From Dehalococcoidia bacterium (lineage in GTDB: Bacteria > Chloroflexota > Dehalococcoidia > Lucifugimonadales > GCA-2712585), in assembly GCA_965208725.1 (NCBI GenBank), contig CBDBPI010000002.1, positions 208,870 to 272,869 on the forward strand: a stretch of DNA of 64,000 nucleotides. The letters are read 5' to 3'. The notes beneath the pieces were generated by a model. The model was not told the origin of the DNA. It saw only the letters and a program-made list of their open reading frames with translations, and did not search any database. Within the stretch, counting starts at the first letter, position 1. Each line of letters opens with the position of its first letter. The translations under genes were made by a program, and so were the position numbers. Shown in pieces: positions 1 to 64,000 of this stretch.

Positions 1-1
1 T

Positions 2-2101
2 CTATGCCCAACTTAAAAGGACATTCCAAGAATCGTCACGACTGGCGCTGCAACCGGGAGGGACAACGATGGTCGTGTCGTACTCTTCCACGATTACCGG
101 GCCGGGCGTCGCCTCTGACGAGAGATGCGCGCGGGTGATGATTTCTGTTTCCACCAGCCCAATTCCCCGACCGAAGTAGGCCTTGCGGCGACTGCTATTC
201 CCGACGGCGTCATAAATCGCCGCACCCATGGCTTTCATGTCCAAACCCGATGACGCCTCCACGTCCGGCCTTCCGATTACCCGAATGTTGGTTACCTCCA
301 CGTTCTCTCCGTCGGAGCGGTAGCCGTAAGTGCGGTGGTGTTCCTGGCCGAAGACGTCCTTCAGCTCCGGCATCGAGCCTGAATCCGGCACTGGCACCGT
401 CAACTCGTGGATCTGGGCGGCATAGTGCAGGTCTGCGTACCGCTGGAACGCCAGTCGTGTCGGATCGTAACCCTCCAGACGTAACGTCTGAGCCGCTTCT
501 TTCTCCAACGTCCTGAAGCCCGCCTCTAGCCCGTCCACCGCGCCGTCCCCCGTAACCATCATCAGGCTGTGGACGAATTCGTACTCCTGGGCCGCCGCCA
601 GCAATCCCAGGCTGCTGAACAGCCCCGGCGCCGTCGGGATGATTACCCGGGTTATGCCCATCTGACGGGCCAGGGCGGCAGCGTGGCAAGGGCCGCTGCC
701 CCCGAAGGCCACGAGGGTAAAGTTCCGTGCGTCCCGTCCCCTTTCCGTGGTCACCGAGCGCATGGCCCGCGCCATGGCGGCGTTAGCCACCACGTGCACT
801 CCGTAGGCCGCCTCCAGCACTGACAGGCCCAAGGGACGGGCCACCTTCTTTTTAAAGATGCGGCGGGTCTTCTCCAGGTTCACCTTCAGCGAGCCGCCCA
901 GCAGGTACTCGGGGTTCAGATACCCCAGCAGCACGTTGGCGTCGCTCGTCGTCGGTTCCTCGCCGCCCCGGTCGTAGCAGATGGGCCCCGGCTCCGCGCC
1001 GGCGCTCTGCGGCCCCACGTGGAAGGAGCCGGCAGCGTCCAGCGACACCAGACTCCCCCCGCCGGCCCCCACCTCAGCAACGTCTACCGCCCTCACCATC
1101 AGCAGATACCCGCCGCCCTTGAGCAGCCTGCTGCCCTTGGATATGGGCGCGCCTATCTCATACTCACCCGACTTGAGAGGCTCCCCGTCCTCGATGACCG
1201 CCGCCTTGGTGGTGGTACCACCCATGTCGAAGGTCAGCAGGTTTGGCGTCGACAGCTTCTTCGACAGGTCCAGCGCGCCTGAGACTCCCGCCACTGGCCC
1301 CGATTCCAGTGAGAAAACGGGCCGCTCTCCCGCTCGGTGCGACGTCATCATGCCGCCGCTGGACTGCATCACCAGTATCGGGGCTTCTATCCCCATGGCG
1401 GAAACCCGCTCCCTCAGAGACCGCAGATAGGTGTTCATCACCGGCATCAGGTAGGCGTTGGCAACGGTGGTGCTGGTGCGCTCGTATTCACGGATGGCGC
1501 TCACCACCTCGTGGGAGAGGCTGACGAACAGGTCCGGGTATTCGTCCCTCGCCAACTCGCCGATGGCTCGTTCGTGCACCGGGTTTCTATAGGCGTTGAT
1601 GAGGCACACGGCCAAAGACTCAACCCCTTCCGCCAGAAGCTCGTCAATCCTCTGGCGCGCCTCGTCCGCCTCCAACGTCGTCAACACCTGGCCCGAAGCG
1701 TCCAACCGCTCGTCTACCTCTAATCTCAGGTAGCGTGGGACCAGCGGGTCCGGCGGCTCGTAGAACAGGTCGTAGAGGGTGGGAGTGCGCAGCCGTCGCA
1801 CCTCCAACACATCGCGAAATCCCCTGGTGGTAATGAGGCCTACCTTTGCGCCTTTGCGTTCCAGCACGGCGTTGGTGGCGGCGGTGGTGCTGTGACACAC
1901 CTCGACCACGTCGGAGGCGGTCACTCCCGCTTCCTTCAGCGCCTCGCCGATGCCCCTGATGATGCCCTCATCGTACTGTCCGGGGGTGGACGAGACCTTG
2001 CGCACCGACATACGTCCGTCCGAACCCGTAAGGACTACGTCGGTGAAGGTGCCGCCAACGTCGACACCCAGCCGAAATCTTTTGTGTTCGAGAGAAGTCA
2101 T
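2..2101 (-). CDS. hyuA: hydantoinase/oxoprolinase A-family protein (N-methylhydantoinase A-like)
   Basis: 699-aa ORF. The N-terminus RFRLGVDVGGTFTDVVL and the overall length are typical of the HyuA/oxoprolinase A family. Stop TAG at 2-4. Confidence 0.85.
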   Translation of the reverse strand: MTSLEHKRFRLGVDVGGTFTDVVLTGSDGRMSVRKVSSTPGQYDEGIIRGIGEALKEAGVTASDVVEVCHSTTAATNAVLERKGAKVGLITTRGFRDVLEVRRLRTPTLYDLFYEPPDPLVPRYLRLEVDERLDASGQVLTTLEADEARQRIDELLAEGVESLAVCLINAYRNPVHERAIGELARDEYPDLFVSLSHEVVSAIREYERTSTTVANAYLMPVMNTYLRSLRERVSAMGIEAPILVMQSSGGMMTSHRAGERPVFSLESGPVAGVSGALDLSKKLSTPNLLTFDMGGTTTKAAVIEDGEPLKSGEYEIGAPISKGSRLLKGGGYLLMVRAVDVAEVGAGGGSLVSLDAAGSFHVGPQSAGAEPGPICYDRGGEEPTTSDANVLLGYLNPEYLLGGSLKVNLEKTRRIFKKKVARPLGLSVLEAAYGVHVVANAAMARAMRSVTTERGRDARNFTLVAFGGSGPCHAAALARQMGITRVIIPTAPGLFSSLGLLAAAQEYEFVHSLMMVTGDGAVDGLEAGFRTLEKEAAQTLRLEGYDPTRLAFQRYADLHYAAQIHELTVPVPDSGSMPELKDVFGQEHHRTYGYRSDGENVEVTNIRVIGRPDVEASSGLDMKAMGAAIYDAVGNSSRRKAYFGRGIGLVETEIITRAHLSSEATPGPVIVEEYDTTIVVPPGCSASRDDSWNVLLSWA

Positions 2102-2188
2102 AAGCCGAAAACCGCCCGCCTATTATACAGCCTTGGCGCAGGCGGCACGGCTATGTGAAGTAGGCGCTCTGAAGCAGGGTTCGCCGAC

Positions 2189-3328
2189 CTAATACCCCGG
2201 TATCGGCTCCTTCACCCCAAATCCCGTCAGCGGCAGCAGTACGCTGTCCGACGGTTGAACGCTTCCGTTGGCCAGCAGGTTCTCCAACCCTCCAAGAACA
2301 ATGGCAGAAGTGGGTTCAACGATGATGCCCTCCATCGACGCCAATAACCGCTGCCAGTCGAGAATCTTCTCCTCCGTCACGGTTACGAAGCTGCCGCCCG
2401 ACTCTTTTGCGGCCTCCAGCAGTGCGCCCGGCCTGGGCGGGTTGGTGACGCCGATGCCGTTGGCTTTGCTGGTGGCTTCTCCCTTCGGCGACCATTCTCG
2501 CCCTTCGAAGGCCGCCACTACGGGGTGAGTCTCATCCGTTTGAGCTCCGTGCAGACGGGGCATACGGGTTACGCGCCCGTCCTCCAGCATCTCCCGGAAT
2601 CCCCGCCACATTCCCTGGTAGATGGAGCCGTTTCCGATGGGCACAATGATATGGTCGGGAAGCGGGTCCATCTGCTCCGCAACCTCGTAGGCCAAAGTTT
2701 TCAGACCCTCGATGAAGTAGATATTCTGGCCGTAGTTCATGTGAAGAATACCCGCGTCCTCGGCGAATTTCCGCGCCCCGTCGTTTCGCTCGGCCCTGGT
2801 CGGTCCCACCCAGTTCACCTCCGTGCCGTGAAGGGCGATGGCATGGACCTTCCGGCTATCGTAGGTGGTCCTGTTCGCAAAACCGAAAAACTTTATGCCC
2901 GCCCGGGCACAGTAGGCGGCGAAGGAGTGACCCGCGTTCCCACCCGTGGCGTCGGCAACCTCCGTCACGCCGGTGTCCTTCAGCACCGACACCTGCACGG
3001 TGTTGCCCCGGTCCTTGAAGGAACCCGTCGGGTTGAAATACTCCATCTTGGCGTTCAGTTTCGACACTCCCAGACGTTCCCCCACCCGGGGAAGCGGCAC
3101 GATGGGCGTGTTTCCCTCTCCCATGGTCACCAGGCTGGCCGGATCGTTAATGGGCAGCGTGGGCAGAAAGCGGGCAGTGCCCTGCGCCGTAGCGTCTACG
3201 CGAGCCTCCACCTTGGCGGGCGTGTCATACCGGGCGTCCAGCAGCCCGCCGCACAACTTGCAGTAGAGTCGGTACTTGCTGCCGTCGAATTGGGCTCCAC
3301 AATCTACGCAAACAAGAAAATACGCCAT
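2189..3328 (-). CDS. thrC: threonine synthase-like fold-II PLP enzyme with N-terminal zinc ribbon
   Basis: 379 aa. N-terminal CVDCG...CKLCGG ribbon, then PLP-lysine motif FNPTGSFKDRG. Threonine versus cysteate synthase specificity cannot be decided by eye. Confidence 0.7.
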   Translation of the reverse strand: MAYFLVCVDCGAQFDGSKYRLYCKLCGGLLDARYDTPAKVEARVDATAQGTARFLPTLPINDPASLVTMGEGNTPIVPLPRVGERLGVSKLNAKMEYFNPTGSFKDRGNTVQVSVLKDTGVTEVADATGGNAGHSFAAYCARAGIKFFGFANRTTYDSRKVHAIALHGTEVNWVGPTRAERNDGARKFAEDAGILHMNYGQNIYFIEGLKTLAYEVAEQMDPLPDHIIVPIGNGSIYQGMWRGFREMLEDGRVTRMPRLHGAQTDETHPVVAAFEGREWSPKGEATSKANGIGVTNPPRPGALLEAAKESGGSFVTVTEEKILDWQRLLASMEGIIVEPTSAIVLGGLENLLANGSVQPSDSVLLPLTGFGVKEPIPGY

Positions 3329-3436
3329 GGTCCCTCCTTTTGCCGAATGGCACGATGGCCAGCGTCTCTCCAGCTACCGGACGCGCCCACTGATGCGCAC
3401 GTCTTTAATGATTGGCGATGTTGGAATGCTGCGGGT

Positions 3437-3832
3437 CTACAAACAGGCAATCCCCGCGCTGGAGCACTGCTCATCTTCTTCGCCGGTGCCGCCGCCCACG
3501 CCGCAGGCGCCGATTGGCCGCCCGTCTCTAATAATTGGAACGCCGCCCAGGCTCATTATCATATGGCCGCCTTCGGCCGCGGCAATGCCAGTCATGATGG
3601 CGTCATTTGCTCGAAGTCCAAGCGCTCCGCTGGTCTGGCCGAAGGCCACGGCCGCGATCGCCTTTCCCTGGGAACCGTAGGCGCTGGCCCACGTCGCATC
3701 CTCCATCCGCTGGAAGGCCAGAAGTCTGCCTCCCGCGTCCACGACCGCGCAGCTGATTTTGATATCGAGCTCTCTGGCCTTTGCCATGGCGCCGTCAATC
3801 ATCCGAAGGGCATCCGCAAGTGTTATTGACAT
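3437..3832 (-). CDS. GlcG/HbpS-like (DUF336) haem-binding family protein
   Basis: 131 aa. A(L/M)..A...A.ELDIKISCAVVDAGGRLLAFQRMD...GGVPI..DG..IGA.GVGG pattern typical of DUF336. Confidence 0.7.
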   Translation of the reverse strand: MSITLADALRMIDGAMAKARELDIKISCAVVDAGGRLLAFQRMEDATWASAYGSQGKAIAAVAFGQTSGALGLRANDAIMTGIAAAEGGHMIMSLGGVPIIRDGRPIGACGVGGGTGEEDEQCSSAGIACL

Positions 3833-3934
3833 TCAACATCCTCCTCAGTTCAACAATGGAACGACCGTAAAAGGCCGCAACAGGAATGTCCGCAGTCTAA
3901 GCCGCGCCTACCGATGCCGTCAACCTGGGAGAAT

Positions 3935-4999
<1,065 letters not shown>

Positions 5000-5087
5000 C
5001 TACCAAGAAAATAATGTTGCAACTTACATCTACTATTCTATAAAAGGAGGATGAGTCTTTCCACCGCCCAGACCCCTCTTATATATC

Positions 5088-5128
5088 CCTTCCCCCTTGA
5101 TGGGGGAAGGTTGGGATGGGGGGTGATT
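5088..5128 (+). repeat. family-A intergenic hairpin repeat, copy 1
   Basis: ccttcccccttgatgggggaaggttgggatggggggtgatt. CCTTCCCCC/GGGGGAAGG stem plus conserved TGGGATGGGGGTGA tail. Confidence 0.85.
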
Positions 5129-5154
5129 CCTTCTACCCCACAAGATTTTCTTCC

Positions 5155-5182
5155 GTAGGGACGGTTCGCGAACCCCCTCGCC
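5155..5182 (+). repeat. family-B GTAGGG-hairpin repeat, copy 1
   Basis: gtagggacggttcgcgaaccccctcgcc. Conserved GTAGGG head followed by palindrome GGTTCGCGAACC. Confidence 0.7.
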
Positions 5183-6229
5183 CTAAGGCCACAGGGCCAA
5201 TGATTCCAGACTCATCGTCTCCGGCAGTCCCAGCATCAGGTTCATGTTCTGCACCGCCTGCCCCGCCGCTCCCTTCACCAGGTTGTCCAGGCAGCTCACC
5301 ACAATCAACCGGCCCGTCCGGGGATCCACCGTGGGGTAGACCAGGCACAGGTTCGATCCCGTTGTCTGCTTCGTCCGAGGCGGTGAGGCAGTCACGTGGG
5401 TAAAGGGTTCGTCGGCGTAGAACTCCTGGTACGCTGCCTGCACGGCTTCTCGCGTCGTAGACGGGTCCGTCAGCGGTGCGTAGCAGGTGGCGAGAATGCC
5501 CCGCGTCATAGGTATCAGATGGGGCACGAAGGTCACCCTCGCGGAATCTTCGCCTCCCAGCGACGCCAGCTCCTGGGCAATCTCCGGTTGGTGCCCATGG
5601 CCCTCCAGCCCGTAGGCCAGCACGTTCTCGTTGGACTCGGCGAAGTGGTACATGGGGTTGGAAGTGATGCTGCCCCGTCCCGCGCCCGACACCCCCGACT
5701 TGGCGTCGATGATGGCGTCCAGCTCTATAAGTCCCGTTTGTACCGCGGGCGCCAACGCCAGAATTGACGCCTCCGGGTAGCAGCCCGGATTGGCTATCAA
5801 CGACGCTCCGCCGATGCGGCTGCGGTTGATCTCCGGCAACCCATAGACGGCTCGCTTCAGCAGATGAGGCGCGGGATGGTCTGTCTTGTAGGCCGCCTTG
5901 AACCCCTCAGCGCTGCGAATTCTGAAGTCGGCGGCGATGTCCACAGCCTTCACTCCCCCGTCCACCAACGGCGCAAGAGCTTCCGCGCTGGCACCGCTCG
6001 GCAGGCTGGAGAAAACGAAGTCCACCGACTCTTCGACGGTGGTTGTAATAGGCAGATCGATGTCCCACAGATGAGGAACAGCCTCAGGCAGTCGTTGCCC
6101 GGCGGCGCTTCGCCCCGTGACGGAGGCAATCGTCACCTCCGGATGGTTGCGCAGTATTCGGGCCAACTCTGAGCCGGCGTATCCCGTGACGTTGATTATT
6201 CCTACCTTAGTCACTGCTGAACCTCTCAT
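5183..6229 (-). CDS. argC: N-acetyl-gamma-glutamyl-phosphate reductase
   Basis: 348 aa. N-terminal VGIINVTGYAGSEL NAD-binding motif and active-site NPGCYP. Confidence 0.9.
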   Translation of the reverse strand: MRGSAVTKVGIINVTGYAGSELARILRNHPEVTIASVTGRSAAGQRLPEAVPHLWDIDLPITTTVEESVDFVFSSLPSGASAEALAPLVDGGVKAVDIAADFRIRSAEGFKAAYKTDHPAPHLLKRAVYGLPEINRSRIGGASLIANPGCYPEASILALAPAVQTGLIELDAIIDAKSGVSGAGRGSITSNPMYHFAESNENVLAYGLEGHGHQPEIAQELASLGGEDSARVTFVPHLIPMTRGILATCYAPLTDPSTTREAVQAAYQEFYADEPFTHVTASPPRTKQTTGSNLCLVYPTVDPRTGRLIVVSCLDNLVKGAAGQAVQNMNLMLGLPETMSLESLALWP

Positions 6230-6316
6230 GGGAGTGCCAAACAGTATAAGCCGCGTCTCTATATGGGGTAAAGCTAGAGTCAGCTCGAAGCTGGCTTCTA
6301 AAGTAAAAGGTGCCGA

Positions 6317-6550
6317 CTACCAGAGCCAATCGCGCATACGTGCACGAGCCTCCGCCTCTCCCAATTCATATCCTTTGGCTTTCCATTCAGCGATCTTCTC
6401 GGTATTGCTCGCCGCGAACTCGTCAACAGTCTCCTCGCCTGACATAGAGGTCTTCGCTAATGCCTTAGCGAATTCATTGGCGTATACCTCGGCGTACCCC
6501 TCTACGTACCCCTCCGCGTATCGCCGTTTCAAGTATTTTTCAGCTAACAT
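6317..6550 (-). CDS. small hypothetical protein
   Basis: 77-aa ORF with no recognisable family. It lies 6 nt downstream of nth on the same strand. Coding status is uncertain. Confidence 0.3.
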   Translation of the reverse strand: MLAEKYLKRRYAEGYVEGYAEVYANEFAKALAKTSMSGEETVDEFAASNTEKIAEWKAKGYELGEAEARARMRDWLW

Positions 6551-6556
6551 GAATCA

Positions 6557-7303
6557 CTACCTCTTCGCCACAGGCAGCTCGCTGGAAGGGCATCCAAAAG
6601 CGAGGACGCACTCGTCGCACCGAGGTCGTGGGGCCTTGCACACTCGACGACCGTGGGTGATCAACGCCGTATGAAAGGCGTAGACCTGGTCTGGCTCCAC
6701 CATGACTTCCAGCAGGTCGTGGGCAGCATCGGCTCCTACCTTAGGCCCGATAAGTCCCAGCCGCTTCGACACCCGGTGTACGTGGGTGTCTACCGCCATG
6801 GCGGGCATGCCCAGCGAGAAGCAGAGAATAACCCCTGCCGACTTGGGCCCGATGCCCGGCAACTCACGAAGCCACGCCTTCGCGTCGGCCAGCGGCATGT
6901 CCGCCAGAAAATGCAGGTCCAGATTACCCCGCTTCTCCAGAATGATGTTCAGGATGGTCTTGATGCGGGGAGCCTTGATGCGAGCCAGCCCGCCGCTGCT
7001 GATGGCCTTGGAGATGCGCGGAATGCTCCCAGCCGCCACCGCCTCCAGGGTGCCAAACTCCTCCATCAGTTGACGAAAGGCCCGTCCCGAGTTGATGTCG
7101 GAGGTGTGCTGCGACAGTATCGTAAAGACCAGTTCCTCAGCGGGCTCGATGCGCCGCGCGTGCTCAAAGCGGCCATAGGGTCCCTCCAGCTTGTCAATTA
7201 TCTCCTGGGCGCTGATGGACTTGAGGATTGACTTCCTGGGGCGTCTTTTGCCAATCTGCCGTCGGCGTTTCGTCTTGGACTTGGTCTTGCTGCTTCGTGC
7301 CAC
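6557..7303 (-). CDS. nth: endonuclease III (HhH-GPD DNA glycosylase with 4Fe-4S cluster)
   Basis: 248 aa. HhH motif LPGIGPKSAGVILCF and C-terminal CKAPRPRCDECVLAFGC cluster, with a basic N-terminal extension. Confidence 0.85.
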   Translation of the reverse strand: MARSSKTKSKTKRRRQIGKRRPRKSILKSISAQEIIDKLEGPYGRFEHARRIEPAEELVFTILSQHTSDINSGRAFRQLMEEFGTLEAVAAGSIPRISKAISSGGLARIKAPRIKTILNIILEKRGNLDLHFLADMPLADAKAWLRELPGIGPKSAGVILCFSLGMPAMAVDTHVHRVSKRLGLIGPKVGADAAHDLLEVMVEPDQVYAFHTALITHGRRVCKAPRPRCDECVLAFGCPSSELPVAKR

Positions 7304-7356
7304 GATGGCCGGATTCTAGCACCCCAAAGCGGGAACCCTCAAGGGGGCATGATTCG

Positions 7357-7788
7357 CTACGTTACTGCGGGATGCAACTCCAGAATGCACTCGGTAATCA
7401 TGTCAGCGACAAGCATAGCTTCTGGGGAACCTGTCGACGGCAGTCCTTGAATTAAGCTGTGTGATGGATCAGCTCTGTGAGGTGGTCTAGAATCTTGGGG
7501 ATCATGTAGGAAGCTCAGATATCTGCCCGCGGCTGAAACGCATTCTTTCGTTGCACCAACATTCAGACGGGCAAACCTCCCATTGGGCCGAATGGTTAAC
7601 TGAATTAACTGTCTTACTTCGCTGAGCTGCGTGTCCCTGGTTTCTCCTTGAAAAAACTCCAGCCAATTGACGGAGATTCCGTTAATGCCCCCGATGAACT
7701 CTGCGGCATTGACGATACTCCTTTGAACGCTGCTGGGCTTGACGTAGCGGACTACGTGGTCAGCATTAGGAAGTTCGTCCCCGGTCAC
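7357..7788 (-). CDS. hypothetical protein (downstream gene of an overlapping pair)
   Basis: 143-aa ORF. Its GTG start overlaps the upstream stop (GTGA at 7785-7788). Visibly A+T-richer than the neighbours. No family recognised; contains the motif DPSHSLI. Confidence 0.5.
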   Translation of the reverse strand: MTGDELPNADHVVRYVKPSSVQRSIVNAAEFIGGINGISVNWLEFFQGETRDTQLSEVRQLIQLTIRPNGRFARLNVGATKECVSAAGRYLSFLHDPQDSRPPHRADPSHSLIQGLPSTGSPEAMLVADMITECILELHPAVT

Positions 7789-8192
7789 ACACCCACCAGT
7801 GCATTGAGGTCAAAGGCCCGAATAATGTGTTTCACTCCTTCAAAGGTGTCAAGACCTGCGACTCTGGAAACGAAATCGTTGGTTGTTCTGCGCTTGAAAA
7901 TCACGCATTCCACTTGCTGTTTGCCGAGAAACTGAATCCCAACGTGTCCACCGTTGGCATCCTTCCACACGGCTCGAAAATTACCGCCGTCTGTCAGAAA
8001 TAACGATGCTTCATTTCCCGTAGTCGTTGAATGAATGAAGAAATGGAAATCTTGCTCAGAGTCAAGGCTAACCTCAATTTCGTCCTCAAGAGCATATCCC
8101 TTCAGTTCCTCGATACGGCGTAGATAAGCATCCCGCACCGTGTCGGGTGTTTCGCTCGGCTGCTCTTGCTTGGATACTATCTTCTCAATCAT
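7785..8192 (-). CDS. hypothetical acidic protein (upstream gene of an overlapping pair)
   Basis: ORF 7785..8312. I prefer the ATG at 8192 (MIEKIV...), preceded by AGGAAA. No family recognised. Confidence 0.45.
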   Translation of the reverse strand: MIEKIVSKQEQPSETPDTVRDAYLRRIEELKGYALEDEIEVSLDSEQDFHFFIHSTTTGNEASLFLTDGGNFRAVWKDANGGHVGIQFLGKQQVECVIFKRRTTNDFVSRVAGLDTFEGVKHIIRAFDLNALVGV

Positions 8193-8362
8193 ATTTTTGT
8201 TTCCTGATTGACGTCTCTGTTGCAGTACAACCAGCATAGCACGACAACTTCCACTTTTGAAACCCCTGTACACATATGAATGACCTACGCCGTCAGGACC
8301 CCTCCAGCACAATCAAAAACCCACGTGTCACAATTGCGTGTTTGTGCCCTAACCCCTTGTGG

Positions 8363-8368
8363 TATAGT
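8363..8368 (+). promoter_or_regulatory. candidate -10 element (TATAGT, preceded by TGG) for tldD
   Basis: ttgtgc-N15-TATAGT about 40 nt upstream of the tldD ATG. Sequence resemblance only. Confidence 0.3.
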
Positions 8369-8408
8369 CTTACCCCATCCTATTTTGCCGTAGAAACGCC
8401 TGGCAACT

Positions 8409-9779
8409 ATGAACGACCATCTGCATGACCTAGTCGCCGACGCCCTCAAGGGCCACGACGCCCAGTACATAGAATTGCGCGTCGACCAGAACCAGTCTTC
8501 CCACCTCCGCTACAGGGGGCGGGAGCTTGAAGAGGTCAACCGCACCACCACCGGCGGCGGCTGCGTTCGCGCCCTTGCCGGCGGCGGCTGGGGTTTCGTT
8601 TCCTTCAACAGCCTCGATGGCCTGCGCGATAAAGTCGGCTCCGCCGTTACCAACGCCCGCCTTGTCGGCGGCGAACCCGTAACCCTCGCCCCCGTGGAAC
8701 CCGTCGTCGACTGCATCACCCCAACCGTCAAGAAAGACCCCTCTCAAATCTCTCTTGCCGACAAGAAAGCCATGCTCGACCAGTACGTGGAAGAAATCTG
8801 GCGCGCTGAGGGCATCTCCACCTCCACCGTGGGCTACGGCGACGCCAAACGCCGCCGCGTCTTTGCCACCTCCGAGGGCGCCTATATCGACCAGACGGTC
8901 CTCGACGTGGTGATGCGTCTCAACGCCGTGGCCCGCGACGGCGCGGAAGTCCAGCAGTCAGGCGTCAGCCTCGGCGCCGCCGGTGATTTTTCCGAAGTCG
9001 AAGACCTGCACCACGAAGCCGCCCAGGTGGGACGCCGCGCCGTTGAACTGCTGAAGGCCCCCCAGGTCAAGGGCGGTGAGTACACAGTCGTCCTCGAACC
9101 CGTTCTCGCCGGCGTTTTCATCCACGAAGCCTTCGGCCATCTCTCTGAGGCGGACCACGTCTATGAAGATGATCGCATGAAGGAATTGATGGTCCTCGGC
9201 AAGCGTTTCGGCGGCCCTCATCTCAACGTCGTCGATGGCGCAGCCGTTCCCAACCTTCGTGGCAGCTACGGCTACGACGACGAAGGCGTACCCGCCACCC
9301 GTAGCTACCTGCTCAAGGAGGGGGTTCTTGTCGGACGCCTCCACTCTCGAGAGACTGCTTCAAAGATGGGAGAAGCTCCCACCGGCAACGCCCGCGCCAT
9401 TGGCCCCCAGTTCCCGCCCATCGTCCGTATGACCAACACCTTCATCGAAGGTGGCAGCGCCTCCCCCGAAGAGATTATCGGTGACGTTAAGGACGGTCTC
9501 TACGTGGGCAACTGGTACGGCGGCATGACCAGCATGGAGCAGTTCACCTTCTCCGCCGGCGAGGCCTGGAAGATCCGAAACGGCAAAGTCGAAGAACTCT
9601 GCCGCCCAGTGCTCCTGACGGGCAACCTCTTCACCACTCTGGAAAGCCTCGACGCCGTCGCAAACGACCTGAGCATGAACCAGGGCGGCGGCTGTGGCAA
9701 GGGAGGCCAGTCCCCCCTGCCCGTGTCCAACGGCAGCCCCCACATCCGCATCCAGAGGTGCTTGATTGGCGGAAGTTAA
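8409..9779 (+). CDS. tldD: TldD-family metalloprotease
   Basis: 456 aa. HEAFGHLSEAD metal-binding motif and TldD/PmbA fold length. Confidence 0.9.
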   Translation: MNDHLHDLVADALKGHDAQYIELRVDQNQSSHLRYRGRELEEVNRTTTGGGCVRALAGGGWGFVSFNSLDGLRDKVGSAVTNARLVGGEPVTLAPVEPVVDCITPTVKKDPSQISLADKKAMLDQYVEEIWRAEGISTSTVGYGDAKRRRVFATSEGAYIDQTVLDVVMRLNAVARDGAEVQQSGVSLGAAGDFSEVEDLHHEAAQVGRRAVELLKAPQVKGGEYTVVLEPVLAGVFIHEAFGHLSEADHVYEDDRMKELMVLGKRFGGPHLNVVDGAAVPNLRGSYGYDDEGVPATRSYLLKEGVLVGRLHSRETASKMGEAPTGNARAIGPQFPPIVRMTNTFIEGGSASPEEIIGDVKDGLYVGNWYGGMTSMEQFTFSAGEAWKIRNGKVEELCRPVLLTGNLFTTLESLDAVANDLSMNQGGGCGKGGQSPLPVSNGSPHIRIQRCLIGGS

Positions 9780-11091
9780 CGAAATTCTCCAGCAGGTGTT
9801 GGAGCGCGCCAAAGCGGTCTCCGAACAGGCGGAAGTCTTCCACCTCTCCGGCTGGAGCCGCCCCGTGGAATTTGAAGCCAACCGGCTCAAGTCTCTCGTG
9901 GGACGCGACTCCTCCGGCATAGCCCTGCGCCTCATAAAGGATGGACGAATAGGCTTCTCCTCCACCACCCACTGGGACGGCGCTGAATCTCTGGTGGATA
10001 ACGCCCTCGAAACCGCCCCCTTCGGCCCCAGGGCCGCCATGGACCTTCCAGGCCCCAGCGACTTCGCTTCGATACCCCTCTACGACGCCGCCGTAGAGTC
10101 CCAGTCCCTTGAAGACATGATCCAGTTTGGCCAGCGTCTCATAGACGGCGTTCGCGCCGTTGAACCGGAACTTCTCTGCGACGCCAGCGTTTCCCGCAGC
10201 GTCTCCACCCTCCGGCTGCTGAACTCCAACGGTGCTTCCGCCCAATATACCCGCAGCGGCTTCTCCGCCTACGTCGGCGGCGCCCTCATCAAGGGCACCG
10301 ACATGCTCTTCCTCGGTGATGGCGACCGCTCCTGCAGTCCCCTTGTAGACCCGGAACCCCTCGTCGATTCCGTCCTCACCCAGCTTGAGCGAGGTCGCGA
10401 CATTGCCTCCCCCGCCTCCGGCGATCTCCCCGTCGTCTTCACCCCCCGCGGCGTGGGCGGCGCGCTCCTCTCGCCTCTCCTGGCCGGATTCAACGGCAAG
10501 TCCATCCTTCAGGGGTCTTCCCCCCTCGTAGACAAGCTGGACGAAAAGCTGTTGGACGAAAGGTTCAGCCTCTGGGATGACCCCACAATGGCCATGATTC
10601 CCGGCAGTCGCGCCTTCGACGACGAAGCTGTTCCATCAGCGAAAATGCCCCTCATCGAAAACGGCGTCATACGCAATTTCCTCTACGATCTCCAGACCGC
10701 GGGACAGGCCGGCGTCGAAAGCACCGGCAGCGCCCACCGCGGCCTCAACTCCCTCCCCTCCCCCGGCGTCAGCGTAGGCATCCTCCCTCCCGGCGACGTG
10801 GCCTTCGACGACATGATTGCCGACATTCAGGACGGTATCGTCGTTGAGCGCCTCCTGGGGGCAGGTCAGAGCAACATTCTCGCCGGTGAGTTCAACGCCA
10901 ACGTACTGCTTGGCTATCGCGTCGAAAAGGGCAAGATTACGGGCAGGCTGAAGAACACCGTCATTAACGGCAACGTCTACACGGCCCTCAAGGAACTCCG
11001 TGGCCTGGGCAGCGACGCCACCTGGCTGGGTGGTTCCTTCAAGACCCCCAGCATCTATTGCGGCGGCGTATCCGTGGCCACCCGGGAATAG
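9766..11091 (+). CDS. pmbA: PmbA/TldE-family protein
   Basis: 441 aa, TTG start overlapping the tldD end by 14 nt. TldD/PmbA-family paralogue without the HExxxH motif. Confidence 0.85.
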   Translation: MAEVNEILQQVLERAKAVSEQAEVFHLSGWSRPVEFEANRLKSLVGRDSSGIALRLIKDGRIGFSSTTHWDGAESLVDNALETAPFGPRAAMDLPGPSDFASIPLYDAAVESQSLEDMIQFGQRLIDGVRAVEPELLCDASVSRSVSTLRLLNSNGASAQYTRSGFSAYVGGALIKGTDMLFLGDGDRSCSPLVDPEPLVDSVLTQLERGRDIASPASGDLPVVFTPRGVGGALLSPLLAGFNGKSILQGSSPLVDKLDEKLLDERFSLWDDPTMAMIPGSRAFDDEAVPSAKMPLIENGVIRNFLYDLQTAGQAGVESTGSAHRGLNSLPSPGVSVGILPPGDVAFDDMIADIQDGIVVERLLGAGQSNILAGEFNANVLLGYRVEKGKITGRLKNTVINGNVYTALKELRGLGSDATWLGGSFKTPSIYCGGVSVATRE

Positions 11092-11095
11092 TAAG

Positions 11096-12037
11096 TTGAC
11101 AAACAAGCAAGACCTTTCCTTACAACATTGCCTGGAAGCCATCCGCTCCGATGAAGAAGTCCCGGAAGATACCCTGTTGTACCATCTCAGCGACCTTTCA
11201 GCATCGGAGGTCATTGACTTCGCATCTGCTTGGAAGGGCATCGCCTCCGACGGGAAAGCATCCATAATAGACCGCCTCATAGACCTCAGTAACGACAGGA
11301 CTGAACTCGACTTCAGCGCCGTTTTCCGTCGCTGCCTTCGGGACGACGAAGAGGGAGTCCGGCAGCGGGCCATCGAAGGACTCTGGGAGCACGAGGAGAG
11401 GCGGCTCATTTCACCCCTTTGCGACCGGCTTGCCAACGACCCTTCGTCATCCGTCCGCGCCGCCGCCGCCGTGGCCCTTGGCAAATTTGCCGAGCTAGCC
11501 CAGCAAGGCAAGCTGCTTCCAAAGGACGGCCCAATCATCGAAAAGTGTCTGCTGACAGCCCTTCAGGACGAAGCGGAAGAGATGTCTGTCCGCCGCCGCG
11601 CGCTAGAGTCTGCCGCCGCGCTGAACTCTCCCAAAGTGGACGACTACATACACTGGGCCTACGCCAGCGACGACATTGCTATGAAGGGCAGCGCCCTCTA
11701 CGCCATGGGCCGCACCGGAGAGCTCCGATGGCTGGAGTGTCTGGCGAAGGAGACCGGGAATCCCAGTCCACCCCTTCGGTTCGAAGCCGCTAACGCCTGC
11801 GCCCAGCTGGAAGAGGAAGACGCTGTGCCCCACCTGATACCCCTGATGGACGACGACGACTTGCAGGTGCAGCTTTCGGCAATCAGGGCCGTGGGAACCA
11901 TCGGCGGCCCGCTGGCGAAGAAAGCCCTACGCAAATGCATCAAAGACGGAGACCCTGCCGTGGAAGACGCCGCCCGCGAGTCCCTGGAAATGGTGGAAGC
12001 CATGGAGGACGTCTACAGCTTCCACTACCTACGCTAA
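11096..12037 (+). CDS. HEAT-repeat protein
   Basis: Repeated ...VR..A..ALG... helical repeats. The ORF is open from 11000, but the region upstream of 11092 overlaps pmbA. First plausible start is the TTG at 11096, with no internal Met for more than 150 codons. Confidence 0.6.
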   Translation: MTNKQDLSLQHCLEAIRSDEEVPEDTLLYHLSDLSASEVIDFASAWKGIASDGKASIIDRLIDLSNDRTELDFSAVFRRCLRDDEEGVRQRAIEGLWEHEERRLISPLCDRLANDPSSSVRAAAAVALGKFAELAQQGKLLPKDGPIIEKCLLTALQDEAEEMSVRRRALESAAALNSPKVDDYIHWAYASDDIAMKGSALYAMGRTGELRWLECLAKETGNPSPPLRFEAANACAQLEEEDAVPHLIPLMDDDDLQVQLSAIRAVGTIGGPLAKKALRKCIKDGDPAVEDAARESLEMVEAMEDVYSFHYLR

Positions 12038-12046
12038 CTCCCCGCT

Positions 12047-13075
12047 CTAATAGAACACGTCCGTCAGCGCGTACAACTCCATGTCCAACTCGTGCATCTT
12101 CCCCAGAATCTCCTGCAGATTCGTAGTCGTGATTTGCCCACCCTGCAAGCCGACCATCACGCCGAAATTCCCCGCCTGGACCTGATTCACCGCTTCCACT
12201 CCCAGCCTCGTCGCCAGCACCCTGTCAAAGGCCGAAGGGCTGCCTCCCCGCTGCAGATGGCCCAGCACTACCTCCCGCGTCTCGAATCCGGTGCGGGCCT
12301 CCAGTTCCACGGCCAGCCGGTGTCCGATGCCCCCCAGCCGCACGTGTCCGAACTCGTCCAGCTGGTCGCTGCTGGTCACCTCCGCTCCCCAGTCGGCGCA
12401 TTTCGCGCCCTCCGACACCACCACAAGGCTGAACATCTTCCCAAGTTCTTCGTGACGCCTCCTGATTCGTTGCAGCAGGTCCGTCAACGAGAAGGGTTGC
12501 TCGGGTATCAACACCGCGTGCGCCGCTCCCGCAAGACCCCCAACCGTGGCGAGCCATCCCGCGTGCCTGCCCATCACCTCCACCACCATAATCCTGTCGT
12601 GGGCCTCCGCCGTCGGATGCAGCTTGTCCAGCGAGTCCCTGACCACCTCCACGGCCGTATCGAAACCGATGCAATACTCGGTGCCGTAAAGGTCATTGTC
12701 TATGGTCTTAGGCACCCCCACCAGATTCACGCCCTCCCCCGACAGCCGCGCCGCTACACCCAGCGTATCCTCGCCGCCGATGGGCACCATCGCGTCCACC
12801 CCAAGCTTCGCCAGCTGCCTCTTCACCGTTGCCGGACCATCCTCCCGCGTATAGGGGTTGGTGCGCGAGGAACCCAGAATCGTCCCGGCCCGCGGGAGAA
12901 TCCCCGTGACTGCGGGTATGTCCAGAGGCATCCATGAACCCGTCAGGGCCCCCAGCCACCCGTTGCGAAATCCTATGACCTCTATCCCCTCCGCCACTGA
13001 CTTCCTGGTAATGGCGCGGATGGCCGCATTCAAGCCGGGGGCGTCGCCCCCTCCCGTCAAAACTCCGATACGCAT
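12047..13075 (-). CDS. pfkA: 6-phosphofructokinase (ATP- or PPi-dependent)
   Basis: MRIGVLTGGGDAPGLNAAIRAI N-terminus. The ATG at 13075 is preceded by GGGGAGG. Confidence 0.9.
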   Translation of the reverse strand: MRIGVLTGGGDAPGLNAAIRAITRKSVAEGIEVIGFRNGWLGALTGSWMPLDIPAVTGILPRAGTILGSSRTNPYTREDGPATVKRQLAKLGVDAMVPIGGEDTLGVAARLSGEGVNLVGVPKTIDNDLYGTEYCIGFDTAVEVVRDSLDKLHPTAEAHDRIMVVEVMGRHAGWLATVGGLAGAAHAVLIPEQPFSLTDLLQRIRRRHEELGKMFSLVVVSEGAKCADWGAEVTSSDQLDEFGHVRLGGIGHRLAVELEARTGFETREVVLGHLQRGGSPSAFDRVLATRLGVEAVNQVQAGNFGVMVGLQGGQITTTNLQEILGKMHELDMELYALTDVFY

Positions 13076-13195
13076 GGCAGACCTCCCCGGAGGGCGTTGA
13101 AGTTGGAACAATCAGACTGCGCCCTACACCCTCGATGATAGGCGATTCTGCCCGGAAGATTCCAGACAGATTGCATCGAGGATACCCTGGGAATT

Positions 13196-13834
13196 TCAGT
13201 CGGTGATGACTTCCACCCGCAGGTTTTGGCCTAAGGCCTTGAGTGCCTTCTGCACAAGGCTCACGTGGGAGCGGTGATCCGGGTTCGTAAGTTTTCTCAC
13301 GGCGGACTCGCTGACTCCCAGCCTCCGGGCCAGCTCAACCTTGGTTATGCGCTGCTGCTTCATGGCTGCGTAGAGTCCCAGCTTTGCAGCGACAACCACG
13401 GGCACAGACACCAACCGTTGGTCGCCTGCCACAGCACTGGGTGTCGGAATGTCCCACTTCTCGTGCACGTATCCCGCCAGGGCTGTGGCAAGGGCGTCTT
13501 CGGCCATCGTCATCGCATCGTCCCGGTCATTAGCTCCTGTAATTGCTTCCGGTATGTCAGGGAACGTGGCCACGAAACCACCGTCATCGTCCCGGGTTAA
13601 CTGGCATGGATAGGCGTAAATCATGGCTCGAAACTCCCTTCTGTCAATATCCAACTGACGCAGCATAGCTGCTAATAGTCCCTTACCCAGCTCGCCCCGC
13701 TTTATTGTAGTGAATCGCACGCCAAGGTAGATCCTACCGTGGCTCCCTTTCCCCCACGCCGGATCGAAGCGGAAGCATTGTCCTGTCTTACGAGCGTAGG
13801 ATCTGATTCGTCTAAGGAATTCTCGGCCAGTCAA
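13196..13834 (-). CDS. hicAB: HicA toxin domain and HicB antitoxin (HicB-N + XRE HTH) in one reading frame
   Basis: Residues 1-68 carry the HicA/YcfA pattern (...WGKGSHGRIYLG...LRQLDI). Residues 71-212 carry the HicB N-domain (MIYAYPCQLTRDDDGGFVATFPDIPEAITGA) plus HTH (ITKVELARRLGVSESAVRKL). There is no stop between them. Confidence 0.75.
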   Translation of the reverse strand: MTGREFLRRIRSYARKTGQCFRFDPAWGKGSHGRIYLGVRFTTIKRGELGKGLLAAMLRQLDIDRREFRAMIYAYPCQLTRDDDGGFVATFPDIPEAITGANDRDDAMTMAEDALATALAGYVHEKWDIPTPSAVAGDQRLVSVPVVVAAKLGLYAAMKQQRITKVELARRLGVSESAVRKLTNPDHRSHVSLVQKALKALGQNLRVEVITD

Positions 13835-14005
13835 AAGAGATTATCGCACCTTTTGGTGCGTTTAACAAGATAGAACATGAGTCACGATAGTGTATCATTG
13901 ATGTTGCCCCTGTCAATCTCTTTGTTGACCGTCGGCATCCCCCTTGGTAGTATGAGCAACAACCCCGACCCGGCTATTCCCACCCGCCACCGCAGGAGAA
14001 AAACC

Positions 14006-14512
14006 ATGGAGCAGCAGGAAACTGTCCTTCACCCCCACGCCATCATCTCGGAGCTCAGGAAGAACGACGTCACCCACATAGTGTGGCTCCCAGACAGCGA
14101 GACCAACTTCATGTACGAGCAGCTCATGGCGGACCCGACCCTTGAGCTCGTCCCCGTCTCCAGGGAGGGCGAGACCATGGCCATCGCCGCCGGTCTCTGG
14201 GTAGGAGGAAAGAAACCCGTCGCCCTCATCCAGAACACCGGCATCTTCGAGTCCGGCGACTCCATCCGCGGCCTGGGGCTAGACGTCGACCAGCCCCTGG
14301 TGATGCTCATCGGCTATCGCGGCTGGGACCGGCACGGGATCACCCGCGACTCCGCCGCCAAGTACACCGAGCACATCATCCACGCCTGGGGCATTAACTT
14401 TTACCTGGTGGAAACGGATGACGACGCTTATTTGATTTCCAGAGCTATGAACGAGGCCAAGCGGGATTCCAAGCCCGTCGCCGTCCTCGTCGGCACCGAG
14501 TTCGGCGCCTAA
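14006..14512 (+). CDS. comD: sulfopyruvate/phosphonopyruvate decarboxylase alpha-like subunit (TPP enzyme PYR domain)
   Basis: ATG at 14006 after AGGAG. The VTHIVWLPDSETN...PVSREGETMAIAAGLW...ALIQNTG pattern is typical of ComD-like proteins. Confidence 0.7.
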   Translation: MEQQETVLHPHAIISELRKNDVTHIVWLPDSETNFMYEQLMADPTLELVPVSREGETMAIAAGLWVGGKKPVALIQNTGIFESGDSIRGLGLDVDQPLVMLIGYRGWDRHGITRDSAAKYTEHIIHAWGINFYLVETDDDAYLISRAMNEAKRDSKPVAVLVGTEFGA

Positions 14513-14525
14513 ACCCCGTCCACAT

Positions 14526-14558
14526 GTCATTCTGAGGAGCGAAGCGACGAAGAATCTC
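14526..14558 (+). repeat. family-C GTCATTC hairpin repeat variant
   Basis: gtcattctgaggagcgaagcgacgaagaatctc between the comD-like and comE-like genes. GTCATTC head, AGAATC closing arm. Confidence 0.55.
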
Positions 14559-14681
14559 GTTGGCGAAAGAGCAATCTGCCAATAGGAAAATGTCTGGGAG
14601 CTTGACCACTAAGTCCCTTTGGCGCAGACCCTGACCAACGCCGAATTTGGCCTCCGAGGGAAAGAAAAAGGGAAAAAAGAA

Positions 14682-15269
14682 ATGATTGATAATCTGGAAG
14701 CCTGCCGCGTAATTGAGCAGAATCGGAACGATGCCATAGTCGTCACCACCATGGGCTCCGGCAACCCCCGCTTCGGCTGGCCCATCGTCTCCAGGAATGA
14801 AGCAATGGATGTGCCCGTGGGCGGCGCCATGGGAAAGGCCTCCTCCTTTGCCCTGGGCCTCGCCCTCGCCCAGCCCGATCGAAGCGTCCTGATACTCGAC
14901 GGCGACGGCAGCCTCGTTATGAACCTCGGCACCCTCACTACCATCAGCGAAAGAGCCCCCGCCAACCTCTACCACTTCGTCTTCGACAACGGCTGTTACG
15001 CCGTCACCGGCGGCCAGCCCATCCCCGCCGACGGCAAGGTCAGCTTCAAGGAGATGGCGTCCGGAGCCGGTTACGCCGCCGCCTACGAGTTCGACGACCT
15101 GGAAGACTTGGCCAGCAGCGTGGGCGACATTCTCCAGAAGAAGGGGCCAATCCTCGTAAACCTCAAGATTACCCCGGAGATAGAAAACACCCCCATCGGC
15201 CAGCGGCCCAGGCCCAAGCGAAACACCTACGACGCGGTCCAGGAACTGCGGCAGGCCCTGTCCGACTAA
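14682..15269 (+). CDS. comE: sulfopyruvate/phosphonopyruvate decarboxylase beta-like subunit (TPP-binding PP domain)
   Basis: Intact TPP/Mg motif LDGDGSLVMN...FDNG. I prefer the ATG at 14682 (MIDNLEA); the ORF is open from 14619. Confidence 0.7.
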   Translation: MIDNLEACRVIEQNRNDAIVVTTMGSGNPRFGWPIVSRNEAMDVPVGGAMGKASSFALGLALAQPDRSVLILDGDGSLVMNLGTLTTISERAPANLYHFVFDNGCYAVTGGQPIPADGKVSFKEMASGAGYAAAYEFDDLEDLASSVGDILQKKGPILVNLKITPEIENTPIGQRPRPKRNTYDAVQELRQALSD

Positions 15270-15284
15270 CACCGCCTAGCCCTC

Positions 15285-15479
15285 ATGCTCAAGTCCGTGC
15301 TGAACGCCGTCTTTGCCCCTCTTTTGGGGATTCTGACCATGGGAGCGGGCTTCTATCTGCTCTACTTGGCATTCCTTGACGGACGACCCCTCCCCGGCTT
15401 CCTCGGCGGCATTCTCATCCTCCTCGGGGCGTGGCTCATGGCGCGGTCCCGCCGCGGCCCCGACGTCCCAACCCCTTGA
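15285..15479 (+). CDS. small two-TM membrane protein
   Basis: 64 aa with two hydrophobic segments. Its stop TGA overlaps the TTG of the next gene. Confidence 0.45.
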   Translation: MLKSVLNAVFAPLLGILTMGAGFYLLYLAFLDGRPLPGFLGGILILLGAWLMARSRRGPDVPTP

Positions 15480-16042
15480 TTCCCGCCCCTGAAGCCGCCC
15501 GGCTGATCAGTAGCCGTCGTCGCGACGCCGTAGTCGTTTCCACCTCCACCGCCCTACGGCACTGGAGCGCTCTCTCTTCCCGCAGGGATCTCGACGTGGA
15601 CCTGACCGACTGCCAGGACAAGGCCGCCGACGTTGCTCTCGGAGTCTCCCTCGCCCGGCCCGACGCCAAAGTTCTCATCCTGGACACCGACGCCACTCTC
15701 CGTACCAACCCCGGCGCTCTCCTCACCACCGCCGCTTCCGCGCCCTCCAACCTCGTCCACTTCCTTCTGGAAGACGCAGGCCATCGCTCCACCGGCGGCG
15801 CTCCTATTCCCGGCATCAGCAACACCAACTTCGCCGCCCTGGCGGAAGAGGCGGGTTATTCATCAGTGCACCGCATCGACGACCTGGAAGACCTTGCCCT
15901 ATCCCTTGAAGACATCCTCATGGAAACGGGCCCCGTCTTCGTCTCGATCAAGGTCATCCATCACGCCGACCCTCCCCCCTTCTCGGCCCGCACAATGGCC
16001 GAATCCATGGCCGATGTGCAGAAAGCCCTCGCCGCCCGCTAG
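15476..16042 (+). CDS. ComE-like TPP-domain paralogue with degenerate cofactor motif
   Basis: Aligns by eye to the 14682 gene, but GDG is replaced by TDA (LDTDATLRTN) and FDNG by LEDAG. TTG start in a TTGA overlap at 15476-15479. Confidence 0.55.
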   Translation: MIPAPEAARLISSRRRDAVVVSTSTALRHWSALSSRRDLDVDLTDCQDKAADVALGVSLARPDAKVLILDTDATLRTNPGALLTTAASAPSNLVHFLLEDAGHRSTGGAPIPGISNTNFAALAEEAGYSSVHRIDDLEDLALSLEDILMETGPVFVSIKVIHHADPPPFSARTMAESMADVQKALAAR

Positions 16043-16060
16043 CCCCCTCCTCTAAACTCG

Positions 16061-16100
16061 TTCCCCCTGCGATGGGGGAAGGTTGGGGTGGGGGTGGTTC
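16061..16100 (+). repeat. family-A repeat, copy 2 (diverged)
   Basis: ttccccctgcgatgggggaaggttggggtgggggtggttc. Confidence 0.75.
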
Positions 16101-16186
16101 TCTTGTGCCCGCCCATTCCCCTCGGTTTACGCTGAAATGTGTTAGCATTGAAGTAACCAATGGATTTTCTCTGCGGGGGGTCTGCC

Positions 16187-16639
16187 ATGGAATGTCCACG
16201 CTGCAAGGGCTACACACTGGTGATAAAAAACCACATGGGCATAGAGGTGGACGCATGTCGAAACTGTGACGGCATGTGGCTGGACTACCACGAGTTGGAC
16301 GAACTCGAGGATCGGGTGTTGTCCGACGACTCCGTCAAGGGCAGCATGGTCTACGCCGAGCGGGCCAGCGACATCACCTGCCCCAAGTGCGGTAAACGGA
16401 TGACCACCTTCAACTACCGCGCCTACGACCTGCCTATCGACTTCTGCGTGGACGGCCACGGCTTCTGGCTTGACGCCGGTGAGGAGAAGCGCGTGCTGGA
16501 GCTAATGAAGAAGCGCATCAAGGACCTCAAGCGCGTCCACTCTGCCGAGAGCGAGTGGGCCGGTTTCCTGCAGGGTCTTGCCTCCGGCAAGTCATCTTCC
16601 GGCGGCCTCATGGGCAAAATCAAGGGCCTGCTCGAATAG
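16187..16639 (+). CDS. TFIIB-type zinc-ribbon domain protein (two CxxC...CxxC ribbons)
   Basis: MECPRCKG...CRNCDGMWLD and CPKCGK...FCVDGHGFWLD repeats. An alternative ATG is at 16160. Confidence 0.6.
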   Translation: MECPRCKGYTLVIKNHMGIEVDACRNCDGMWLDYHELDELEDRVLSDDSVKGSMVYAERASDITCPKCGKRMTTFNYRAYDLPIDFCVDGHGFWLDAGEEKRVLELMKKRIKDLKRVHSAESEWAGFLQGLASGKSSSGGLMGKIKGLLE

Positions 16640-16660
16640 CCCCCCTCGACCCACACCACC

Positions 16661-16682
16661 ATTCCCACGAAAGCGGGAATCC
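16661..16682 (+). repeat. family-C hairpin repeat
   Basis: attcccacgaaagcgggaatcc (ATTCCC...GGGAAT stem), immediately 5' of family-A copy 3. Confidence 0.6.
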
Positions 16683-16690
16683 ATCTTCTC

Positions 16691-16732
16691 CCTTCCCCCT
16701 TGACGGGGGAAGGTTAGGATGGGGGTGAAATT
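16691..16732 (+). repeat. family-A repeat, copy 3
   Basis: ccttcccccttgacgggggaaggttaggatgggggtgaaatt. Confidence 0.85.
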
Positions 16733-16745
16733 CCCACATTTCCTC

Positions 16746-17432
16746 TTACGCCTCCCCCACCAACTCCCGCGCCTTTCTGAACACCTCGTCAAACATCTCC
16801 TGTGTTAGCCGCCCCGTCTGCGTGTTCTGCTGGCTCGGATGATAGGAGCACAACAGAAGCCGTCCATCCGGCATCTTATGTACGACTCCGTGCCCGAACT
16901 TGGGTCGCGGCGAAGGCAACGAATGCCCCTGTTCCCGCAGCAGCCGCAAGTATGCGTCGAAGGCTATCCGCCCCAGCGCCACCACCACCCGCACGTTGGA
17001 CAGCAACTCCAGTTCCCGCAGCAGGTACGGCTGGCAGTTCGCCAGCTCCTCTCGCAGTGGCTTGTTCTGCGGCGGCGCACACCGGAGGGCTGCCGTGATG
17101 TACGCTCCCTTCAACGACTGCCCGTCGTCCCGGTGCGTTGACGTGGGCTGACTCGCGAACCCGAACCGGTGCAGCGTGCCGAATACCCAGTCGCCGCTCC
17201 GGTCTCCCGTGAACATCCGCCCGGTGCGGTTGCCGCCGTGGGCCGCGGGCGCAAGCCCCAGCAGTAGCACCTCCGCCTCAGGGTCGCCGAAGGCAGGCAG
17301 CGGCCTCCCCCAATACTCCCAGTCCATGTACATCCGGCGCTTCTTCCGCGCCACCTCCTGCCGGTACTCCGTCAGCCTCGGACAGAGCGTGCAGTCGATT
17401 ATCTTCCGTTGCAGCTTCTCTATTTCTGTCAT
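16746..17432 (-). CDS. uracil-DNA glycosylase superfamily protein (family 4/5 type)
   Basis: 228 aa. CTLCPRL N-terminus and GLAPAAHGGNRTGRMFTGD motif. The GLAPA variant suggests a family 5/UdgB-like enzyme. Confidence 0.8.
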   Translation of the reverse strand: MTEIEKLQRKIIDCTLCPRLTEYRQEVARKKRRMYMDWEYWGRPLPAFGDPEAEVLLLGLAPAAHGGNRTGRMFTGDRSGDWVFGTLHRFGFASQPTSTHRDDGQSLKGAYITAALRCAPPQNKPLREELANCQPYLLRELELLSNVRVVVALGRIAFDAYLRLLREQGHSLPSPRPKFGHGVVHKMPDGRLLLCSYHPSQQNTQTGRLTQEMFDEVFRKARELVGEA

Positions 17433-17498
17433 CGCATTCGCGATTGACTATACTTGCCCGTGAAACCCAAGACAATCAATTGGAGGAACAACACGACC

Positions 17499-17870
17499 AT
17501 GCAGGAGAAAAAAGAATACCTGGAGGAGATGGGACGAAAGCGGGGCTACATCCTGGAGATGCACCGCATTATGGCCGCCGTCGACTTCGACTGGGTGAAG
17601 AAGTACGACCCCTTCCTCGAGTACACCTACACCAGCCAGCGCCTTCTGGACAGGAAGACCAAGGAGCTGCTGCAGATTGCCGTCGAGGCCGCCCTTCGGG
17701 CCGACGTGGAGCAGATTCAGGCCCATGTTGAAGTAGCGCTGAAGGAAGGCGCGTCGCCCGAGGAGATTCTGGAAGCCCTGCAGACCGTCGTCATGCCCAT
17801 GGGGATGCTCGCCTTCCGTAGGGGGTTGCAGGCCTGGGCGGCGGCGGTAAAGCCGAAAATGGTCGAGTAA
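17499..17870 (+). CDS. carboxymuconolactone decarboxylase (AhpD-like) family protein
   Basis: MQEKKEYLEEM... with LDRKTKELLQIAV..A and ...GASPEEILEAL helices typical of the CMD domain. No CxxC. Confidence 0.65.
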   Translation: MQEKKEYLEEMGRKRGYILEMHRIMAAVDFDWVKKYDPFLEYTYTSQRLLDRKTKELLQIAVEAALRADVEQIQAHVEVALKEGASPEEILEALQTVVMPMGMLAFRRGLQAWAAAVKPKMVE

Positions 17871-17878
17871 CTGCCCTA

Positions 17879-18115
17879 TTATGTCCTGAGCGTCCCCACC
17901 CGCCTTAGGCAATGCCCACATCCTGCCACGTTACGAGCGGGGGTATTCAATGCTTTCTCGATGGCGGCATTCGATGTTGTGAATGGCCCATGCCATCGAT
18001 TGTTGGGAAGTCGTGTTTCCTTTCGTCCCTTTCCGTTGTTGCAATGAGGACACTCCCCAAGGTGAATCCGTGCCCGCTTCGTAACATCATCCTCGTACAG
18101 GTACCAGGCTTGCAT
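17879..18115 (-). CDS. free-standing CxxC...CxxC small domain protein (paralogue of the C-terminal domain of the upstream gene)
   Basis: 78 aa from the ATG at 18115: MQAWYLYEDDVTKRARIHLGECPHCNNGKG...RWHGPFTTSNAAIEKAL...AGCGHCLRRVGTLRT. About half the residues are identical to residues ~368-442 of the 18136..19470 product. Confidence 0.55.
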   Translation of the reverse strand: MQAWYLYEDDVTKRARIHLGECPHCNNGKGRKETRLPNNRWHGPFTTSNAAIEKALNTPARNVAGCGHCLRRVGTLRT

Positions 18116-18135
18116 ATCCCAGCTCGTTCTTCGTG

Positions 18136-19470
18136 TTAGTTTCGCTGACGTAGCGTTCCTATCACCCGCTGGCAAACCCCGCATCCCGCCAAGTCTTCGG
18201 CGCGGGTCTGCAACGCCTGCTCGATGGCCGCATCCGCAGTCGTGAAGGGTCCGTACCAGCGACCCGTCGGCGCCGTGGAATCGTGAAGCCCTTGCCCGTC
18301 GTTGCAGAATGAGCAACTGGCCACGTGAATGCGTCCCCGTCGCCTTGGTAGATTCTCGTACACCCACCATGTCCTCGGAACGCCATTGTTCAGTCCATTA
18401 AGGGCCTGCAGTACCGCCTCCCCCACCTCCTCCGTGGAAGCGCGACCTCCCAGGTCGGGCGTGAGCGCGTCCCCGTCTTCCAGCGTCTGCACCACCGCCG
18501 ATTCCAGGGCGTCAGCAGCCTCTTCCTGTCCCAGATGCCGCACCATCATTGCGCCTGAGAGTATCGCCGCCAACGGATTGGCCAACCCCTTGCCCTTGAT
18601 GTCCGGCGCACTGCCGTGGACCGGCTCGAACATGGACGGAAAACGCCGCTCCGGGTCTATGTTGCCGCTGGACGCCAGCCCCATGCTGCCCGTAATCATT
18701 GCGGCGATGTCCGTGAGGATGTCGCCGAACAAGTTGCTCGCCACCACCACGTCGAAGTCCTCCGGCCGGCGGATGAAGTCCATGCAGGCGGCGTCCACCA
18801 GCAGCGACTCCGTGGCCACGTCCGGAAACTCCGCCGACACTTCCTCGAATACCCTGTCCCACAGCACCATGCCGTAGCCCATGGCGTTGGACTTCGTGAC
18901 TGACGTCACCTTCCTCCGTCTGTCCGGTCGTCGGGCCAGTTCGAAGGCGAACCGGATTACCCGCTCGCAGCCGTGGCGGGTGAACACCGACGTCTGGGCC
19001 GCCATCTCCTGGGGCGTCCCCTGATAGTGGAAGCCGCCCACGTTGGCGTATTCCCCCTCCGTGTTCTCCCGGATCACCACCATGTCGATGTCCCGGGCCT
19101 TCTTGCCGTTAAGCGGCGACCTCACCCCGGGATACAGGAGGCCGGGCCTCATGCACACGTACTGGTCGAACCCGCGACGAATGGGCAGCAGCAGGTTGTT
19201 CAGCGTCACGTGGTCGTGTATGTCGGGATGCCCCACCGCGCCGAAGTAGATGGCGTCGAAGGGTAGAAGCGTCTCCAACCCGTCCTCCGGCATCATCCGC
19301 CCGTGCTTGAAGTAATAGTCGGAACCCCAGGGCAGGCTCTTGAACTTCCAGCCGAAGTCGAAACGCCGCCCCAGCCCCTTCAGGACGCGCAGACCCTGGT
19401 CGATGACCTCCGAGCCGATGCCGTCACCGGGAATGACTGCTACGCGATAAGTGGTCAACAAATGCTCCAA
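18136..19470 (-). CDS. tartrate dehydrogenase/decarboxylase-like isocitrate/isopropylmalate dehydrogenase family enzyme with C-terminal CxxC...CxxC domain
   Basis: 444 aa. VIPGDGIG, WGSDYYFKHGRMMP, ENTEGEY, NLFGDILTD and HGSAPDI motifs, then an extra ~78-aa C-terminal domain. Confidence 0.85.
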   Translation of the reverse strand: MEHLLTTYRVAVIPGDGIGSEVIDQGLRVLKGLGRRFDFGWKFKSLPWGSDYYFKHGRMMPEDGLETLLPFDAIYFGAVGHPDIHDHVTLNNLLLPIRRGFDQYVCMRPGLLYPGVRSPLNGKKARDIDMVVIRENTEGEYANVGGFHYQGTPQEMAAQTSVFTRHGCERVIRFAFELARRPDRRRKVTSVTKSNAMGYGMVLWDRVFEEVSAEFPDVATESLLVDAACMDFIRRPEDFDVVVASNLFGDILTDIAAMITGSMGLASSGNIDPERRFPSMFEPVHGSAPDIKGKGLANPLAAILSGAMMVRHLGQEEAADALESAVVQTLEDGDALTPDLGGRASTEEVGEAVLQALNGLNNGVPRTWWVYENLPRRRGRIHVASCSFCNDGQGLHDSTAPTGRWYGPFTTADAAIEQALQTRAEDLAGCGVCQRVIGTLRQRN

Positions 19471-19538
19471 ATATTACGGATAAGAGGTGAGCATGGACGG
19501 CTCCCCGTCCTTGCAACGATTCCGTTAGCCCCGGTTTT

Positions 19539-20726
19539 CTAGGAACCGGCGAGTGTCTTGCTTGCGGCGGCTACCCCGGCCCCGGCCGGGACCTCATAGC
19601 CTTCCTTGGGCAGAATCTCCTCCAGGGCAGAGAGTAGCAGCAGCAGGTTTGCGCCTGTGCTGGCCTCTCCCATCAGCCCTACGCGCCATATCTTGCCGGC
19701 GAACTGGCCCAGCCCGCGGGAGATTTCGATGAGATAGTCGTTGGCTAGCCGCGCCCGCACCCGGGCCTCGTCTACCCCCTCGGGAACGGCAACGGGGGTA
19801 ATCTGGGCCAGCCGGTGATTCTCGTCGGAGATTACCGAAAGCCCCAGCGCCTCCAGCCCGGCGCGAAGGGCCGCGGCATTCCGCTGGTGCCGGTCATAAC
19901 GGGCGTCCAGTCCCTCGTCCAGTATCACCCGCAGCCCCTCGTAGAGGGCGTACAGGCTGCTGATGGGCACGGTGTGATGATATACGTGGTCTTTGCCCCA
20001 ATACTCGGCGACTTGGGGGATGTTCAGGTACCAGGTGGAAGGCGAGGTGCTCCGGCCGTTCATCGTCTCCAGCGCGTTCTGGCTGACCGCCACCGGAGCC
20101 AGCCCCGGCGGACAGCTCAGGCACTTCTGTGAAGCGCTGGAAATATAGTCGATGCCCCACTCGTCCACTGCCACCTCGCTGCCTCCGAAGGACGTGACTG
20201 CGTCGACAAACATGAGAGCGCCGTGCTCCTTCGCCATCCTCGATATCTCCGCCAAGGGCTGGCTGACGCCCGTGGAGGTCTCGGCGTGGACCATCCCGAC
20301 AAGCTTCACCGACTTGTGCTTCTTGAGTTCTGCCTCCATTGCCGCCGGATCCAGCGGCTTCGCCCACTCGCCGTCTACCGTAATGACTTCTGCGCCCTGC
20401 CGACGCGCCATCTCTATCATCCGCTCGCAGAAGAAGCCGTAGTTGCCGATGACCGCCACGTCTCCGGGTTCCAGCACGCTCGCCATCCCCGCTTCGATGC
20501 CCGCCGATCCCGTGGCCGAGAGCGCCATTGTTAGAGACTCTTTGGTCTGAAACACCTCCGCAAGCATGGCGGCAATGCCGTCGATGACGGGGATGAAAGC
20601 GGCCTCGCCGTAGCCTATTACGGGCGTCTGCATCGCCTTGTAGACCCTTGGATGTACGTTTACGGGGCCGGTGCTGAGAAGCACCCGGGCCGGAATGTTT
20701 AGCTCCGGATAATTATTCTGGACCAT
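19539..20726 (-). CDS. class V aminotransferase (serine-pyruvate/alanine-glyoxylate aminotransferase type)
   Basis: 395 aa. PLP-lysine context SSASQKCLSCPPGLAPV. Confidence 0.85.
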   Translation of the reverse strand: MVQNNYPELNIPARVLLSTGPVNVHPRVYKAMQTPVIGYGEAAFIPVIDGIAAMLAEVFQTKESLTMALSATGSAGIEAGMASVLEPGDVAVIGNYGFFCERMIEMARRQGAEVITVDGEWAKPLDPAAMEAELKKHKSVKLVGMVHAETSTGVSQPLAEISRMAKEHGALMFVDAVTSFGGSEVAVDEWGIDYISSASQKCLSCPPGLAPVAVSQNALETMNGRSTSPSTWYLNIPQVAEYWGKDHVYHHTVPISSLYALYEGLRVILDEGLDARYDRHQRNAAALRAGLEALGLSVISDENHRLAQITPVAVPEGVDEARVRARLANDYLIEISRGLGQFAGKIWRVGLMGEASTGANLLLLLSALEEILPKEGYEVPAGAGVAAASKTLAGS

Positions 20727-20927
20727 CTGCTCTCCCTTATTTTCTATCCACGCTGGCTTTGCCGGGACGGCAAGATGCCCCTCTTACGGCAAAACGTGAA
20801 GCTCTCTTGCTCAGGAATAGCGCCCGCGCGACTTGGACTTCTGGAAGGGTTCCAAGGCGTGGGCGTCAGGTTGAAAACAGCCTATCAGTGAGGTTTGGGG
20901 GTGTCAAGGAAAGGGGTCTTCTTCTTG

Positions 20928-22364
20928 CTAAGTGATGGGTCCCTTGAGCACCGCCGAACTCAGCTTGCGCGGTATCAGACGGCCTTGGCTCGTATCACCC
21001 TTGAACTGCCCGTCCTTCACCATTACCTTGCCCCGTAGCGTCACAACCGTTGGCCATCCCTGTACGTCCCAGCCCTCCCATGGATTGTAGTCCCCTATAT
21101 GCAACTGCTCCATGGCGACGGTTCTCCGCTCGTCCGGGTCGATGACCACAATGTCCGCGTCGCTGCCCGCCGCTATCGCTCCCTTCTGAGGGTAGAATCC
21201 CAGCAGCTTGGCCGGGTTGGTGGAAGTGATGGCGGCGTACCTCTCCAGGGACATTCCCTGCTTCACAACCCCCTCCGAATACGCGACCCCCATGCGAATC
21301 TCGATGCCGATGTTGCCGCCCTGTACGTCCACTACCGTGCGCCCTTTGATCTTGTCGGCGTAGCTGGTACCGATGGCGTCCGTTGCCAGGATGTTCAGGT
21401 CCCCCCGGTGCAGCCCGTCCCACAGACGCAGCCTGTCCGTCTCCGACTTTGTGGATGGGTAGGTGTGGTACTTCATCCCGTCGTGTTCCTTGTAGTCCTC
21501 GGAGTTGAAGGAGCAGTAGAGAAGAATGGTCTCTCCGTCCACGGGATGTCCCTTCGCCCTCGACTCTGCGATGGCGTTAACCCCCTCACTGGCGCTGGTA
21601 TGGACGATGTACATGGCGGCGCCCGTATGTTCCGCCACGGTAATGGCCCGCCTCACCGACAGGTCCTCCGAAAGGTTTGACCGGATCTTGGGCAGATAGT
21701 ACCAGGCCCACTCTTCCTGTTCCCGCGCCAGCTCGTAGTTCCACTGGACCACCTCGTCGTCCTCGGCGTGAATGGCCACGATGCCCCCGTGCTCCGCCGC
21801 CTGCTCCATCACCGACACCAGCTGGCCGGTGCTTATCATGGTGATAGGGCGGTTGGGCCTTGGCGCGTGGTTGGTGGTGTAGACCTTGATGCTGGGAAAT
21901 CCGGCGTCGATGAGTTCCCTGATGCGTGGAATGTTCCGGGTTGTGGTGGAAGGCCCGTGAAAGCTGCAATGGAAGGAATAGTCGATGTACGTCCGTCCCG
22001 GAAACAGGTCCGCGTGGGTCTGCACCGCCGCCAGAATGTCGTCGCTGCCCGGCTGCGTTGCGATGGCGAAGTCCATCATGGTGGTGGTCCCGCCCCACAG
22101 CGCCGCCAGCGACAACTCTTCCGGGCCCGCAGTGGTCGTGTTCCCCCAGATGCTGTCTCGGTGGGGGAATCCCACGTGGGTGTGCGCCTCCACGCCGCCG
22201 GGCACAACTATCTTGCCCGTTGCGTCGATTACCTCAGACGCCTCGCTGCCCAGGGATCCGGGCAGCACCACGCCGACTATCTTCTCTCCCTGGACGGCCA
22301 CGTCCCACTGGCCTACGCCCGTGGGCGTGACCACCTGTCCGCCTCGAATTAGCAGGTCTAGCAT
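20928..22364 (-). CDS. dihydropyrimidinase/D-hydantoinase-type cyclic amidohydrolase
   Basis: MLDLLIRGGQVV...GGVEAHTHV metal motif and SIKVYT (carboxylated Lys context). I prefer the ATG at 22364; the ORF is open to 22403. Confidence 0.85.
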   Translation of the reverse strand: MLDLLIRGGQVVTPTGVGQWDVAVQGEKIVGVVLPGSLGSEASEVIDATGKIVVPGGVEAHTHVGFPHRDSIWGNTTTAGPEELSLAALWGGTTTMMDFAIATQPGSDDILAAVQTHADLFPGRTYIDYSFHCSFHGPSTTTRNIPRIRELIDAGFPSIKVYTTNHAPRPNRPITMISTGQLVSVMEQAAEHGGIVAIHAEDDEVVQWNYELAREQEEWAWYYLPKIRSNLSEDLSVRRAITVAEHTGAAMYIVHTSASEGVNAIAESRAKGHPVDGETILLYCSFNSEDYKEHDGMKYHTYPSTKSETDRLRLWDGLHRGDLNILATDAIGTSYADKIKGRTVVDVQGGNIGIEIRMGVAYSEGVVKQGMSLERYAAITSTNPAKLLGFYPQKGAIAAGSDADIVVIDPDERRTVAMEQLHIGDYNPWEGWDVQGWPTVVTLRGKVMVKDGQFKGDTSQGRLIPRKLSSAVLKGPIT

Positions 22365-22426
22365 TGATGCCTCCTCGCCGCGCGCAGTCTTGGCATCGCG
22401 CAACGGGGAAATGCTGCTGTTGCTGT

Positions 22427-22933
22427 CTAGAACTCTCCCGACCTGAAGCTCACGGACATCTCCCGCCGAGCCCTCTCGTCGAATCCCACCCCGTCGGCGA
22501 TCCTCAAGCTAGTGTACACCATAATGTACGTGCTGAAGTGCTCCTCCCGCACCTCCGCGGAATCGGGAAAGATCGGCATGTAGCTGCCCACCGTGTCCAG
22601 CATGTCTCGACGCAGTGCGGCGGTGCGTTTGGGAGAAAGGAGCCACTCCCTCTCGTCGTAGTCTCCGTTGGCGTTTACGATGTATTCCTGCGGCTCCAGG
22701 TCCACCCGTACGTTGGCGGTCAGCACTAGTGACTCCCCGGACTGCTTGATGTCCATCTCAAGCCTCCGCCGGTCCACCGGAATGAAGTTGGCCAGGAGAA
22801 GAATTATGTGGTTCCGCAGGTCCATCAGGGCTTCGGCGGTCATAGTGGTCCTGTCCTGAAGCATGACTGCCTTCAGGCGGCTGTGAGCGTTCTCCCTGCT
22901 GGCCTCCTTCCTCTCGAAGACCTGCTTGACCAT
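22427..22933 (-). CDS. minE: MinE topological specificity factor with ~85-aa C-terminal extension
   Basis: MVKQVFERKEASRENAHSRLKAVMLQDR... matches the MinE N-terminal membrane/MinD-binding region. The ORF stays open upstream to 23128, so the start is uncertain. Confidence 0.6.
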   Translation of the reverse strand: MVKQVFERKEASRENAHSRLKAVMLQDRTTMTAEALMDLRNHIILLLANFIPVDRRRLEMDIKQSGESLVLTANVRVDLEPQEYIVNANGDYDEREWLLSPKRTAALRRDMLDTVGSYMPIFPDSAEVREEHFSTYIMVYTSLRIADGVGFDERARREMSVSFRSGEF

Positions 22934-22988
22934 GCCCCCCACGTTGTCGAGGGCCTTGGACTGCTTGACCTTTTCCCGCAACTCCGCG

Positions 22989-23045
22989 ATGGAGGGAGCT
23001 TTCTTGGCAATCTCCTTCAGATCATCTATGGAGGGAGACTTCTTG
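22989..23045. repeat. 39-bp-period direct repeat between minD and minE
   Basis: atggagggagctttcttg (22989-23006) and atggagggagacttcttg (23028-23045). In the minE frame they encode KKAPSI.../KKSPSI... Confidence 0.7.
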
Positions 23046-23063
23046 ACCAGGTCCTTTAGAGCT

Positions 23064-23882
23064 TCAAGCCTTGGCGCCCATTGGTCTCTTGAACCCCACC
23101 ATCTTTTTGATCCACGTGAAGATGCCATAGCTTACCTCCAGCTTAAGCATGGGGACATCCTCTCCCTCAATCCGGGCAGCCACGCGGCGAAAGGCCTCAC
23201 CGGCGCTTGACTTCATGTTATGCACCACCGGCACGCCCCGGTTCCCGGATACCACTATGTGCTCGTCTTCCGGCACGATGCCCAGCAGTGGAACGGAGAG
23301 GAGGTCTAGAATGTCTTCCGTTGTCATCATGTCACCGCGGCGCACCATGCCGGGGCGAACACGATTGATTATCAGCTCGGGCTTAGTCAGCCCGGCCGCT
23401 TCGATGAAACCTATTACCCTGTCGGCGTCGCGAATCGCCGCCACGTCCGGCGTTGTGACCACTATGGCCTTGTCCGCGGCCTCCATCGCGTTCTTGAACC
23501 CCTGCTCGATACCGGCAGGGGAGTCGATGAAGATGTAGTCGAAGTCTTCCCTCAACTTGTCGCACAGTTCCTTGACTTGCTCGCCCGAAACCGCGCTCTT
23601 GTCCCGCGTTTGAGCGGCGGGTATCACGTACAGGTTCTCCGTCAGCTTGTCTCGAATCATGGCTTGTTGCACCTGACATACGCCTTCGATGACCTGAACA
23701 AGGTCATAGACGATTCGGTTTTCCAGGCCCATGATTACGTCCAAGTTCCTTAAGCCGATGTCGGCGTCTATGAGAACAACTCTCTTTCCCCTGAGGGAAA
23801 GGGCCGAGCCAACGTTGGCCGTGGCCGTGGTCTTGCCCACACCGCCCTTGCCCGAATTGACAACGTATACCTCACCTTGCAT
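23064..23882 (-). CDS. minD: septum site-determining ATPase MinD
   Basis: 272 aa. Deviant Walker A SGKGGVGKTT and a C-terminal amphipathic tail. Confidence 0.95.
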   Translation of the reverse strand: MQGEVYVVNSGKGGVGKTTATANVGSALSLRGKRVVLIDADIGLRNLDVIMGLENRIVYDLVQVIEGVCQVQQAMIRDKLTENLYVIPAAQTRDKSAVSGEQVKELCDKLREDFDYIFIDSPAGIEQGFKNAMEAADKAIVVTTPDVAAIRDADRVIGFIEAAGLTKPELIINRVRPGMVRRGDMMTTEDILDLLSVPLLGIVPEDEHIVVSGNRGVPVVHNMKSSAGEAFRRVAARIEGEDVPMLKLEVSYGIFTWIKKMVGFKRPMGAKA

Positions 23883-24443
23883 GTCATTTCTCCTTCCTCA
23901 TTTAAGCCTGGGCACGGAAAGGAAGCGGCAAGTGCCGTCGTCTACCGGTTATTTGTCGTCTCTGCGTGCGCCATTACGCACGCAGCCGTCCCGAATAAAT
24001 GGGACGCTAATAGTGCATCCTTAGTGGTTCCCATCCGGCTTCCGACGACGATTAAGGAGCTTGCACGTGGACTGATCGCCTGTGCAACCTCCCGCAATAT
24101 CATTCCGCACGTTTCCTTGAATTCCCCGTTTTACCCGTCTGGTATTCGCTCTAAGAGGCAGTCTCCCAGGGGCAACTGTAGTAACCGTTTTTTATCCCTG
24201 AATTCGCCAATTTCCAAGGATTTTCCACCTCTAGACCTTAGAAATTATTATCGTGAATCCATGCCTATTATTGTCAATAAAATCCAGTACGACTTGCGGT
24301 CAAAATCTGATGCGGACCACCGCGAAATCGAGGAAGATTCTCACTCAAATTTTACGTTATACGCACTGCGGAAACGGGGCTGATGCCATTGCTTGGCCGC
24401 TGCGAATATCCCGCCAGCTATGGCTGTCTGGTGCAAACCAGGG

Positions 24444-25358
24444 TCAGAACCAGCGGCGCCTCAGCCGCGCGACCCTTCGTGAGAAACGGGATCGCGGCTT
24501 CAAATGTTCCGTCACGTACCGGACCATTTCCCTTCCCCCGAAAACCCAGGACGACCTCCACTTCTTCAACCCCTCTGCGTCGGGTTCTGCGCCCTCTGAT
24601 GTGGTGAACCTCCGGAAGGCTTCCCAGTCTTTGCCGTCACTCTGACGGTAGAGGGCTGTCCCCCCTGCCTCGGTCACCAGCGTTATTCCGGCCGCCACGT
24701 CCCACACCCACGGACTTGTAAAGATCGCGTATTGTATGACCCCGCTTGCCGTCATCGCCAGCTCGTAAGCCACGCTGCCGGGGCTCCTGAGTTCGCCGAT
24801 GCGTCCCTTCAACCCCTTCTTCTGGTTGTAGAGAGCGGCAAACGACCACGGAAACACGGTAATCTTTCCCCGCTGCGGGCTGTCCGCCTCATAAACCTGG
24901 ATAAACTCCTCATCCCGAAAGGCGCCGTTACCCCGACGCGCGTGGTACACGCTGCCGTCGCTTCGCGTGGGCGAAGGGGTGAAGATGCAGCCAAGGACCG
25001 GCTCTCCCCTGTGCAACACCCCCACGGAAACCCCGAATACGGGCAGCCCGTTCAGGTAGTTGACGGTTCCGTCCAGCGGGTCCAAAACCCAGATGAAGTC
25101 CGACGACTTCGAGTCCACCTGGGAGCCCTCCTCGGCCAGCACACCGTGTTCGGGGTACTCCTTCAGGATAGCTTCCCGTAGAAACTCCTCGCTGCGTCGG
25201 TCTGCGTCGGTGACCGGATTGGTGTTGCCCTTCGACTTATATTCGACGATTAGGGGTTTACGAAACTGTTCTAGCAGTATGCCCCCCGCCTGGCGGGTGA
25301 TCCCCACGGCGAAGGACTCCATCTCCGCCAGCTGCTGGTTCAGCGCCTCCTCACTCAT
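24444..25358 (-). CDS. suhB: inositol monophosphatase family protein
   Basis: 304 aa. WVLDPLDGTVNY and the downstream IMPase motifs. Confidence 0.85.
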   Translation of the reverse strand: MSEEALNQQLAEMESFAVGITRQAGGILLEQFRKPLIVEYKSKGNTNPVTDADRRSEEFLREAILKEYPEHGVLAEEGSQVDSKSSDFIWVLDPLDGTVNYLNGLPVFGVSVGVLHRGEPVLGCIFTPSPTRSDGSVYHARRGNGAFRDEEFIQVYEADSPQRGKITVFPWSFAALYNQKKGLKGRIGELRSPGSVAYELAMTASGVIQYAIFTSPWVWDVAAGITLVTEAGGTALYRQSDGKDWEAFRRFTTSEGAEPDAEGLKKWRSSWVFGGREMVRYVTEHLKPRSRFSRRVARLRRRWF

Positions 25359-25429
25359 TGCCAGCCCCTCTTCACAACCCCCCTTGAAGGAGATCTTCGT
25401 AAAACTCTCTCAAGAGCGCCGATTAACTT

Positions 25430-25469
25430 CTTCCTCCTTGACGGGGGAAGATTGAGATGGGGGTGATTT
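25430..25469 (+). repeat. family-A repeat, copy 4
   Basis: cttcctccttgacgggggaagattgagatgggggtgattt. Confidence 0.8.
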
Positions 25470-25484
25470 CCTTCCCCACTTCTT

Positions 25485-25506
25485 ATTCCCGTGAAGGCGG
25501 AAATCC
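25485..25506 (+). repeat. family-C hairpin repeat
   Basis: attcccgtgaaggcggaaatcc. Confidence 0.55.
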
Positions 25507-25520
25507 ATTTCCTAAACTCC

Positions 25521-25548
25521 GTCATTCCGGCCCCCGAGCCGGAATCCA
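25521..25548 (+). repeat. family-C GTCATTCC hairpin repeat
   Basis: gtcattccggcccccgagccggaatcca (ATTCCGGC/GCCGGAAT stem). Confidence 0.6.
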
Positions 25549-25556
25549 GTCCACTA

Positions 25557-26456
25557 CTACCCCACCCTCCAGGGCTCCAGCTCTTCAATGAGCTGCATCA
25601 ACTCGTCTCGGGTCGTCTGGTCGATAGGCCCGGCCGGATGCCGCACCTTGGCCGAAGGTATGATGCCCCGATGCTTCACCGCCTCCTTGCGGATGCTCAG
25701 GTTTATCCCCTCCTGGTTCTCGTAAAGAATCAACGGCAGGAACTTGTTGAATACGTCCATCGCCTTCTGATGGTCGCCCGCTTCGTACAAGTTGATGACC
25801 TCCACCAGCACTTCCGGATAGGCAAAGCCCGTCATCGCGCCGATGCCTCCTCGCCGCAGTTCGTCCAGCAGCATCACGCCTCCCAGTCCTCCGAAGATCC
25901 CCAGCCTGTCCCCCGTGATGTTGCGAATCGCGGTTATCTTGTTAGGCGTCGGAGGGTCCTCCAGCTTCAGGTACTCAAAGGAGGGGAGGGCGTCCGCCAG
26001 TTCCGCCACGTATTGGGGCGACATGTGGACACCTGACGCCTGCGGAAAGTCCTGCACCACCAGCGGTATGTCGATGGCGTCGGCGATGCGCTGGTAGAAG
26101 GCCGTCACCGCCGCAGGGTTGGGCTTCCCCAGGGGCGGTGGCGAGACCATCACCGCTGCCGCTCCCATCTGCTCCGCTTCCTTCGCGCGATCCACCGCCA
26201 CATAGGTGCTGGCCGCGGTGGTGCCCACCGTCACCTTCAGGTTTCCTGCGGCCTCCATAACACGCTCGAGAACGGCCGGACGCTCACTGTCCAGCAGACG
26301 TCTCCACTCTCCCATCTCTCCCAGCACCACCACCCCGGTGCAGCCCGTGGAGGCGGCCTTCTCCACCACCGGGCCGACGGATTCCAGGTCCAACTCTTCG
26401 TTCTCGAAGAAGGGTGTGACCAGCATCCAGTGCATACCGCCCATGGGATCTTTCAT
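25557..26456 (-). CDS. dihydrodipicolinate synthase/N-acetylneuraminate lyase family protein
   Basis: 299 aa. The TPF...D....V......G..G....G..GE pattern and length fit the DHDPS family. Specific substrate unknown. Confidence 0.75.
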   Translation of the reverse strand: MKDPMGGMHWMLVTPFFENEELDLESVGPVVEKAASTGCTGVVVLGEMGEWRRLLDSERPAVLERVMEAAGNLKVTVGTTAASTYVAVDRAKEAEQMGAAAVMVSPPPLGKPNPAAVTAFYQRIADAIDIPLVVQDFPQASGVHMSPQYVAELADALPSFEYLKLEDPPTPNKITAIRNITGDRLGIFGGLGGVMLLDELRRGGIGAMTGFAYPEVLVEVINLYEAGDHQKAMDVFNKFLPLILYENQEGINLSIRKEAVKHRGIIPSAKVRHPAGPIDQTTRDELMQLIEELEPWRVG

Positions 26457-26570
26457 CTCAATACTCCCTGCTTGATGTCTATCGCATTCACCAGCAATTT
26501 CCCTGAAAATACCCTAATTGTCGGGGACAGAAAATTCTCCCAAACTGAGAATTCCTCTGATTTTCGAGGA

Positions 26571-27200
26571 CTATCCGCCCACCAGAAGCGCCGCATTGGA
26601 CGAGGACGAAGCCCTGCCGGAGAGCAGGACTACTCCCTCCGCCACCTCATCCGAGCTGGCGGAACCGGTTTCTATCTGGGCAACTACCACGCCGGAACCT
26701 TCCACCTCGTCTCCCAAAGCGCTGGTAAACCCGACAAGGGCCTGCTCGGCGGCGCCCCCAGCCGTTCCGGTTACGCTGCCCGCGACTATCGAAATTACGT
26801 GGCCCATCCCCCGCTCCTTCATCCCCGGCACAACCGCCTTGCTGCAGATGAAGGCGGCCCTTGCTTTGCTGATTGCCGCCTGCTCCCATTCTCCCAAGCC
26901 TGCATCCTCGATGTCCTTGTCCAGGGTCGCTCCGGAGGCGTTGACCAGAATGTCCACCGGCCCCAGGATGGCCTCCACGTTGGAGAGCATGTGCCGCACG
27001 TCCGACTCGTCCTGCACGTCCCCGCGGACGGGCAGGGCATCGCCGCCGAAGGTTTCAACCGTCCGCAATACCTTTTCCTGAACCCCTGCTACTCCTTCAA
27101 CCGCTACCTTGGCCCCTGCCCGCGCCAACGCTACCGCCACCTGGCTTCCAGGGTCTTCGCTTGCTCCCGTTATCAGTGCTACCTTGCCTTGTAGAGACAT
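26571..27200 (-). CDS. short-chain dehydrogenase-like protein lacking the canonical YxxxK region
   Basis: MSLQGKVALITGAS..., LVNASG. Only 209 aa. The segment where S...YxxxK is expected reads VAGSVTGTAGGAAEQALVGF. The ATG at 27200 follows GGGAGGAG. Confidence 0.6.
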   Translation of the reverse strand: MSLQGKVALITGASEDPGSQVAVALARAGAKVAVEGVAGVQEKVLRTVETFGGDALPVRGDVQDESDVRHMLSNVEAILGPVDILVNASGATLDKDIEDAGLGEWEQAAISKARAAFICSKAVVPGMKERGMGHVISIVAGSVTGTAGGAAEQALVGFTSALGDEVEGSGVVVAQIETGSASSDEVAEGVVLLSGRASSSSNAALLVGG

Positions 27201-27295
27201 CTCTCCTCCCATGTTTGCTTTATCTTGATTTCTATGGGAAGGGTCTTGGTCCCCTTCCTTTAATTCTCATCAGAATATTCTCTAACTGCCAACTC

Positions 27296-27320
27296 GTAGG
27301 GGTGGTTCGCGAACCGCCCG
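27296..27320 (+). repeat. family-B GTAGGG-hairpin repeat, copy 2
   Basis: gtaggggtggttcgcgaaccgcccg. Confidence 0.7.
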
Positions 27321-27330
27321 TCCTCTCCCA

Positions 27331-28980
27331 TCACCACCCCACTGCGCCTCCATCCTTCCGCGGGTCCGACCCTCCAATCAACACTCCCGATTCCGGGTCT
27401 CGCTGTATGATCTGTCCCCCGCCAAAGAAGACCCCGGCGCCTCCGCTCTCCGGCGTCATCCGGTGCCCCATAGACCTCAGCCCGTCCAACACCTTCCGTG
27501 GAACGTCCTGCTCCAGTGTTGTGGTGTCGTCCAGGTTCACGTTGAAACGACGCGCGTCTAGAGCAGATTGGGGGTCCAGGCCGAAGTCCACCATGCTCGT
27601 CATCACCTGCAGATGTCCCTGGGCCTGGTGGAAGCCCCCCATGACGCCGTAGCTCAGCCAGAGTTCTCCGCCGCGGGTTGCCATGCCCGGAATGATGGTA
27701 TGGAAGGGGCGCTTTCCCGGCGCGAGTGCGTTTGGATGGTTCGGGTCCAGTGAAAAGTTGCTGCCCCTGTTCTGTAGCGCAATTCCGGTGCCCGGTGCCA
27801 CGAGTCCCGTGCCGAAGCCGTGGAACAGGCTGTTAATCAGGGAGCACCCGTTGCCCTCCCCGTCCACGCACGTCACGTAGACGGTGTCAGAGCCGCCCAG
27901 GCTGGTATCGTAACCCACCGACGCCATCGCCCGGCCCGGCGAAATCATGTCCCGGCGACTCTTCGCTCTCTCCTTGGAGAGCATCCCGTTGGTCGGCACG
28001 TCCACCCGGCGAGGGTCCGCCACGTATTGAAAACCGTCGGCGAAGGCTAGCCGCATGGACTCGATAAGATGATGATAGGTTGCCGTCGACTGAAATCCCA
28101 TGCTCGGCAGGTCGAATCCCTCGGCGATGTTCAGCGCCATCAGTGCGTTGATCCCCTGTCCATTGGGCGGACATTCCCAGCATGTCACGTCACGGTATGT
28201 TGTGCTGATGGGTTCGTCCCACGTCGACGTGTAGCTGGCAAAGTCCTCTTCGGTCAGCCATCCCCCGCGCTCCTGCACGTAAGCCGAAATCCTCCGGGCC
28301 GATTCTCCCAGGTAAAAGGCGTCCCGTCCCCCCTCCGCGATGGCCGTTAGGGAGCGTCCCAGTTCGGGCAGGCGGATTACCTCTCCCGTCCGCGGTGCTC
28401 GACCGTCCAGCAGAAGTTCGTTGCCCGAGGGATATCGAGCCAGCTTGGGCAGTCCGGCGGCGAATGCAGAGGCAATGATTGGCGACACCGGATATCCATC
28501 TATCGCGTACTCAATCGCCGGCGCCAAGACTTCCGACAGGGACATAGCTCCGCACTCAGCTATCAGCGTATCCCAGCCGTCCACGCATCCCGGAACCGTT
28601 ACGGCATGGGGCGAAAGGCTGGAAATGTAAGTATGCCCTTGGCCGCGCAGTTCCTCCAGGCTGGCGGCGGCGGGCGCCCGGCCGCTGGCATTAAGCGCTC
28701 TGATGCTCTTGTCATTTGCGCTCCACACCAGCGCGAACAGGTCCCCGCCGATTCCCGTAGACATCGGCTCCACCACGTTCAGCGCCGCTGCGGCCGCTAC
28801 TGCCCCGTCCACGGCGTTGCCCCCCTTCATCAGCATCTGCAGGCCTGCTATGGCCGCCAGAGGCTGGCTGGTGGCCACCATGCCATTGGTGGCCAGGACG
28901 GAAGAACGGCGGGAGTTGAACTGCAAAGGCTCTGCCTCCGAGGCTTGTGTGATGGGCGAAAGTCTCGGCTCTTGCTTCAA
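27331..28980 (-). CDS. ggt: gamma-glutamyltranspeptidase
   Basis: 549 aa. Autoprocessing-site context GGSDTVYVTCVD and GGT-family length. Confidence 0.9.
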   Translation of the reverse strand: MKQEPRLSPITQASEAEPLQFNSRRSSVLATNGMVATSQPLAAIAGLQMLMKGGNAVDGAVAAAAALNVVEPMSTGIGGDLFALVWSANDKSIRALNASGRAPAAASLEELRGQGHTYISSLSPHAVTVPGCVDGWDTLIAECGAMSLSEVLAPAIEYAIDGYPVSPIIASAFAAGLPKLARYPSGNELLLDGRAPRTGEVIRLPELGRSLTAIAEGGRDAFYLGESARRISAYVQERGGWLTEEDFASYTSTWDEPISTTYRDVTCWECPPNGQGINALMALNIAEGFDLPSMGFQSTATYHHLIESMRLAFADGFQYVADPRRVDVPTNGMLSKERAKSRRDMISPGRAMASVGYDTSLGGSDTVYVTCVDGEGNGCSLINSLFHGFGTGLVAPGTGIALQNRGSNFSLDPNHPNALAPGKRPFHTIIPGMATRGGELWLSYGVMGGFHQAQGHLQVMTSMVDFGLDPQSALDARRFNVNLDDTTTLEQDVPRKVLDGLRSMGHRMTPESGGAGVFFGGGQIIQRDPESGVLIGGSDPRKDGGAVGW

Positions 28981-29061
28981 GCACCAAGGCGTGACGCGCC
29001 GCTACAGATTATCACACAGCCCCCCAGTTAAGAAAAGTGCAGCCTGCGATATGGAATACGC

Positions 29062-29427
29062 TTATGCCATCAACAACCCTTCCACCTTAGCCACAAACCG
29101 CTCTACGAGTCTAAGGCGTTTCGATATGAAACTTGTCGAGTAAGTGTTTTCGTAGAAGTTGCCGTGCAACACATTTGCGAAATGGAATTGCCTTCGCAAC
29201 TCATCATCGCCGGTCTCTCTGTAAAGCCTGTCAATTACGCGGCGTAAGCTGACATGAGAGTAATGATGCCATCCCCGTTCTTGGGCAATGGCCTTTACCA
29301 TTTGCGCCGCAGCGCCCCAGCCCTTCTCGGATGCCTGCGGTAGGTCCCCTTTGTTCAACTCCTCAAACGCTTGGGCCAGAAATGACTGGCTCTGCCCCAG
29401 ATACATCGCAGTCTTCCGCGTACTCAA
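29062..29427 (-). CDS. PaREP1-like helical protein
   Basis: 121 aa. AFEELNKGDLPQASEKGWGAAAQMVKAIA...LHGNFYEN resembles the PaREP1 family as I recall it. Confidence 0.5.
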   Translation of the reverse strand: MSTRKTAMYLGQSQSFLAQAFEELNKGDLPQASEKGWGAAAQMVKAIAQERGWHHYSHVSLRRVIDRLYRETGDDELRRQFHFANVLHGNFYENTYSTSFISKRLRLVERFVAKVEGLLMA

Positions 29428-29442
29428 TCGATAGCCATAAAC

Positions 29443-29808
29443 TTAGTTCGTTCTTCTCAGAAGCCCCTCAGACCTCTGTGCGAATTCCTCGACATCCCGA
29501 AGAGTGGCTTTGATGTATTCGGCCGAAAAGGCACCTTCACAGTAGCCGAATCCCAGAAAGACAGCGCTGCAAAACAAGTTAATCAACTCTTCGTCTTCAG
29601 TCTCGCAATAGATTCTGTCCATAACGCTATGCAGTTCAGGTGGATCGTCATGCGTCCACCCCCGCTCATCCGCAATCGCCTTGAGCATCTGTGCCGCCGC
29701 GCCCCAACCCTTCTCGGAAGCTTGGGCCAAGTCCCCCTCCTCAAGCTCCTCATACGCCTGCGCCAGCAACACCCGGCTCTGCTCTCTATATGTGGTAGTT
29801 CGTTGCAC
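29443..29808 (-). CDS. PaREP1-like helical protein (tandem paralogue)
   Basis: 121 aa. AYEELEEGDLAQASEKGWGAAAQMLKAIA... Same length as the neighbour and clearly paralogous to it. Confidence 0.5.
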   Translation of the reverse strand: MQRTTTYREQSRVLLAQAYEELEEGDLAQASEKGWGAAAQMLKAIADERGWTHDDPPELHSVMDRIYCETEDEELINLFCSAVFLGFGYCEGAFSAEYIKATLRDVEEFAQRSEGLLRRTN

Positions 29809-29994
29809 TTAAAATATCCCTCAGTCGCATGAATCCGGTGAATGGACAACAAATGTACGTCATGAATGCGCCTTAGTCAACGGGTATTCCTCTCCGGGTC
29901 CCTGTTGGCTGAAACTGTATCCAGAGGACTATTACCCTGACATTGAAGACAGTTCCCACCACTGTCCCTCGCCGCCAGTGCTAAAATATAGCCC

Positions 29995-30024
29995 GCGCCT
30001 CCAAAGGGCGCACAACGGAGGCGT
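29995..30024 (+). promoter_or_regulatory. possible SD-sequestering hairpin in the metF leader
   Basis: GCCTCC (29997-30002) can pair with the GGAGGC SD (30017-30022). The alternative GCGCC/GGCGC pairing overlaps it. Confidence 0.35.
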
Positions 30025-30027
30025 CCC

Positions 30028-30912
30028 ATTAAGATCACTGAAATCCTGAAGACGAAACGCACCCTCTCCTTCGAGTTCTACCCGCCCAGGACCCGGCAGG
30101 GCATTCCCGCCGTCTTCCGGGCCATCCAGAGGCTCGCCGTCTTCAATCCCGACTTCATCTCCGTTACCTACGGCGCAGGCGGCGTCACCCAGGCCTTCAC
30201 CGAGGAGATAGTCACCGACGTCGAGAGCGAGACCAGCCTGCTGCCCATGGCCCACCTGACCTGCGTCGGCCAGACAAAGGACGAGATCCACGGCGTCCTC
30301 ACTCGACTGGAGCAGGCGGGCATTGAAAACATCATCGCCCTCCGCGGCGATCCTCCCCGAGGCCGGACGGACTTCGTCCCTGTCCAGGGTGGCTTCAGTC
30401 ATGCGTCTGACCTCATCCGCCACATCAGCCGGAACTTCTCGTTCGATATCGCCGCCGCCTGCTACCCGGAAGGACATCAGGAGTCGTCCAACCTGGAGCG
30501 TGACCTGGAATACACCAAGCTGAAGCTTCAGATGGGGGCGTGTTTCCTCATCACCCAGCTCTTCTTCGACAACCGTTTCCTCTACTCCTTCATGGATAGG
30601 GCCAGAAAAGCGGGGATAGATGCTCCGATCCTCGCGGGTATTCTCCCCATCCTGAACACCCAGCAAATCCGACGGTTTACCGCCCTGTGCGGCTCTTCCA
30701 TCCCGTCTGAGATTGATGCAATGCTGGACCGCCTCGCCGACGACAAGGACGCAACCCGGGAGTTTGGCATCGAAATTGCCACCGAGCAGGTGCGGGAAAT
30801 GCTGGATTGGGGCGTCGACGGCGTTCACTTCTATGCCCTCAACCGCAGCTATTCCATTTCGAAGATCCTCGCCAATCTCGGCTTCCCCCAGTCCGGCTCG
30901 ACGGCCAGCTAG
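30028..30912 (+). CDS. metF: 5,10-methylenetetrahydrofolate reductase
   Basis: The ORF track starts at ATG 30247, but the same frame upstream encodes the conserved MetF N-terminus (LSFEFYPPRT...FISVTYGAGG...HLTC). No in-frame ATG/GTG/TTG lies after the stop at 29989. The ATT at 30028 sits 6 nt after GGAGG. Confidence 0.8.
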   Translation: MKITEILKTKRTLSFEFYPPRTRQGIPAVFRAIQRLAVFNPDFISVTYGAGGVTQAFTEEIVTDVESETSLLPMAHLTCVGQTKDEIHGVLTRLEQAGIENIIALRGDPPRGRTDFVPVQGGFSHASDLIRHISRNFSFDIAAACYPEGHQESSNLERDLEYTKLKLQMGACFLITQLFFDNRFLYSFMDRARKAGIDAPILAGILPILNTQQIRRFTALCGSSIPSEIDAMLDRLADDKDATREFGIEIATEQVREMLDWGVDGVHFYALNRSYSISKILANLGFPQSGSTAS

Positions 30913-30944
30913 ACCGCCTTGCGCGTGCTCCTCGTAGAGTAGCC

Positions 30945-32159
30945 ATGGCCAGACCGCTAAAGGAAGAACTCGGCCACCGGCTGCGGGCTAAGGGAAAAAT
31001 CACCTTTGCCGAATTCATGGACCTGGCCCTCTACTGGCCGAACGGCGGCTACTACCGAGGTACGTCTCCCATAGGCGAGGGCGGCGACTTCTACACCGCC
31101 CCCGGCGCCCATCCCTCCTTTGCCGCCCTGCTGTGTCTCCAGCTACACCAAATGTGGAAATTGCTGGACTGCCCCCACCCCTTTTGGGTGGTGGAAGCCG
31201 GCTCCGGTAGCGGCCTTCTCAGCCGCGACGTGACAAGCTTCGCTCCCTTCCTCCCCCACGAATTTCACCGCTCCCTACGTTACCTCTGCCTTGATCCCTC
31301 CCTCTCTCTTACTGACGCCGGTGGCGATGTCCAGCCCCTCGCCACCGACCGCCTCCCTCTCTCCGGCGTCGTGGGCTGCATCCTCTCCAACGAACTCCTC
31401 GACGCCTTCCCCGTCCACGTCGTCGAAAAGCGCGACGGCCGGCTTCTGGAAGTTTACATAACCCTCCGAGATGGCTCTCTCGTCGAAGAGTTGGACGAAC
31501 CCTCCACGCAGGAACTCCGCCAACGACTGGACTGCCTCGGCGTCGAACTCGCCGAGGGTCAGCGCGCAGAGATTAGCCTTGCCATGACATCCTGGCTTGA
31601 GGACGCCGCCCAGGCGCTGAAGCAGGGTTACCTGCTAACCATCGACTATGGCCGTGAAGCCGCTGAGCTCTACTCCCGCCAGCGCTTCCGCGGCACCCTC
31701 ACCACCTTCTACCGCCATACCCAGACGGACAACCCCTACGTCCGCGTCGGACAGCAGGACATCACCGCCCAGGTAGACTTCACCGCGCTGATGAGCCACG
31801 GCACGAAACTTGGCCTGGCCAACCTGGCCTACCTGACGCAGGCCCAATTCCTCTCCAACCTCGGCCTGCGACACTGGATTTCCAAGCTGCCCGCCCTCGG
31901 ACTCGCGCAGCAGCAACGAGACTCCAACCGCATGGGAATGCTGCAACTCATCCGCCCCCGAGGCATGGGCGATTTCAAAGTCCTCATCCAGGGCAAGAAC
32001 GTCCCCGAAGCTCGCTTATGGGGTCTTCAAACCTCTCCGGAATTGGCGGACTTGGTTCACCGGCTCGACCCGCCCATTCTCACAGCACAACACGTCCCTC
32101 TGCTCCAGGGCCGCTACCCTTCCTATGGGACGGATGCGACAGACTTCTACTCCCGCTGA
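30945..32159 (+). CDS. class I SAM-dependent methyltransferase, MidA/NDUFAF7 (DUF185) family
   Basis: ITFAEFMDLALYWPNGGYY...DFYTAP...EAGSGSG pattern. I prefer the ATG at 30945. Confidence 0.75.
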   Translation: MARPLKEELGHRLRAKGKITFAEFMDLALYWPNGGYYRGTSPIGEGGDFYTAPGAHPSFAALLCLQLHQMWKLLDCPHPFWVVEAGSGSGLLSRDVTSFAPFLPHEFHRSLRYLCLDPSLSLTDAGGDVQPLATDRLPLSGVVGCILSNELLDAFPVHVVEKRDGRLLEVYITLRDGSLVEELDEPSTQELRQRLDCLGVELAEGQRAEISLAMTSWLEDAAQALKQGYLLTIDYGREAAELYSRQRFRGTLTTFYRHTQTDNPYVRVGQQDITAQVDFTALMSHGTKLGLANLAYLTQAQFLSNLGLRHWISKLPALGLAQQQRDSNRMGMLQLIRPRGMGDFKVLIQGKNVPEARLWGLQTSPELADLVHRLDPPILTAQHVPLLQGRYPSYGTDATDFYSR

Positions 32160-32185
32160 ACCCCGCCGCCCAGCCTTCCGTTGTC

Positions 32186-32755
32186 CTAAGCCGCCGCCTC
32201 CGAATGCAGCCCCAGACGCTCCGCTACGGGCTTCAGACTCTCGATGACAAAGGCAATGTGTTCGTTCAGGTCCAACTCCATCTCCGACGCCCCGTTGATG
32301 ATGTCCTCCCGGATAACGTCCTTGGCGAACCGCTTGTCCTTGAACTTCTTCCGCACGCTGCGGGGCTTCAGGTTGTCCAGGCTCTTGCCCGGTCGCACCA
32401 GTGCCACGGCGCGAATGAACCCCGAAAGCTCGTCCACGGCAAACAGCGTCTTCTCCATCAGCGAGTCCCGGGTAAGCCCCGTGTGGTCGCCGTGGGTCAG
32501 CACCGCCCGCACAATGTGCTCGGGAAAGCCAGCTTCCCGCAGCAGGCCCGCCCCGAACATCGGATGCTCCTCCGGCGTGGGGCAAATCTCCCAGTCGAAG
32601 TCGTGCACCAGCCCTGCTATGCCCCACTCCTCCTCGTTCTCGCCATACTTGCGAGCGTAGCCGCGCATGGCCGCCTCCACCCCAAGCAGGTGCCGCATCA
32701 ACACCTCCGTCTGCACGTGCTGTTCCAGAAACTTGAGGGTGCTCTCTCTATCCAT
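32186..32755 (-). CDS. HD-domain phosphohydrolase
   Basis: GLVHDFDWE HD motif. The ATG at 32755 follows GGGAGGGAG. Confidence 0.7.
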   Translation of the reverse strand: MDRESTLKFLEQHVQTEVLMRHLLGVEAAMRGYARKYGENEEEWGIAGLVHDFDWEICPTPEEHPMFGAGLLREAGFPEHIVRAVLTHGDHTGLTRDSLMEKTLFAVDELSGFIRAVALVRPGKSLDNLKPRSVRKKFKDKRFAKDVIREDIINGASEMELDLNEHIAFVIESLKPVAERLGLHSEAAA

Positions 32756-32819
32756 CTTTCTCCCTCCCTCTGACTTCTCGGTATCATACACTGCCGTCAC
32801 CGTCAGCGCCTCCTCCCCC

Positions 32820-33455
32820 CTACCGTGACTTCGGCTCGGAGAAAATACTCCCTATCATCCTGAAGAACGCAATCAACATTGCCACAACTCCGGCAACGGC
32901 TGCTCCGAATCCGCGCCTTCCTGCGTAATACCAGAAAAACAACACTCCGGCCCCTAGAAATAGCCATACCCAACCGGTCAATCCGCTTCCATTATGAACG
33001 CCGATGAGGATTAGTAGGCCGAATATGAACATCGCCGCCCAGATCCACGACAGCGCAACCGAGACAAATGGCCTCAGGGAAGTTGACTGCCCGCCGCCTG
33101 CGGACAACTCCTGAATTGCTACAGCCCGAAGCTGACGGAAAAGAAGCCGTATCTGCTCTGCGGCCTCACTTCGACTAATCCGACGGAGGCATAATCTCCA
33201 ACCCACTATCGGCATCAACATCATCAAGACCGTCAAGGGCAGTCCGAGCGCGTAAATCTGCCGCACTGTCTCCTTTGCGCCGATCCTTCCCACACGGAGC
33301 CCCAGGCTGGCCAGGAAGAGCACCCAGAGTATGGTCAGAAAACCGCCATGTACAAGGTGAAGGGCGGCGAACCAGATCACTCCGAAAAGCAGTATCGCTG
33401 TCCATACCAGGTACACGGAGGAATATAATAGCTGGCGTCTCACCCTGCGCTGCAC
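32820..33455 (-). CDS. hypothetical multi-pass membrane protein
   Basis: 211 aa with about 6 hydrophobic segments. No family recognised. Confidence 0.4.
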   Translation of the reverse strand: MQRRVRRQLLYSSVYLVWTAILLFGVIWFAALHLVHGGFLTILWVLFLASLGLRVGRIGAKETVRQIYALGLPLTVLMMLMPIVGWRLCLRRISRSEAAEQIRLLFRQLRAVAIQELSAGGGQSTSLRPFVSVALSWIWAAMFIFGLLILIGVHNGSGLTGWVWLFLGAGVLFFWYYAGRRGFGAAVAGVVAMLIAFFRMIGSIFSEPKSR

Positions 33456-33528
33456 CTTGCCGCACCGCCCTCCGTGTAGCCGGATGCCGGGCGGATAAGA
33501 CGGGTTCCGCTATATTCCGGTCCCATGA

Positions 33529-34365
33529 CTAAGCCCCCGGCCTCGGTGTGCACTTCCGCGCCGTCGTTATAAACCCCGTGTGCGCCACCATCCGGTGGTC
33601 CGGCCTCATGCTCCTCTCCGAAACGTGCCACGGACGAAGCATCAGCTCCACCGTCTCCACCAGCTGGAACGACCCGTGTCCCTGAAGCTCCAACGTCAGC
33701 CTGTGCACTTGCAGCGTCGTCGGGAGAAAGCTCAGGAAAATCCCCCCCGGCGCCAGCGCTTCCGCAGCATGAGGGACCACCCTCCACGGTTCCGGCAGGT
33801 CCAGCACCAGCCGGTCCACCTCCCGCTCCTCGATGCCCCCATAGATGTCCGCCTCACGGACGTTGAAGACTGCTCCGTCGGGCATGAGGGGCCGAATCCG
33901 GCGCATCGACTTCTCCGCCTGCCCCGGACGGATTTCGTAGGACGTTACGCTGCCTTCCGGCCCTACCGTCCTTAGCAAGGCCATCGTCAGCGCTCCGGAG
34001 CCGAAGCCCCCCTCCACCACCCGCGCACCCGGGAAAATGTCTCCCAACATCAGAATCGCCCCCACGTCCTTGGGGTAGATGACCTGTGTGGCCCGCTTCA
34101 TCTCCAGGATGTAGTCGGAAAGGGTAGGCTTCAACCCCAGAAACCGGTGACCGCTGTTCGTCTGAAACCACTCCCCCGGGTCACGCCCAATGATTTCCCG
34201 GTGCTCCAGGTAGCCCATGTGCGTGTGGAACGCCCCATCCTCCCGCAGATGTAGCAGGTAGCGACGTCCCTTCCGGTCGATGAGAAGCGCAAGTCCTCCA
34301 TCCCGGAACGGCCCGCGTGAGTCGCCTTCTTCTACATGGGTGGTCATGGAAATCTCAACCATCAC
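33529..34365 (-). CDS. trmI: tRNA (adenine-N1)-methyltransferase TrmI/GCD14 family
   Basis: 278 aa. VVEGGFGSGALTMAL SAM motif and DLPEPW motif. Confidence 0.8.
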   Translation of the reverse strand: MMVEISMTTHVEEGDSRGPFRDGGLALLIDRKGRRYLLHLREDGAFHTHMGYLEHREIIGRDPGEWFQTNSGHRFLGLKPTLSDYILEMKRATQVIYPKDVGAILMLGDIFPGARVVEGGFGSGALTMALLRTVGPEGSVTSYEIRPGQAEKSMRRIRPLMPDGAVFNVREADIYGGIEEREVDRLVLDLPEPWRVVPHAAEALAPGGIFLSFLPTTLQVHRLTLELQGHGSFQLVETVELMLRPWHVSERSMRPDHRMVAHTGFITTARKCTPRPGA

Positions 34366-34383
34366 GCACCCCTCGGAGGCCGA

Positions 34384-34851
34384 TTAAGTCCCCAGCTTGT
34401 CCAGCTCCCCGAGGATCTCCTCCGGGGTAGGAAGCGAACCCGGGGCGTACTCCCGCCGGAACTGCACCGTGCCGCCCTTGTCAACGATGATGATGGCCCG
34501 TTTGGGCGTGCCTATGGCGTCGTTGTAAAGACCGTAGGCCCTGGACATCTTTCCGTGGGGATGAAAATCCGCCAGCAGAGGATATTGAACGTCCCCCATG
34601 GACTCCGACCATGCGCGGTGGGAATGCTGGCTGTCGCAGCTGACGCCCAACACCTGGGCGCCTCTCTCCTCAAACTGGGCGTTCGCCCCGTTGAATGAGG
34701 AGACTTGGTTCCCTCAACCGCCTGTAAAGTCGAAAACGTAGAAGGAAAGGACTACGTTCTTGTCTCCCCGGAACTGGCCAAGGGAGACCTGGTTGCCCGA
34801 CTGGTCGGGCAGTGTGAAGTCCGGCGCTGATTGTCCGATTTCGGCTGCCAT
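34384..34851 (-). CDS. AhpE-like 1-Cys peroxiredoxin with in-frame TGA (selenocysteine) at the peroxidatic position
   Basis: Hand translation from the ATG at 34851 (after AGGAGG) gives MAAEIGQSAPDFTLPDQSGNQVSLGQFRGDKNVVLSFYVFDFTGG-TGA-GNQVSSFNGANAQFEERGAQVLGVSCDS... It runs in frame into ORF 34384..34653. The TGA is at 34714-34716. Confidence 0.8.
34668..34700 (-). promoter_or_regulatory. candidate bacterial SECIS hairpin
   Basis: CCUCAuucAACgGGGC-GAAC-GCCCaGUUUGAGG begins 14 nt after the UGA. The apical loop is about 30 nt downstream. Confidence 0.5.
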
Positions 34852-34935
34852 ATTTAAAAATTCCTCCTGTCGATATGTGGCGACGTTGCAACGTCGCCAA
34901 GAGTCAGCGTTCGTTGATTGGTTTCCGTGTTGGAG

Positions 34936-35316
34936 CTACTTCCGGTACGCTTCCGGAGGCTCCCCTTCCACGTAGGTTGTGTTCTGCATTCCGTCGCTGC
35001 ATGGGAAGAAGGCCAGCGCCACGGCGGTCCCTTCTCCGGACGCCGTGAAGCTGTGGGCAATCCCCTTCGGTATCACCATGGTCTGGTTGGGAAGCACGGT
35101 AGCTTCGTCGTCGCCGATGCGACCCTCCACCTGCCCTTCCAGCACCGTAATCAGCTCGTCTACCTCGTGGATGTGCAGCGGCGCGCCATACCCGGGTTCG
35201 ATGGTGCTGTAGTGCAGGGTGCAGTCCACCCCCTGGTCTATGCCGGCTACGGACCACACCCGGTAGTTGGGCCTCCACGGAATCTCCTGGGCTTCTCGGT
35301 GGTCGATTATCGACAT
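34936..35316 (-). CDS. cupin-domain protein
   Basis: 126 aa. GAPLHIHEVDELITVLEG cupin motif 1. Confidence 0.65.
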   Translation of the reverse strand: MSIIDHREAQEIPWRPNYRVWSVAGIDQGVDCTLHYSTIEPGYGAPLHIHEVDELITVLEGQVEGRIGDDEATVLPNQTMVIPKGIAHSFTASGEGTAVALAFFPCSDGMQNTTYVEGEPPEAYRK

Positions 35317-35320
35317 GACG

Positions 35321-36787
35321 CTACTCCTTCCGCTCCCACCGCAGGTCCGGCCGTCGCGCCGCCTGTGCTTCGTTCAACCGTCGTACCGGCAAAGTGTGGG
35401 GCGCGTTCTGCACCAGTTCCGGGTTCTCCGTGGCCTCCCGGTCGATGGCGTTCATCGCCTCGATGAACTCGTCCAGCGTCTCCTTGCTCTCCGTCTCCGT
35501 CGGCTCGATGAGCAGCGCCTCGTCAACCGTCAGGGGGAAGTACATCGTCGGTGCATGGAACCCGTAGTCCAGCAGCCGCTTGGCCGTCTCCAGCCCCCGT
35601 ACTCCCTTGGCCTTCTGCCAGTTCGCCGAGAGCACAACCTCGTGCATGCAGGGGCGGTCGAAGGGTAGCAGATACTTGTCCTTCAGCTTGGCGAGAATAT
35701 AGTTGGCGTTCAGGACGGCATTTTCGCTTACCAGCTTCAGTCCCGCGTCGCCCAGCGTGCGGATATAAGTGTACGCCCGAACCAGCACCCCGAAGTTGCC
35801 GTGGGACGCCGATACCTTGCCTATGGTCTTCTCTGGCGTGGCAAGAACAAACTGCTCCTGACCATTGAAGGTGCGCTTCTCCACTATCGGCGCCGCCAGG
35901 TATGGCTGCAGGTTAGGCTGGGCGCAGACGGGGCCTGCTCCCGGCCCGCCTCCTCCGTGGGGCGTGCTGAAGGTCTTGTGCAGGTTCAGGTGCATCACGT
36001 CGAAGCCTAGGTCCCCCATCTTCGCCCGACCCAGCAGCGCGTTCATATTTGCGCCGTCGGCGTACACCAGACCCCCCGCCTCGTGAATCAGCCGGTTGAC
36101 CTCAACTATTGTCGGGTCGAACAGCCCCAGCGTGCTGGGAAGCGTGATCATCATCCCCGCCAAATCCGGCGTTGCCTCTTTCTTTAGCGCCTCCAGGTCG
36201 CAGTTGCCGTTCTCGTCCGTCGGTATCGAGACCACCCTGAAGCCCGCCATGGCCGCCGATGCGGGATTCGTCCCATGGGCGCTGTCGGGCACCAGCATTT
36301 TCAGTCGTTCGCCGTCGCCCCGGTCCCGGTGGTACTTCTGAATCATCAGAATCCCGCAAAGCTCGCCCTGCGCCCCGGCAAGGGATGCCAGGCTGGTTGC
36401 CGCCATCCCCGTGATCTCCGCCAGGTAGTCCTGAAGATGGTGCATCAACTCCAGCGCTCCCTGCACTTGCGCGGCGGGCTGTTGAGGATGTATGGCGGCG
36501 AACCCGGGAAGGAAGGCAGCCTCGTCGTTGATCTTGGGGTTGTACTTCATCGTGCAGCTGCCAAGGGGATAGAAGTGGGTGTCTATCGAGAAATTCATCC
36601 GGCTCAGGTTGGTGAAGTAGCGGACTATCTCAGGCTCCGTCACCTCCGGCAGGTCCACTTCCGCCCGCAGCATCTCTTGGCCGGGTAGCGTCTGAGCAGG
36701 CACGTCGAGGTCCGGCAGCACCGTCCCCACCCGACCGGGTACGCTCCGCTCCATCAGCAGACGGCGATTGCTTTCCATGATATTCAT
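35321..36787 (-). CDS. gcvPB: glycine dehydrogenase (decarboxylating) subunit 2
   Basis: Start MNIMESNRRLL at 36787 in an ATGA overlap with the gcvPA stop. The 803-aa ORF in the track is an upstream out-of-frame extension. Confidence 0.95.
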   Translation of the reverse strand: MNIMESNRRLLMERSVPGRVGTVLPDLDVPAQTLPGQEMLRAEVDLPEVTEPEIVRYFTNLSRMNFSIDTHFYPLGSCTMKYNPKINDEAAFLPGFAAIHPQQPAAQVQGALELMHHLQDYLAEITGMAATSLASLAGAQGELCGILMIQKYHRDRGDGERLKMLVPDSAHGTNPASAAMAGFRVVSIPTDENGNCDLEALKKEATPDLAGMMITLPSTLGLFDPTIVEVNRLIHEAGGLVYADGANMNALLGRAKMGDLGFDVMHLNLHKTFSTPHGGGGPGAGPVCAQPNLQPYLAAPIVEKRTFNGQEQFVLATPEKTIGKVSASHGNFGVLVRAYTYIRTLGDAGLKLVSENAVLNANYILAKLKDKYLLPFDRPCMHEVVLSANWQKAKGVRGLETAKRLLDYGFHAPTMYFPLTVDEALLIEPTETESKETLDEFIEAMNAIDREATENPELVQNAPHTLPVRRLNEAQAARRPDLRWERKE

Positions 36788-38118
36788 CGGCTGAACTCCG
36801 AAAGCGCTCCCACCAGGGCCTCTATCTCCTGACGCGTGTTCATCTCCGTGACGCAAAAGAGCATGCAGTTGGGCATTACGTCGCTGATGTCCAGCCCGCC
36901 GATAATTCCGCTTTCCAGGAGACGCTCGTTGATGACGCTGGGACTGGCGGGGCACTTCACCACGAATTCCTTGAAGAACGTCCCGCGTATCGGGAACGAA
37001 TAGCCCGCCACCCGTCCGATTAGCGACGCAGCGTAGTGGGCCTTGTGGTAGCTGAGTTCCGCTATCTTGGGCAGTCCCTGTTTGCCCAGGGCCGCCGTAG
37101 CGATGGCGCTCGCCAGGGCCAGTAACGCCTGGCTCGTGCAGATGTTGCTCGTCGCCCGTTCCCGGCGGATGTGCTGCTCCCGCGTCTGGAGCGTCAGCAC
37201 GTATCCCGTCTTGCCCTCCGAGTCCACCGTCCGCCCCACAATCCGGCCGGGCATCTGCCGCAGATACTTCTTGCGGGTGGCGAAAAGGCCGATAAAAGGC
37301 CCGCCGAAGCTCATCGGGACTCCCAGTGCCTGCCCTTCTCCCGTCACCACGTCCGCGCCAAACTCTCCCGGAGGACGGAACATCCCCATGGCCACCGGGT
37401 CCGTCGACACCACCAGCAGGGCGTCCCGCTCCTGCGCCGCCACCTTGTGGGACGCCAGGTCCTCCATGTACCCGTAAAAGTTCGGGTACTGCGTCAGCAG
37501 GCAGGCAGCCCCTTCTGGCAGACGCGGCCTCACTGAGTCCATGGTCGTCACCTTCAGCCCCTGCGGAAGTGCGTAGGTCTCCACCACCTCCCGATACGTG
37601 GGCGAGACGGTGTTGAGCACGCAAATCTCCTCCCGACCGGTGACGCGGCACGCCATGAGCGCCGCTTCCGCCAGACTGGAGGCTCCCTCGTACATCCCGT
37701 CGTTTGCCACCTCCATCCCCATCAGGCTGCACACCATCGTCTGAAACTCGTAGGCCACCTGCAGCGTCCCCTGGCTGGCCTCCGCCTGGTAAGGCGTGTA
37801 TGACGTCAGGAACTCCCCGCGGGTGATCAGGGGCTTCACAATGCTCGGGATGAAGTGGTTATAGACTCCGGCTCCCAGGAAGGAGGCGTACGCTCCCGTG
37901 TGCCGGTTCGTTCCCGCCATCGCTTCCAGTTCGGCTCGGAGCTCCAACTCCGACGTGGGTGGCGGGATGTTCAGAGACGGGCTGCGATGCTCCGCCGGGA
38001 TGTCTTCGAATAGCTGGTCGATGGAGTCCAGCCCCAATGCTTCCAGCATCTCCGCGCGCTGGGCGGGTGTGTTGGGCATGTAGTGGGACTGGAAGGGAAC
38101 GGAGCCGTTGTCGCTCAC
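36784..38118 (-). CDS. gcvPA: glycine dehydrogenase (decarboxylating) subunit 1
   Basis: 444 aa, typical GcvPA sequence (YMPNT...FLGAGVYNH...). Confidence 0.95.
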   Translation of the reverse strand: MSDNGSVPFQSHYMPNTPAQRAEMLEALGLDSIDQLFEDIPAEHRSPSLNIPPPTSELELRAELEAMAGTNRHTGAYASFLGAGVYNHFIPSIVKPLITRGEFLTSYTPYQAEASQGTLQVAYEFQTMVCSLMGMEVANDGMYEGASSLAEAALMACRVTGREEICVLNTVSPTYREVVETYALPQGLKVTTMDSVRPRLPEGAACLLTQYPNFYGYMEDLASHKVAAQERDALLVVSTDPVAMGMFRPPGEFGADVVTGEGQALGVPMSFGGPFIGLFATRKKYLRQMPGRIVGRTVDSEGKTGYVLTLQTREQHIRRERATSNICTSQALLALASAIATAALGKQGLPKIAELSYHKAHYAASLIGRVAGYSFPIRGTFFKEFVVKCPASPSVINERLLESGIIGGLDISDVMPNCMLFCVTEMNTRQEIEALVGALSEFSR

Positions 38119-38120
38119 CG

Positions 38121-38513
38121 CTAGTGCGCCTCAGACTCCAGGAAGGACTCATACTCCTCCGCAGTCATCAGGTTGGCCATATCTGCGTCAGCGTTTTCGG
38201 TTCGCACTTTCACCATCCAGCCGCCGCCAGTGGGGTCGTCGTTCACCAGCTCCGGCTGACCCTCCAACTCCCCGTTTACCTCAACTACCTGTCCGCCTAC
38301 CGGCGAGAAAATATCTGAAACGGCCTTCACCGACTCAATCTCCCCCAGCTTGTCAAACTGGCCCACCTCGGTCCCGTTGCTGGGAAGCTCCACGTACACC
38401 ACGTCTCCAAGCTGGTCCTGGGCGTAGTCGGTGATGCCCACCACCACCAGCCCGGAGCCGTCTACTAAGGCCCACTCGTGCTCCTTGGAGTATTTTCTGT
38501 CGGTGGGGTTCAT
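38121..38513 (-). CDS. gcvH: glycine cleavage system H protein
   Basis: 130 aa. Lipoyl-lysine context ESVKAVSDIFSP. Confidence 0.95.
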   Translation of the reverse strand: MNPTDRKYSKEHEWALVDGSGLVVVGITDYAQDQLGDVVYVELPSNGTEVGQFDKLGEIESVKAVSDIFSPVGGQVVEVNGELEGQPELVNDDPTGGGWMVKVRTENADADMANLMTAEEYESFLESEAH

Positions 38514-38585
38514 TTCAAAACGCCTTGTTGCTAGGATAACGGGCGGGAGTCATCGCACAACTTGTGCGCTTCCCGCTCCTCCGTC

Positions 38586-39689
38586 TCACTTTCTCTTGAA
38601 GAAGGGAAGGCTGGTGACTATGGCTCCTGTCGGCCTTCCGCGGATGTCAATTTGAAGGCTCTGACCCTTGTCTGACAGCCGCCGTTGAACATAGCCCATG
38701 GCAATATTTCTGTCAAGCGACGGAGAGTAGCTGCCGCTCGTAATTCGCCCCACCGGCTCTCCCTCAGCCAGGATAGCGTAGTCGTGGCGGGGGATACTGC
38801 GACCTTCTGAGAAAAGCCCGACTAGACTTCGCTCCACACCCTGCTCCTTCTGCTTTCGCAAGACCTCCGCGCCCGCAAAATCCTTACCCAAGCGAACGAA
38901 CCGCCCCAACCCCGCCTCCAGCGGCGTAGTGGTCAGGTCGATGTCGCTCCCGTGCAGCGGCAGCCCCCCCTCCAGCCGGAGAACGTCCCTTGAGCCCAAC
39001 CCGCACGGGGCCATGCCACCTTCGTGCAGCGCGCCCCAAAGCTCCGCTCCGTCCCGTGCGTCTGAGACGATTTCGAAGCCATCCTCCCCCGTGTACCCCG
39101 TCCGCCCTACGAAGGTGCTTCGACCCAATACCGTGGCCTCCATGCTGCCGAAAAAGCGCAGACTGGAGGGCGTATCGGCGCTCATGCCGTCAACCAGCGA
39201 CGCTGCGTCCGGCCCCTGCACCGCAATCATCACCGTGTCCGTCGTCACGTCCTCCAGCGTCGTCTGCGAGTACCGCTCACTCTGCCACCGCTCCAGCCAC
39301 TCAATTACCGCGGGACGATTGGAGGCGTTGCATATCAGCAGATACCGATTCTCCTCGAGCCGGTAGGACACCGTGTCGTCCAGAATTCCCCCTTCCTGCT
39401 TGCAGATGAGCGAGTATCTGGCCCGTCCATGTCGAAGGTTCCCGATGCGGCCCGTCTGAATCCACTCCATCAGGTCCGTCGCCTGCGCTCCGGAAACGTA
39501 GATGCGCCCCATGTGGGAAACGTCGAAGATGCCCCCCTTCGACCGGACGGCGTTGGCCTCCGCCAGAATGCCCGCATACTGCACGGGCATTTCCCAGCCC
39601 GCAAAAGGCACCATCCGCGCCTTCAGCCCCACGTGACTCTCGTAAAGAGCCGTTCTCATCTCCGTTGCGCTGCCGCTGCTTTCACCCAA
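38586..39689 (-). CDS. gcvT: aminomethyltransferase (glycine cleavage T protein)
   Basis: 367 aa. TALYESHV...[11 protein letters not shown]-terminus. An alternative ATG lies 10 codons in. Confidence 0.93.
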
Positions 39690-39725
39690 TGTCCTTTATC
39701 TCCTTTTCGTCGCTTCTTGCCCAGT

Positions 39726-40049
39726 TCATCGGATACCTGGCGGATCTACCCACCATTCCGGCTCCTCGAACTCTCCCACCAGCGAAAACTCACCAAACTC
39801 ATGGTCACGACCAAGAATATCCTTTGTCGCCGGATCCTTCTCTAGCTGATGCATGGCCAAGTCTCTTGCTTCCTTCGAATCCCACTCTGCAATTGCAAGC
39901 AGCAATAGTGGGTCAGTGATGCTTCTATGCAAACGTGTGCCACGTGCTCCAGCCATTCTCTGGATTATCACGCTGCCCTGTTCCCAGGCTTCCACGTATT
40001 CATCTAGCGTCTTACCTGGCTTGATCCTTATCTGAAATACGAATCGCAT
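39726..40049 (-). CDS. antibiotic-biosynthesis-monooxygenase (ABM)-like small protein
   Basis: 107 aa with a ferredoxin-like ABM pattern (...LLLAIAEWDSKEA...). A+T-richer than the neighbours. Confidence 0.5.
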   Translation of the reverse strand: MRFVFQIRIKPGKTLDEYVEAWEQGSVIIQRMAGARGTRLHRSITDPLLLLAIAEWDSKEARDLAMHQLEKDPATKDILGRDHEFGEFSLVGEFEEPEWWVDPPGIR

Positions 40050-40055
40050 ACGGCT

Positions 40056-41459
40056 CTAAGGTGTCGGCCTGTTCTTGTAATGCCCCGCGTGCTGCTGGTA
40101 CGTGTAAGCCGCCCTGAACACCGTTGCGTCGTCGAAGACCCGGCCCGCTATCTGCATGCCCACGGGCAGCCCATTCTTGCTGAAACCGCACGGCAACGAA
40201 ATCGCGGGCATCCCCGTCTGGTTGAAGGGCGCCATGAAGCTGGGTCCGTACAGGGACTTGCCCGGCGTGAAGTCCTCCAGCTTCCCCACCACGCTGTGAC
40301 CCATGGGCAGCGCCAGCAGGTCGACCCCCTTCATCACCTCGTGGAACTCCCGCCTGATGACGCTCCGCGCCCGCTGCGCCTGTATGTAGTCGCTGGCCGA
40401 AAACAGTGCGCCCGTATAAAGGTGCTTGATGAAGTTCTCCCCGTATTTCTCAGGCTGTGTCCTCACGTTGGGAAGGTGGATGCTGTACGCCTCGCTCATG
40501 ATGATGACGATGTTCACCTGTGGGGCGTACTCCAGGCAGGGTATCGTCACCGGCTCCACGTGGGCGCCCAGGCTCTCCAGGTCCTGCAGAGCCTTCTTAA
40601 CCAGCGCCTCCACCTCTTCGTCCGTCCCGGATTCCTTGCCGAAGCAGTAGTGCTCAGGCACCCCGATCCTCAGTCCCTTAACGTCCTCCCTCAGAGACTC
40701 CGAGTAGTCCGGCACCGCCACGTTCGCCGACGCCGGGTCCTTCGGGTCGTAGCCCGCAATGGCCTGCGTCATCAGCGCCGAGTCCTCCACCGTCCATGTC
40801 ATCGGCCCGCAATGGTCCAACGACCAGCTCAGGTCCAGCACCCCGTACCGGCTGACCAGCCCGTAGGTGGGTTTGTGCCCGACGATGCCGCAGGAGGAAG
40901 CCGGCCCGCGAATGGAGCCGCCAGTGTCCGAGCCAAGCGACCCCATGGCCGTCCCCACCGCCACCGCCGTTGCCGAGCCGCTGCTGGATCCCCCGGTCGC
41001 GTATTCCGCCCCATAGGGATGCAGCGTCTGGTCGAATAGACTCGTCTCCGGCCCGCCCATGGCGAGCTCGAACATCGCCACCTTCCCCAGCAGAATGCTG
41101 CCCGCTTCGTTCAGGCGAGCAATGGCGGTGGAGTCCTCCGTCGGCACCCGGTGTTCGTACAGTTTCGACTGCCCCGTGGTCAGTACGCCCTTCGTGTCGT
41201 ACAAGTCCTTGTGCCCCATGGGGATACCGTGTAGCGGCCCGCGATAATTTCCGGCTTGAATCTCCGCCTCCGCCGCCCGCGCTTGCGCCAGTGCCTCGTC
41301 CCTCAAGAGCGTAATGTAGCTCTTGATTTCCCCGTCAATAGCATCGATGCGGTCCAGAAGCGCCTGGGTAAGCTCCACCGGCGAAAGCTGTTTCGACTCA
41401 ATCAGCCCCGCCGCCTCTCGTATGGTCAGGTGGTACAGTTCCGTGGATGGCTGCGACAT
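40056..41459 (-). CDS. amidase-signature enzyme (GatA/AtzE-like)
   Basis: 467 aa. GGSSSGSATAVA amidase signature and Ser-cisSer-Lys context. Confidence 0.85.
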   Translation of the reverse strand: MSQPSTELYHLTIREAAGLIESKQLSPVELTQALLDRIDAIDGEIKSYITLLRDEALAQARAAEAEIQAGNYRGPLHGIPMGHKDLYDTKGVLTTGQSKLYEHRVPTEDSTAIARLNEAGSILLGKVAMFELAMGGPETSLFDQTLHPYGAEYATGGSSSGSATAVAVGTAMGSLGSDTGGSIRGPASSCGIVGHKPTYGLVSRYGVLDLSWSLDHCGPMTWTVEDSALMTQAIAGYDPKDPASANVAVPDYSESLREDVKGLRIGVPEHYCFGKESGTDEEVEALVKKALQDLESLGAHVEPVTIPCLEYAPQVNIVIIMSEAYSIHLPNVRTQPEKYGENFIKHLYTGALFSASDYIQAQRARSVIRREFHEVMKGVDLLALPMGHSVVGKLEDFTPGKSLYGPSFMAPFNQTGMPAISLPCGFSKNGLPVGMQIAGRVFDDATVFRAAYTYQQHAGHYKNRPTP

Positions 41460-41476
41460 AGTTCAGTCTCCTATTT

Positions 41477-41517
41477 CCTTTTCCCCTTGATGGGGAAGAT
41501 TGGGATGGGGGTGATTT
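41477..41517 (+). repeat. family-A repeat, copy 5
   Basis: ccttttccccttgatggggaagattgggatgggggtgattt. Confidence 0.8.
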
Positions 41518-41558
41518 AGGTAGTGCAGGGGCGCGCCTAAGACGCTCAAAATCCCGGC

Positions 41559-41741
41559 CTACTCTCCCGTCCACTCGGGTTGAAAGGCCCCCGCCGCCTC
41601 CACGTCGTCAACGTCCACCTCGTAGAGCGCGTCCACCTTGGGACGGTACATCGTCATCGTCTCCGCCAGTGCCTTCAGTCGCTCCTCCGACACCGTCACT
41701 CCCGTCGCTCCCAGCAATTTGCGTACTTCTTCGATGTCCAT
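41559..41741 (-). CDS. GatC-like small protein
   Basis: 60 aa. ...VTVSEERLKALAETM...VDALYEVDVDDVE resembles the GatC/AtzG-type small subunit. It lies directly upstream of the amidase. Confidence 0.5.
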   Translation of the reverse strand: MDIEEVRKLLGATGVTVSEERLKALAETMTMYRPKVDALYEVDVDDVEAAGAFQPEWTGE

Positions 41742-41837
41742 GATTTACACCACTCTCTCAAAAAAAGATGATTATCTCACTGCATTCCTGCCGCCAAGTA
41801 TATTGACGCCCCCGCCATGCGGCAATAAGGCCTCAAA

Positions 41838-42203
41838 TTACGACTGGTCTTCGCTGACACTGTCACTCAGCACAAGGCCGATGACGTTGCCCTCAGGGTC
41901 TGACATTATCGCAAATGTCACCACTCCCGGTATCTCCCTGGGAGGCTCAAGGGTCTTCCCTCCCAGGCTTTCCGCTTTGTCCAGGGAGGCCTGCAGGTCC
42001 TTCACCTCTACGTAAATCACCACCTGCGGCGCCGCTGGGTCTCCAGTCAGGCCCCCGTTAATTCCCCCGGCCTGCGTGTCCACAACCCCGTATTGCATGG
42101 GGTTGTCAGTCTGGATGTCCCAGTCGAACAGCTTTCCATAGAATTCCTGGGCAGACTCCGTGTCCTTTACCTGAATTTCAAAATGCACTACTGGATTGGG
42201 CAT
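41838..42203 (-). CDS. glyoxalase/bleomycin-resistance (VOC) family protein
   Basis: MPNPVVHFEIQVKDTESAQEFYGKLFDW... from the ATG at 42203. The rest of the 400-aa ORF is antisense to the rhodanese gene. Confidence 0.75.
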   Translation of the reverse strand: MPNPVVHFEIQVKDTESAQEFYGKLFDWDIQTDNPMQYGVVDTQAGGINGGLTGDPAAPQVVIYVEVKDLQASLDKAESLGGKTLEPPREIPGVVTFAIMSDPEGNVIGLVLSDSVSEDQS

Positions 42204-42299
42204 TCTTCGGTTGCCTCCGTCCTCGTTTTGTAGGATATTGTCGGGGACAATTATACGAGATATTGCGTCCGCCGGGATTGACAACGTGGTGGCGCGAGT

Positions 42300-43142
42300 T
42301 TGGAGCATGGCATGAGTGAACGGACCGATTTCGAACACCCCGAATTTCTGACAAGCACTGACTGGCTGGGCGAGCACCTGGGAGACCCGGGCATCCGCGT
42401 GATTGACTGCGACGTTCCCGACCAGTACCAGCGCGCCCACATCCCCGGATCCGTCTTCCAGGAAGACCACTATCAGAAGGACCCGGACACCAACCGTCTC
42501 CACATCTTCGGCCCCTACGGCTTCAAGCAGCTTGCCGAGTCCCTCGGCATCGGCGACGATACCCTCGTCGTCGCCTACGACAACTCTCGCGGCCTTTACG
42601 CCGCCCGCCTCTGGTGGGCGCTCCACCACTACGGCCACACCAGCGTCAAGGTCATGGACGGGGGCTGGCGCAAGTGGCTCTCCGAAGGACGCCCCATAAC
42701 CGACAAACCCACCAGATGTACTCCCGACGTGACCTTCACCCCGCGCTTGGACGACTCCATGCTGGTCACTGCAGACCAGCTTATGCATGACATGAACAGC
42801 CCCGACGTAGTCGTCTGGGACGTTAGGAGCCGCGGCGAGTACGAAGGCACCACCACCCGGGGCAACCGCAGACCGGGCCGCATCGCCGGCGCCGTTCATC
42901 TGGAATGGCTGGAGCTTGTCGACGGCCGGACCCACCTGCTCAAGCCCGCCGATGAAATCCGCCGTATCCTGCAGGCCAACGGCATCACCCCTGACAAACG
43001 CATCGACGCTCATTGACAGGCCGGAATTCGTGCGGCGCACGGTACCTTCGTCCTCAAGCTTCTCGGCTACCCCGATGCCCGCAACTACGACGGCTCATGG
43101 GCCGAATGGGGCAACCGCGACGACACCCCCATAGAACTGTAA
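42300..43142 (+). CDS. two-domain rhodanese sulfurtransferase with in-frame TGA (selenocysteine) at the catalytic Cys position
   Basis: ORF 42300..43016 ends ...KRIDAH-TGA. The same frame continues [44 protein letters not shown] (43140-43142). This is the conserved active-site loop CxxGxR plus the C-terminal YDGSWxEW of SseA/TST-type rhodaneses. Confidence 0.8.
43028..43042 (+). promoter_or_regulatory. candidate bacterial SECIS hairpin apex
   Basis: UCGUGC-GGC-GCACGG starts 12 nt after the UGA (43014-43016). The G-containing apical loop is 18-20 nt downstream. Confidence 0.45.
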
Positions 43143-43147
43143 ACACT

Positions 43148-43187
43148 CCTTCCCCCTTGACGGGGGAAGGCTGGGATGGGGGTGATT
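43148..43187 (+). repeat. family-A repeat, copy 6
   Basis: ccttcccccttgacgggggaaggctgggatgggggtgatt. Confidence 0.85.
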
Positions 43188-43202
43188 CGCCCCACCTTGT
43201 AC

Positions 43203-43229
43203 GTAGGGGCGATCCTTGTGTTCGTCCGC
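43203..43229 (+). repeat. family-B GTAGGG-hairpin repeat, copy 3 (decayed stem)
   Basis: gtaggggcgatccttgtgttcgtccgc. Confidence 0.55.
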
Positions 43230-43295
43230 TCCATTATCGGTTTGAATCTAACCCTTCACCCCACGCCAATCATCGCCAAACTTGCCGTAGCGCAG

Positions 43296-43643
43296 CTACC
43301 CCCGCTGAAACTCCGCCTCCTCTAGCATCCGCGCCAGTATCGGATGCGTAGCGGGCTTTCTCAGGTCTAACGACGAAATAGAAATGGCCCGAAACAAAAC
43401 TCCGGTGCTCATCGACGTCTCCACCGACTCACCTACCTCTGGCAACTCCACCCCTAACGCCTCTGCCACGTACCGGGCCGCCACCCTGCCCACCTGCGAG
43501 TTGTAGCACCGCGTCATAACACGACCTTGGTGAAGCAACACCACTCCGCTCTTGCTGTGCCTCAGCGTCACCGGCACCCGACGCTTGGGAATGTCCAGAA
43601 TCCCCTCTGCGTACTCCCACGCCTTGGCTCTGCTGACTCCCAT
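43296..43643 (-). CDS. hypothetical protein downstream of the HEPN gene
   Basis: 115-aa ORF, 8 nt after the HEPN stop. No family recognised. Confidence 0.35.
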   Translation of the reverse strand: MGVSRAKAWEYAEGILDIPKRRVPVTLRHSKSGVVLLHQGRVMTRCYNSQVGRVAARYVAEALGVELPEVGESVETSMSTGVLFRAISISSLDLRKPATHPILARMLEEAEFQRG

Positions 43644-43651
43644 GCCGCCCT

Positions 43652-44062
43652 CTACTCCTCAGCCAGACGGTCCCGGACGAAGCCTAGCACCTCCTCCGCC
43701 AGTTCCATAGCCCGCTCTGCCTCCAGATGGTCGAACACGTCGGCCGGGATTCCTCCGGGCAGATAGTTCGGATATCTCGTCAGGTTGTAGTACTTATCCA
43801 GGTAGATTGCCCGTACCTTCAGCACGTCGAACAGCATCTCGAACACCTTCGCATCCTCGCAAAGGTCCGCAAGCGAGTGACCCCAGACGTCCTCGGCCCC
43901 CCGCGAGTACAGAAAACCCTTCATCGCCTTCTCACCGCACTGCTGTGCCAGGAAACAGGCCAGGCTGAACCGCTCGTGTTCCTGCGCCAGCAGGGCGTCC
44001 GACAGGTCCCGCTCGGCCTGCGCCAGCCACCGATCCCCCTCCGACATCCGGTTAGGCATCAT
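43652..44062 (-). CDS. HEPN-domain protein (toxin-like partner of MNT)
   Basis: ...WLAQAERDLSDA....F..ACF.AQQCGEKAMKGFLYSRG.....GHSLADL is a HEPN pattern. The start is among the Met codons at 44062/44059/44047, overlapping or abutting the MNT gene end. Confidence 0.6.
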   Translation of the reverse strand: MMPNRMSEGDRWLAQAERDLSDALLAQEHERFSLACFLAQQCGEKAMKGFLYSRGAEDVWGHSLADLCEDAKVFEMLFDVLKVRAIYLDKYYNLTRYPNYLPGGIPADVFDHLEAERAMELAEEVLGFVRDRLAEE

Positions 44063-44393
44063 AGACCACCTCCCCCATCTGAAGGGCCTTCCCCAGGTTG
44101 GAATCGGAAGCGTCCAGTTCATCGAACTCTTCGGGTGTATACGGGTAAAAATCCACCGCCACCGAGGGTGAGAGGTGGCTGTAAAAGAAGTCAGGCCGTC
44201 GGACGAAAGGCCGGTCGTCCTCCATAATCATTACCAGCTTCAGCGGTGTGTCCGGCTCCACTGTTCCGGGATAGAGCGGGTTCAGCAGAATCGCCCGCCT
44301 CACCCCCAACTGCGGCAGCATGGCGATTATCTTGTCCAACTCCTCCTGCAGCAGCTTCATTCGGTACTGCACGAACCCGACTCTCATAGGCAT
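44052..44393 (-). CDS. minimal nucleotidyltransferase (MNT)-like protein with degenerate catalytic motif
   Basis: 113 aa. The position and helical N-terminus fit an MNT antitoxin, but the expected GS...DxD reads NPLYPGTVEPDTPLKL. Confidence 0.5.
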   Translation of the reverse strand: MPMRVGFVQYRMKLLQEELDKIIAMLPQLGVRRAILLNPLYPGTVEPDTPLKLVMIMEDDRPFVRRPDFFYSHLSPSVAVDFYPYTPEEFDELDASDSNLGKALQMGEVVYDA

Positions 44394-44406
44394 CGCTTAC
44401 CCCTCA

Positions 44407-45150
44407 CTACAACCCCCAGTCTAGAATCACCATATGCGTCTCCCTCGGTCCGTGGGCTCCTATTACCAGCGTCTGCTCAATGTCCGCTGTCCGGCTGGGT
44501 CCCGTGATGAAATTCATGTAGCTGCCCGCGTCAACCCCGTCCCGCAGGTACGCCAGCCTTCGAAGCAGGTACAAGTCGTCCAGGCCTTCCAGCGTTTGTG
44601 AAGGCTTCACCAGCGCCACGTGCACCGGCGGCAGCAGCGACGTCACCCGGCTCACGCCCTGCCGCGGCAGAATGACGACACTGCCCGTCTCCGCGATGGC
44701 GTAGTCAACCCCCGTGACGCCCAAATCCGCGTCTGCAGGGTTGAAGCTTCCCGCGCTTTCGTCCTCCCGCGCCATCACCTGCACCGTCGCGCCCAACGAC
44801 GAAAGCGCGTCGTCCAGCGGCACGTCGTCAAACACCTCCTGCACCGACCGCACCACCCGCCGCGCCTTCATCTTCTGCGCCAACTGGTACACGTACCCCA
44901 CGGCATCCTCCACCCCCGCCGCCCGGTGCACCACCCAGCCTCGGAGTGCAGCCACCCTCGCCAGTTCGTCCACGTTAGCCCGTTGATTGGCGGACAACCG
45001 CTCCATCATCGTCCGCTCCCTCTCCGCAACCGACGCTCGTTCCTCAAGCATCCGGGCATAGGGCTGCTCCGGCGGCCCCGCTTTCCTCCCCAACGCCTCC
45101 CTCACCGACGCTATAAACTGGTCCGGCGGCGTCCCCAACGTCTCCCTCAC
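44407..45150 (-). CDS. lutC: LutC/YkgG (LUD-domain) lactate utilisation protein C
   Basis: 247 aa. LUD-domain pattern and operon position after lutB (ATGA-type overlap). Confidence 0.8.
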   Translation of the reverse strand: MRETLGTPPDQFIASVREALGRKAGPPEQPYARMLEERASVAERERTMMERLSANQRANVDELARVAALRGWVVHRAAGVEDAVGYVYQLAQKMKARRVVRSVQEVFDDVPLDDALSSLGATVQVMAREDESAGSFNPADADLGVTGVDYAIAETGSVVILPRQGVSRVTSLLPPVHVALVKPSQTLEGLDDLYLLRRLAYLRDGVDAGSYMNFITGPSRTADIEQTLVIGAHGPRETHMVILDWGL

Positions 45151-46592
45151 CGTCCCTCATCCTCCAGCCGCTCTGACCAGATCTGACGGAAGCTCTTGGG
45201 CGCCAGCGCCGGCATGTCCCGCGTCTGCGTCCAGCGGGAGAAAGGTGGCAGCGGCATCCATCGAATGAACCTCCCCCTTGAAAACGGCCACTGCGCCAGC
45301 AATCCCAACCTCCGAACCATCCCCAGCAGGCGCGGACTGCTCATCAGTCGACGATATCCCATCGACATCATCCGGTCGGCTAGAGAAGCCTTCTTTGGAC
45401 TCAACTCAGAACCTTCCGAAAGCTGGGACCGCAGCTTCAACAGCATGTGCGGAATGTTTATCTTGATCGGGCAAACGTCCTTGCAGGCCCCGCAAAGGCT
45501 GGATGCGTTTGGCAGGTCCTTGCTTCGGTCCAGTCCAACCAGCACCGGCGACACCACCGCACCGATCGGTCCGGGGTAGACCCAGCCGTAGGAGTGTCCC
45601 CCCACTTTCCGGTACACAGGGCACGTGTTCAGGCACGCACCGCACCGGATGCAGAATAACGCCTCCCTCAGGTCCGGGTCCACCAGCAGCCTTGAGCGTC
45701 CGTTGTCCACGATAATCAGGTGGTACTCCTCCGGCCCGTCTTCGTCCTCCGGACGCTTCGGCCCGTAGACGTGGGTGACGTAGCTGCTGATTCTCTGGCC
45801 CGTGGCCGCCCGTGGCAATAACCGGATAAAGATAGCCAGGTCTTCCATGGAAGGCACCACCTTCTCCATCCCCGTTATCGACACCAGCACTCGCGGCACC
45901 GAGGTACAGAAGCGTCCATTGCCCTCGTTGGTTATCAGCGTCACCGTGCCCGTCTCCGCCACCAGGAAGTTCGCCCCCGTGATGCCCATGTCGGCGCTCA
46001 CCAGCTTCTCCCGCAGCACCTCCCGCGCCGCTCCCGCCATCGCCTCGATGTCTTGCAAATTCGGACGATTAATCTTCTCTCCGAAAAGCTCGGAGACCTC
46101 TTCCTTCGACTTGTGCATCGCCGGCGCGATGATGTGGAAGGGCGTTTCCTCCGCAAGCTGGATGATGTACTCCCCCAGGTCCGTCTCCACCGGCTCGACG
46201 CCCATCTTCTCCAGAAACGGGTTCAACCCCATCTCCTCCGACACCATCGACTTGCTCTTGATGGCCAGCTTCAAGCCCCGTGTCTGCGCTATCCGCCCCA
46301 CGATAGCCCGCGCCTCCTCCGCGTCCCTCGCGAAGTGCACATACCCGCCGTTCGCCATCACACGTTCGCGAAGCATCTCCAGGTAGTAGTCCAGATTGTC
46401 CAGAGTGTGACGCTTGATCTCCCGCGCCTGCAGCCGTAGCTCCTCCCACCGCTCGGGCGAGATCTCCTCTATGGCCTCGGCCCTCGCCCCGTCGAAGGTG
46501 CCCATGGAGCGTCCCAGGTATGACTGGAGCTTGGCGTTGGCCAGCACCTTCGCGGAGGCTCGACGAAATTCCTGCGTTTTTACCTCAGCCAT
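45147..46592 (-). CDS. lutB: LutB/YkgF iron-sulfur lactate utilisation protein B
   Basis: 481 aa. CIRCGACLNTCPVY and CGACKDVCP ferredoxin motifs. Confidence 0.85.
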   Translation of the reverse strand: MAEVKTQEFRRASAKVLANAKLQSYLGRSMGTFDGARAEAIEEISPERWEELRLQAREIKRHTLDNLDYYLEMLRERVMANGGYVHFARDAEEARAIVGRIAQTRGLKLAIKSKSMVSEEMGLNPFLEKMGVEPVETDLGEYIIQLAEETPFHIIAPAMHKSKEEVSELFGEKINRPNLQDIEAMAGAAREVLREKLVSADMGITGANFLVAETGTVTLITNEGNGRFCTSVPRVLVSITGMEKVVPSMEDLAIFIRLLPRAATGQRISSYVTHVYGPKRPEDEDGPEEYHLIIVDNGRSRLLVDPDLREALFCIRCGACLNTCPVYRKVGGHSYGWVYPGPIGAVVSPVLVGLDRSKDLPNASSLCGACKDVCPIKINIPHMLLKLRSQLSEGSELSPKKASLADRMMSMGYRRLMSSPRLLGMVRRLGLLAQWPFSRGRFIRWMPLPPFSRWTQTRDMPALAPKSFRQIWSERLEDEGR

Positions 46593-46663
46593 GATTCTTC
46601 CCCTTGAAGGGGACCAGTCGTCCTTATCGCGAGTGGTTCAAGACGTGTCATTCGGCCCAACAT

Positions 46664-47404
46664 CTAAGAATCACTCCACAGAATCTCGGCCAAGTGTCGA
46701 GCGTCTACTTTCGCCCCGCGTCGTCTTAACCCGCCCCGAATCTGCATCAGGCAGCTTGCGTCGCAGGCCGTCACCGTCGACGCCTCGCTCTTGACCACGT
46801 TGTCCACTTTGTCGTCCAGCATCGCCTGCGAGATTCCAGGATACTTCACCGAGAATGTCCCCCCGAAGCCGCAGCACGTCTCCGCGTCATCAAGTGGTGC
46901 GTACTCCAACCTCTTCACCGCCTTCAGCAGCGTCACCGGCTCTTCCTTTGCTTCCAGTTCCCTGAGCAAATGACACGAAGGATGATAGGTGACCTTCCCG
47001 TCATGCTCTGCTCCCACGTCCGCCACACCCAGCACTTTCACGAGAAACTGCGAGAACTCGTAGACCTTCCCGCTCAGCGCCTTGGCCTTCGGCCCGTATG
47101 TGGAATCCCCGCGAAAAATATCGGGGTAGAAGACCTTCATCATCGAAGCGCAGGAACCCGACGGTACAACAACGTACTCGCTGTCCTCGAAGCCATCGAG
47201 AACCCGTTTGCCAAGTTCCGCCGCGTCCCGGCGAAAGCCGGAGTTGAATAGCGGCTGTCCGCAGCAGGTCTGGTCCGGCGGAAATTCCACCTGCACACCT
47301 TGACGTCGCAGTACGCCGACCACCGCCTCGCCAACCTCGGGAAAAAGCTGGTCCACCAGGCATGTGACAAACAGAGAAGCGCGAATTGGGGAGGAATCAG
47401 CCAT
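46664..47404 (-). CDS. lutA: LutA/YkgE (CCG-domain Fe-S oxidoreductase)
   Basis: 246 aa. FVTCLVD...CCGQP and CCGFGG CCG motifs. Confidence 0.85.
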   Translation of the reverse strand: MADSSPIRASLFVTCLVDQLFPEVGEAVVGVLRRQGVQVEFPPDQTCCGQPLFNSGFRRDAAELGKRVLDGFEDSEYVVVPSGSCASMMKVFYPDIFRGDSTYGPKAKALSGKVYEFSQFLVKVLGVADVGAEHDGKVTYHPSCHLLRELEAKEEPVTLLKAVKRLEYAPLDDAETCCGFGGTFSVKYPGISQAMLDDKVDNVVKSEASTVTACDASCLMQIRGGLRRRGAKVDARHLAEILWSDS

Positions 47405-47489
47405 CAGCCCCTCACCTCAAAGATTGAAGCTCAGAGTATCAGAGCGCCGCAAGCTGGGCAAGCAACCGGTGACTATCTCAGTTGTTCTC

Positions 47490-47586
47490 TGGCGGGAGTG
47501 GGAGGGAGTCGAACCCTCCCATCCCGATTGTGACGGGATACAACGGATTTGAAGTCCGCGAGAGCCACCGGGCCCCATCCACTCCC
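47490..47586 (-). tRNA. selC: tRNA-Sec (anticodon UCA)
   Basis: Hand-folded. 8-bp acceptor GGGAGTGG/CCACTCCC plus discriminator G plus encoded CCA. 6-bp D stem GGGGCC/GGCTCT. Anticodon arm GCGGA-CTTCAAA-TCCGT. Long variable arm ATCCCG-TCACAAT-CGGGAT. 5-bp T arm GAGGG-TTCGACT-CCCTC. This is the bacterial 8/5 Sec architecture. Confidence 0.93.
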
Positions 47587-47601
47587 GAAAATGCGCGAAT
47601 C

Positions 47602-47625
47602 TGCCCCCATCTTAGCCTGGGGGCA
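47602..47625 (-). terminator. hairpin downstream of trxA (possible terminator)
   Basis: TGCCCCCA-N8-TGGGGGCA stem. There is only a short, displaced T-run before selC. Confidence 0.3.
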
Positions 47626-47676
47626 TGATCAATAAATGCCTCGTCGACACAAGGGCCGACGTGGCGTGGAAAAGAG

Positions 47677-48006
47677 TTACGCTGCCAGCGCCGACTCTAT
47701 CTTCTTCCTCAACTGCCCCTTCGGCACCGCGCCTACAATCTGCTCCACCGGCTTGCCGCCCTTGAAGATAAGCAACGCCGGTATGCTGCGAATGCCGTAG
47801 GTCACCGCCGTTATCGGACTGGAGTCCACGTCCACCTTGGCGAAGTCCATAACCCCGTCCATCTCCTCAGCCAGTTCGTCCACAATCGGGGAAATCATCT
47901 TGCACGGAACGCACCACTCTGCCCAGAAGTCCACCAGTACGGGCTTATCCGCTTCCACTACCTTTTCGTTGAATTCAGCATCGCTCACGGCAAAGGGTTT
48001 CGCCAT
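47677..48006 (-). CDS. trxA: thioredoxin
   Basis: WAEWCVPCK active site. The ATG at 48006 follows GGAGG. The ORF-track extension to 48093 is unlikely to be translated. Confidence 0.9.
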   Translation of the reverse strand: MAKPFAVSDAEFNEKVVEADKPVLVDFWAEWCVPCKMISPIVDELAEEMDGVMDFAKVDVDSSPITAVTYGIRSIPALLIFKGGKPVEQIVGAVPKGQLRKKIESALAA

Positions 48007-48144
48007 TGGTTCCTCCAGTGTAAGGTTATTACATACATCTTCAGCGGGGTATCCGTCCCCTCTGATATTCCAGTGTATACCTGCGTCCGCCATCGGTCAA
48101 TCGAGATGCTTTCGACGCCGAAGAATTGAGGGTGAAGCTACACC

Positions 48145-49989
48145 TTGTCTGACAACCTGAACGGAGCTGGAAGGACCGGCCTCCTTGGCAGAAAACTTCG
48201 TTTGCGCCCCGACTCGTGGGGACGCTTGGGCGAAGCCACCGTCGTGGTGGAAGGCCACCGCGTCTTTGTCTTCGGCGCCATCCCCGGCGAGGAAGTGCTG
48301 GCCGAGGTTTTCCGTGAACGAAGACGCTACGTCGCCGCCCGCGTCCTGGAGGTCATCGAACCCTCCCCCCTCCGCGTCGACCCCCCATGTCCCTACTTCG
48401 GCCCCTGCACCGGCTGTCAGTGGCAGCACGTCGACTACAACGCGCAGCTTCAGCATAAGTCCGACGCCGTGACCGACGCCCTGCAGCGCATCGGCGGTTT
48501 CTCAAACCCTCCCGTTCGCTCTGCCGTCCCTTCCCCCGACCAATTCGGCTACCGCAACCACGCCCGATTCACCATCGGCAAGGACGGCTCCCTCGGTTTC
48601 GTCAACCGCGAGACTCGACAGCACGTGACCGTCGACAACTGCCTCCTCATGGAACGGGGCGTCAACGACGTTCTGAGGAAACTGCAGGGACATTGCGCTG
48701 AGACTACCCAGCTCTCCGTACGTTGGGGCGTCAACACCGGCGATTACCTCGTCCAGCCCACCCTCAAGGAGGCCGACGTCCCTGTATCCACCGGCCAGAA
48801 GCGCTATGTGGAGACCGTCCATGGCCGCTCCTTCCGCATCGCCTCCCCCTCTTTCTTCCAGGTTAACATAAAGCAGTTGGAGGTAATGGTAGACCTCGTT
48901 AAGGACGGCCTAAGACTCTCAGGCAACGAGACCCTCGTCGACGCCTACGCCGGCGTTGGCACCTTCGCCCTGTTGCTCGCTCCCTACGCCAGGCGAATAA
49001 TCGCCATCGAAGACTCTCCCGCCGCCGTCGAGGATGCCAGGGCCAACGCCGAAGGCCTCTCCAACGTCGAGTTCGTCCTTGGACGCACCGAGCAGGTCCT
49101 GCCCGAACTTGAAGCGTCGCCCGACGGCGTCATCCTGGACCCCTCCCGCACGGGCTGTCATCCCTCCGCTCTCAAGGCGCTTGCCGAATTGAAACTCCGC
49201 CGAATAGTCTACGTCTCCTGCGATCCTGCAACCCTCGCCCGCGACCTGAAAATCCTCTGCAGGGACGTTTTCCTTCTGGAAAGCGTAACCCCCGTCGACA
49301 TGTTCCCCCAGACCCACCACGTCGAGTGCATCGCCGTCCTCGCCCTCCGTCGCCCGTTGGACGGATTGACGCTCGCCTCTTCATCGCCTCGCAGACGCGA
49401 GCTGATGGCCGGCCTCGACGCACCCTTCGACGCATTGACACCCGACGTGGAAGAACGCGCTGACCCTGGAGAATCCCCCGAAGACACCGTACTCCGCCTC
49501 GCCCTCGACAAAGCCCAGGCCGTTGCCGAGAAGCGCCCCAACCGTCCCGTCGTCGGCGCCGACACCCTCGTCGTGCTGGATGGTCAAGCGTTGGGCAAAC
49601 CCGCTGACACTGCCCAGGCCCGGCAGATGTTGATGAGCCTCCGTGGACGCGTCCACCGCGTTCTCACTGGCGTCGCCGTCATCGACGGCGCAACCGGCAA
49701 AGCCCGCACCGCCCTGTGCGAAAGCCGCGTCCTCATGAGAAACTACTCCGCTTCCGAAATCGACCAGTACATCGCCTCAGGCAGCCCCTTCGACAAGGCT
49801 GGCGGCTACGGAGTCCAGGACCGAACCTTGAATCCCGTCGCTCAAGTCGACGGATGCCGCGCCAACGTCATTGGCCTTCCACTTTGCATCATGGCGCGGC
49901 TGCTCAAAGAGTCGGGATTTAACGTAGAATCTCTGTCGCTGCCTGCAGAGTGCCGGCGACATCTTCGAAAACAAGGGAAAAAAGAATGA
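48145..49989 (+). CDS. fusion of RumA/RlmD-type (uracil-5)-RNA methyltransferase (TRAM + Fe-S + MTase) with a Maf nucleotide pyrophosphatase domain
   Basis: N-terminal ~400 aa: CPYFGPCTGCQWQH cluster and the MTase motifs DAYAGVGTF and DPSRTG. C-terminal ~205 aa: LASSSPRRRELM, GADTLVVLDG and KAGGYGVQD Maf motifs. Confidence 0.8.
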   Translation: MSDNLNGAGRTGLLGRKLRLRPDSWGRLGEATVVVEGHRVFVFGAIPGEEVLAEVFRERRRYVAARVLEVIEPSPLRVDPPCPYFGPCTGCQWQHVDYNAQLQHKSDAVTDALQRIGGFSNPPVRSAVPSPDQFGYRNHARFTIGKDGSLGFVNRETRQHVTVDNCLLMERGVNDVLRKLQGHCAETTQLSVRWGVNTGDYLVQPTLKEADVPVSTGQKRYVETVHGRSFRIASPSFFQVNIKQLEVMVDLVKDGLRLSGNETLVDAYAGVGTFALLLAPYARRIIAIEDSPAAVEDARANAEGLSNVEFVLGRTEQVLPELEASPDGVILDPSRTGCHPSALKALAELKLRRIVYVSCDPATLARDLKILCRDVFLLESVTPVDMFPQTHHVECIAVLALRRPLDGLTLASSSPRRRELMAGLDAPFDALTPDVEERADPGESPEDTVLRLALDKAQAVAEKRPNRPVVGADTLVVLDGQALGKPADTAQARQMLMSLRGRVHRVLTGVAVIDGATGKARTALCESRVLMRNYSASEIDQYIASGSPFDKAGGYGVQDRTLNPVAQVDGCRANVIGLPLCIMARLLKESGFNVESLSLPAECRRHLRKQGKKE

Positions 49990-50198
49990 ATTTTTTCGGC
50001 ATTGGCGGCATGGAGCTTATGGTCATACTGTTGCTGGGCTTCATCGTCCTCGGCCCACGACAGCTGATAAATGTGGCCAAGGGCTTGGGACGCACGATTA
50101 CAGAACTGCGAAACGCCATGAACCAGTTCACCCGCCTCGTCGACGAAGATGACGACGACCAACAGCGCCGTCCCCCCGGGGCAAAGGACCGCCCGTGA
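49986..50198 (+). CDS. tatB: twin-arginine translocase TatA/TatB-family protein
   Basis: MNFFGIGGMELMVILLLGFIVLGPRQL. The ATG overlaps the upstream stop (ATGA). Confidence 0.75.
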   Translation: MNFFGIGGMELMVILLLGFIVLGPRQLINVAKGLGRTITELRNAMNQFTRLVDEDDDDQQRRPPGAKDRP

Positions 50199-50932
50199 GC
50201 CAGGCTCCCTTCCAGAGCCACCTGCTGGAACTCCGCAAACGGCTGATGATAGCGGTCCTGGCCGTGGCAGTGACCACCGTCCTGGCCTTCGTCTTCCACC
50301 GGTGGATTATCGACTTCCTGCTCCTCCCCGCCGAGACCCTCACCGACGAGCCGGGCCGCCTGGTGTTCATCGACGTTCTGGAACCTTTCGGGGTGGCCAT
50401 GAAGGTCTCCATCGTCACGGGAATTGTGCTGGCCCTGCCCATTGTCCTGTCCCAGATAATCTTCTTTGTTTCTCCCGGCCTGACCTCCCGCGAAAAACGC
50501 TACCTGTACGCCTTTCTCCCCGCCGTGCTCCTCGCCTTCGCCGCTGGCGCTGCCTTCGGCTACCTTGTCCTCATCCCTCCTGCCATAAACTTCCTAATCA
50601 ACTTTGGCGGCGAAATCGCCGAGCCTACCGTCCGAATCAGCAGCTACATAAATCTTATGACTATGCTGCTCTTCTGGATGGGAATCGTCTTCGAAACCCC
50701 CTTGATCATGCTCATCCTGGCCCGCTTTGGCGTCGTCTCCGCATCAGGCTTCGCCCGGTGGAGACGTCACTGGATAGTCGTGGCCTTTGTCCTCGGTGCC
50801 CTCATCACCCCCACCTTCGACCCCATAAACCAGTCCCTCGTAGCCATACCCCTAATCATCCTCTACGAGTTTGGCATCCTCCTAGCCAAGCTCGTCCGCC
50901 GCAAACCCGCTGAGGAAAACGCCGGTCAATAG
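50195..50932 (+). CDS. tatC: twin-arginine translocase subunit TatC
   Basis: 245 aa. HLLELRKRL N-terminus and six TM segments. Confidence 0.9.
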   Translation: MSQAPFQSHLLELRKRLMIAVLAVAVTTVLAFVFHRWIIDFLLLPAETLTDEPGRLVFIDVLEPFGVAMKVSIVTGIVLALPIVLSQIIFFVSPGLTSREKRYLYAFLPAVLLAFAAGAAFGYLVLIPPAINFLINFGGEIAEPTVRISSYINLMTMLLFWMGIVFETPLIMLILARFGVVSASGFARWRRHWIVVAFVLGALITPTFDPINQSLVAIPLIILYEFGILLAKLVRRKPAEENAGQ

Positions 50933-50971
50933 CAACGCTATGGACGCCAATAATTCCTTCTCCCCTCTCCC

Positions 50972-50997
50972 GTAGGGGCGACCCTTGTGGTCGCCCG
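50972..50997 (+). repeat. family-B GTAGGG-hairpin repeat, copy 4
   Basis: gtaggggcgacccttgtggtcgcccg (GGGCGACC/GGTCGCCC stem). Confidence 0.7.
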
Positions 50998-51074
50998 TTC
51001 CTCCTCTTGATGACCTCCCCAACCAAAAAGCCCCCCGAGTCGGGGGGCCTGACGTAGTCGAACTAAGGGGGTAT

Positions 51075-51275
51075 CTACTGCGGTTTCTCCACCTCCGTCT
51101 TCTCCGAAACCTCCACCGACTTCTCTTCCGGCTTGCTCTCCCCTGTCACGCCGCGCTTGAACGCGGAAATACCCTTGCCCAGCGCGGAGCCTATCTCCGG
51201 TAGACGACCGGCTCCGAAAATCACCAGCACAATGGCAAATATGATGCCCAGTTCCAGCGGTCCTAGCTTTGGCAT
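51075..51275 (-). CDS. tatA: twin-arginine translocase subunit TatA/E
   Basis: [29 protein letters not shown] from the ATG at 51275. Confidence 0.8.
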
Positions 51276-51455
51276 GGGGCCCTCCCCAACAACGAGATTC
51301 TTGCCACAAAGAATACCACGCCCCAGCCAATCCAGGCAATATAATTCCTCAATTCGGCGCGTTATCAATTGCCAATCCGCCTCAAAGCGCCGCCAATCAA
51401 CCGTAGTTTGACCCTCCCCATGCTATACTTGATATAGACTTTCAGGGGTGAAAAA

Positions 51456-53168
51456 ATGCGTACCCTTCGCGTCGCCCTAGCCCAGATGAACTCCGTTGTC
51501 GGAGACCTCAATGGCAACGTTCAGCGCATCCTGCAATTCATGGATCAGGCCCGCGCCTTGGGCGCCGACGTTGTCGCCTTCCCGGAGATGGCCGTAACCG
51601 GCTATCCTGCCGAAGACCTCCTCTTTCGCAACGCTTTCCTTCGAGATAATCTGGACGCCGTCTATAAGGTCGTCGATGAGACCCATGGCCTAGTGGCAGT
51701 AATCGGCTACGCTCACCCCATTGGCGGCCGCGTCTACAACGCTGCTGCCATCGGCACCCAGGGCCGCCTGGCCGGCATGTACCGCAAGCACCACCTCCCC
51801 ACCTACGGCGTCTTCGACGAAGACAGGTACTTCTATTCCGGCTCCAGCTTTCCTATTTTTGAGATAGGCGGCGCCCGCGTGGGTGTGAACATTTGCGAGG
51901 ATATCTGGTACTCCGATGGCCCCACCGCCCGCCAGTGCAACGCCGGAGCAGAGGTCATCATCAACATCAGCGCCTCCCCTTACCATATGTACAAGCAGCG
52001 AGAGCGCGAAGACGTAGTCCGTAACGCCGCAAAAGACAACAACGTCTACGTGGCCTACGTTAACACTGTCGGCGGACAGGATGAGCTTGTCTTCGACGGC
52101 GCCAGTGTGGTCTTCGACCCTTCCGGCAATCTAATCGCCCGCGCCAGAGAGTTCGAAGAAGACCTCCTGGTGGTGGACATTAACCTCCCCCAGGAGCGGC
52201 CTCTGCCTTCCGTCGACCTCCAGGATTCGTCGACCAGCTCGGTCATTCACGTGTCCGGCGCCTATGACGGAGATCGCCCATCGCTGGATGCGACGACAAT
52301 CGCTCCGGTCTTGAAAGGCCCCTCCGAGGTCTACAGCGCTCTCGTCGTGGGCACCCGCGACTACGTCAGGAAGAACGGCTTCTCCAAAGTCCTGGTGGGA
52401 CTCTCCGGCGGCATCGATTCCGCCCTGACCGCTTGCGTCGGCGCCGACGCCCTCGGCCCGGAGAACGTCAGGGTCGTCGCCATGCCCTCCCGCTTCTCCA
52501 GCGAAGGCAGCCTGCTGGACGCCGCGGCCCTCGCCGACAATCTCGGCCTGGAGATGCTGACCATCCCCATAGAAGAGGGCCATCAGGCCATGCTGAACAT
52601 GCTGTCGGACCCCTTCCGTGGCACCCAGTCCGGCATCGCTGAGGAGAACCTCCAGGCAAGACTCCGCGGCAACCTCCTCATGGCCCTCTCCAACAAGTTC
52701 GGCTGGCTCGTCCTCATCACCGGCAACAAGAGCGAAATGGCTATGGGTTACGCCACCCTGTACGGCGACATGGCGGGCGGATTCGCCGTCCTCAAGGACG
52801 TTCCGAAGACCCTGGTCTACGAGCTCTCCCGCTGGCGTAACGAATACGGTTCCCCCATGAACGTCATCCCCCGGGAAATCATCGAAAAGCCCCCCAGCGC
52901 GGAGCTGCGCCCTAACCAGAAGGACGAAGATTCCCTGCCCCCCTACGAGGTCTTGGACGGCGTCCTACAGGCCTACGTCGAAGAGGACAAGAGCTATGCA
53001 GACATATTGTCCCTCGGCTACGACTCCGATACCGTGCGTCAGGTGATGACCGCCGTTGATCGCAACGAATACAAGCGACGCCAGTCCCCACCGGGCGTGA
53101 AAATCACCTCCAAGGCCTTCGGCAAAGACCGCCGCCTCCCCATCGTCAACGGCTACCGCCAGTTCTAA
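51456..53168 (+). CDS. nadE: glutamine-dependent NAD+ synthetase
   Basis: 570 aa. N-terminal CN-hydrolase domain (FPEM...NICED) and C-terminal LSGGIDS PP-loop. Confidence 0.9.
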   Translation: MRTLRVALAQMNSVVGDLNGNVQRILQFMDQARALGADVVAFPEMAVTGYPAEDLLFRNAFLRDNLDAVYKVVDETHGLVAVIGYAHPIGGRVYNAAAIGTQGRLAGMYRKHHLPTYGVFDEDRYFYSGSSFPIFEIGGARVGVNICEDIWYSDGPTARQCNAGAEVIINISASPYHMYKQREREDVVRNAAKDNNVYVAYVNTVGGQDELVFDGASVVFDPSGNLIARAREFEEDLLVVDINLPQERPLPSVDLQDSSTSSVIHVSGAYDGDRPSLDATTIAPVLKGPSEVYSALVVGTRDYVRKNGFSKVLVGLSGGIDSALTACVGADALGPENVRVVAMPSRFSSEGSLLDAAALADNLGLEMLTIPIEEGHQAMLNMLSDPFRGTQSGIAEENLQARLRGNLLMALSNKFGWLVLITGNKSEMAMGYATLYGDMAGGFAVLKDVPKTLVYELSRWRNEYGSPMNVIPREIIEKPPSAELRPNQKDEDSLPPYEVLDGVLQAYVEEDKSYADILSLGYDSDTVRQVMTAVDRNEYKRRQSPPGVKITSKAFGKDRRLPIVNGYRQF

Positions 53169-53232
53169 CCCCTTCCCCCTCACCCTACCCCGTGTTAACA
53201 TCCCCCTACACCCTGCGCCCCGGAGGTGCCCC

Positions 53233-53817
53233 ATGCCCGCCGTCAAATACACCCTCGAAGAATTCATCCAGGACATGGACGACCTCCTCGCCAAAACCCC
53301 CGACCAGCAGCGCATCTTCGACGAAGGATCCGTCTACCTGGAGCGCCTCATCCTCAACCCCGAGGCAATCCCGGAGGAGTATCGGATACCCCTTGGCAGA
53401 GGCCCCCGCGCCCGTCACGGCAGCTACAAGCTCCACCAGGGCGAAAACGGCCTCGCAATCTCCTCCGTCATCTGGGGCCCCGGCGACCACATCGGCCCCC
53501 ACGATCACCGCACCTGGGGCATGATCGGCGTCATGGAAAACGTCCTTGCCGAGACCCGCTTCCGCCGCCTCGACGACCGTACCGACGAGGAATACGCCAT
53601 CCTGGAAAAGGATCGCGTCGCCCTCTCCAAACCCGGCGAGGTGTCCCTCCTCATCCCCGAGGTGGACGAAATCCACCAGATTGACAACGAGTCCGACCTG
53701 CCCACCGTGGAGATCCACGTCTACGGCAGGTCCCTCGAAGGTCTCCAGCGGTCTAAGTTCGACCTCAAAACCGGCCGCGTCTACTCCTACGTCTCCGGCA
53801 AAGCCAACAACGAATAA
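53233..53817 (+). CDS. cysteine-dioxygenase-like cupin family protein
   Basis: 194 aa. IWGPGDHIGPHDHRTWG...EIHQ cupin metal motifs. It lies upstream of a rhodanese gene, which is a common pairing. Confidence 0.6.
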   Translation: MPAVKYTLEEFIQDMDDLLAKTPDQQRIFDEGSVYLERLILNPEAIPEEYRIPLGRGPRARHGSYKLHQGENGLAISSVIWGPGDHIGPHDHRTWGMIGVMENVLAETRFRRLDDRTDEEYAILEKDRVALSKPGEVSLLIPEVDEIHQIDNESDLPTVEIHVYGRSLEGLQRSKFDLKTGRVYSYVSGKANNE

Positions 53818-53823
53818 TTCTTA

Positions 53824-53858
53824 CCCCTCGATGGAGGAAGGCTAGGATGCGGGTTAAT
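53824..53858 (+). repeat. family-A repeat, copy 7 (degenerate)
   Basis: cccctcgatggaggaaggctaggatgcgggttaat. Confidence 0.55.
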
Positions 53859-53900
53859 CCCACATCCATCCCACCGCCTATACTGCTAATCGGAAGAAAA

Positions 53901-55484
53901 ATGTCGACCATAACCACCGCCCACGAACTGCGCTCCCTCCTCTCCTCCCACAAGGAATTCGCCCTGCTCGACGTCCGAGACGCGGGTAGCTACAACAGCG
54001 CCCACATCCCTGGCGCCAGCCTCCTCCCCCGCCATCGCATCGAGTACGACCTCCCATCCCTCGTCCCCTTCTCCGGCGCTCCCCTGATCTTCTGCGACGA
54101 TGCTGGCCAACAAGCGACCCTCGCCGCCGCCACCGCCCGGAGAATGGGCTACACCCGCGTCTCTATGCTTGAAGGAGGCATCAACCGCTGGACCTCCCTC
54201 GACTTCCCCACCGAGTGGGGCACCAACGTCCCCAGCAAGGACTTCGGCGAGCGTATGGAGGTGGAATACCGCGTCCCCGAAATCGACTCCATAGAACTCA
54301 AGCGACGTATCGACTCCGGCGAGAAGCTCGTAATCTTGGACACCCGCACACCGGAGGAGTACCAGAATTTCGCAATCCCGGGAGGCCGAAGCGTTCCCAA
54401 CGGGGAGCTTGCCCTCCACGTCACCGACATCCTCAACGAGCATGGCCCCGATACAACCGTCATTCTCAACTGCGCCGGACGCACCCGCAGCATCATCGGC
54501 GCCCGCGCCCTCCAGCGCATGGGCGTCCCCAACGTCTACGGCCTCAAGAACGGCACCGCCGGCTGGGTCCTCGCAGGCCTCGAGTTGGAGACCGGCGCCG
54601 ACAAGCTCGATCTGCCAGCCGTCTCCGAACAAGGCGAAGCCCGCGCCGCTACCTACGCCGGACAGGCGGCTATGGAAGACGGCGTCCAGTTTATGGATGT
54701 TCACGAGCTCAAGCAGGTAATGGCCCGCGCCAATAGCGAGACCGTCTACCTCGTCGACGTGCGCCGTGAAGAAGAATGCCGCGCTGGCCATATCCCCGGC
54801 TTTCGCTGGTTTCCCGGTGGTCAGGCCGTCCAGCGCGCCGACGACGTTGCTCCCGTCCGCAACGCCACCATCGTATTCGCCTGCGATGGACGTGTTCGCT
54901 CCACCCTCGTCGCGTCCTGGTTCCGACAGATGGGCTTCCCCAACGTCTACGCCCTCCAGAGCGGCGTCACCCAGTGGGCTGCTCAGGGCAACGAACTGGA
55001 ACATGGTATGCCGGTGTCCCTTCCCTTCGGCCTTGAGGATGCCAGATCGAAGACGAAGTCAGTCTCGCCCCAGGACGCCGCCTCAACAAAATTCGCGGAC
55101 ACCATCTTCGTCGGCATCAGCCCCGAATTCGCCGACGGCCACATCCCCGGTGCCCGCTGGACTCCCCGCGGTTGGCTCGAGTCCATCATTGCTGACGTCG
55201 CCCCCGATAAAGCCGCTCCCATCCTCATCACTTGCGCCAATGGCCTCGACTCCATCCTGGCAGCCGCAACCCTGGCAGACATGGGGTACTCCGACGTGTC
55301 AGTGCTGGAAGGCGGCATGAAAGCTTGGCGAAGTGAAGGCTTGGATGTTGAGACCGGCCTCTCCGGCGTCATGACTCCGCCCACCGACGTTGTCGTAATG
55401 GGCCCCCACCGTTCCTACGCCGACACCATCCACTACCTCCGCTGGGAAACCGACCTCGGCCACAAATACACCCCCAAACCCTAA
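53901..55484 (+). CDS. four-domain rhodanese protein
   Basis: Four rhodanese repeats with loops CDDAGQQ, CAGRTRS, CDGRVRS and CANGLDS. I prefer the ATG at 53901, because the upstream part of the ORF runs through a repeat element. Confidence 0.8.
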   Translation: MSTITTAHELRSLLSSHKEFALLDVRDAGSYNSAHIPGASLLPRHRIEYDLPSLVPFSGAPLIFCDDAGQQATLAAATARRMGYTRVSMLEGGINRWTSLDFPTEWGTNVPSKDFGERMEVEYRVPEIDSIELKRRIDSGEKLVILDTRTPEEYQNFAIPGGRSVPNGELALHVTDILNEHGPDTTVILNCAGRTRSIIGARALQRMGVPNVYGLKNGTAGWVLAGLELETGADKLDLPAVSEQGEARAATYAGQAAMEDGVQFMDVHELKQVMARANSETVYLVDVRREEECRAGHIPGFRWFPGGQAVQRADDVAPVRNATIVFACDGRVRSTLVASWFRQMGFPNVYALQSGVTQWAAQGNELEHGMPVSLPFGLEDARSKTKSVSPQDAASTKFADTIFVGISPEFADGHIPGARWTPRGWLESIIADVAPDKAAPILITCANGLDSILAAATLADMGYSDVSVLEGGMKAWRSEGLDVETGLSGVMTPPTDVVVMGPHRSYADTIHYLRWETDLGHKYTPKP

Positions 55485-55564
55485 CCCCCTTTAGACGGAC
55501 TCCGAGCCTGGCCCTACTTTCTCTTGTATACTATCGGTAGAATAAATTCCTAAAGTGAGTCCAG

Positions 55565-56359
55565 ATGATTAAATTTCGTGGGGAATTAAGTGAACTCCAA
55601 ACCCTCGTCAATAAACTGGGATATGTAGGTGAGTGGAAGGCAGACAACGGTAAGCAAGTGTTCCGAAGTGAAGACGGGGCAGTATTGAACTGGTGGCCTT
55701 CCACCAAGACAATTCATTGTCAGGGCGCAACGGAAGCCCGTACTAAGTTGGAGTCCCAAATCGATAGTGCGTTATCAGGCAATCCCGTACCTAAGGCTGA
55801 TTCCCCTCCAAAAGAAACAGAGCAAACCTCCACTTCTGCACCTCCAGCCACTGCCCCGAGGTCCACGGCTTCCAATATAGATTCAAAAAGAGTCTTCGTT
55901 GTCTATGGGCATGATGAAACTTCACGTGATCAGCTTGAACTCGTCTTGCATCGATTGGATTTAGAGCCATTCGTTTTGGGGCTTACCAGTGGAAGGGGTT
56001 TAACGATTATTGAGGCACTCGAGGATGAGATACTGCACCCCTCCAAAGAAGAGCGCTTTGGGATGGTGTTACTTACACCTGATGATATGGGATACAAGCA
56101 AGCAGATGGTCCCACGAGTGCTACACCCCGTGCCAGACAGAATGTTGTAATGGAAATGGGGATGTTGATTGCGGCATTTGGGAGAGATAGGGTTGCGATT
56201 CTAAAGAAGGGTCACTTAGAAGTTCCGTCGGATGCTAGCGGCATAATATACCTGCCTTTCAACAACCATGTTAAAGAAGTGGCGCCCAAACTCTGTCAGA
56301 GGTTGCAAGATGCAGGCTTCCAGTTGAGTCCTGATTCAATAGCTAAGGCATCTTCCTGA
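55565..56359 (+). CDS. TIR-like (Cap12/PycTIR-type) effector-domain protein with unknown N-terminal domain
   Basis: 264 aa. The C-terminal ~150 aa carries KRVFVVYGHDE, FGMVLLTPDDMG, RARQNVVMEMGML and EVPSDASGIIYLPF. A P/S/T/A-rich linker joins it to an unassigned N-terminal ~75 aa. Low G+C. Confidence 0.7.
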   Translation: MIKFRGELSELQTLVNKLGYVGEWKADNGKQVFRSEDGAVLNWWPSTKTIHCQGATEARTKLESQIDSALSGNPVPKADSPPKETEQTSTSAPPATAPRSTASNIDSKRVFVVYGHDETSRDQLELVLHRLDLEPFVLGLTSGRGLTIIEALEDEILHPSKEERFGMVLLTPDDMGYKQADGPTSATPRARQNVVMEMGMLIAAFGRDRVAILKKGHLEVPSDASGIIYLPFNNHVKEVAPKLCQRLQDAGFQLSPDSIAKASS

Positions 56360-56838
56360 TGTTGGATAGGAAGGAAGTCACCATATATACCGATGGTGCG
56401 TGCATCGGCAACCCTGGCCCAGGTGGCTATGGTGTCGTGCTGAAATATGGAGAGCATCGACGAGAGATGAGTGAAGGTTTTCGCCGTACTACTAACAACC
56501 GAATGGAATTAATGGGCCCAATAAAAGGCTTGGAAGCGCTTAATCAAAGTTGTAGCGTAACCCTCCTCAGCGACTCGCGATATGTTGTTGATAGCATTGA
56601 AAAGGGCTGGGCCAAGCGTTGGAGAGAAAATGGTTGGAAACGCAATAAGCGGGACAAGGCCATCAACCCTGATCTTTGGGAAATACTTCTAGATCTTTGT
56701 GAGAAACACGATGTTGAGTTTCGTTGGGTCCGCGGTCACGCTGGAGACCAGGAGAACGAGCGATGCGATCAATTGGCGACTCAAGCAGCCCAAGGAGACG
56801 GATTGAAATTGGATGAAGCGTATGAATCACTCTCATAG
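56359..56838 (+). CDS. rnhA: ribonuclease HI
   Basis: 159 aa. The DEDD residues are in canonical contexts (IYTDGAC, NNRMEL, LLSDS, NERCDQLA). The start shares one nucleotide with the upstream stop (TGATG). Low G+C. Confidence 0.9.
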   Translation: MLDRKEVTIYTDGACIGNPGPGGYGVVLKYGEHRREMSEGFRRTTNNRMELMGPIKGLEALNQSCSVTLLSDSRYVVDSIEKGWAKRWRENGWKRNKRDKAINPDLWEILLDLCEKHDVEFRWVRGHAGDQENERCDQLATQAAQGDGLKLDEAYESLS

Positions 56839-56862
56839 CCGTAGCACCCTTTTTCCCTCCCG

Positions 56863-56888
56863 GTAGGGACGGGTTTTAAACCCGTCCG
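56863..56888 (+). repeat. family-B GTAGGG-hairpin repeat, copy 5
   Basis: gtagggacgggttttaaacccgtccg (GGACGGGTTT/AAACCCGTCC stem). Confidence 0.7.
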
Positions 56889-57133
56889 CTTCTTCCCACC
56901 CCTCCCCCAAAACCGCCTCTTCACCCCTTGACGCCGATCTCTCTCCCCTGCTAGTCTTCCATACATGAAACATATAAGCTCAAACAACAAAGAAACGGCA
57001 GGCTCTCCTGACCTCCTATCCATGCAGACCACCCACTCATCCGCTCGAAATTCAGACTCGTTTCCCCATTTTTTTGAACGATTATCCCCCTAATTGCCCC
57101 TTCTCAGGCACAAAATCCCCCAAAAACCCTGTC

Positions 57134-57154
57134 GACTCGTTTTCAAAACGAGTC
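57134..57154. promoter_or_regulatory. 21-nt perfect palindrome upstream of recA (possible operator)
   Basis: gactcgtttt-c-aaaacgagtc. A half-site-like copy, cagactcgtttcccc, lies about 80 nt upstream. Confidence 0.3.
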
Positions 57155-57259
57155 TCTCCGCCGCAGTGCCTTCACGGATTAGGGGGGGCCTATCCTCTAC
57201 CCTCCATCTTCTTCCGTAACACCGGTTCCTGAACCCCCCTTTATTGCCCCCAAACAAAA

Positions 57260-57288
57260 TTGCTGTTGGCAAATTTATGTGTTACTAT
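57260..57288 (+). promoter_or_regulatory. candidate sigma-70-type recA promoter
   Basis: TTGCTG-N17-TACTAT with TGT immediately 5' of the -10, about 20 nt upstream of the recA SD GGAGG. Confidence 0.45.
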
Positions 57289-57307
57289 ATGGCCCATTGG
57301 AGGCGAA

Positions 57308-58330
57308 ATGGCAAAAAAACAACAGAATGCCCTGGAAATAGCACTTACTCAGATTGAAAGACACTACGGCCGCGGGGCCGTCATGCGGCTCGGCGAGTCC
57401 GACACGGTCCATGCAACCGAAGTCATCCCCACCGGCTCCCTTGCCCTCGACCTCGCCCTTGGCGTCGGCGGCATCCCCAAGGGCCGCGTCACCGAAATCT
57501 ACGGCGCGGAGTCCGCAGGCAAGTCCACACTGGCCATCCACGTCATGGCTGAGAGCCAGAAGCAAGGTGGCGTCGCCGCCTACATCGACGTCGAACACGC
57601 CCTTGATCCCGTCTACGCAGGAAATTGCGGCGTTGACGTGGATTCCCTTCTGGTGTCCCAGCCCGACGACGCCGAGCAGGCCCTCGAAATCACTGAGTAC
57701 CTAGTCCGCAGCGGAGCCGTTCAGGTTGTTGTCGTCGACAGCGTTGCCGCCCTCGTCCCCCGCTCCGAAATCGAGGGCGACATGGGCGACACCCACGTAG
57801 GCTTGCAGGCCCGGCTCATGTCCCAGGCCCTCCGCAAGCTCACCTCCGCCATCAACCGCTCCCACACGGCCGTCGTCTTCATCAACCAGCTCCGCGAGAA
57901 GGTCGGCGTCATGTTCGGCAGCCCGGAGGTCACCCCCGGCGGTCGCGCCCTCAAGTTCTACAGCTCCGTCCGCATAGACCTCCGCCGCGTGGAGGCCCTC
58001 AAGAAAGGCTCCGATATCGTCGGCAGCCGTGTCCGCGCCCGGGTCGTCAAGAACAAGGTCGCGCCCCCCTTCCGCGTCGCCGAGTTCGACATCATGTACA
58101 GCAAGGGCATAAGCTGGACCGGCGACCTGTTGGAACTCGGCACCGGCCAGGGCCTTATCCAGAAACGGGGTTCCTTCTACTCCTACGGCGAGACGCGCCT
58201 CGGTCAGGGACGCGAAAACGCCAAGCAGTTCCTTGAAGAGAACGACGTTATGGCGAAGGAAATCGAGGCCCTTATCCGGGGTGAGAAGCCGGAGCCCGCG
58301 CCCGAGGCGGCTGCCGTCCCAGCCGACTGA
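57308..58330 (+). CDS. recA: recombinase RecA
   Basis: [30 protein letters not shown]..., Walker [10 protein letters not shown]. The ATG at 57308 follows GGAGG. Confidence 0.97.
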
Positions 58331-58866
58331 TAGCCATTCCCCCCTCTCAGCGAGGCCGCGGGTCGTCTCACGGACGGCGCAAGACTCCCAAAACCCCTTG
58401 GGACGTCGCCCTGCGCTTCCTCTCCTATCGCGGGCGCAGCGAGACGGAGATCCGCCGCCGCCTCGCGAAGGACTTCGAACCCCAGCAGGTCGAAGAGACC
58501 GTGGCCCGCCTCAAGGAATCCGGCCTGCTTGACGATGCCGCCTTTGCGAGAGACTGGCGTAATAGCCGGGAACGCCACGCCCCACGCTCAAAGTTCATGA
58601 TCCGGCAGGAATTAGCTCAGCGAGGTGTAAAGGGCGAGGTGGCAGAAAAGGCCCTGCAGGGCCTTGACGAGGCGGACATGGCCCAGCGCGTCGGGGCCAA
58701 GTATCTCAGACGACTATCTGGCCTGGACCGGCGGGCCTTCTACACCCGGATGATGGGCTACCTCCGCCGTCGAGGCTTCAACTACCGCATCTGCGCCGAC
58801 ACCACCCAACGCCTCTGGACTGAGGCTTCCAATGCGGCGGAGGACGATGCCTTCCAGGCTGGCTGA
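58327..58866 (+). CDS. recX: recombination regulator RecX
   Basis: The frame of ORF 58501..58866 continues upstream through conserved RecX repeat 1 ([20 protein letters not shown]) with no ATG/GTG/TTG. Candidate starts are CTG 58327 (CTGA overlap with the recA stop), ATA 58330 and ATT 58336. Confidence 0.7.
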
Positions 58867-58877
58867 ATGTCGCTGCC

Positions 58878-59399
58878 CTACCTCACCCTGCTCACGGCAA
58901 TATACGCCGCCAGCCCCAGGAACAGCAACGCAAACCCGATGTCCAGAAAGTCGTATCTGAATCTGATGGTCTGCAACAGGATGATTGCCGCTGCTGTCGC
59001 AAATGCAATCCCAACCCCCGCCGCCGCAATTATCGCCAGACCGACTCCCCTCTTCCGGTTCGTGACTCGGCTGACGGCTTCTCCCAACAGATAACCAACG
59101 CCGGCGGCCAGAATCCCGGTCACGAAGGGAAAATGGCCGAATTCCATCCGCAGAACTGCCCCCACCACTCCGAGTATTCCCCCGAACCCCACTGCCGACG
59201 CAGACGCGAGCAAATACTGCATGGCACTCACGTCGAACACCGGCGACTTCCGCACCCGGGCGCAGTCGTTGCACCGGCTCCCCACCGGCGTCTGAATCAT
59301 GCATTGGGGACAGATGAACCGTCCGCATCTGCCGCACGACAGACCCGTCTCCACGTTTCGGTGCGTAGCGCAGTAGTTCACCGTCTCCGGGTATTCCAT
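58878..59399 (-). CDS. membrane protein with N-terminal B-box/zinc-ribbon-like Cys cluster
   Basis: MEYPETVNYCATHRNVETGLSCGRCGRFICPQCM...CNDC followed by about 4 TM segments. The rest of the 351-aa ORF overlaps plsY out of frame. Confidence 0.5.
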   Translation of the reverse strand: MEYPETVNYCATHRNVETGLSCGRCGRFICPQCMIQTPVGSRCNDCARVRKSPVFDVSAMQYLLASASAVGFGGILGVVGAVLRMEFGHFPFVTGILAAGVGYLLGEAVSRVTNRKRGVGLAIIAAAGVGIAFATAAAIILLQTIRFRYDFLDIGFALLFLGLAAYIAVSRVR

Positions 59400-59404
59400 A
59401 CCCC

Positions 59405-60139
59405 TCAGCCTCCGGAATCCCTGGTGGAAGTGGGCTCCCGGCTTATCCACTCGTCCCGGTCGTCCACGTCCCGGTCCCTCACCAGCCGGTTGAACAGCAC
59501 CTTGGTCGCAGAATAGCCGGGAACGTCGGGCCTTCCGTTTGCCGTCAACCGCCTCAGCACGATTATCCCAATCATACCAAAGCAGTACCATACCACCACC
59601 GTCGATTGCCCCAGCAGGAACGTCCACAGCGGCAGTAGTAGCAGGGAAATCAACACCATCAGGGCAGACCGGCGTATGAAGTATCCCGGCAGACCAACGG
59701 CGATGAACAGCCAAAGCTGGAAGAACGCCATACCCAGAAGTCCTCCCGCCGCCGTCCCGATGCCACGCCCTCCCTGAAACTTCAGGAAAATGGGCCAGTT
59801 GTGCCCCGCGATGGATAGGAGACTTGCCAGCGCCAGCGCGGGCGTGCTCCGGTCGAAGCCCATCAGGAAGTTCGCGGTCCAGATCCCCGTCGGCCCTTCC
59901 ACCTGCACGTCCAACAGCACAATTCCCACCCACACGGGCGAAGCTCCCTTGACGAAGATCTCAAAAATTCCCAGCGGTATCAGCCATCGTTTCCCCACGT
60001 GCTCGAACACGTTGGAGCCGCCCACGTTGCCGCTTCCGTACTTCCGTATGTCGATGCCCCTGACCCACCGGCCGATGATATAGGCCGTGGGTATCGATCC
60101 CACCAGGTAGGAATAGACGAATAGCAGAGCCAGTTCCAC
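59405..60139 (-). CDS. plsY: glycerol-3-phosphate acyltransferase PlsY
   Basis: YLVGSIPTAYIIGR...GSGNVGGSNV motifs. Has a C-terminal extension. Confidence 0.9.
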   Translation of the reverse strand: MELALLFVYSYLVGSIPTAYIIGRWVRGIDIRKYGSGNVGGSNVFEHVGKRWLIPLGIFEIFVKGASPVWVGIVLLDVQVEGPTGIWTANFLMGFDRSTPALALASLLSIAGHNWPIFLKFQGGRGIGTAAGGLLGMAFFQLWLFIAVGLPGYFIRRSALMVLISLLLLPLWTFLLGQSTVVVWYCFGMIGIIVLRRLTANGRPDVPGYSATKVLFNRLVRDRDVDDRDEWISREPTSTRDSGG

Positions 60140-60160
60140 GGCGCGGGGCTTCTCCCTACC

Positions 60161-61021
60161 CTAGTCCTCCGTTGGACTGGTTGCGCCCCGGGCGCAACGA
60201 GCGTAAAGCGCTTCCACCACCGTTTCCGGCGGTCCCGTGTGACCGGGCAGCGTTTCGTCCGGCTGGCCGAGAGCGTGATAGTCGCTGCCCCCGCAGGTAA
60301 GCAGGTCGAATCGCTTGGCAATCTCCCCAAGCTCTCTCACTGTCTTGGGCGGGTAGTGACTGTAGAAGACCTCCATGCCCGCAAGCCCCGCATCCTTCAT
60401 CCGTACCAGGTGCGACTCCAGGTTGTTCACGTAGGATGGATGGGCCAGCACGGCGGCTCCCCCAACCCCGCGTATGATACCGACGGCATCCTCAGGGCTT
60501 AGCTTCTGCCGTTCCACGTAGGCGGGCCCGTCTCGTCCCAGGTAGAGATCGAAGGCCTCCCGAACTCCAGGCACGTATCCCCGTTCCACCATCGCCAGGG
60601 CTATGTGAGGACGTCCAACGGCCCCGTCTCCGGCAAAGTGCAGCACCCGCTCCCACTCCACCGGCAGCCCCAGCTCCTCCAGTCGCTCCACCATCGCCTG
60701 TCCCCGGCCTACCCTGCCCTGCCGGAACCCAGACAATACCTGCTGGAAATCCGGGTTCTTCCAGTCCAGAAAATAACCCAGCACGTGAATTTCCGAGTCG
60801 CCCGCCTCGGTGCTCAGCTCTATGCCGGGAATCAGCTTCAGGTCGGGAAACTGCTCCTTGGCCTTGTAGGCCTCTGCCAGCCCCTCCGTGGAGTCGTGGT
60901 CGGTGATAGCGGCGAACCGGAGGCCCCGCTCTCCCAGCAGGTTCACCAGCTCCGTCGGCGACAACCGCCCGTCGGAAGCTGTGGTGTGCAGATGAAGGTC
61001 GACGGTAGCCAATACGCTCAC
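60161..61021 (-). CDS. PHP-domain phosphoesterase (TrpH/YciV-like)
   Basis: DLHLHTTASDGRLSP N-terminal PHP motif. Confidence 0.8.
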   Translation of the reverse strand: MSVLATVDLHLHTTASDGRLSPTELVNLLGERGLRFAAITDHDSTEGLAEAYKAKEQFPDLKLIPGIELSTEAGDSEIHVLGYFLDWKNPDFQQVLSGFRQGRVGRGQAMVERLEELGLPVEWERVLHFAGDGAVGRPHIALAMVERGYVPGVREAFDLYLGRDGPAYVERQKLSPEDAVGIIRGVGGAAVLAHPSYVNNLESHLVRMKDAGLAGMEVFYSHYPPKTVRELGEIAKRFDLLTCGGSDYHALGQPDETLPGHTGPPETVVEALYARCARGATSPTED

Positions 61022-61788
61022 TCCACCAACCGGTCTACCCGCTCTACGCGGGAAGCCCGCCCCGTTTCGTCGTCAATCTCCACCATCACGGAGTTGAAGG
61101 TCACCGGTCCTTTGGCTACGGAGAAGCGCTGCGGCGTCTGCGTCAGAAACTTCTCCAGCACCACGTTGGGGTCCGTCCCGATTACTGAGTTGATCGGCCC
61201 TACCATTCCCAGGTCGGACACGAAGGCCGTTCCCTCCGGCATTATCCGGTGGTCCGCCGTCGGCACGTGGGTATGCGTCCCCACTACGGCGCTCACCCGC
61301 CCGTCCAGAAACCAGCCCAGGGCCTGCTTCTCAGAGGTTGCTTCGGCGTGGAAGTCCACCAGCACAATCGTCTCCGGCGGTCCTCCCACTTCCGCAAGCA
61401 CCCGTTCCGCCTCGCGAAACGGACAGTCCAGCGGTTCCATAAACACGCGCCCCATAAGGTTCAGCGTCACCACGTTACCCACCCTTAGGTGACCCCTTCC
61501 GGGCACCCCGGGCGGAAAGTTGGAAGGTCTCACGATGGGAAGGTCTTCCTGCAGGTGCGGAATAATCTCCTTCTTCTTCCAGATGTGATTGCCGGTGGTC
61601 AGTACGTCCACCCCGGCCTCCAGAAGCTGCTGGGCCGTTTTGTAGGTGATGCCCAGACCTCCGGCGGAGTTCTCACCGTTGCACACCACCAGGTCAAGCC
61701 CATACTCCTGCCGAAGAGAAGGCAGCAGCCGCCGGACCGCCTTGCGCCCCGGACTGCCCATAACGTCGCCAATCATCAACACACGCAA
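61018..61788 (-). CDS. ymdB: YmdB-like metallophosphoesterase
   Basis: MRVLMIGDVMGSPGR..., GNH, and its position downstream of rny. Confidence 0.85.
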   Translation of the reverse strand: MRVLMIGDVMGSPGRKAVRRLLPSLRQEYGLDLVVCNGENSAGGLGITYKTAQQLLEAGVDVLTTGNHIWKKKEIIPHLQEDLPIVRPSNFPPGVPGRGHLRVGNVVTLNLMGRVFMEPLDCPFREAERVLAEVGGPPETIVLVDFHAEATSEKQALGWFLDGRVSAVVGTHTHVPTADHRIMPEGTAFVSDLGMVGPINSVIGTDPNVVLEKFLTQTPQRFSVAKGPVTFNSVMVEIDDETGRASRVERVDRLVE

Positions 61789-61812
61789 AGGAAACTACCC
61801 CTCCTTCTTCCT

Positions 61813-61850
61813 CCTTCCCCCTCGACGGGGGAAGGCTGGGATGGGGGTGA
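61813..61850 (+). repeat. family-A repeat, copy 8
   Basis: ccttccccctcgacgggggaaggctgggatgggggtga. Confidence 0.85.
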
Positions 61851-62004
61851 CGCTCCTCACAATCTTCGTACGGAAAGGATTCAAACCTGCCCTCTCCTTG
61901 AATGGATGGGGCATTGTCTGCATGTCCCTGTAACCGACAGCCCGCCTGCGGATTCTGAGGTCTGCGCTTGTCATGGCGAATATTCTATCAGCGCCTTGAG
62001 GCAG

Positions 62005-63492
62005 CTAGTGGGCTATCTCTATATTGCGGGTTTCCCGCACCACGGTCACCTTTATCTGACCGGGATAGATCAGCTCATCCTCCACCTTCTTGGCAACGTC
62101 CCGCGCAAGCACGGCCGCCTCGAAGTCGTCGATGTGCTCCGGCCTGACGATTATCCGCACCTCTCGGCCCGCCTGTATGGCGTAGGCCTTCTGCACTCCG
62201 TCGAAGCTGGTAGCAACGCCCTCAAGGGCCTCCAGCCGCTGGATGTACTGCTCCAGGCTCTCCTTGCGTGCGCCCGGTCGGGCCGCGCTGATGGCGTCGG
62301 CTGCGGCTACGATGAGCGCCTCCACGGAGCCGCGGTCGTCCTCGTGGTGCTCCACAATGGCCCGGCGCACCTCGGAGTCGATGCCGTACTTCTCGGCAAT
62401 GTCGTCTCCGATGTCCACGTGGCTCCCCTGCACCTCGTGGGTCATGGCTTTGCCGATGTCATGCAGCAGCCCGCCGGCCTTGGCGACTTCTATGTCTGCG
62501 CCCATTTCGGAGGCTATCATCCCCGCCAGCAGGGACACTTCCACCGAATGCTGGAGGATGTTCTCCCCGTAGCTGTAGCGGTACTTCAGCCTGCCGAGAA
62601 GCTTCTTCAGTTCAGGACTGAGCCCCTTCACGTTGGCGTCGAAGGTCGCTTCCTCGCCCGACTTGTAGATGGTCTCTTCAACCTCTACCTGGGATTTCCG
62701 GACAATGTCCTCTATCCGGCTGGGGTGAATGCGCCCGTCCTGGATCAGCTTCTCCAGCGCAATCCGCGCGATCTCTCGGCGGATGGGGTCGAAGCAGGAG
62801 ATGGTAATCATCTCCGGCGTGTCGTCTATCAGAATGTCCACGCCCATGGCTGCTTCCATGGCGCGGATGTTGCGGCCTTCCCGGCCGATAAGGCGACCCT
62901 TCATCCCGTCGCTGGGCAGCGCCACGCGGGAGGTGCTTCTTTCTGAGACAACGTCTGAGGCAAGTCGTTGAATAGCCAGCGTGATTACCTTCCGGGCCTC
63001 GTCGTCCACCCGGTCCCGCATCTGGCGTTCCAACTCGTAGTAACGCTTGGCCAAATCGTGGTTCATCTCCTGCTCTGCACGGTTCAGAACCACGCCGCGG
63101 GCCTCCTCGGATGAGAGGCCGGCAATCCTTTCCAGCTGTTCAACCTGCTCCTTCTTGAGTTCGTCCAGGCGGGCTTTCTCCTCTTCCACGCCCGCTTCCT
63201 TGGTTGCAATGGCGGTTTCCCGCTTGTCCAGGGACTGTCCCCTGTTCTCTAGGTTCTCTTCTCTGCGTCGATGGCGCTTCTCCTGCGTGCGCAGGTCGCG
63301 GCGTCTCTCTTTGATTTCCTCTTCAGCGCCCGACCGGAGCTTCAAGGCAGCTTCTCGCCCTTCTAGTATGAGTTTGCGCTTCTGCTCTTCGGCCTCCTCG
63401 ATTATTTGCTGAGCTTCTAGCCTGGCGGCCTTGATGCCTTTGCCTGTCAGTGCTGAGAGGAAGGCGGCAATAAAGTTCGGCAAGATAGTCAC
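62005..63492 (-). CDS. rny: ribonuclease Y
   Basis: 495 aa. N-terminal TM segment, coiled coil, KH domain (GREGRNIRA) and HD domain (LLHDIGKA). Confidence 0.95.
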   Translation of the reverse strand: MTILPNFIAAFLSALTGKGIKAARLEAQQIIEEAEEQKRKLILEGREAALKLRSGAEEEIKERRRDLRTQEKRHRRREENLENRGQSLDKRETAIATKEAGVEEEKARLDELKKEQVEQLERIAGLSSEEARGVVLNRAEQEMNHDLAKRYYELERQMRDRVDDEARKVITLAIQRLASDVVSERSTSRVALPSDGMKGRLIGREGRNIRAMEAAMGVDILIDDTPEMITISCFDPIRREIARIALEKLIQDGRIHPSRIEDIVRKSQVEVEETIYKSGEEATFDANVKGLSPELKKLLGRLKYRYSYGENILQHSVEVSLLAGMIASEMGADIEVAKAGGLLHDIGKAMTHEVQGSHVDIGDDIAEKYGIDSEVRRAIVEHHEDDRGSVEALIVAAADAISAARPGARKESLEQYIQRLEALEGVATSFDGVQKAYAIQAGREVRIIVRPEHIDDFEAAVLARDVAKKVEDELIYPGQIKVTVVRETRNIEIAH

Positions 63493-63623
63493 CGTCCTTC
63501 CGAAAAACTAGACCCTACTATTCAGTTTTTATATTTGATATGCAGGAATCCGAATTGCGTAATGATAGCCCTTGCGGAAACTGGGTGTCAAGAATTCGTT
63601 GCTTCCCAATGGCTTTTCTTCGT

Positions 63624-63959
63624 CTAGGCGTCGTCCGGCAGCAGCTCCTTCCGCCCCCTGAAAAGTGCGATTCCAAGGACGAAATAGCACACAAGCCCCA
63701 GGAACAGCGAGCTGCTGGATATCAGGACCAGCACGCTGATGTCCAGGTTGTCGAAGTGCTGCACCACCGCCAGGTTCAGCAGCAGAAGGACTCCCACAAG
63801 CGTAAGCCCGTGGGCCGCCAGCTTGAACACGCTCATCTCCGAGAACCTCGAAGCGATACCCAGTCCCAGCAAAATGGATGCAAGACAGGATATCGAAAGG
63901 AACGCAATGTACAGCGCGCCGCCCACGCTGAATACCGTTAACGCTATGTCGTGCAGCAT
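63624..63959 (-). CDS. hypothetical small membrane protein
   Basis: 111 aa with three hydrophobic segments. No family recognised. Confidence 0.35.
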   Translation of the reverse strand: MLHDIALTVFSVGGALYIAFLSISCLASILLGLGIASRFSEMSVFKLAAHGLTLVGVLLLLNLAVVQHFDNLDISVLVLISSSSLFLGLVCYFVLGIALFRGRKELLPDDA

Positions 63960-64000
63960 CGCTTCCTGCCCCGCCCCTGTTCCCGCGCCAATGCCCTTTT

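Follow-up and report, generated by a model that had tools for sequence, protein, structure and literature searches.

A rhodanese gene in the window (the whole 64,000-nt stretch of Dehalococcoidia DNA analyzed here) has a UGA in place of its catalytic cysteine codon and is in all likelihood a genuine, mis-annotated selenoprotein gene, belonging to a family that had already been predicted computationally. Very probably, as judged from sequence comparison, positions 42312 to 43142 encode a cytoplasmic two-domain rhodanese of the COG2897/SseA type whose nucleophile is selenocysteine (Sec) rather than Cys, the UGA being recoded by means of a hairpin SECIS. Sequence analysis demonstrates that the apparently recoded UGA is conserved at the catalytic position, that the codons downstream behave as translated sequence, that the putative SECIS hairpin is conserved, and that the predicted Sec machinery of the genome is complete.

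The open reading frame (ORF) listed for this gene ends at an in-frame TGA (43014 to 43016); when the TGA is read as U, the same frame runs for 41 more codons to a TAA at 43140 to 43142. A first-pass annotation of the window had described this stop and continuation, together with a downstream hairpin and a nearby tRNA-Sec gene, and all of these are present in the sequence. The ORF tool placed the start at a TTG (42300), with an ATG at 42312 as the alternative; the ATG is likely to be the true start because a GGAG lies 6 nt before it and because orthologues align from that Met. As the same annotation expected of standard gene callers, the gene is present in the public protein sets we examined only as a truncation of 234 amino acids (aa) that lacks the catalytic residue. 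Its neighbors lie on the minus strand: a glyoxalase-like gene upstream, and a gene of unknown function and a HEPN gene downstream. The features of the gene and its product are as follows.

42302 to 42305, plus strand: probable Shine-Dalgarno sequence GGAG, read from the sequence, upstream of ATG 42312.
42312 to 43142, plus strand: full coding sequence of the predicted Sec-containing tandem rhodanese, 276 aa including U235, with its TAA stop at 43140 to 43142.
42354 to 42683, plus strand: N-terminal rhodanese domain, residues 15 to 124 (best Pfam stretch; alignment to bovine rhodanese and 1UAR).
42774 to 43121, plus strand: C-terminal, catalytic rhodanese domain, about residues 155 to 270 (alignment to 1UAR, 1RHD, and 8AGF; invariant columns).
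43014 to 43016, plus strand: UGA, predicted selenocysteine codon U235, at the catalytic-Cys position (alignment to Cys homologues and solved rhodaneses).
43014 to 43034, plus strand: active-site loop U-Q-A-G-I-R-A, in which Q236, G238, I239, R240, and A241 are invariant in the orthologue alignment.

The Pfam Rhodanese model matches the 276-aa protein in two stretches (3.9e-33), and the best relatives of known structure (T. thermophilus 1UAR, bovine rhodanese, M. tuberculosis SseA/CysA, and E. coli SseA) are all tandem rhodaneses. Alignments to 1UAR, 1RHD, and 1URH extend over the full length and both domains, with that to 1UAR (E = 2e-49) covering residues 7 to 274; matches of this extent suffice to establish the fold and the site of the catalytic residue. 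In the solved rhodaneses, the catalytic Cys (vyCriaers in 1UAR, atCrkGvta in bovine TST) lies opposite position 235, which also aligns with the catalytic Cys of M. tuberculosis SseA and with the Cys of homologues of about 50% identity that read C-Q-[AG]-G-I-R-A-A. Two further claims of the first-pass annotation, that the TGA falls at the active-site Cys and that the frame beyond it supplies the missing end of the C-terminal rhodanese domain, are borne out by these alignments, the Cys of SseA/TST rhodaneses and Cys homologues lying exactly there and the 1UAR match reaching residue 274. In tandem rhodaneses the N-terminal domain is inactive and the catalytic residue resides in the C-terminal one; here, Asp90 of the N-terminal domain (..VVAYD..) occupies the place equivalent to the U of the C-terminal domain (..IDAHU..), and by analogy the N-terminal domain is presumed to be noncatalytic. 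Because U-Q-A-G-I-R departs from both the TST (CRKGVT) and the MST (CG[ST]GVT) loop signatures, and because the NCBIfam 3-MST equivalog scores only 130.3 bits, below its cutoff of 250, the protein is best classified as its own subfamily of the COG2897 group, assignable to neither TST nor MST proper.

We propose that the UGA at 43014 to 43016 would be recoded during translation, with CGUGC-GGC-GCACG, located 12 to 28 nt downstream inside the coding sequence, acting as the SECIS. The hairpin would recruit SelB·GTP·Sec-tRNA(Sec), and the ribosome would insert Sec and then complete the catalytic domain by translating the 41 codons that remain. U235 would take sulfane sulfur from a donor (thiosulfate or a persulfide) to give an enzyme Se-S(-) intermediate, whose sulfur would then be passed to a thiophilic acceptor (a thiol, cyanide, or sulfite). 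Catalysis would most likely follow the usual rhodanese double-displacement (ping-pong) course, with the Se-S(-) adduct replacing the Cys persulfide; we infer Se incorporation at U235, the substrates, and the Se-S intermediate alike. Clustering of flanking ORFs in about 76 neighborhoods yielded no universal operon partner, only synteny at the level of lineages: acetyl-CoA-synthetase-like genes flank the rhodanese gene in 26 of these loci, and genes for a transporter of the Na/sulfate-symporter family do so in 14. Among sequencing runs holding the gene, our search returned only unclassified ones, and none that is clearly an RNA run.

An inserted Sec might instead serve selenium trafficking, Se(0) being carried as a perselenide-type adduct for SelD, a role that we consider improbable. 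In older biochemical work, rhodaneses were able to bind selenium in vitro as a persulfide-like adduct; this, the loop that lacks both the TST and the MST signatures, and the many selenoproteins of the host lineage would all suit such a role. However, in none of the about 76 neighborhoods is the gene linked to selD, selA, or any other Se gene, and Cys forms with the same loop are found in genomes without selA (G034 and G055), which argues that the function of the family is independent of the Sec trait.

Sulfur transfer through a Sec nucleophile, the reading we prefer, is accompanied by a complete set of genes for making and inserting Sec. One of these lies within the window.

47490 to 47586, minus strand: selC, tRNA-Sec with anticodon UCA (ARAGORN; Rfam RF01852, 74.2 bits against a gathering score of 47).

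The tRNA-Sec gene, which the first reading had placed 4.4 kb away, is 4.47 kb from the UGA. In profile searches of the genome (2.88 Mb in 2 contigs), selA (541.6 bits), selB (329.4 bits, with its C-terminal part also matched), and selD (379.2 bits) each exceeded the cutoff, so that selA, selB, selD, and tRNA-Sec are all encoded. The selD gene (L011, G000:C1:509570-510493) itself contains Sec (U in ...NCAGUASKF...), in a G-U-x-x-K context at the known Sec/Cys site of SelD. Within the order, 53 of 61 relatives have selA, including 39 of the 43 that carry the TGA form of the rhodanese; of the four TGA-form relatives without selA, three are metagenome-assembled genomes (MAGs) that are 70 to 81% complete and one (G006) is 95% complete. 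Conversely, four genomes that have a homologue and no selA (G034, G035, G045, and G055) have no TGA form, only Cys forms.

The surroundings of selC and another part of the window hold features of separate interest. A LutA/LutB/LutC-like lactate-utilization operon (44407 to 47404, minus strand; CCG, LUD plus 4Fe-4S, and LUD domains) adjoins selC, on the other side of which lies trxA (47677 to 48093). A probable second selenoprotein, Prx/BCP-like, is encoded at 34384 to 34851 (minus strand), with a UGA at 34714 to 34716; its ...FDFTGGUGNQ... carries the TxxU motif of known Sec peroxiredoxins.

As described by Zhang, Fomenko & Gladyshev (2005, PMC1088965), a bacterial SECIS is a stem-loop just past the UGA whose small apical loop includes a G. 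Two structures were considered downstream of the rhodanese UGA.

43028 to 43042, plus strand: putative SECIS core hairpin, with loop GGC (43034 to 43036) and a stem formed by 43028 to 43033 and 43037 to 43042, within codons I239 to G244.
43018 to 43054, plus strand: candidate extended lower SECIS stem, present in the minimum-free-energy (MFE) structure.

The hairpin, UCGUGC-GGC-GCACGG, begins at the 12th nt past the UGA, as first described, and several observations support its interpretation as a bacterial SECIS that overlaps the active-site loop codons. In an alignment of the 42 orthologues from the order (see below), its 6-bp helix (alignment columns 15 to 20 with 24 to 29) is paired in 97.5% of cells, versus 16 to 63% for slid controls, and compensatory changes occur at 2 of the 6 pairs: G19-C25 is replaced by U-A in two lineages, and C15-G29 by A-U or G-C in several. 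The canonical 5-bp core is found in 111 of 122 distinct Sec sequences but in only 1 of 33 Cys sequences, this one being a very recent Cys allele. In every one of the 122 Sec sequences, a stem of 5 bp or more is capped by a 3- to 4-nt loop. Their apical loops nearly always begin with G (GGC in 97, GUC in 13, GGG in 4, and GUG in 3), and the loop starts at nt 21, counted from the U of UGA, in 110 of the 122. The 11 Sec sequences that lack the canonical core have alternative hairpins of 5 to 8 bp a few nt further downstream (CGUGCUG-GUCA-CAGCACG, GCGCA-GUC-UGCGC, and GCGAACA-GUG-UGUUCGU).

Codon use over the hairpin also distinguishes the two forms. The Arg is encoded by CGT in 113 of 122 Sec forms versus 4 of 33 Cys forms (Fisher p = 2e-19), the first Ala by GCG in 107 of 113 versus 8 of 27 (p = 2e-12), and the second Ala by GCG in 108 of 108 versus 12 of 31 (p = 1e-15); these p values are not corrected for phylogeny, and the pattern holds down to about 36% identity. 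In Sec forms, synonymous sites beside the hairpin vary freely and those within it are frozen, whereas Cys forms encode the same I-R-A-A motif with codons scattered over all possibilities. Fold energy was rejected as SECIS evidence: the MFE of the hairpin region (-15.1 kcal/mol) is not exceptional compared to shuffles (z = +0.99), nor does the MFE of the region separate Sec from Cys forms (p = 0.16), being uninformative because the region is GC-rich; the case for a SECIS therefore rests on conservation. At permissive E-values, Rfam matched no SECIS family and only tRNA-Sec. The extended lower stem may possibly belong to the SECIS, although only 72% of its cells are paired and RNAalifold drops it.

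When contig depth was summed over the metagenomes that hold the gene, it jumped 20- to 70-fold exactly over 43013 to 43043, which contains the UGA and the SECIS hairpin, and over 43075 to 43105; the nucleotides of both segments are evidently nearly unchanged in many other members of the community.

It is very unlikely that the UGA is decoded as something other than Sec, either by near-cognate suppression (Trp or Cys) or under a reassigned code. UGA is the leakiest of the stop codons, which gives suppression some plausibility. Nevertheless, TGA is the true terminal stop of several orthologues, and thus the standard code applies; the site is that of the catalytic nucleophile, where rhodaneses are not known to function with any residue other than Cys or Sec; the combination of a SECIS-like hairpin geometry and frozen synonymous sites is peculiar to TGA forms; and the selABCD set is complete, with absence of selA going together with the Cys form.

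Insertion of Sec at the UGA is also what the phylogenetic distribution of the codon favors. When 61 genomes of the order were searched in all six frames, 42 full-length orthologues, of 36 to 94% identity, were recovered from 42 of them. Each has exactly one in-frame TGA, always about 42 codons ahead of the real stop and always in the Cys column of the Cys homologues; none of the 13 genomes of the genus lacks it. Across the class, an evenly drawn sample of 150 other genomes contained an orthologue in 72 and the TGA form in about 43. A scan of GTDB species representatives gave at least 589 relatives; the best 80 of these loci, all from Dehalococcoidia, SAR202, or Chloroflexota MAGs, have 78 TGA and 4 TGC codons at 82 sites. 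The orthologues do not end at the TGA, which is followed in them by a conserved segment of about 41 codons. Pairwise diversity among orthologues in codons +11 to +41 is 0.087, 0.102, and 0.422 at the first, second, and third codon positions, respectively, from which it follows that the 3' part is under protein-level purifying selection in this frame. Conservation of the TGA and the hairpin over >100 orthologues is far beyond chance.

Given this distribution, we attach very little probability to the TGA being a true stop that leaves either a pseudogene or a truncated 234-aa protein without a catalytic center, with the 41 codons as an untranslated remnant. Standard gene callers do give exactly that 234-aa product in public protein sets. 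Yet the downstream frame is conserved as protein, as the codon-position diversities just cited show, even in orthologues of only about 36% identity; its end is always about 42 codons beyond a TGA that is always at the catalytic-Cys column; and the frameshifts and further stops that a remnant would gather across the class were not seen in our searches of order and class genomes.

There is a negligible chance that the organism really makes a Cys enzyme and that the TGA stands in place of TGC/TGT through faulty sequencing or assembly or as a rare variant: while TGC and TGA alleles only 2 nt in 846 apart occur in a related population (L145/L146 versus L138), so that one base separates the forms, TGA is found in all 13 genomes of the genus and in 42 of the order, the Sec-specific hairpin codons are present, Logan contigs from three runs cover 42300 to 43174 with 0 differences (all three runs belong to a single sample, from which the assembly probably originated, so that their independence is only partial), and a diverged related strain in another sample keeps the TGA.

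The TGC and TGA alleles deserve a closer description. They belong to a 90%-identity cluster with 12 protein members, of which 8 are 234-aa truncations and 4 are full-length proteins of 281 aa. The idea that the 281-aa members are U-to-C conversions of annotated selenoproteins was rejected, because the DNA reads TGC: in a related species-level population, the truncated member L138 (L138:3596), checked as DNA, reads TGA, while two of the four full-length members, L145 (L145:281-1126) and L146 (L146:1501-2346), which are two independent assemblies, were verified to read TGC. One of the two differences between L138 and L145/L146 is the third base of the Sec/Cys codon, and the Cys allele retains the SECIS hairpin. 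The alleles look like a segregating Sec/Cys polymorphism, and the presence of such nearly identical TGA and TGC forms in one population argues that Sec/Cys exchange is ongoing. On a FastTree tree of 166 distinct sequences, the Sec/Cys state changed at least 10 times, versus 27 to 33 times when the labels were shuffled.

Some Dehalococcoidia have tandem paralogues of the rhodanese about 1 kb apart, either both Sec or one Cys and one Sec; examples are L130 (3693 and 4657), L139 (3696 and 4704), and L148 (G076:C60, with adjacent Cys and Sec copies). The SECIS of these tandem paralogues differs (GCGCA-GUC-UGCGC) and is about 6 nt further downstream.

A more far-reaching scenario, which we offer tentatively and consider rather unlikely, would be that the Sec form is both prevailing and probably long-standing in Dehalococcoidia/SAR202, with at least about 10 switches to or from Cys and with nearly identical TGA and TGC alleles coexisting, so as to constitute a natural replacement experiment still under way, perhaps tracking selenium supply; the real role of the protein might then perhaps be in persulfide or selenium trafficking. 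Were this so, the rhodanese gene would be a tractable system in which to measure what Sec buys a sulfurtransferase; the nearly identical Sec and Cys alleles allow direct comparison.

Two other features of the window are recorded here. An intergenic repeat of 32 nt starts 12 nt past the rhodanese stop (43154 to 43185) and recurs at 16697 to 16728 and at 61819 to 61850, that is, in three copies versus 0 expected; a hairpin associated with it (CUUCCCCC-UUGAC-GGGGGAAG) spans 43148 to 43168. In metagenome contigs its depth is 4,000 to 15,000, versus 5 to 16 for the rhodanese gene, and it appears to be a dispersed REP-like element common to the community. At 48145 to 49989 (plus strand), a single ORF of 614 aa encodes an RlmD/RumA-type m5U methyltransferase (TIGR00479, 309.8 bits) joined to a complete Maf nucleotide pyrophosphatase domain (PF02545, 5e-53).

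Among solved rhodaneses, 1UAR, the M. tuberculosis SseA/CysA-type enzymes (3HZU and 3AAX), and 1RHD align with our protein over the full length (E = 2e-49 to 1e-35) and share its catalytic position and the C-terminal YDGSW.EW motif; Arg at loop position +5 is as in bacterial CRI[AG]ERS enzymes. They differ in having a Cys nucleophile and the loops C-R-K-G-V-T or C-R-I-G-E-R, as opposed to Sec and U-Q-A-G-I-R. Cys paralogues of the CRIGERS type (L062 to L064) coexist in some genomes of the order and form a separate lineage. Two NCBIfam models also describe Sec-containing rhodanese domains, but both differ from ours in architecture and Sec position: NF041203 (rhodanese_LYCAU, CxU, single domain), which our protein matches with only 39.4 bits against a cutoff of 115, and NF045694 (TsoB, a rhodanese/DsbD fusion), which it does not match. 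NCBIfam has no model specific for the tandem Sec form, which accounts for the truncated annotations. SAR202 is an abundant deep-ocean and sponge-associated lineage, and with only 234-aa stumps in the protein sets, metabolic reconstructions of SAR202 will overlook a sulfurtransferase or assess it wrongly.

The family is not new, and the gene is a mis-annotated further member rather than a new kind of system. "Rhodanese-related sulfurtransferase" (COG2897, 3 sequences) was listed in Table 1 of the Sargasso Sea study as a new selenoprotein family; the authors drew its SECIS in Fig. 3 and pointed out that the finding links selenium to sulfurtransferase function (Zhang, Fomenko & Gladyshev 2005, PMC1088965). 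The 2008 analysis of the GOS data reported 8 Sec sequences of cd01449 and 1 of COG2897, compared with Cys homologues numbering in the thousands (PMC2398784). Reviews list the Sec family under "COG2897 (SseA)" and "form 4, UxxG," and state that no Sec-dependent rhodanese has been characterized biochemically (PMC9312934, PMC13188914); for the published COG2897 Sec sequences we found neither a taxonomic assignment nor biochemistry (PMC1088965, PMC2398784), and our literature search returned nothing relevant that links SAR202 with selenocysteine or with this family.

The first-pass annotation had called Sec-containing rhodaneses rare and uncharacterized. They are indeed rare in global metagenome counts and known from prediction only, but rarity does not extend to Dehalococcoidia/SAR202, where, on the genome counts given above, the Sec form is the common one. 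Our protein resembles the published COG2897 Sec family in its tandem architecture, in Sec at the catalytic Cys, in the UxxG motif (here U-Q-A-G), in marine metagenomic origin, in having widespread Cys homologues, and in a small hairpin past the UGA whose apical loop contains G. The likeness is one of architecture and described motif; the published representatives AACY01016424, MQG53192.1, and MCY3690685.1 were not among the accessions listed for cluster members. The published family comprised 3 (Sargasso) and 8 + 1 (GOS) sequences, whereas ours is placed in Dehalococcoidia/SAR202. To that record we add a taxonomic home for the Sec form and its high frequency in Dehalococcoidia, as well as a precisely defined and comparatively validated SECIS lying over active-site codons, alternative hairpins in side lineages, and coexisting, nearly identical TGA and TGC alleles.

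What the first reader, a model, noticed from the sequence alone, without database searches (positions are those of the whole stretch)
55565..56838. Low-GC two-gene cassette: TIR-like (Cap12/PycTIR-type) effector with an unknown sensor domain, translationally coupled to RNase HI
Seen in the sequence:
- The two genes share one nucleotide between stop and start (TGATG at 56357-56361).
- Both are visibly A+T-richer, especially at third codon positions, than the flanking rhodanese and recA genes. This suggests joint horizontal acquisition. A family-B hairpin repeat lies just downstream.
- Gene 1 has KRVFVVYGHDE..., FGMVLLTPDDMG, RARQNVVMEMGML and EVPSDASGIIYLPF in its C-terminal half.
- A P/S/T/A-rich linker joins that half to a ~75-aa N-terminal domain (…LGYVGEWKADNGKQVFRSEDGAVLNWWPSTKTIHCQG…) that I cannot assign to any family.
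- No CD-NTase, pyrimidine cyclase, SIR2, Argonaute or reverse transcriptase is nearby. The only partner is a complete RNase HI with all DEDD residues.

From established knowledge: I recognise the gene 1 motifs as the TIR-like NADase domain of CBASS Cap12 and Pycsar PycTIR effectors (Pfam PF10137, from memory).

Inference: to my knowledge a TIR-effector plus RNase H pair is not a described defence system. RNase H may sense or process RNA:DNA hybrids from invading replicons, or generate a ligand, that licenses NAD+ depletion by the TIR domain.
Basis: partly seen in the sequence, partly recalled or inferred. Interest (0 to 1): 0.8.

Follow-up and report, generated by a model that had tools for sequence, protein, structure and literature searches.

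The report
TIR-like defence gene coupled to RNase HI
A candidate anti-phage "suicide" enzyme (a TIR-type NAD-destroying protein with its own unknown sensor domain) sits in a tightly overlapping operon with a fully active RNase HI, and the same pairing has arisen repeatedly in unrelated bacteria, which suggests an undescribed link between RNA:DNA-hybrid removal and TIR immunity.

Summary
Gene 1 (55565-56359) and gene 2 (56359-56838) overlap in TGATG, and both have about 48% GC against about 63% in the flanks. Gene 1's C-terminal half is a PF10137 Cap12/PycTIR-type TIR. Gene 2 is a canonical RNase HI with all catalytic residues.

Gene 1 is not an orphan. It matches PADLOC's PDC-S35 over its full length. 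PDC-S35 is an untested, single-gene defence candidate, and homologues are embedded in type I R-M operons, prophages and a plasmid. Its N-terminal domain folds confidently but has no significant match in Pfam, PDB or BFVD. The same domain is also fused to deaminase and membrane effectors, so it is probably the sensor.

The RNase H pairing is not chance. RNase H is adjacent in 25 of 80 genome loci, which fall into at least five gene 1 clades. The partners are unrelated RNase HI lineages plus an HBD-RNase H1 type, and the stop/start overlap is conserved. RNase H is still dispensable to the family: most homologues lack it, including all 43 viral ones. One close relative deleted gene 1 cleanly and kept rnhA. 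Another has rnhA disrupted with gene 1 intact.

Best reading: a sensor-TIR abortive-infection protein with RNase HI as an accessory that modulates an RNA:DNA-hybrid-related trigger. The mechanism is inferred. This is a new two-gene variant of a known candidate family.

The parts
55485..55564 (+). Leader upstream of gene 1, low GC (0.475). The promoter was not identified.
   Evidence: Sequence. No sigma-70-like match on the + strand. In relatives L084/L085 the leader is longer, and in L083 it is retained and fused to rnhA.
55565..56359 (+). Gene 1: 264-aa PDC-S35-family protein, made of an N-terminal sensor-like domain, a disordered linker and a Cap12/PycTIR-type TIR domain.
   Evidence: ORF. 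PADLOC PDLC05003 PDC-S35 E=1.4e-97, residues 1-264 against profile 1-245/245. About 1900 homologues.
55565..55777 (+). N-terminal domain (aa 1-71), beta-alpha-beta4-alpha. Unassigned fold, probably the sensor or regulatory module.
   Evidence: AF2 pLDDT 92.7. No Pfam hit. Best PDB E=0.15 and best BFVD E=0.014. Invariant G22, W24, W43, Q53, G54. Also fused to a deaminase (P0380) and to a multi-TM region (P0265). It evolves faster than the TIR half: 59-69% against 80-85% identity.
55778..55888 (+). P/S/T/A-rich disordered linker (aa 72-108).
   Evidence: pLDDT 32-49. 32-35% identity between close relatives, omega 0.75-2.2.
55889..56356 (+). TIR-like domain (aa 109-264), PF10137. The putative catalytic Glu197 is the codon at 56153-56155, in NVVMEMG.
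   Evidence: Pfam. Foldseek top hits are TIR-STING (Cap12) and SPARTA TIR-APAZ. The profile aligns RARQNVVxEMG with Cap12's RDNVVFEFG in 9lmq/7un8 and with PycTIR 8jsj. E197 is invariant in 26 homologues. Omega 0.09-0.13.
56357..56361 (+). TGATG stop/start overlap between gene 1 and rnhA (probable translational coupling).
   Evidence: Sequence. TGATG or TAATG 1-nt overlaps are seen in most of the pair-bearing loci whose junction could be resolved. Two loci have 4-nt overlaps and the rest have gaps of 3-36 nt.
56359..56838 (+). Gene 2: RNase HI (159 aa), E. coli-type with the basic protrusion. Catalytic residues D12, E50, D72, H127, D137.
   Evidence: PF00075 2e-45. NF001236 equivalog 201 bits against a cutoff of 160. 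Catalytic residues are conserved in the 30 paired or lone copies of the clade, apart from one substitution at the D134 position. Omega 0.04-0.13, or 0.24 in the closest pair L083-L084.
56867..56887 (.). Perfect hairpin GGACGGGTTT-T-AAACCCGTCC, 29 nt after the rnhA stop. Possibly an operon-end structure.
   Evidence: It has no T-tract and is not called as a terminator. One similar hairpin lies at 57134-57154.

Best explanation
This is a two-gene operon.

Gene 1 is a single-chain sensor-effector of the PADLOC PDC-S35 family. It has a small, fast-evolving N-terminal domain of unassigned fold (the presumed sensor), a disordered linker, and a Cap12/PycTIR-type TIR domain. When triggered, the TIR domain most likely hydrolyses NAD+ and aborts infection.

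Gene 2 is a catalytically intact RNase HI, made in fixed proportion to gene 1 through the overlapping stop/start.

RNase HI is not the family's obligate sensor. It is an accessory that several lineages have independently bolted on. My preferred mechanism is that its hybrid-cleaving activity keeps RNA:DNA hybrids (R-loops, primers) low, and so sets the threshold for, or prevents self-activation of, the TIR protein. Infection or invading replicons would tip that balance. In lineages where the chromosomal rnhA already does this job, the TIR gene travels alone.

Shown here: the domain identities; conservation and co-inheritance of the pair; repeated independent recruitment of RNase H; and the separate loss of each gene.

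Inferred: the defence role (the family is untested), NADase activity, and the way RNase H feeds into activation.
For: Identity:
- Gene 1 matches PDC-S35 over its full length and PF10137. Its TIR-STING and SPARTA fold matches and its aligned Glu motif agree.
- Gene 2 is an RNase HI equivalog.

Defence context of the family:
- Homologues sit between HsdR/HsdM/HsdS genes in L044, L045, L051, L072 and L080.
- Homologues occur in E. coli prophage replication modules in 37 of 5426 genomes, on a plasmid beside an IS5 transposase and an integrase, and in 43 viral contigs.
- PDC families were defined by embedding in BREX, DISARM and type I R-M operons.

N-domain as a portable sensor: it is fused to TIR, to a kinase-like plus deaminase module, and to a multi-TM effector. 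It also diverges faster than the TIR half.

The pair is real:
- RNase H is immediately adjacent in 25 of 80 genome loci. Junctions are mostly TGATG or TAATG, and pair GC is below flank GC in every case, for example 0.40 against 0.67 in L079.
- None of these loci shares the window's flanking genes.
- The Chloroflexota-type pair also occurs in Vicinamibacterales and Acidimicrobiia MAGs, L012 and L067.

Independent recruitment:
- Linked members fall in at least five gene 1 clades.
- The partners are unrelated RNase HI lineages, an upstream RNase HI in L049, and Cauli_VI(HBD)+RNase H in L060 and L063.
- Background: 1 of 58 ordinary RNase HI loci has a PDC-S35-like gene upstream.

Activity matters: the DEDD(H) residues are kept in the 30 copies, with one D134-position exception, and omega is 0.04-0.13, or 0.24 in the closest pair.

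Accessory rather than essential: RNase H is absent from 55 of 80 genome loci and from 43 of 43 viral loci. L083 deleted gene 1 cleanly and kept rnhA under the operon leader. L086 and L067 carry decayed or truncated gene 1 with intact rnhA.
Against: - No experiment exists for any PDC-S35 member (none found).
- The window's locus is not a defence island. Its neighbours are nadE, CDO, rhodanese, recA and recX, and most neighbours of the Chloroflexota pairs are housekeeping genes.
- rnhA behaves like a resident housekeeping gene. Its dS is close to that of the flanks, it is under strong purifying selection, and it persists after loss of gene 1.
- L010 keeps an intact gene 1 although its rnhA is split by a MITE-like insert. 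This argues against RNase HI being a required antidote, unless another RNase H compensates.
- A fast-evolving N-domain fits recognition of a variable phage protein better than recognition of a generic hybrid.
- Nothing here shows that the N-domain binds nucleic acid or RNase HI.
- The TIR half of the full-length model has only moderate confidence, pLDDT 50-70.
Confidence: 0.4

Rival explanations
1. There is no functional coupling. rnhA is simply this lineage's housekeeping RNase HI, and a stand-alone PDC-S35 defence gene has lodged in front of it, using its expression signals. The adjacency says nothing about mechanism.
For: - PDC-S35 is catalogued as a single-gene system and is solitary in 55 of 80 genome loci and in 43 of 43 viral loci.
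- rnhA stays at the rhodanese-recA site without gene 1 in L083, and is solitary in L087/L088.
- rnhA's dS and omega resemble those of flanking housekeeping genes.
- No second RNase H lies in the window.
Against: - The adjacency recurs in at least five gene 1 clades with unrelated RNase HI lineages, two gene orders and a different RNase H architecture, HBD-RNase H1. By a rough expectation for one gene among thousands, this is far above chance; that estimate is an inference.
- The 1-nt and 4-nt stop/start overlaps are conserved.
- In L079 and L012 both genes together are compositionally foreign.
- The Chloroflexota-type pair moves as a unit between contexts and phyla.
- rnhA itself has atypically low GC3 in every genome.
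Confidence: 0.2
2. RNase HI is the upstream sensor or processor. It acts on RNA:DNA hybrids from invading replicons and produces a ligand or complex (for example short 5'-phosphorylated RNA oligomers, nicked hybrids, or hybrid-bound RNase HI) that the N-domain recognises, and this licenses TIR NADase activity.
For: - The catalytic residues are strictly conserved in the partners.
- Translational coupling is conserved.
- An HBD-containing RNase H, which is explicitly hybrid-binding, serves as the alternative partner in Bacteroidota.
- There is a conceptual precedent in SPARTA, where an RNase-H-fold PIWI bound to a guide RNA/target DNA duplex activates a TIR NADase. TIR-APAZ appears among the fold matches.
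Against: - Most family members lack a dedicated RNase H, including those on phages and those embedded in R-M operons. They could, however, use the host rnhA.
- L010 retains gene 1 with a disrupted partner.
- The N-domain evolves quickly.
- The N-domain is also attached to other effectors with no RNase H seen nearby; L170 is one example, with a truncated contig.
Confidence: 0.2
3. The two genes are independent effectors that co-travel. RNase HI is itself antiviral or anti-plasmid, destroying R-loop or RNA primers that some phages and plasmids need for replication. It is clustered with an unrelated abortive-infection gene, as defence genes often are.
For: - Both genes are compositionally foreign and move together.
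- Some pair-bearing loci lie beside other defence genes: PDC-S01, a type IIG R-M, PtuA, MADS, AriA and a CBASS cyclase.
- RNase HI is retained alone in L083 and L087.
Against: - Loose clustering does not explain the overlapping stop/start codons, or the specificity of the partner across independent recruitments.
- RNase HI has no PADLOC model hit.
- I found no literature on RNase HI as a stand-alone defence.
Confidence: 0.12

Closest known systems
PADLOC PDC-S35 (phage defence candidate, single gene; Payne et al., bioRxiv 10.1101/2024.01.29.577857)
   Same: Gene 1 matches the PDC-S35 HMM end to end (E=1.4e-97). Homologues are embedded in type I R-M operons, which is how PDC families were defined.
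   Different: PDC-S35 is catalogued as a one-gene system and is untested. Here, and in 25 of 80 genome loci, it is translationally coupled to an RNase H that PADLOC does not model.
CBASS Cap12 (TIR-STING / TIR-SAVED) and Pycsar PycTIR effectors
   Same: Same TIR subfamily (PF10137). The best sequence and fold matches in the PDB are Cap12 TIR-STING (9lmq, 7un8) and PycTIR (8jsj), with the NVVxExG Glu motif aligned. The presumed output is NAD+ depletion.
   Different: There is no STING, SAVED or cNMP-binding sensor, no CD-NTase and no pyrimidine cyclase. The NCBIfam Cap12 equivalogs score 27 bits against a cutoff of 450. The sensor here is an unrelated domain of about 71 aa with an unassigned fold.
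SPARTA (short pAgo + TIR-APAZ)
   Same: A TIR NADase is genetically coupled to an RNase-H-fold protein that deals with RNA:DNA duplexes. TIR-APAZ chains appear among the fold matches to gene 1.
   Different: The SPARTA partner is a catalytically inactive MID-PIWI Argonaute that uses guides, and its TIR protein carries APAZ (my own knowledge, consistent with the titles). Here the partner is a small, catalytically intact, E. coli-type RNase HI, and gene 1 has no APAZ.
Housekeeping RNase HI (rnhA, NF001236)
   Same: Gene 2 passes the equivalog cutoff, keeps D-E-D-H-D, and is under strong purifying selection.
   Different: It is compositionally foreign in every genome examined (GC3 0.47-0.57 against 0.74-0.85). 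It also travels with a TIR gene across contexts and phyla.
Defensive dCTP deaminase and membrane-effector Abi proteins that carry the same N-domain (P0380, P0265)
   Same: They share the N-terminal sensor-like domain (E around 1e-15 to 1e-19) in front of a different cell-killing or nucleotide-depleting effector.
   Different: The effectors differ. No RNase H was seen in the little context available.

Membership tests
PADLOC PDC-S35 | Full-length match to the family HMM | tested here: met
   PDLC05003 E=1.4e-97, residues 1-264 against profile 1-245/245. Four further PDC-S35 models score 1e-42 to 1e-56.
PADLOC PDC-S35 | Family members embedded in BREX, DISARM or type I R-M operons (the basis of the PDC definition) | tested here: met
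   Homologues in L044/L045/L051 lie between HsdR-like and HsdM genes, and those in L072/L080 lie between HsdS-like and HsdR genes. The window copy itself is not embedded.
PADLOC PDC-S35 | Demonstrated anti-phage activity | not testable with these tools
   The PDC systems are described as 145 untested candidates. No paper mentions PDC-S35 or the E. coli homologue WP_001551506.
PF10137 Cap12/PycTIR-type TIR domain | Domain HMM above the gathering threshold | tested here: met
   104.2 bits against 24.7, profile positions 1-118 of 119.
PF10137 Cap12/PycTIR-type TIR domain | Conserved catalytic Glu in the NVVxExG motif | tested here: met
   E197 is invariant in 26 homologues. It aligns with the Glu of RDNVVFEFG in Cap12 chains 9lmq_A and 7un8_A. 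That this Glu is catalytic is from my own knowledge.
PF10137 Cap12/PycTIR-type TIR domain | NAD+ hydrolase activity | not testable with these tools
   Needs a biochemical assay.
CBASS (Cap12 effector) | CD-NTase in the operon and a cyclic-oligonucleotide sensor domain (STING or SAVED) on the effector | tested here: not met
   The NCBIfam Cap12 equivalogs score 27 bits against a cutoff of 450 and cover only the TIR part. The N-domain has no Pfam or PDB match. The neighbours are nadE, CDO, rhodanese, recA and recX.
Pycsar (PycTIR effector) | Adjacent pyrimidine cyclase and a cNMP-binding domain | tested here: not met
   The PADLOC PycTIR hit (E=1.1e-7) covers only the TIR segment, residues 149-241. 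There is no cyclase nearby.
Thoeris (ThsB) | ThsB-type TIR with a ThsA-like effector | tested here: not met
   ThsB1 scores E=0.027 only. There is no ThsA-like neighbour.
SPARTA / short pAgo-TIR | MID-PIWI short Argonaute plus an APAZ domain on the TIR protein | tested here: not met
   Gene 2 is PF00075 RNase HI, not PIWI. Gene 1 has only PF10137. The similarity is limited to the TIR fold.
RNase HI (rnhA) | Equivalog HMM above the cutoff, with the DEDD(H) active site | tested here: met
   NF001236 at 201 bits against 160. D12/E50/D72/H127/D137 are aligned to the E. coli residues.
RNase HI (rnhA) | Being the genome's sole or housekeeping RNase HI | not testable with these tools
   Only 64 kb of a 1.82-Mb contig is available and it holds no second RNase H.
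Type II toxin-antitoxin module | The antidote gene is indispensable while the toxin is present | tested here: inconclusive
   Gene 1 is lost or decayed with rnhA kept in L083, L086 and L067, which is TA-like. But L010 has an intact gene 1 with a disrupted rnhA. Compensation by another RNase H is unknown.

The most novel reading that the evidence does not exclude
A new kind of two-component immune module. The cell's RNA:DNA-hybrid status, or the integrity or occupancy of RNase HI itself, is the infection signal. A previously unrecognised domain of about 70 aa reads that signal and switches on a TIR NADase. The same domain reads it for deaminase and membrane effectors. This would be a 'guard' on RNase H and R-loop metabolism that evolved convergently at least five times.
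Probability: 0.22. Interest if true: 0.82.

Novelty: new variant of a known kind. Interest (0 to 1): 0.62.

Why it matters
TIR NADases are central to immunity in bacteria, plants and animals. What still differs between systems, and is often unknown, is what switches them on.

Here a catalogued but untested TIR candidate family turns out to be repeatedly and independently wired to an active RNase H. The partners include a hybrid-binding-domain RNase H1 type. That points to RNA:DNA hybrids, or RNase H itself, as part of the control logic. No described defence system uses this input with an active RNase HI.

The finding also identifies a small, confidently folded, portable N-terminal domain that is shared by TIR, deaminase and membrane effectors, which makes it a candidate new sensor module.

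The prediction is cheap to test: express gene 1, with and without its partner, in wild-type and delta-rnhA E. coli. E. coli carries natural prophage-borne homologues.

If the coupling proves meaningless, the locus is still a clean example of a single-gene defence candidate in Chloroflexota.

Tried and rejected
1. HicA/dsRBD-like N-domain. One homologue (P0095) carries a precomputed PF07927 hit, and the alpha-beta-alpha order looked similar. But the N-domain model (pLDDT 92.7) gave no HicA, dsRBD or any other significant PDB or BFVD match, and there was no Pfam hit in 41 members. Rejected as unsupported.

2. Fortuitous adjacency on the basis of L083 (rnhA alone at the syntenic site). The alignment shows the gene 1 leader fused to the rnhA ATG, which is a deletion. 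Sister contigs L084 and L085 have the pair. Rejected as the sole explanation.

3. L085 seemed to lack gene 1 in the gene calls. In fact gene 1 is present (68% identity) with one A missing from a poly-A run at its start, either a frameshift or an assembly error.

4. Allelic replacement of gene 1 by recombination, as an explanation for its 70% identity against about 90% for the flanks. Its dS is similar to that of the flanks, and the excess divergence is in dN of the N-domain and the linker. Rejected.

5. A metagenome scan from the RNase HI side to census the close clade. It returned only 46-64% identical generic RNase HIs, so I used it as a background instead: 1 of 58 has a PDC-S35-like gene upstream.

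6. RNase H next to the N-domain-deaminase fusion (L170). The downstream gene is cut off after 28 codons and does not start like an RNase H. Uninformative.

7. 'Family-B hairpin repeat'. Only two similar hairpins were found. There are no Rfam hits in 55300-57400.

8. Phage or plasmid carriage of the pair. Plasmid and phage copies of gene 1 exist, but none has RNase H.

9. A second rnhA in the genome.
Full report
**1. Observation**

The ORF listing and the raw sequence confirm two same-strand ORFs: gene 1 at 55565-56359 (264 aa) and gene 2 at 56359-56838 (159 aa). The TGA stop of gene 1 and the ATG of gene 2 share one base in TGATG at 56357-56361. GC falls to 0.48-0.49 across both genes, against 0.61-0.68 in the rhodanese and recA genes. 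GC3 is 0.45/0.47 in the pair and 0.78/0.81 in the flanks. A perfect 10+10 hairpin lies 29 nt after the rnhA stop, at 56867-56887. I found only one other similar hairpin in the window, at 57134-57154, and no terminator-like T-run, so I could not confirm the "family-B repeat" label. Rfam finds nothing in 55300-57400.

**2. What the two proteins are**

Gene 2 is an ordinary-looking, E. coli-type RNase HI.
- It hits PF00075 at 2e-45 and passes the NCBIfam equivalog NF001236 (201 bits against a cutoff of 160).
- D12/E50/D72/H127/D137 align with the E. coli catalytic residues.

Gene 1's residues 109-233 are a PF10137 Cap12/PycTIR-type TIR domain (5.5e-30).
- A family profile aligns the invariant RARQNVVxEMG with Cap12's RDNVVFEFG in solved TIR-STING structures, and with PycTIR.
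- The best fold matches of the full-length model are TIR-STING and SPARTA TIR-APAZ. The TIR half of that model is only moderately confident.

PDC families are 145 untested candidates proposed because they are embedded inside BREX, DISARM and type I R-M operons (Payne et al., bioRxiv 10.1101/2024.01.29.577857). Gene 1 is not a CBASS or Pycsar effector. The Cap12 equivalogs score 27 bits against a cutoff of 450, there is no cyclase nearby, and there is no cyclic-nucleotide sensor domain.

**3. The N-terminal domain**

Modelled alone with 41 homologues, residues 1-71 fold confidently (pLDDT 92.7) as beta-alpha-beta4-alpha. The domain has no Pfam hit and no significant structural neighbour in PDB (best E=0.15) or BFVD (best E=0.014).

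A profile search of 1.84 billion representative proteins finds 964 proteins with the domain. Besides the TIR architecture, it sits in front of a kinase-like plus cytidine/dCMP-deaminase module (P0380), a multi-pass membrane region (P0265), and an unassigned region (P0278). One N-terminal module on several abortive-infection-type effectors is the usual signature of a sensor or regulatory domain (inference).

Among close relatives the N-domain is 59-69% identical and the linker 32-35%, against 80-85% for TIR and 83-95% for the flanking proteins.

**4. Is the RNase H adjacency real?**

I fetched 80 genome loci that encode gene 1 homologues.
- RNase HI lies immediately next to the homologue in 23 of them, and a Cauli_VI (hybrid-binding domain) + RNase H protein in 2 more, L060 and L063.
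- In the Chloroflexota-type clade every locus has it: L001-L017, L065 and L067. This clade includes a Vicinamibacterales MAG and an Acidimicrobiia MAG.
- The junction is usually the same 1-nt TGATG or TAATG overlap. Pair GC is below flank GC in every case, with an extreme of 0.40 against 0.67 in L079.
- None of these loci shares the window's neighbours, and only L016 and L017 share a neighbour with each other.

In a gene 1 tree the RNase-H-linked members fall in at least five separate clades:
- Chloroflexota-type plus L012.
- L020.
- A Bacteroidota clade, in which L049 has RNase HI upstream and L060/L063 have HBD-RNase H downstream.
- L079 plus L111.
- L075.

On the RNase H side, the Chloroflexota-type partners cluster together and L079/L111 partner each other. 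The partners of L020, L049 and L075 are nearest to generic RNase HIs. This indicates repeated recruitment, not one ancient pair.

As a background, only 1 of 58 generic RNase HI loci with enough upstream sequence has a PDC-S35-like gene in front. For a single-copy gene among thousands, several independent immediate adjacencies are far beyond chance. This is an order-of-magnitude inference, not a formal test.

**5.

The closest RNase HI relatives led to three contigs with the window's gene order, nadE-CDO-rhodanese-[X]-recA-recX.
- L084 has the pair.
- L085 has the pair, with gene 1 uncalled because one A is missing from a poly-A run at its start.
- L083 has rnhA alone.

L083 and L084 are very close: their flanking proteins are 93-99% identical and their RNase HI is 96% identical. 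L083's rhodanese-rnhA spacer is homologous to the leader upstream of gene 1 in L084 and L085, and then runs straight into the rnhA ATG. This is a clean deletion of gene 1.

NG86 estimates give gene 1 and rnhA dS values similar to the flanks, which means vertical co-inheritance since an ancestor at dS of about 1. They also show purifying selection on rnhA (omega 0.04-0.13; 0.24 in the closest pair, L083-L084), on TIR (0.09-0.13) and on the N-domain (0.10-0.29), with a neutral linker.

Decay goes both ways.
- L086 and L067 have a truncated or frameshifted gene 1 with intact rnhA.
- L087 and L088 have rnhA alone.
- L010 has an intact gene 1, but its rnhA is split by an insert of about 150 nt with terminal inverted repeats.

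**6. Context of the family**

Homologues without RNase H sit in several kinds of place:
- inside type I R-M operons, in L044, L045, L051, L072 and L080;
- in the replication module of an E. coli prophage found in 37 of 5426 genomes;
- on a Paludisphaera plasmid beside an IS5 transposase and an integrase;
- in 43 IMG/VR viral contigs, none with an RNase H within 5 kb.

Neighbourhoods of 17 pair-bearing loci of the Chloroflexota-type clade contain some defence genes (PDC-S01, a type IIG R-M, PtuA, MADS, AriA, a CBASS cyclase, ThsB-like TIRs), but they are mostly metabolic or housekeeping. The window's own site is not a defence island.

**7. Interpretation**

My graded confidences are:
- gene 1 is a PDC-S35-type sensor-TIR protein: about 0.95;
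- the pair is a conserved, co-inherited, occasionally transferred operon: about 0.9;
- the association with RNase H is functional rather than accidental: about 0.7;
- the module serves defence: about 0.6, since the family is untested;
- any specific mechanism: about 0.3-0.4 at most.

RNase H is absent from most family members, is kept catalytically intact where present, is supplied by different RNase H lineages, and tends to outlast gene 1. For these reasons I favour an accessory role. In that role, hybrid removal sets the activation threshold of the TIR protein or prevents its self-activation, and RNase H is provided in cis in lineages where that is needed.

The main rivals are:
- no coupling, i.e. 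hitchhiking on a housekeeping rnhA (0.2);
- an independent second effector (0.12).

The fast-evolving N-domain and the L010 case are the main points against my preferred model.

**8. Comparison and novelty**

Gene 1 is a member of PDC-S35 and of the PF10137 TIR family. It is not a member of CBASS, Pycsar, Thoeris or SPARTA; for each of these the defining partners or domains were tested and not met. SPARTA is the nearest functional analogue, with an RNase-H-fold partner plus a TIR NADase. But SPARTA's partner is an inactive, guide-loaded PIWI, whereas here the partner is an active RNase HI.

I found no description of a TIR-RNase HI module in PADLOC, in a systematic TIR-system survey, or in full-text searches. 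This does not prove that none exists.

Verdict: a new two-gene variant of a known but untested candidate kind, with a cheap and decisive experiment available.

**9. Unexplained**

Both genes keep GC3 at 0.42-0.57 in genomes where neighbouring genes have 0.74-0.85, although the pair has resided at this site over dS of about 1. Whether the genome encodes another RNase HI could not be tested. There is none in the window.

Noticed in passing
L010:9040-9195: The RNase HI partner is interrupted after '...HSDSQY' by an insert of about 150 nt. The insert has terminal inverted repeats (CTAAACTAAAGCCAAAGTG ... CACCTTGGCTTTGGTTTAG) and looks like a MITE. Gene 1 upstream is intact.
   Followed up: partly
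L086:2429-3285: About 3 kb upstream of a decayed pair there is a second, divergent RNase_H-domain ORF (111 aa, 33% identical to the window RNase HI). It overlaps by 4 nt the end of an unannotated 174-aa ORF. This may be another 'X + RNase H' couple.
   Followed up: no
L083:1804-3400; L084:306-3367; L085:726-2327 (the window equivalent is the short nadE-CDO spacer at 53169-53232): Relatives carry a variable insert between nadE and the CDO-like gene: DUF5131 (phage Gp37/Gp68-like) plus an unannotated gene of about 280-360 aa. L084 also has a D12-class adenine methyltransferase there. The window lacks all of these.
   Followed up: no
window:56839-57260: The rnhA-recA spacer is strongly pyrimidine-rich on the + strand (GC skew -0.30 to -0.45). 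It contains two look-alike perfect hairpins, at 56867-56887 and 57134-57154. No other copies were found in the window.
   Followed up: partly
L170:3956-5809 (protein P0380); P0265 (L171-L173): The N-terminal domain of gene 1 also occurs on other effectors. P0380 (617 aa) combines it with a kinase-like region and a cytidine/dCMP-deaminase domain, and its gene lies directly after a DEAD/MZB helicase gene. P0265 (428 aa) combines it with a multi-pass membrane region.
   Followed up: partly
L169:5001-5762 (E. coli NZ_AP022003.1) and L081: E. coli carries a full-length family member (WP_001551506.1) inside the replication module of an integrated phage (DUF2800, DUF2815, DNA polymerase, VRR-NUC, SNF2, integrase next to yfhL). 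It is present in 37 of 5426 complete genomes, has no RNase H beside it, and would make a convenient experimental model.
   Followed up: partly
L052:2449-3208; L057:8001-8943; L074:7753-8489: In three loci the N-domain and the TIR domain fall in separate ORFs or reading frames. These may be naturally split genes or frameshifts.
   Followed up: no
L085:5205-5215: Gene 1 was not called in this contig because one A is missing from the AAAAAA run right after the ATG. This is either a genuine frameshift or a homopolymer assembly error. Gene-call-based censuses would undercount the pair for this reason.
   Followed up: yes
window:55565-56838 and L083-L085: GC3 of the pair stays low (0.42-0.57 against 0.74-0.85 in the flanks) despite long residence at the same chromosomal site (dS of about 1). 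The usual expectation of amelioration is not met.
   Followed up: partly
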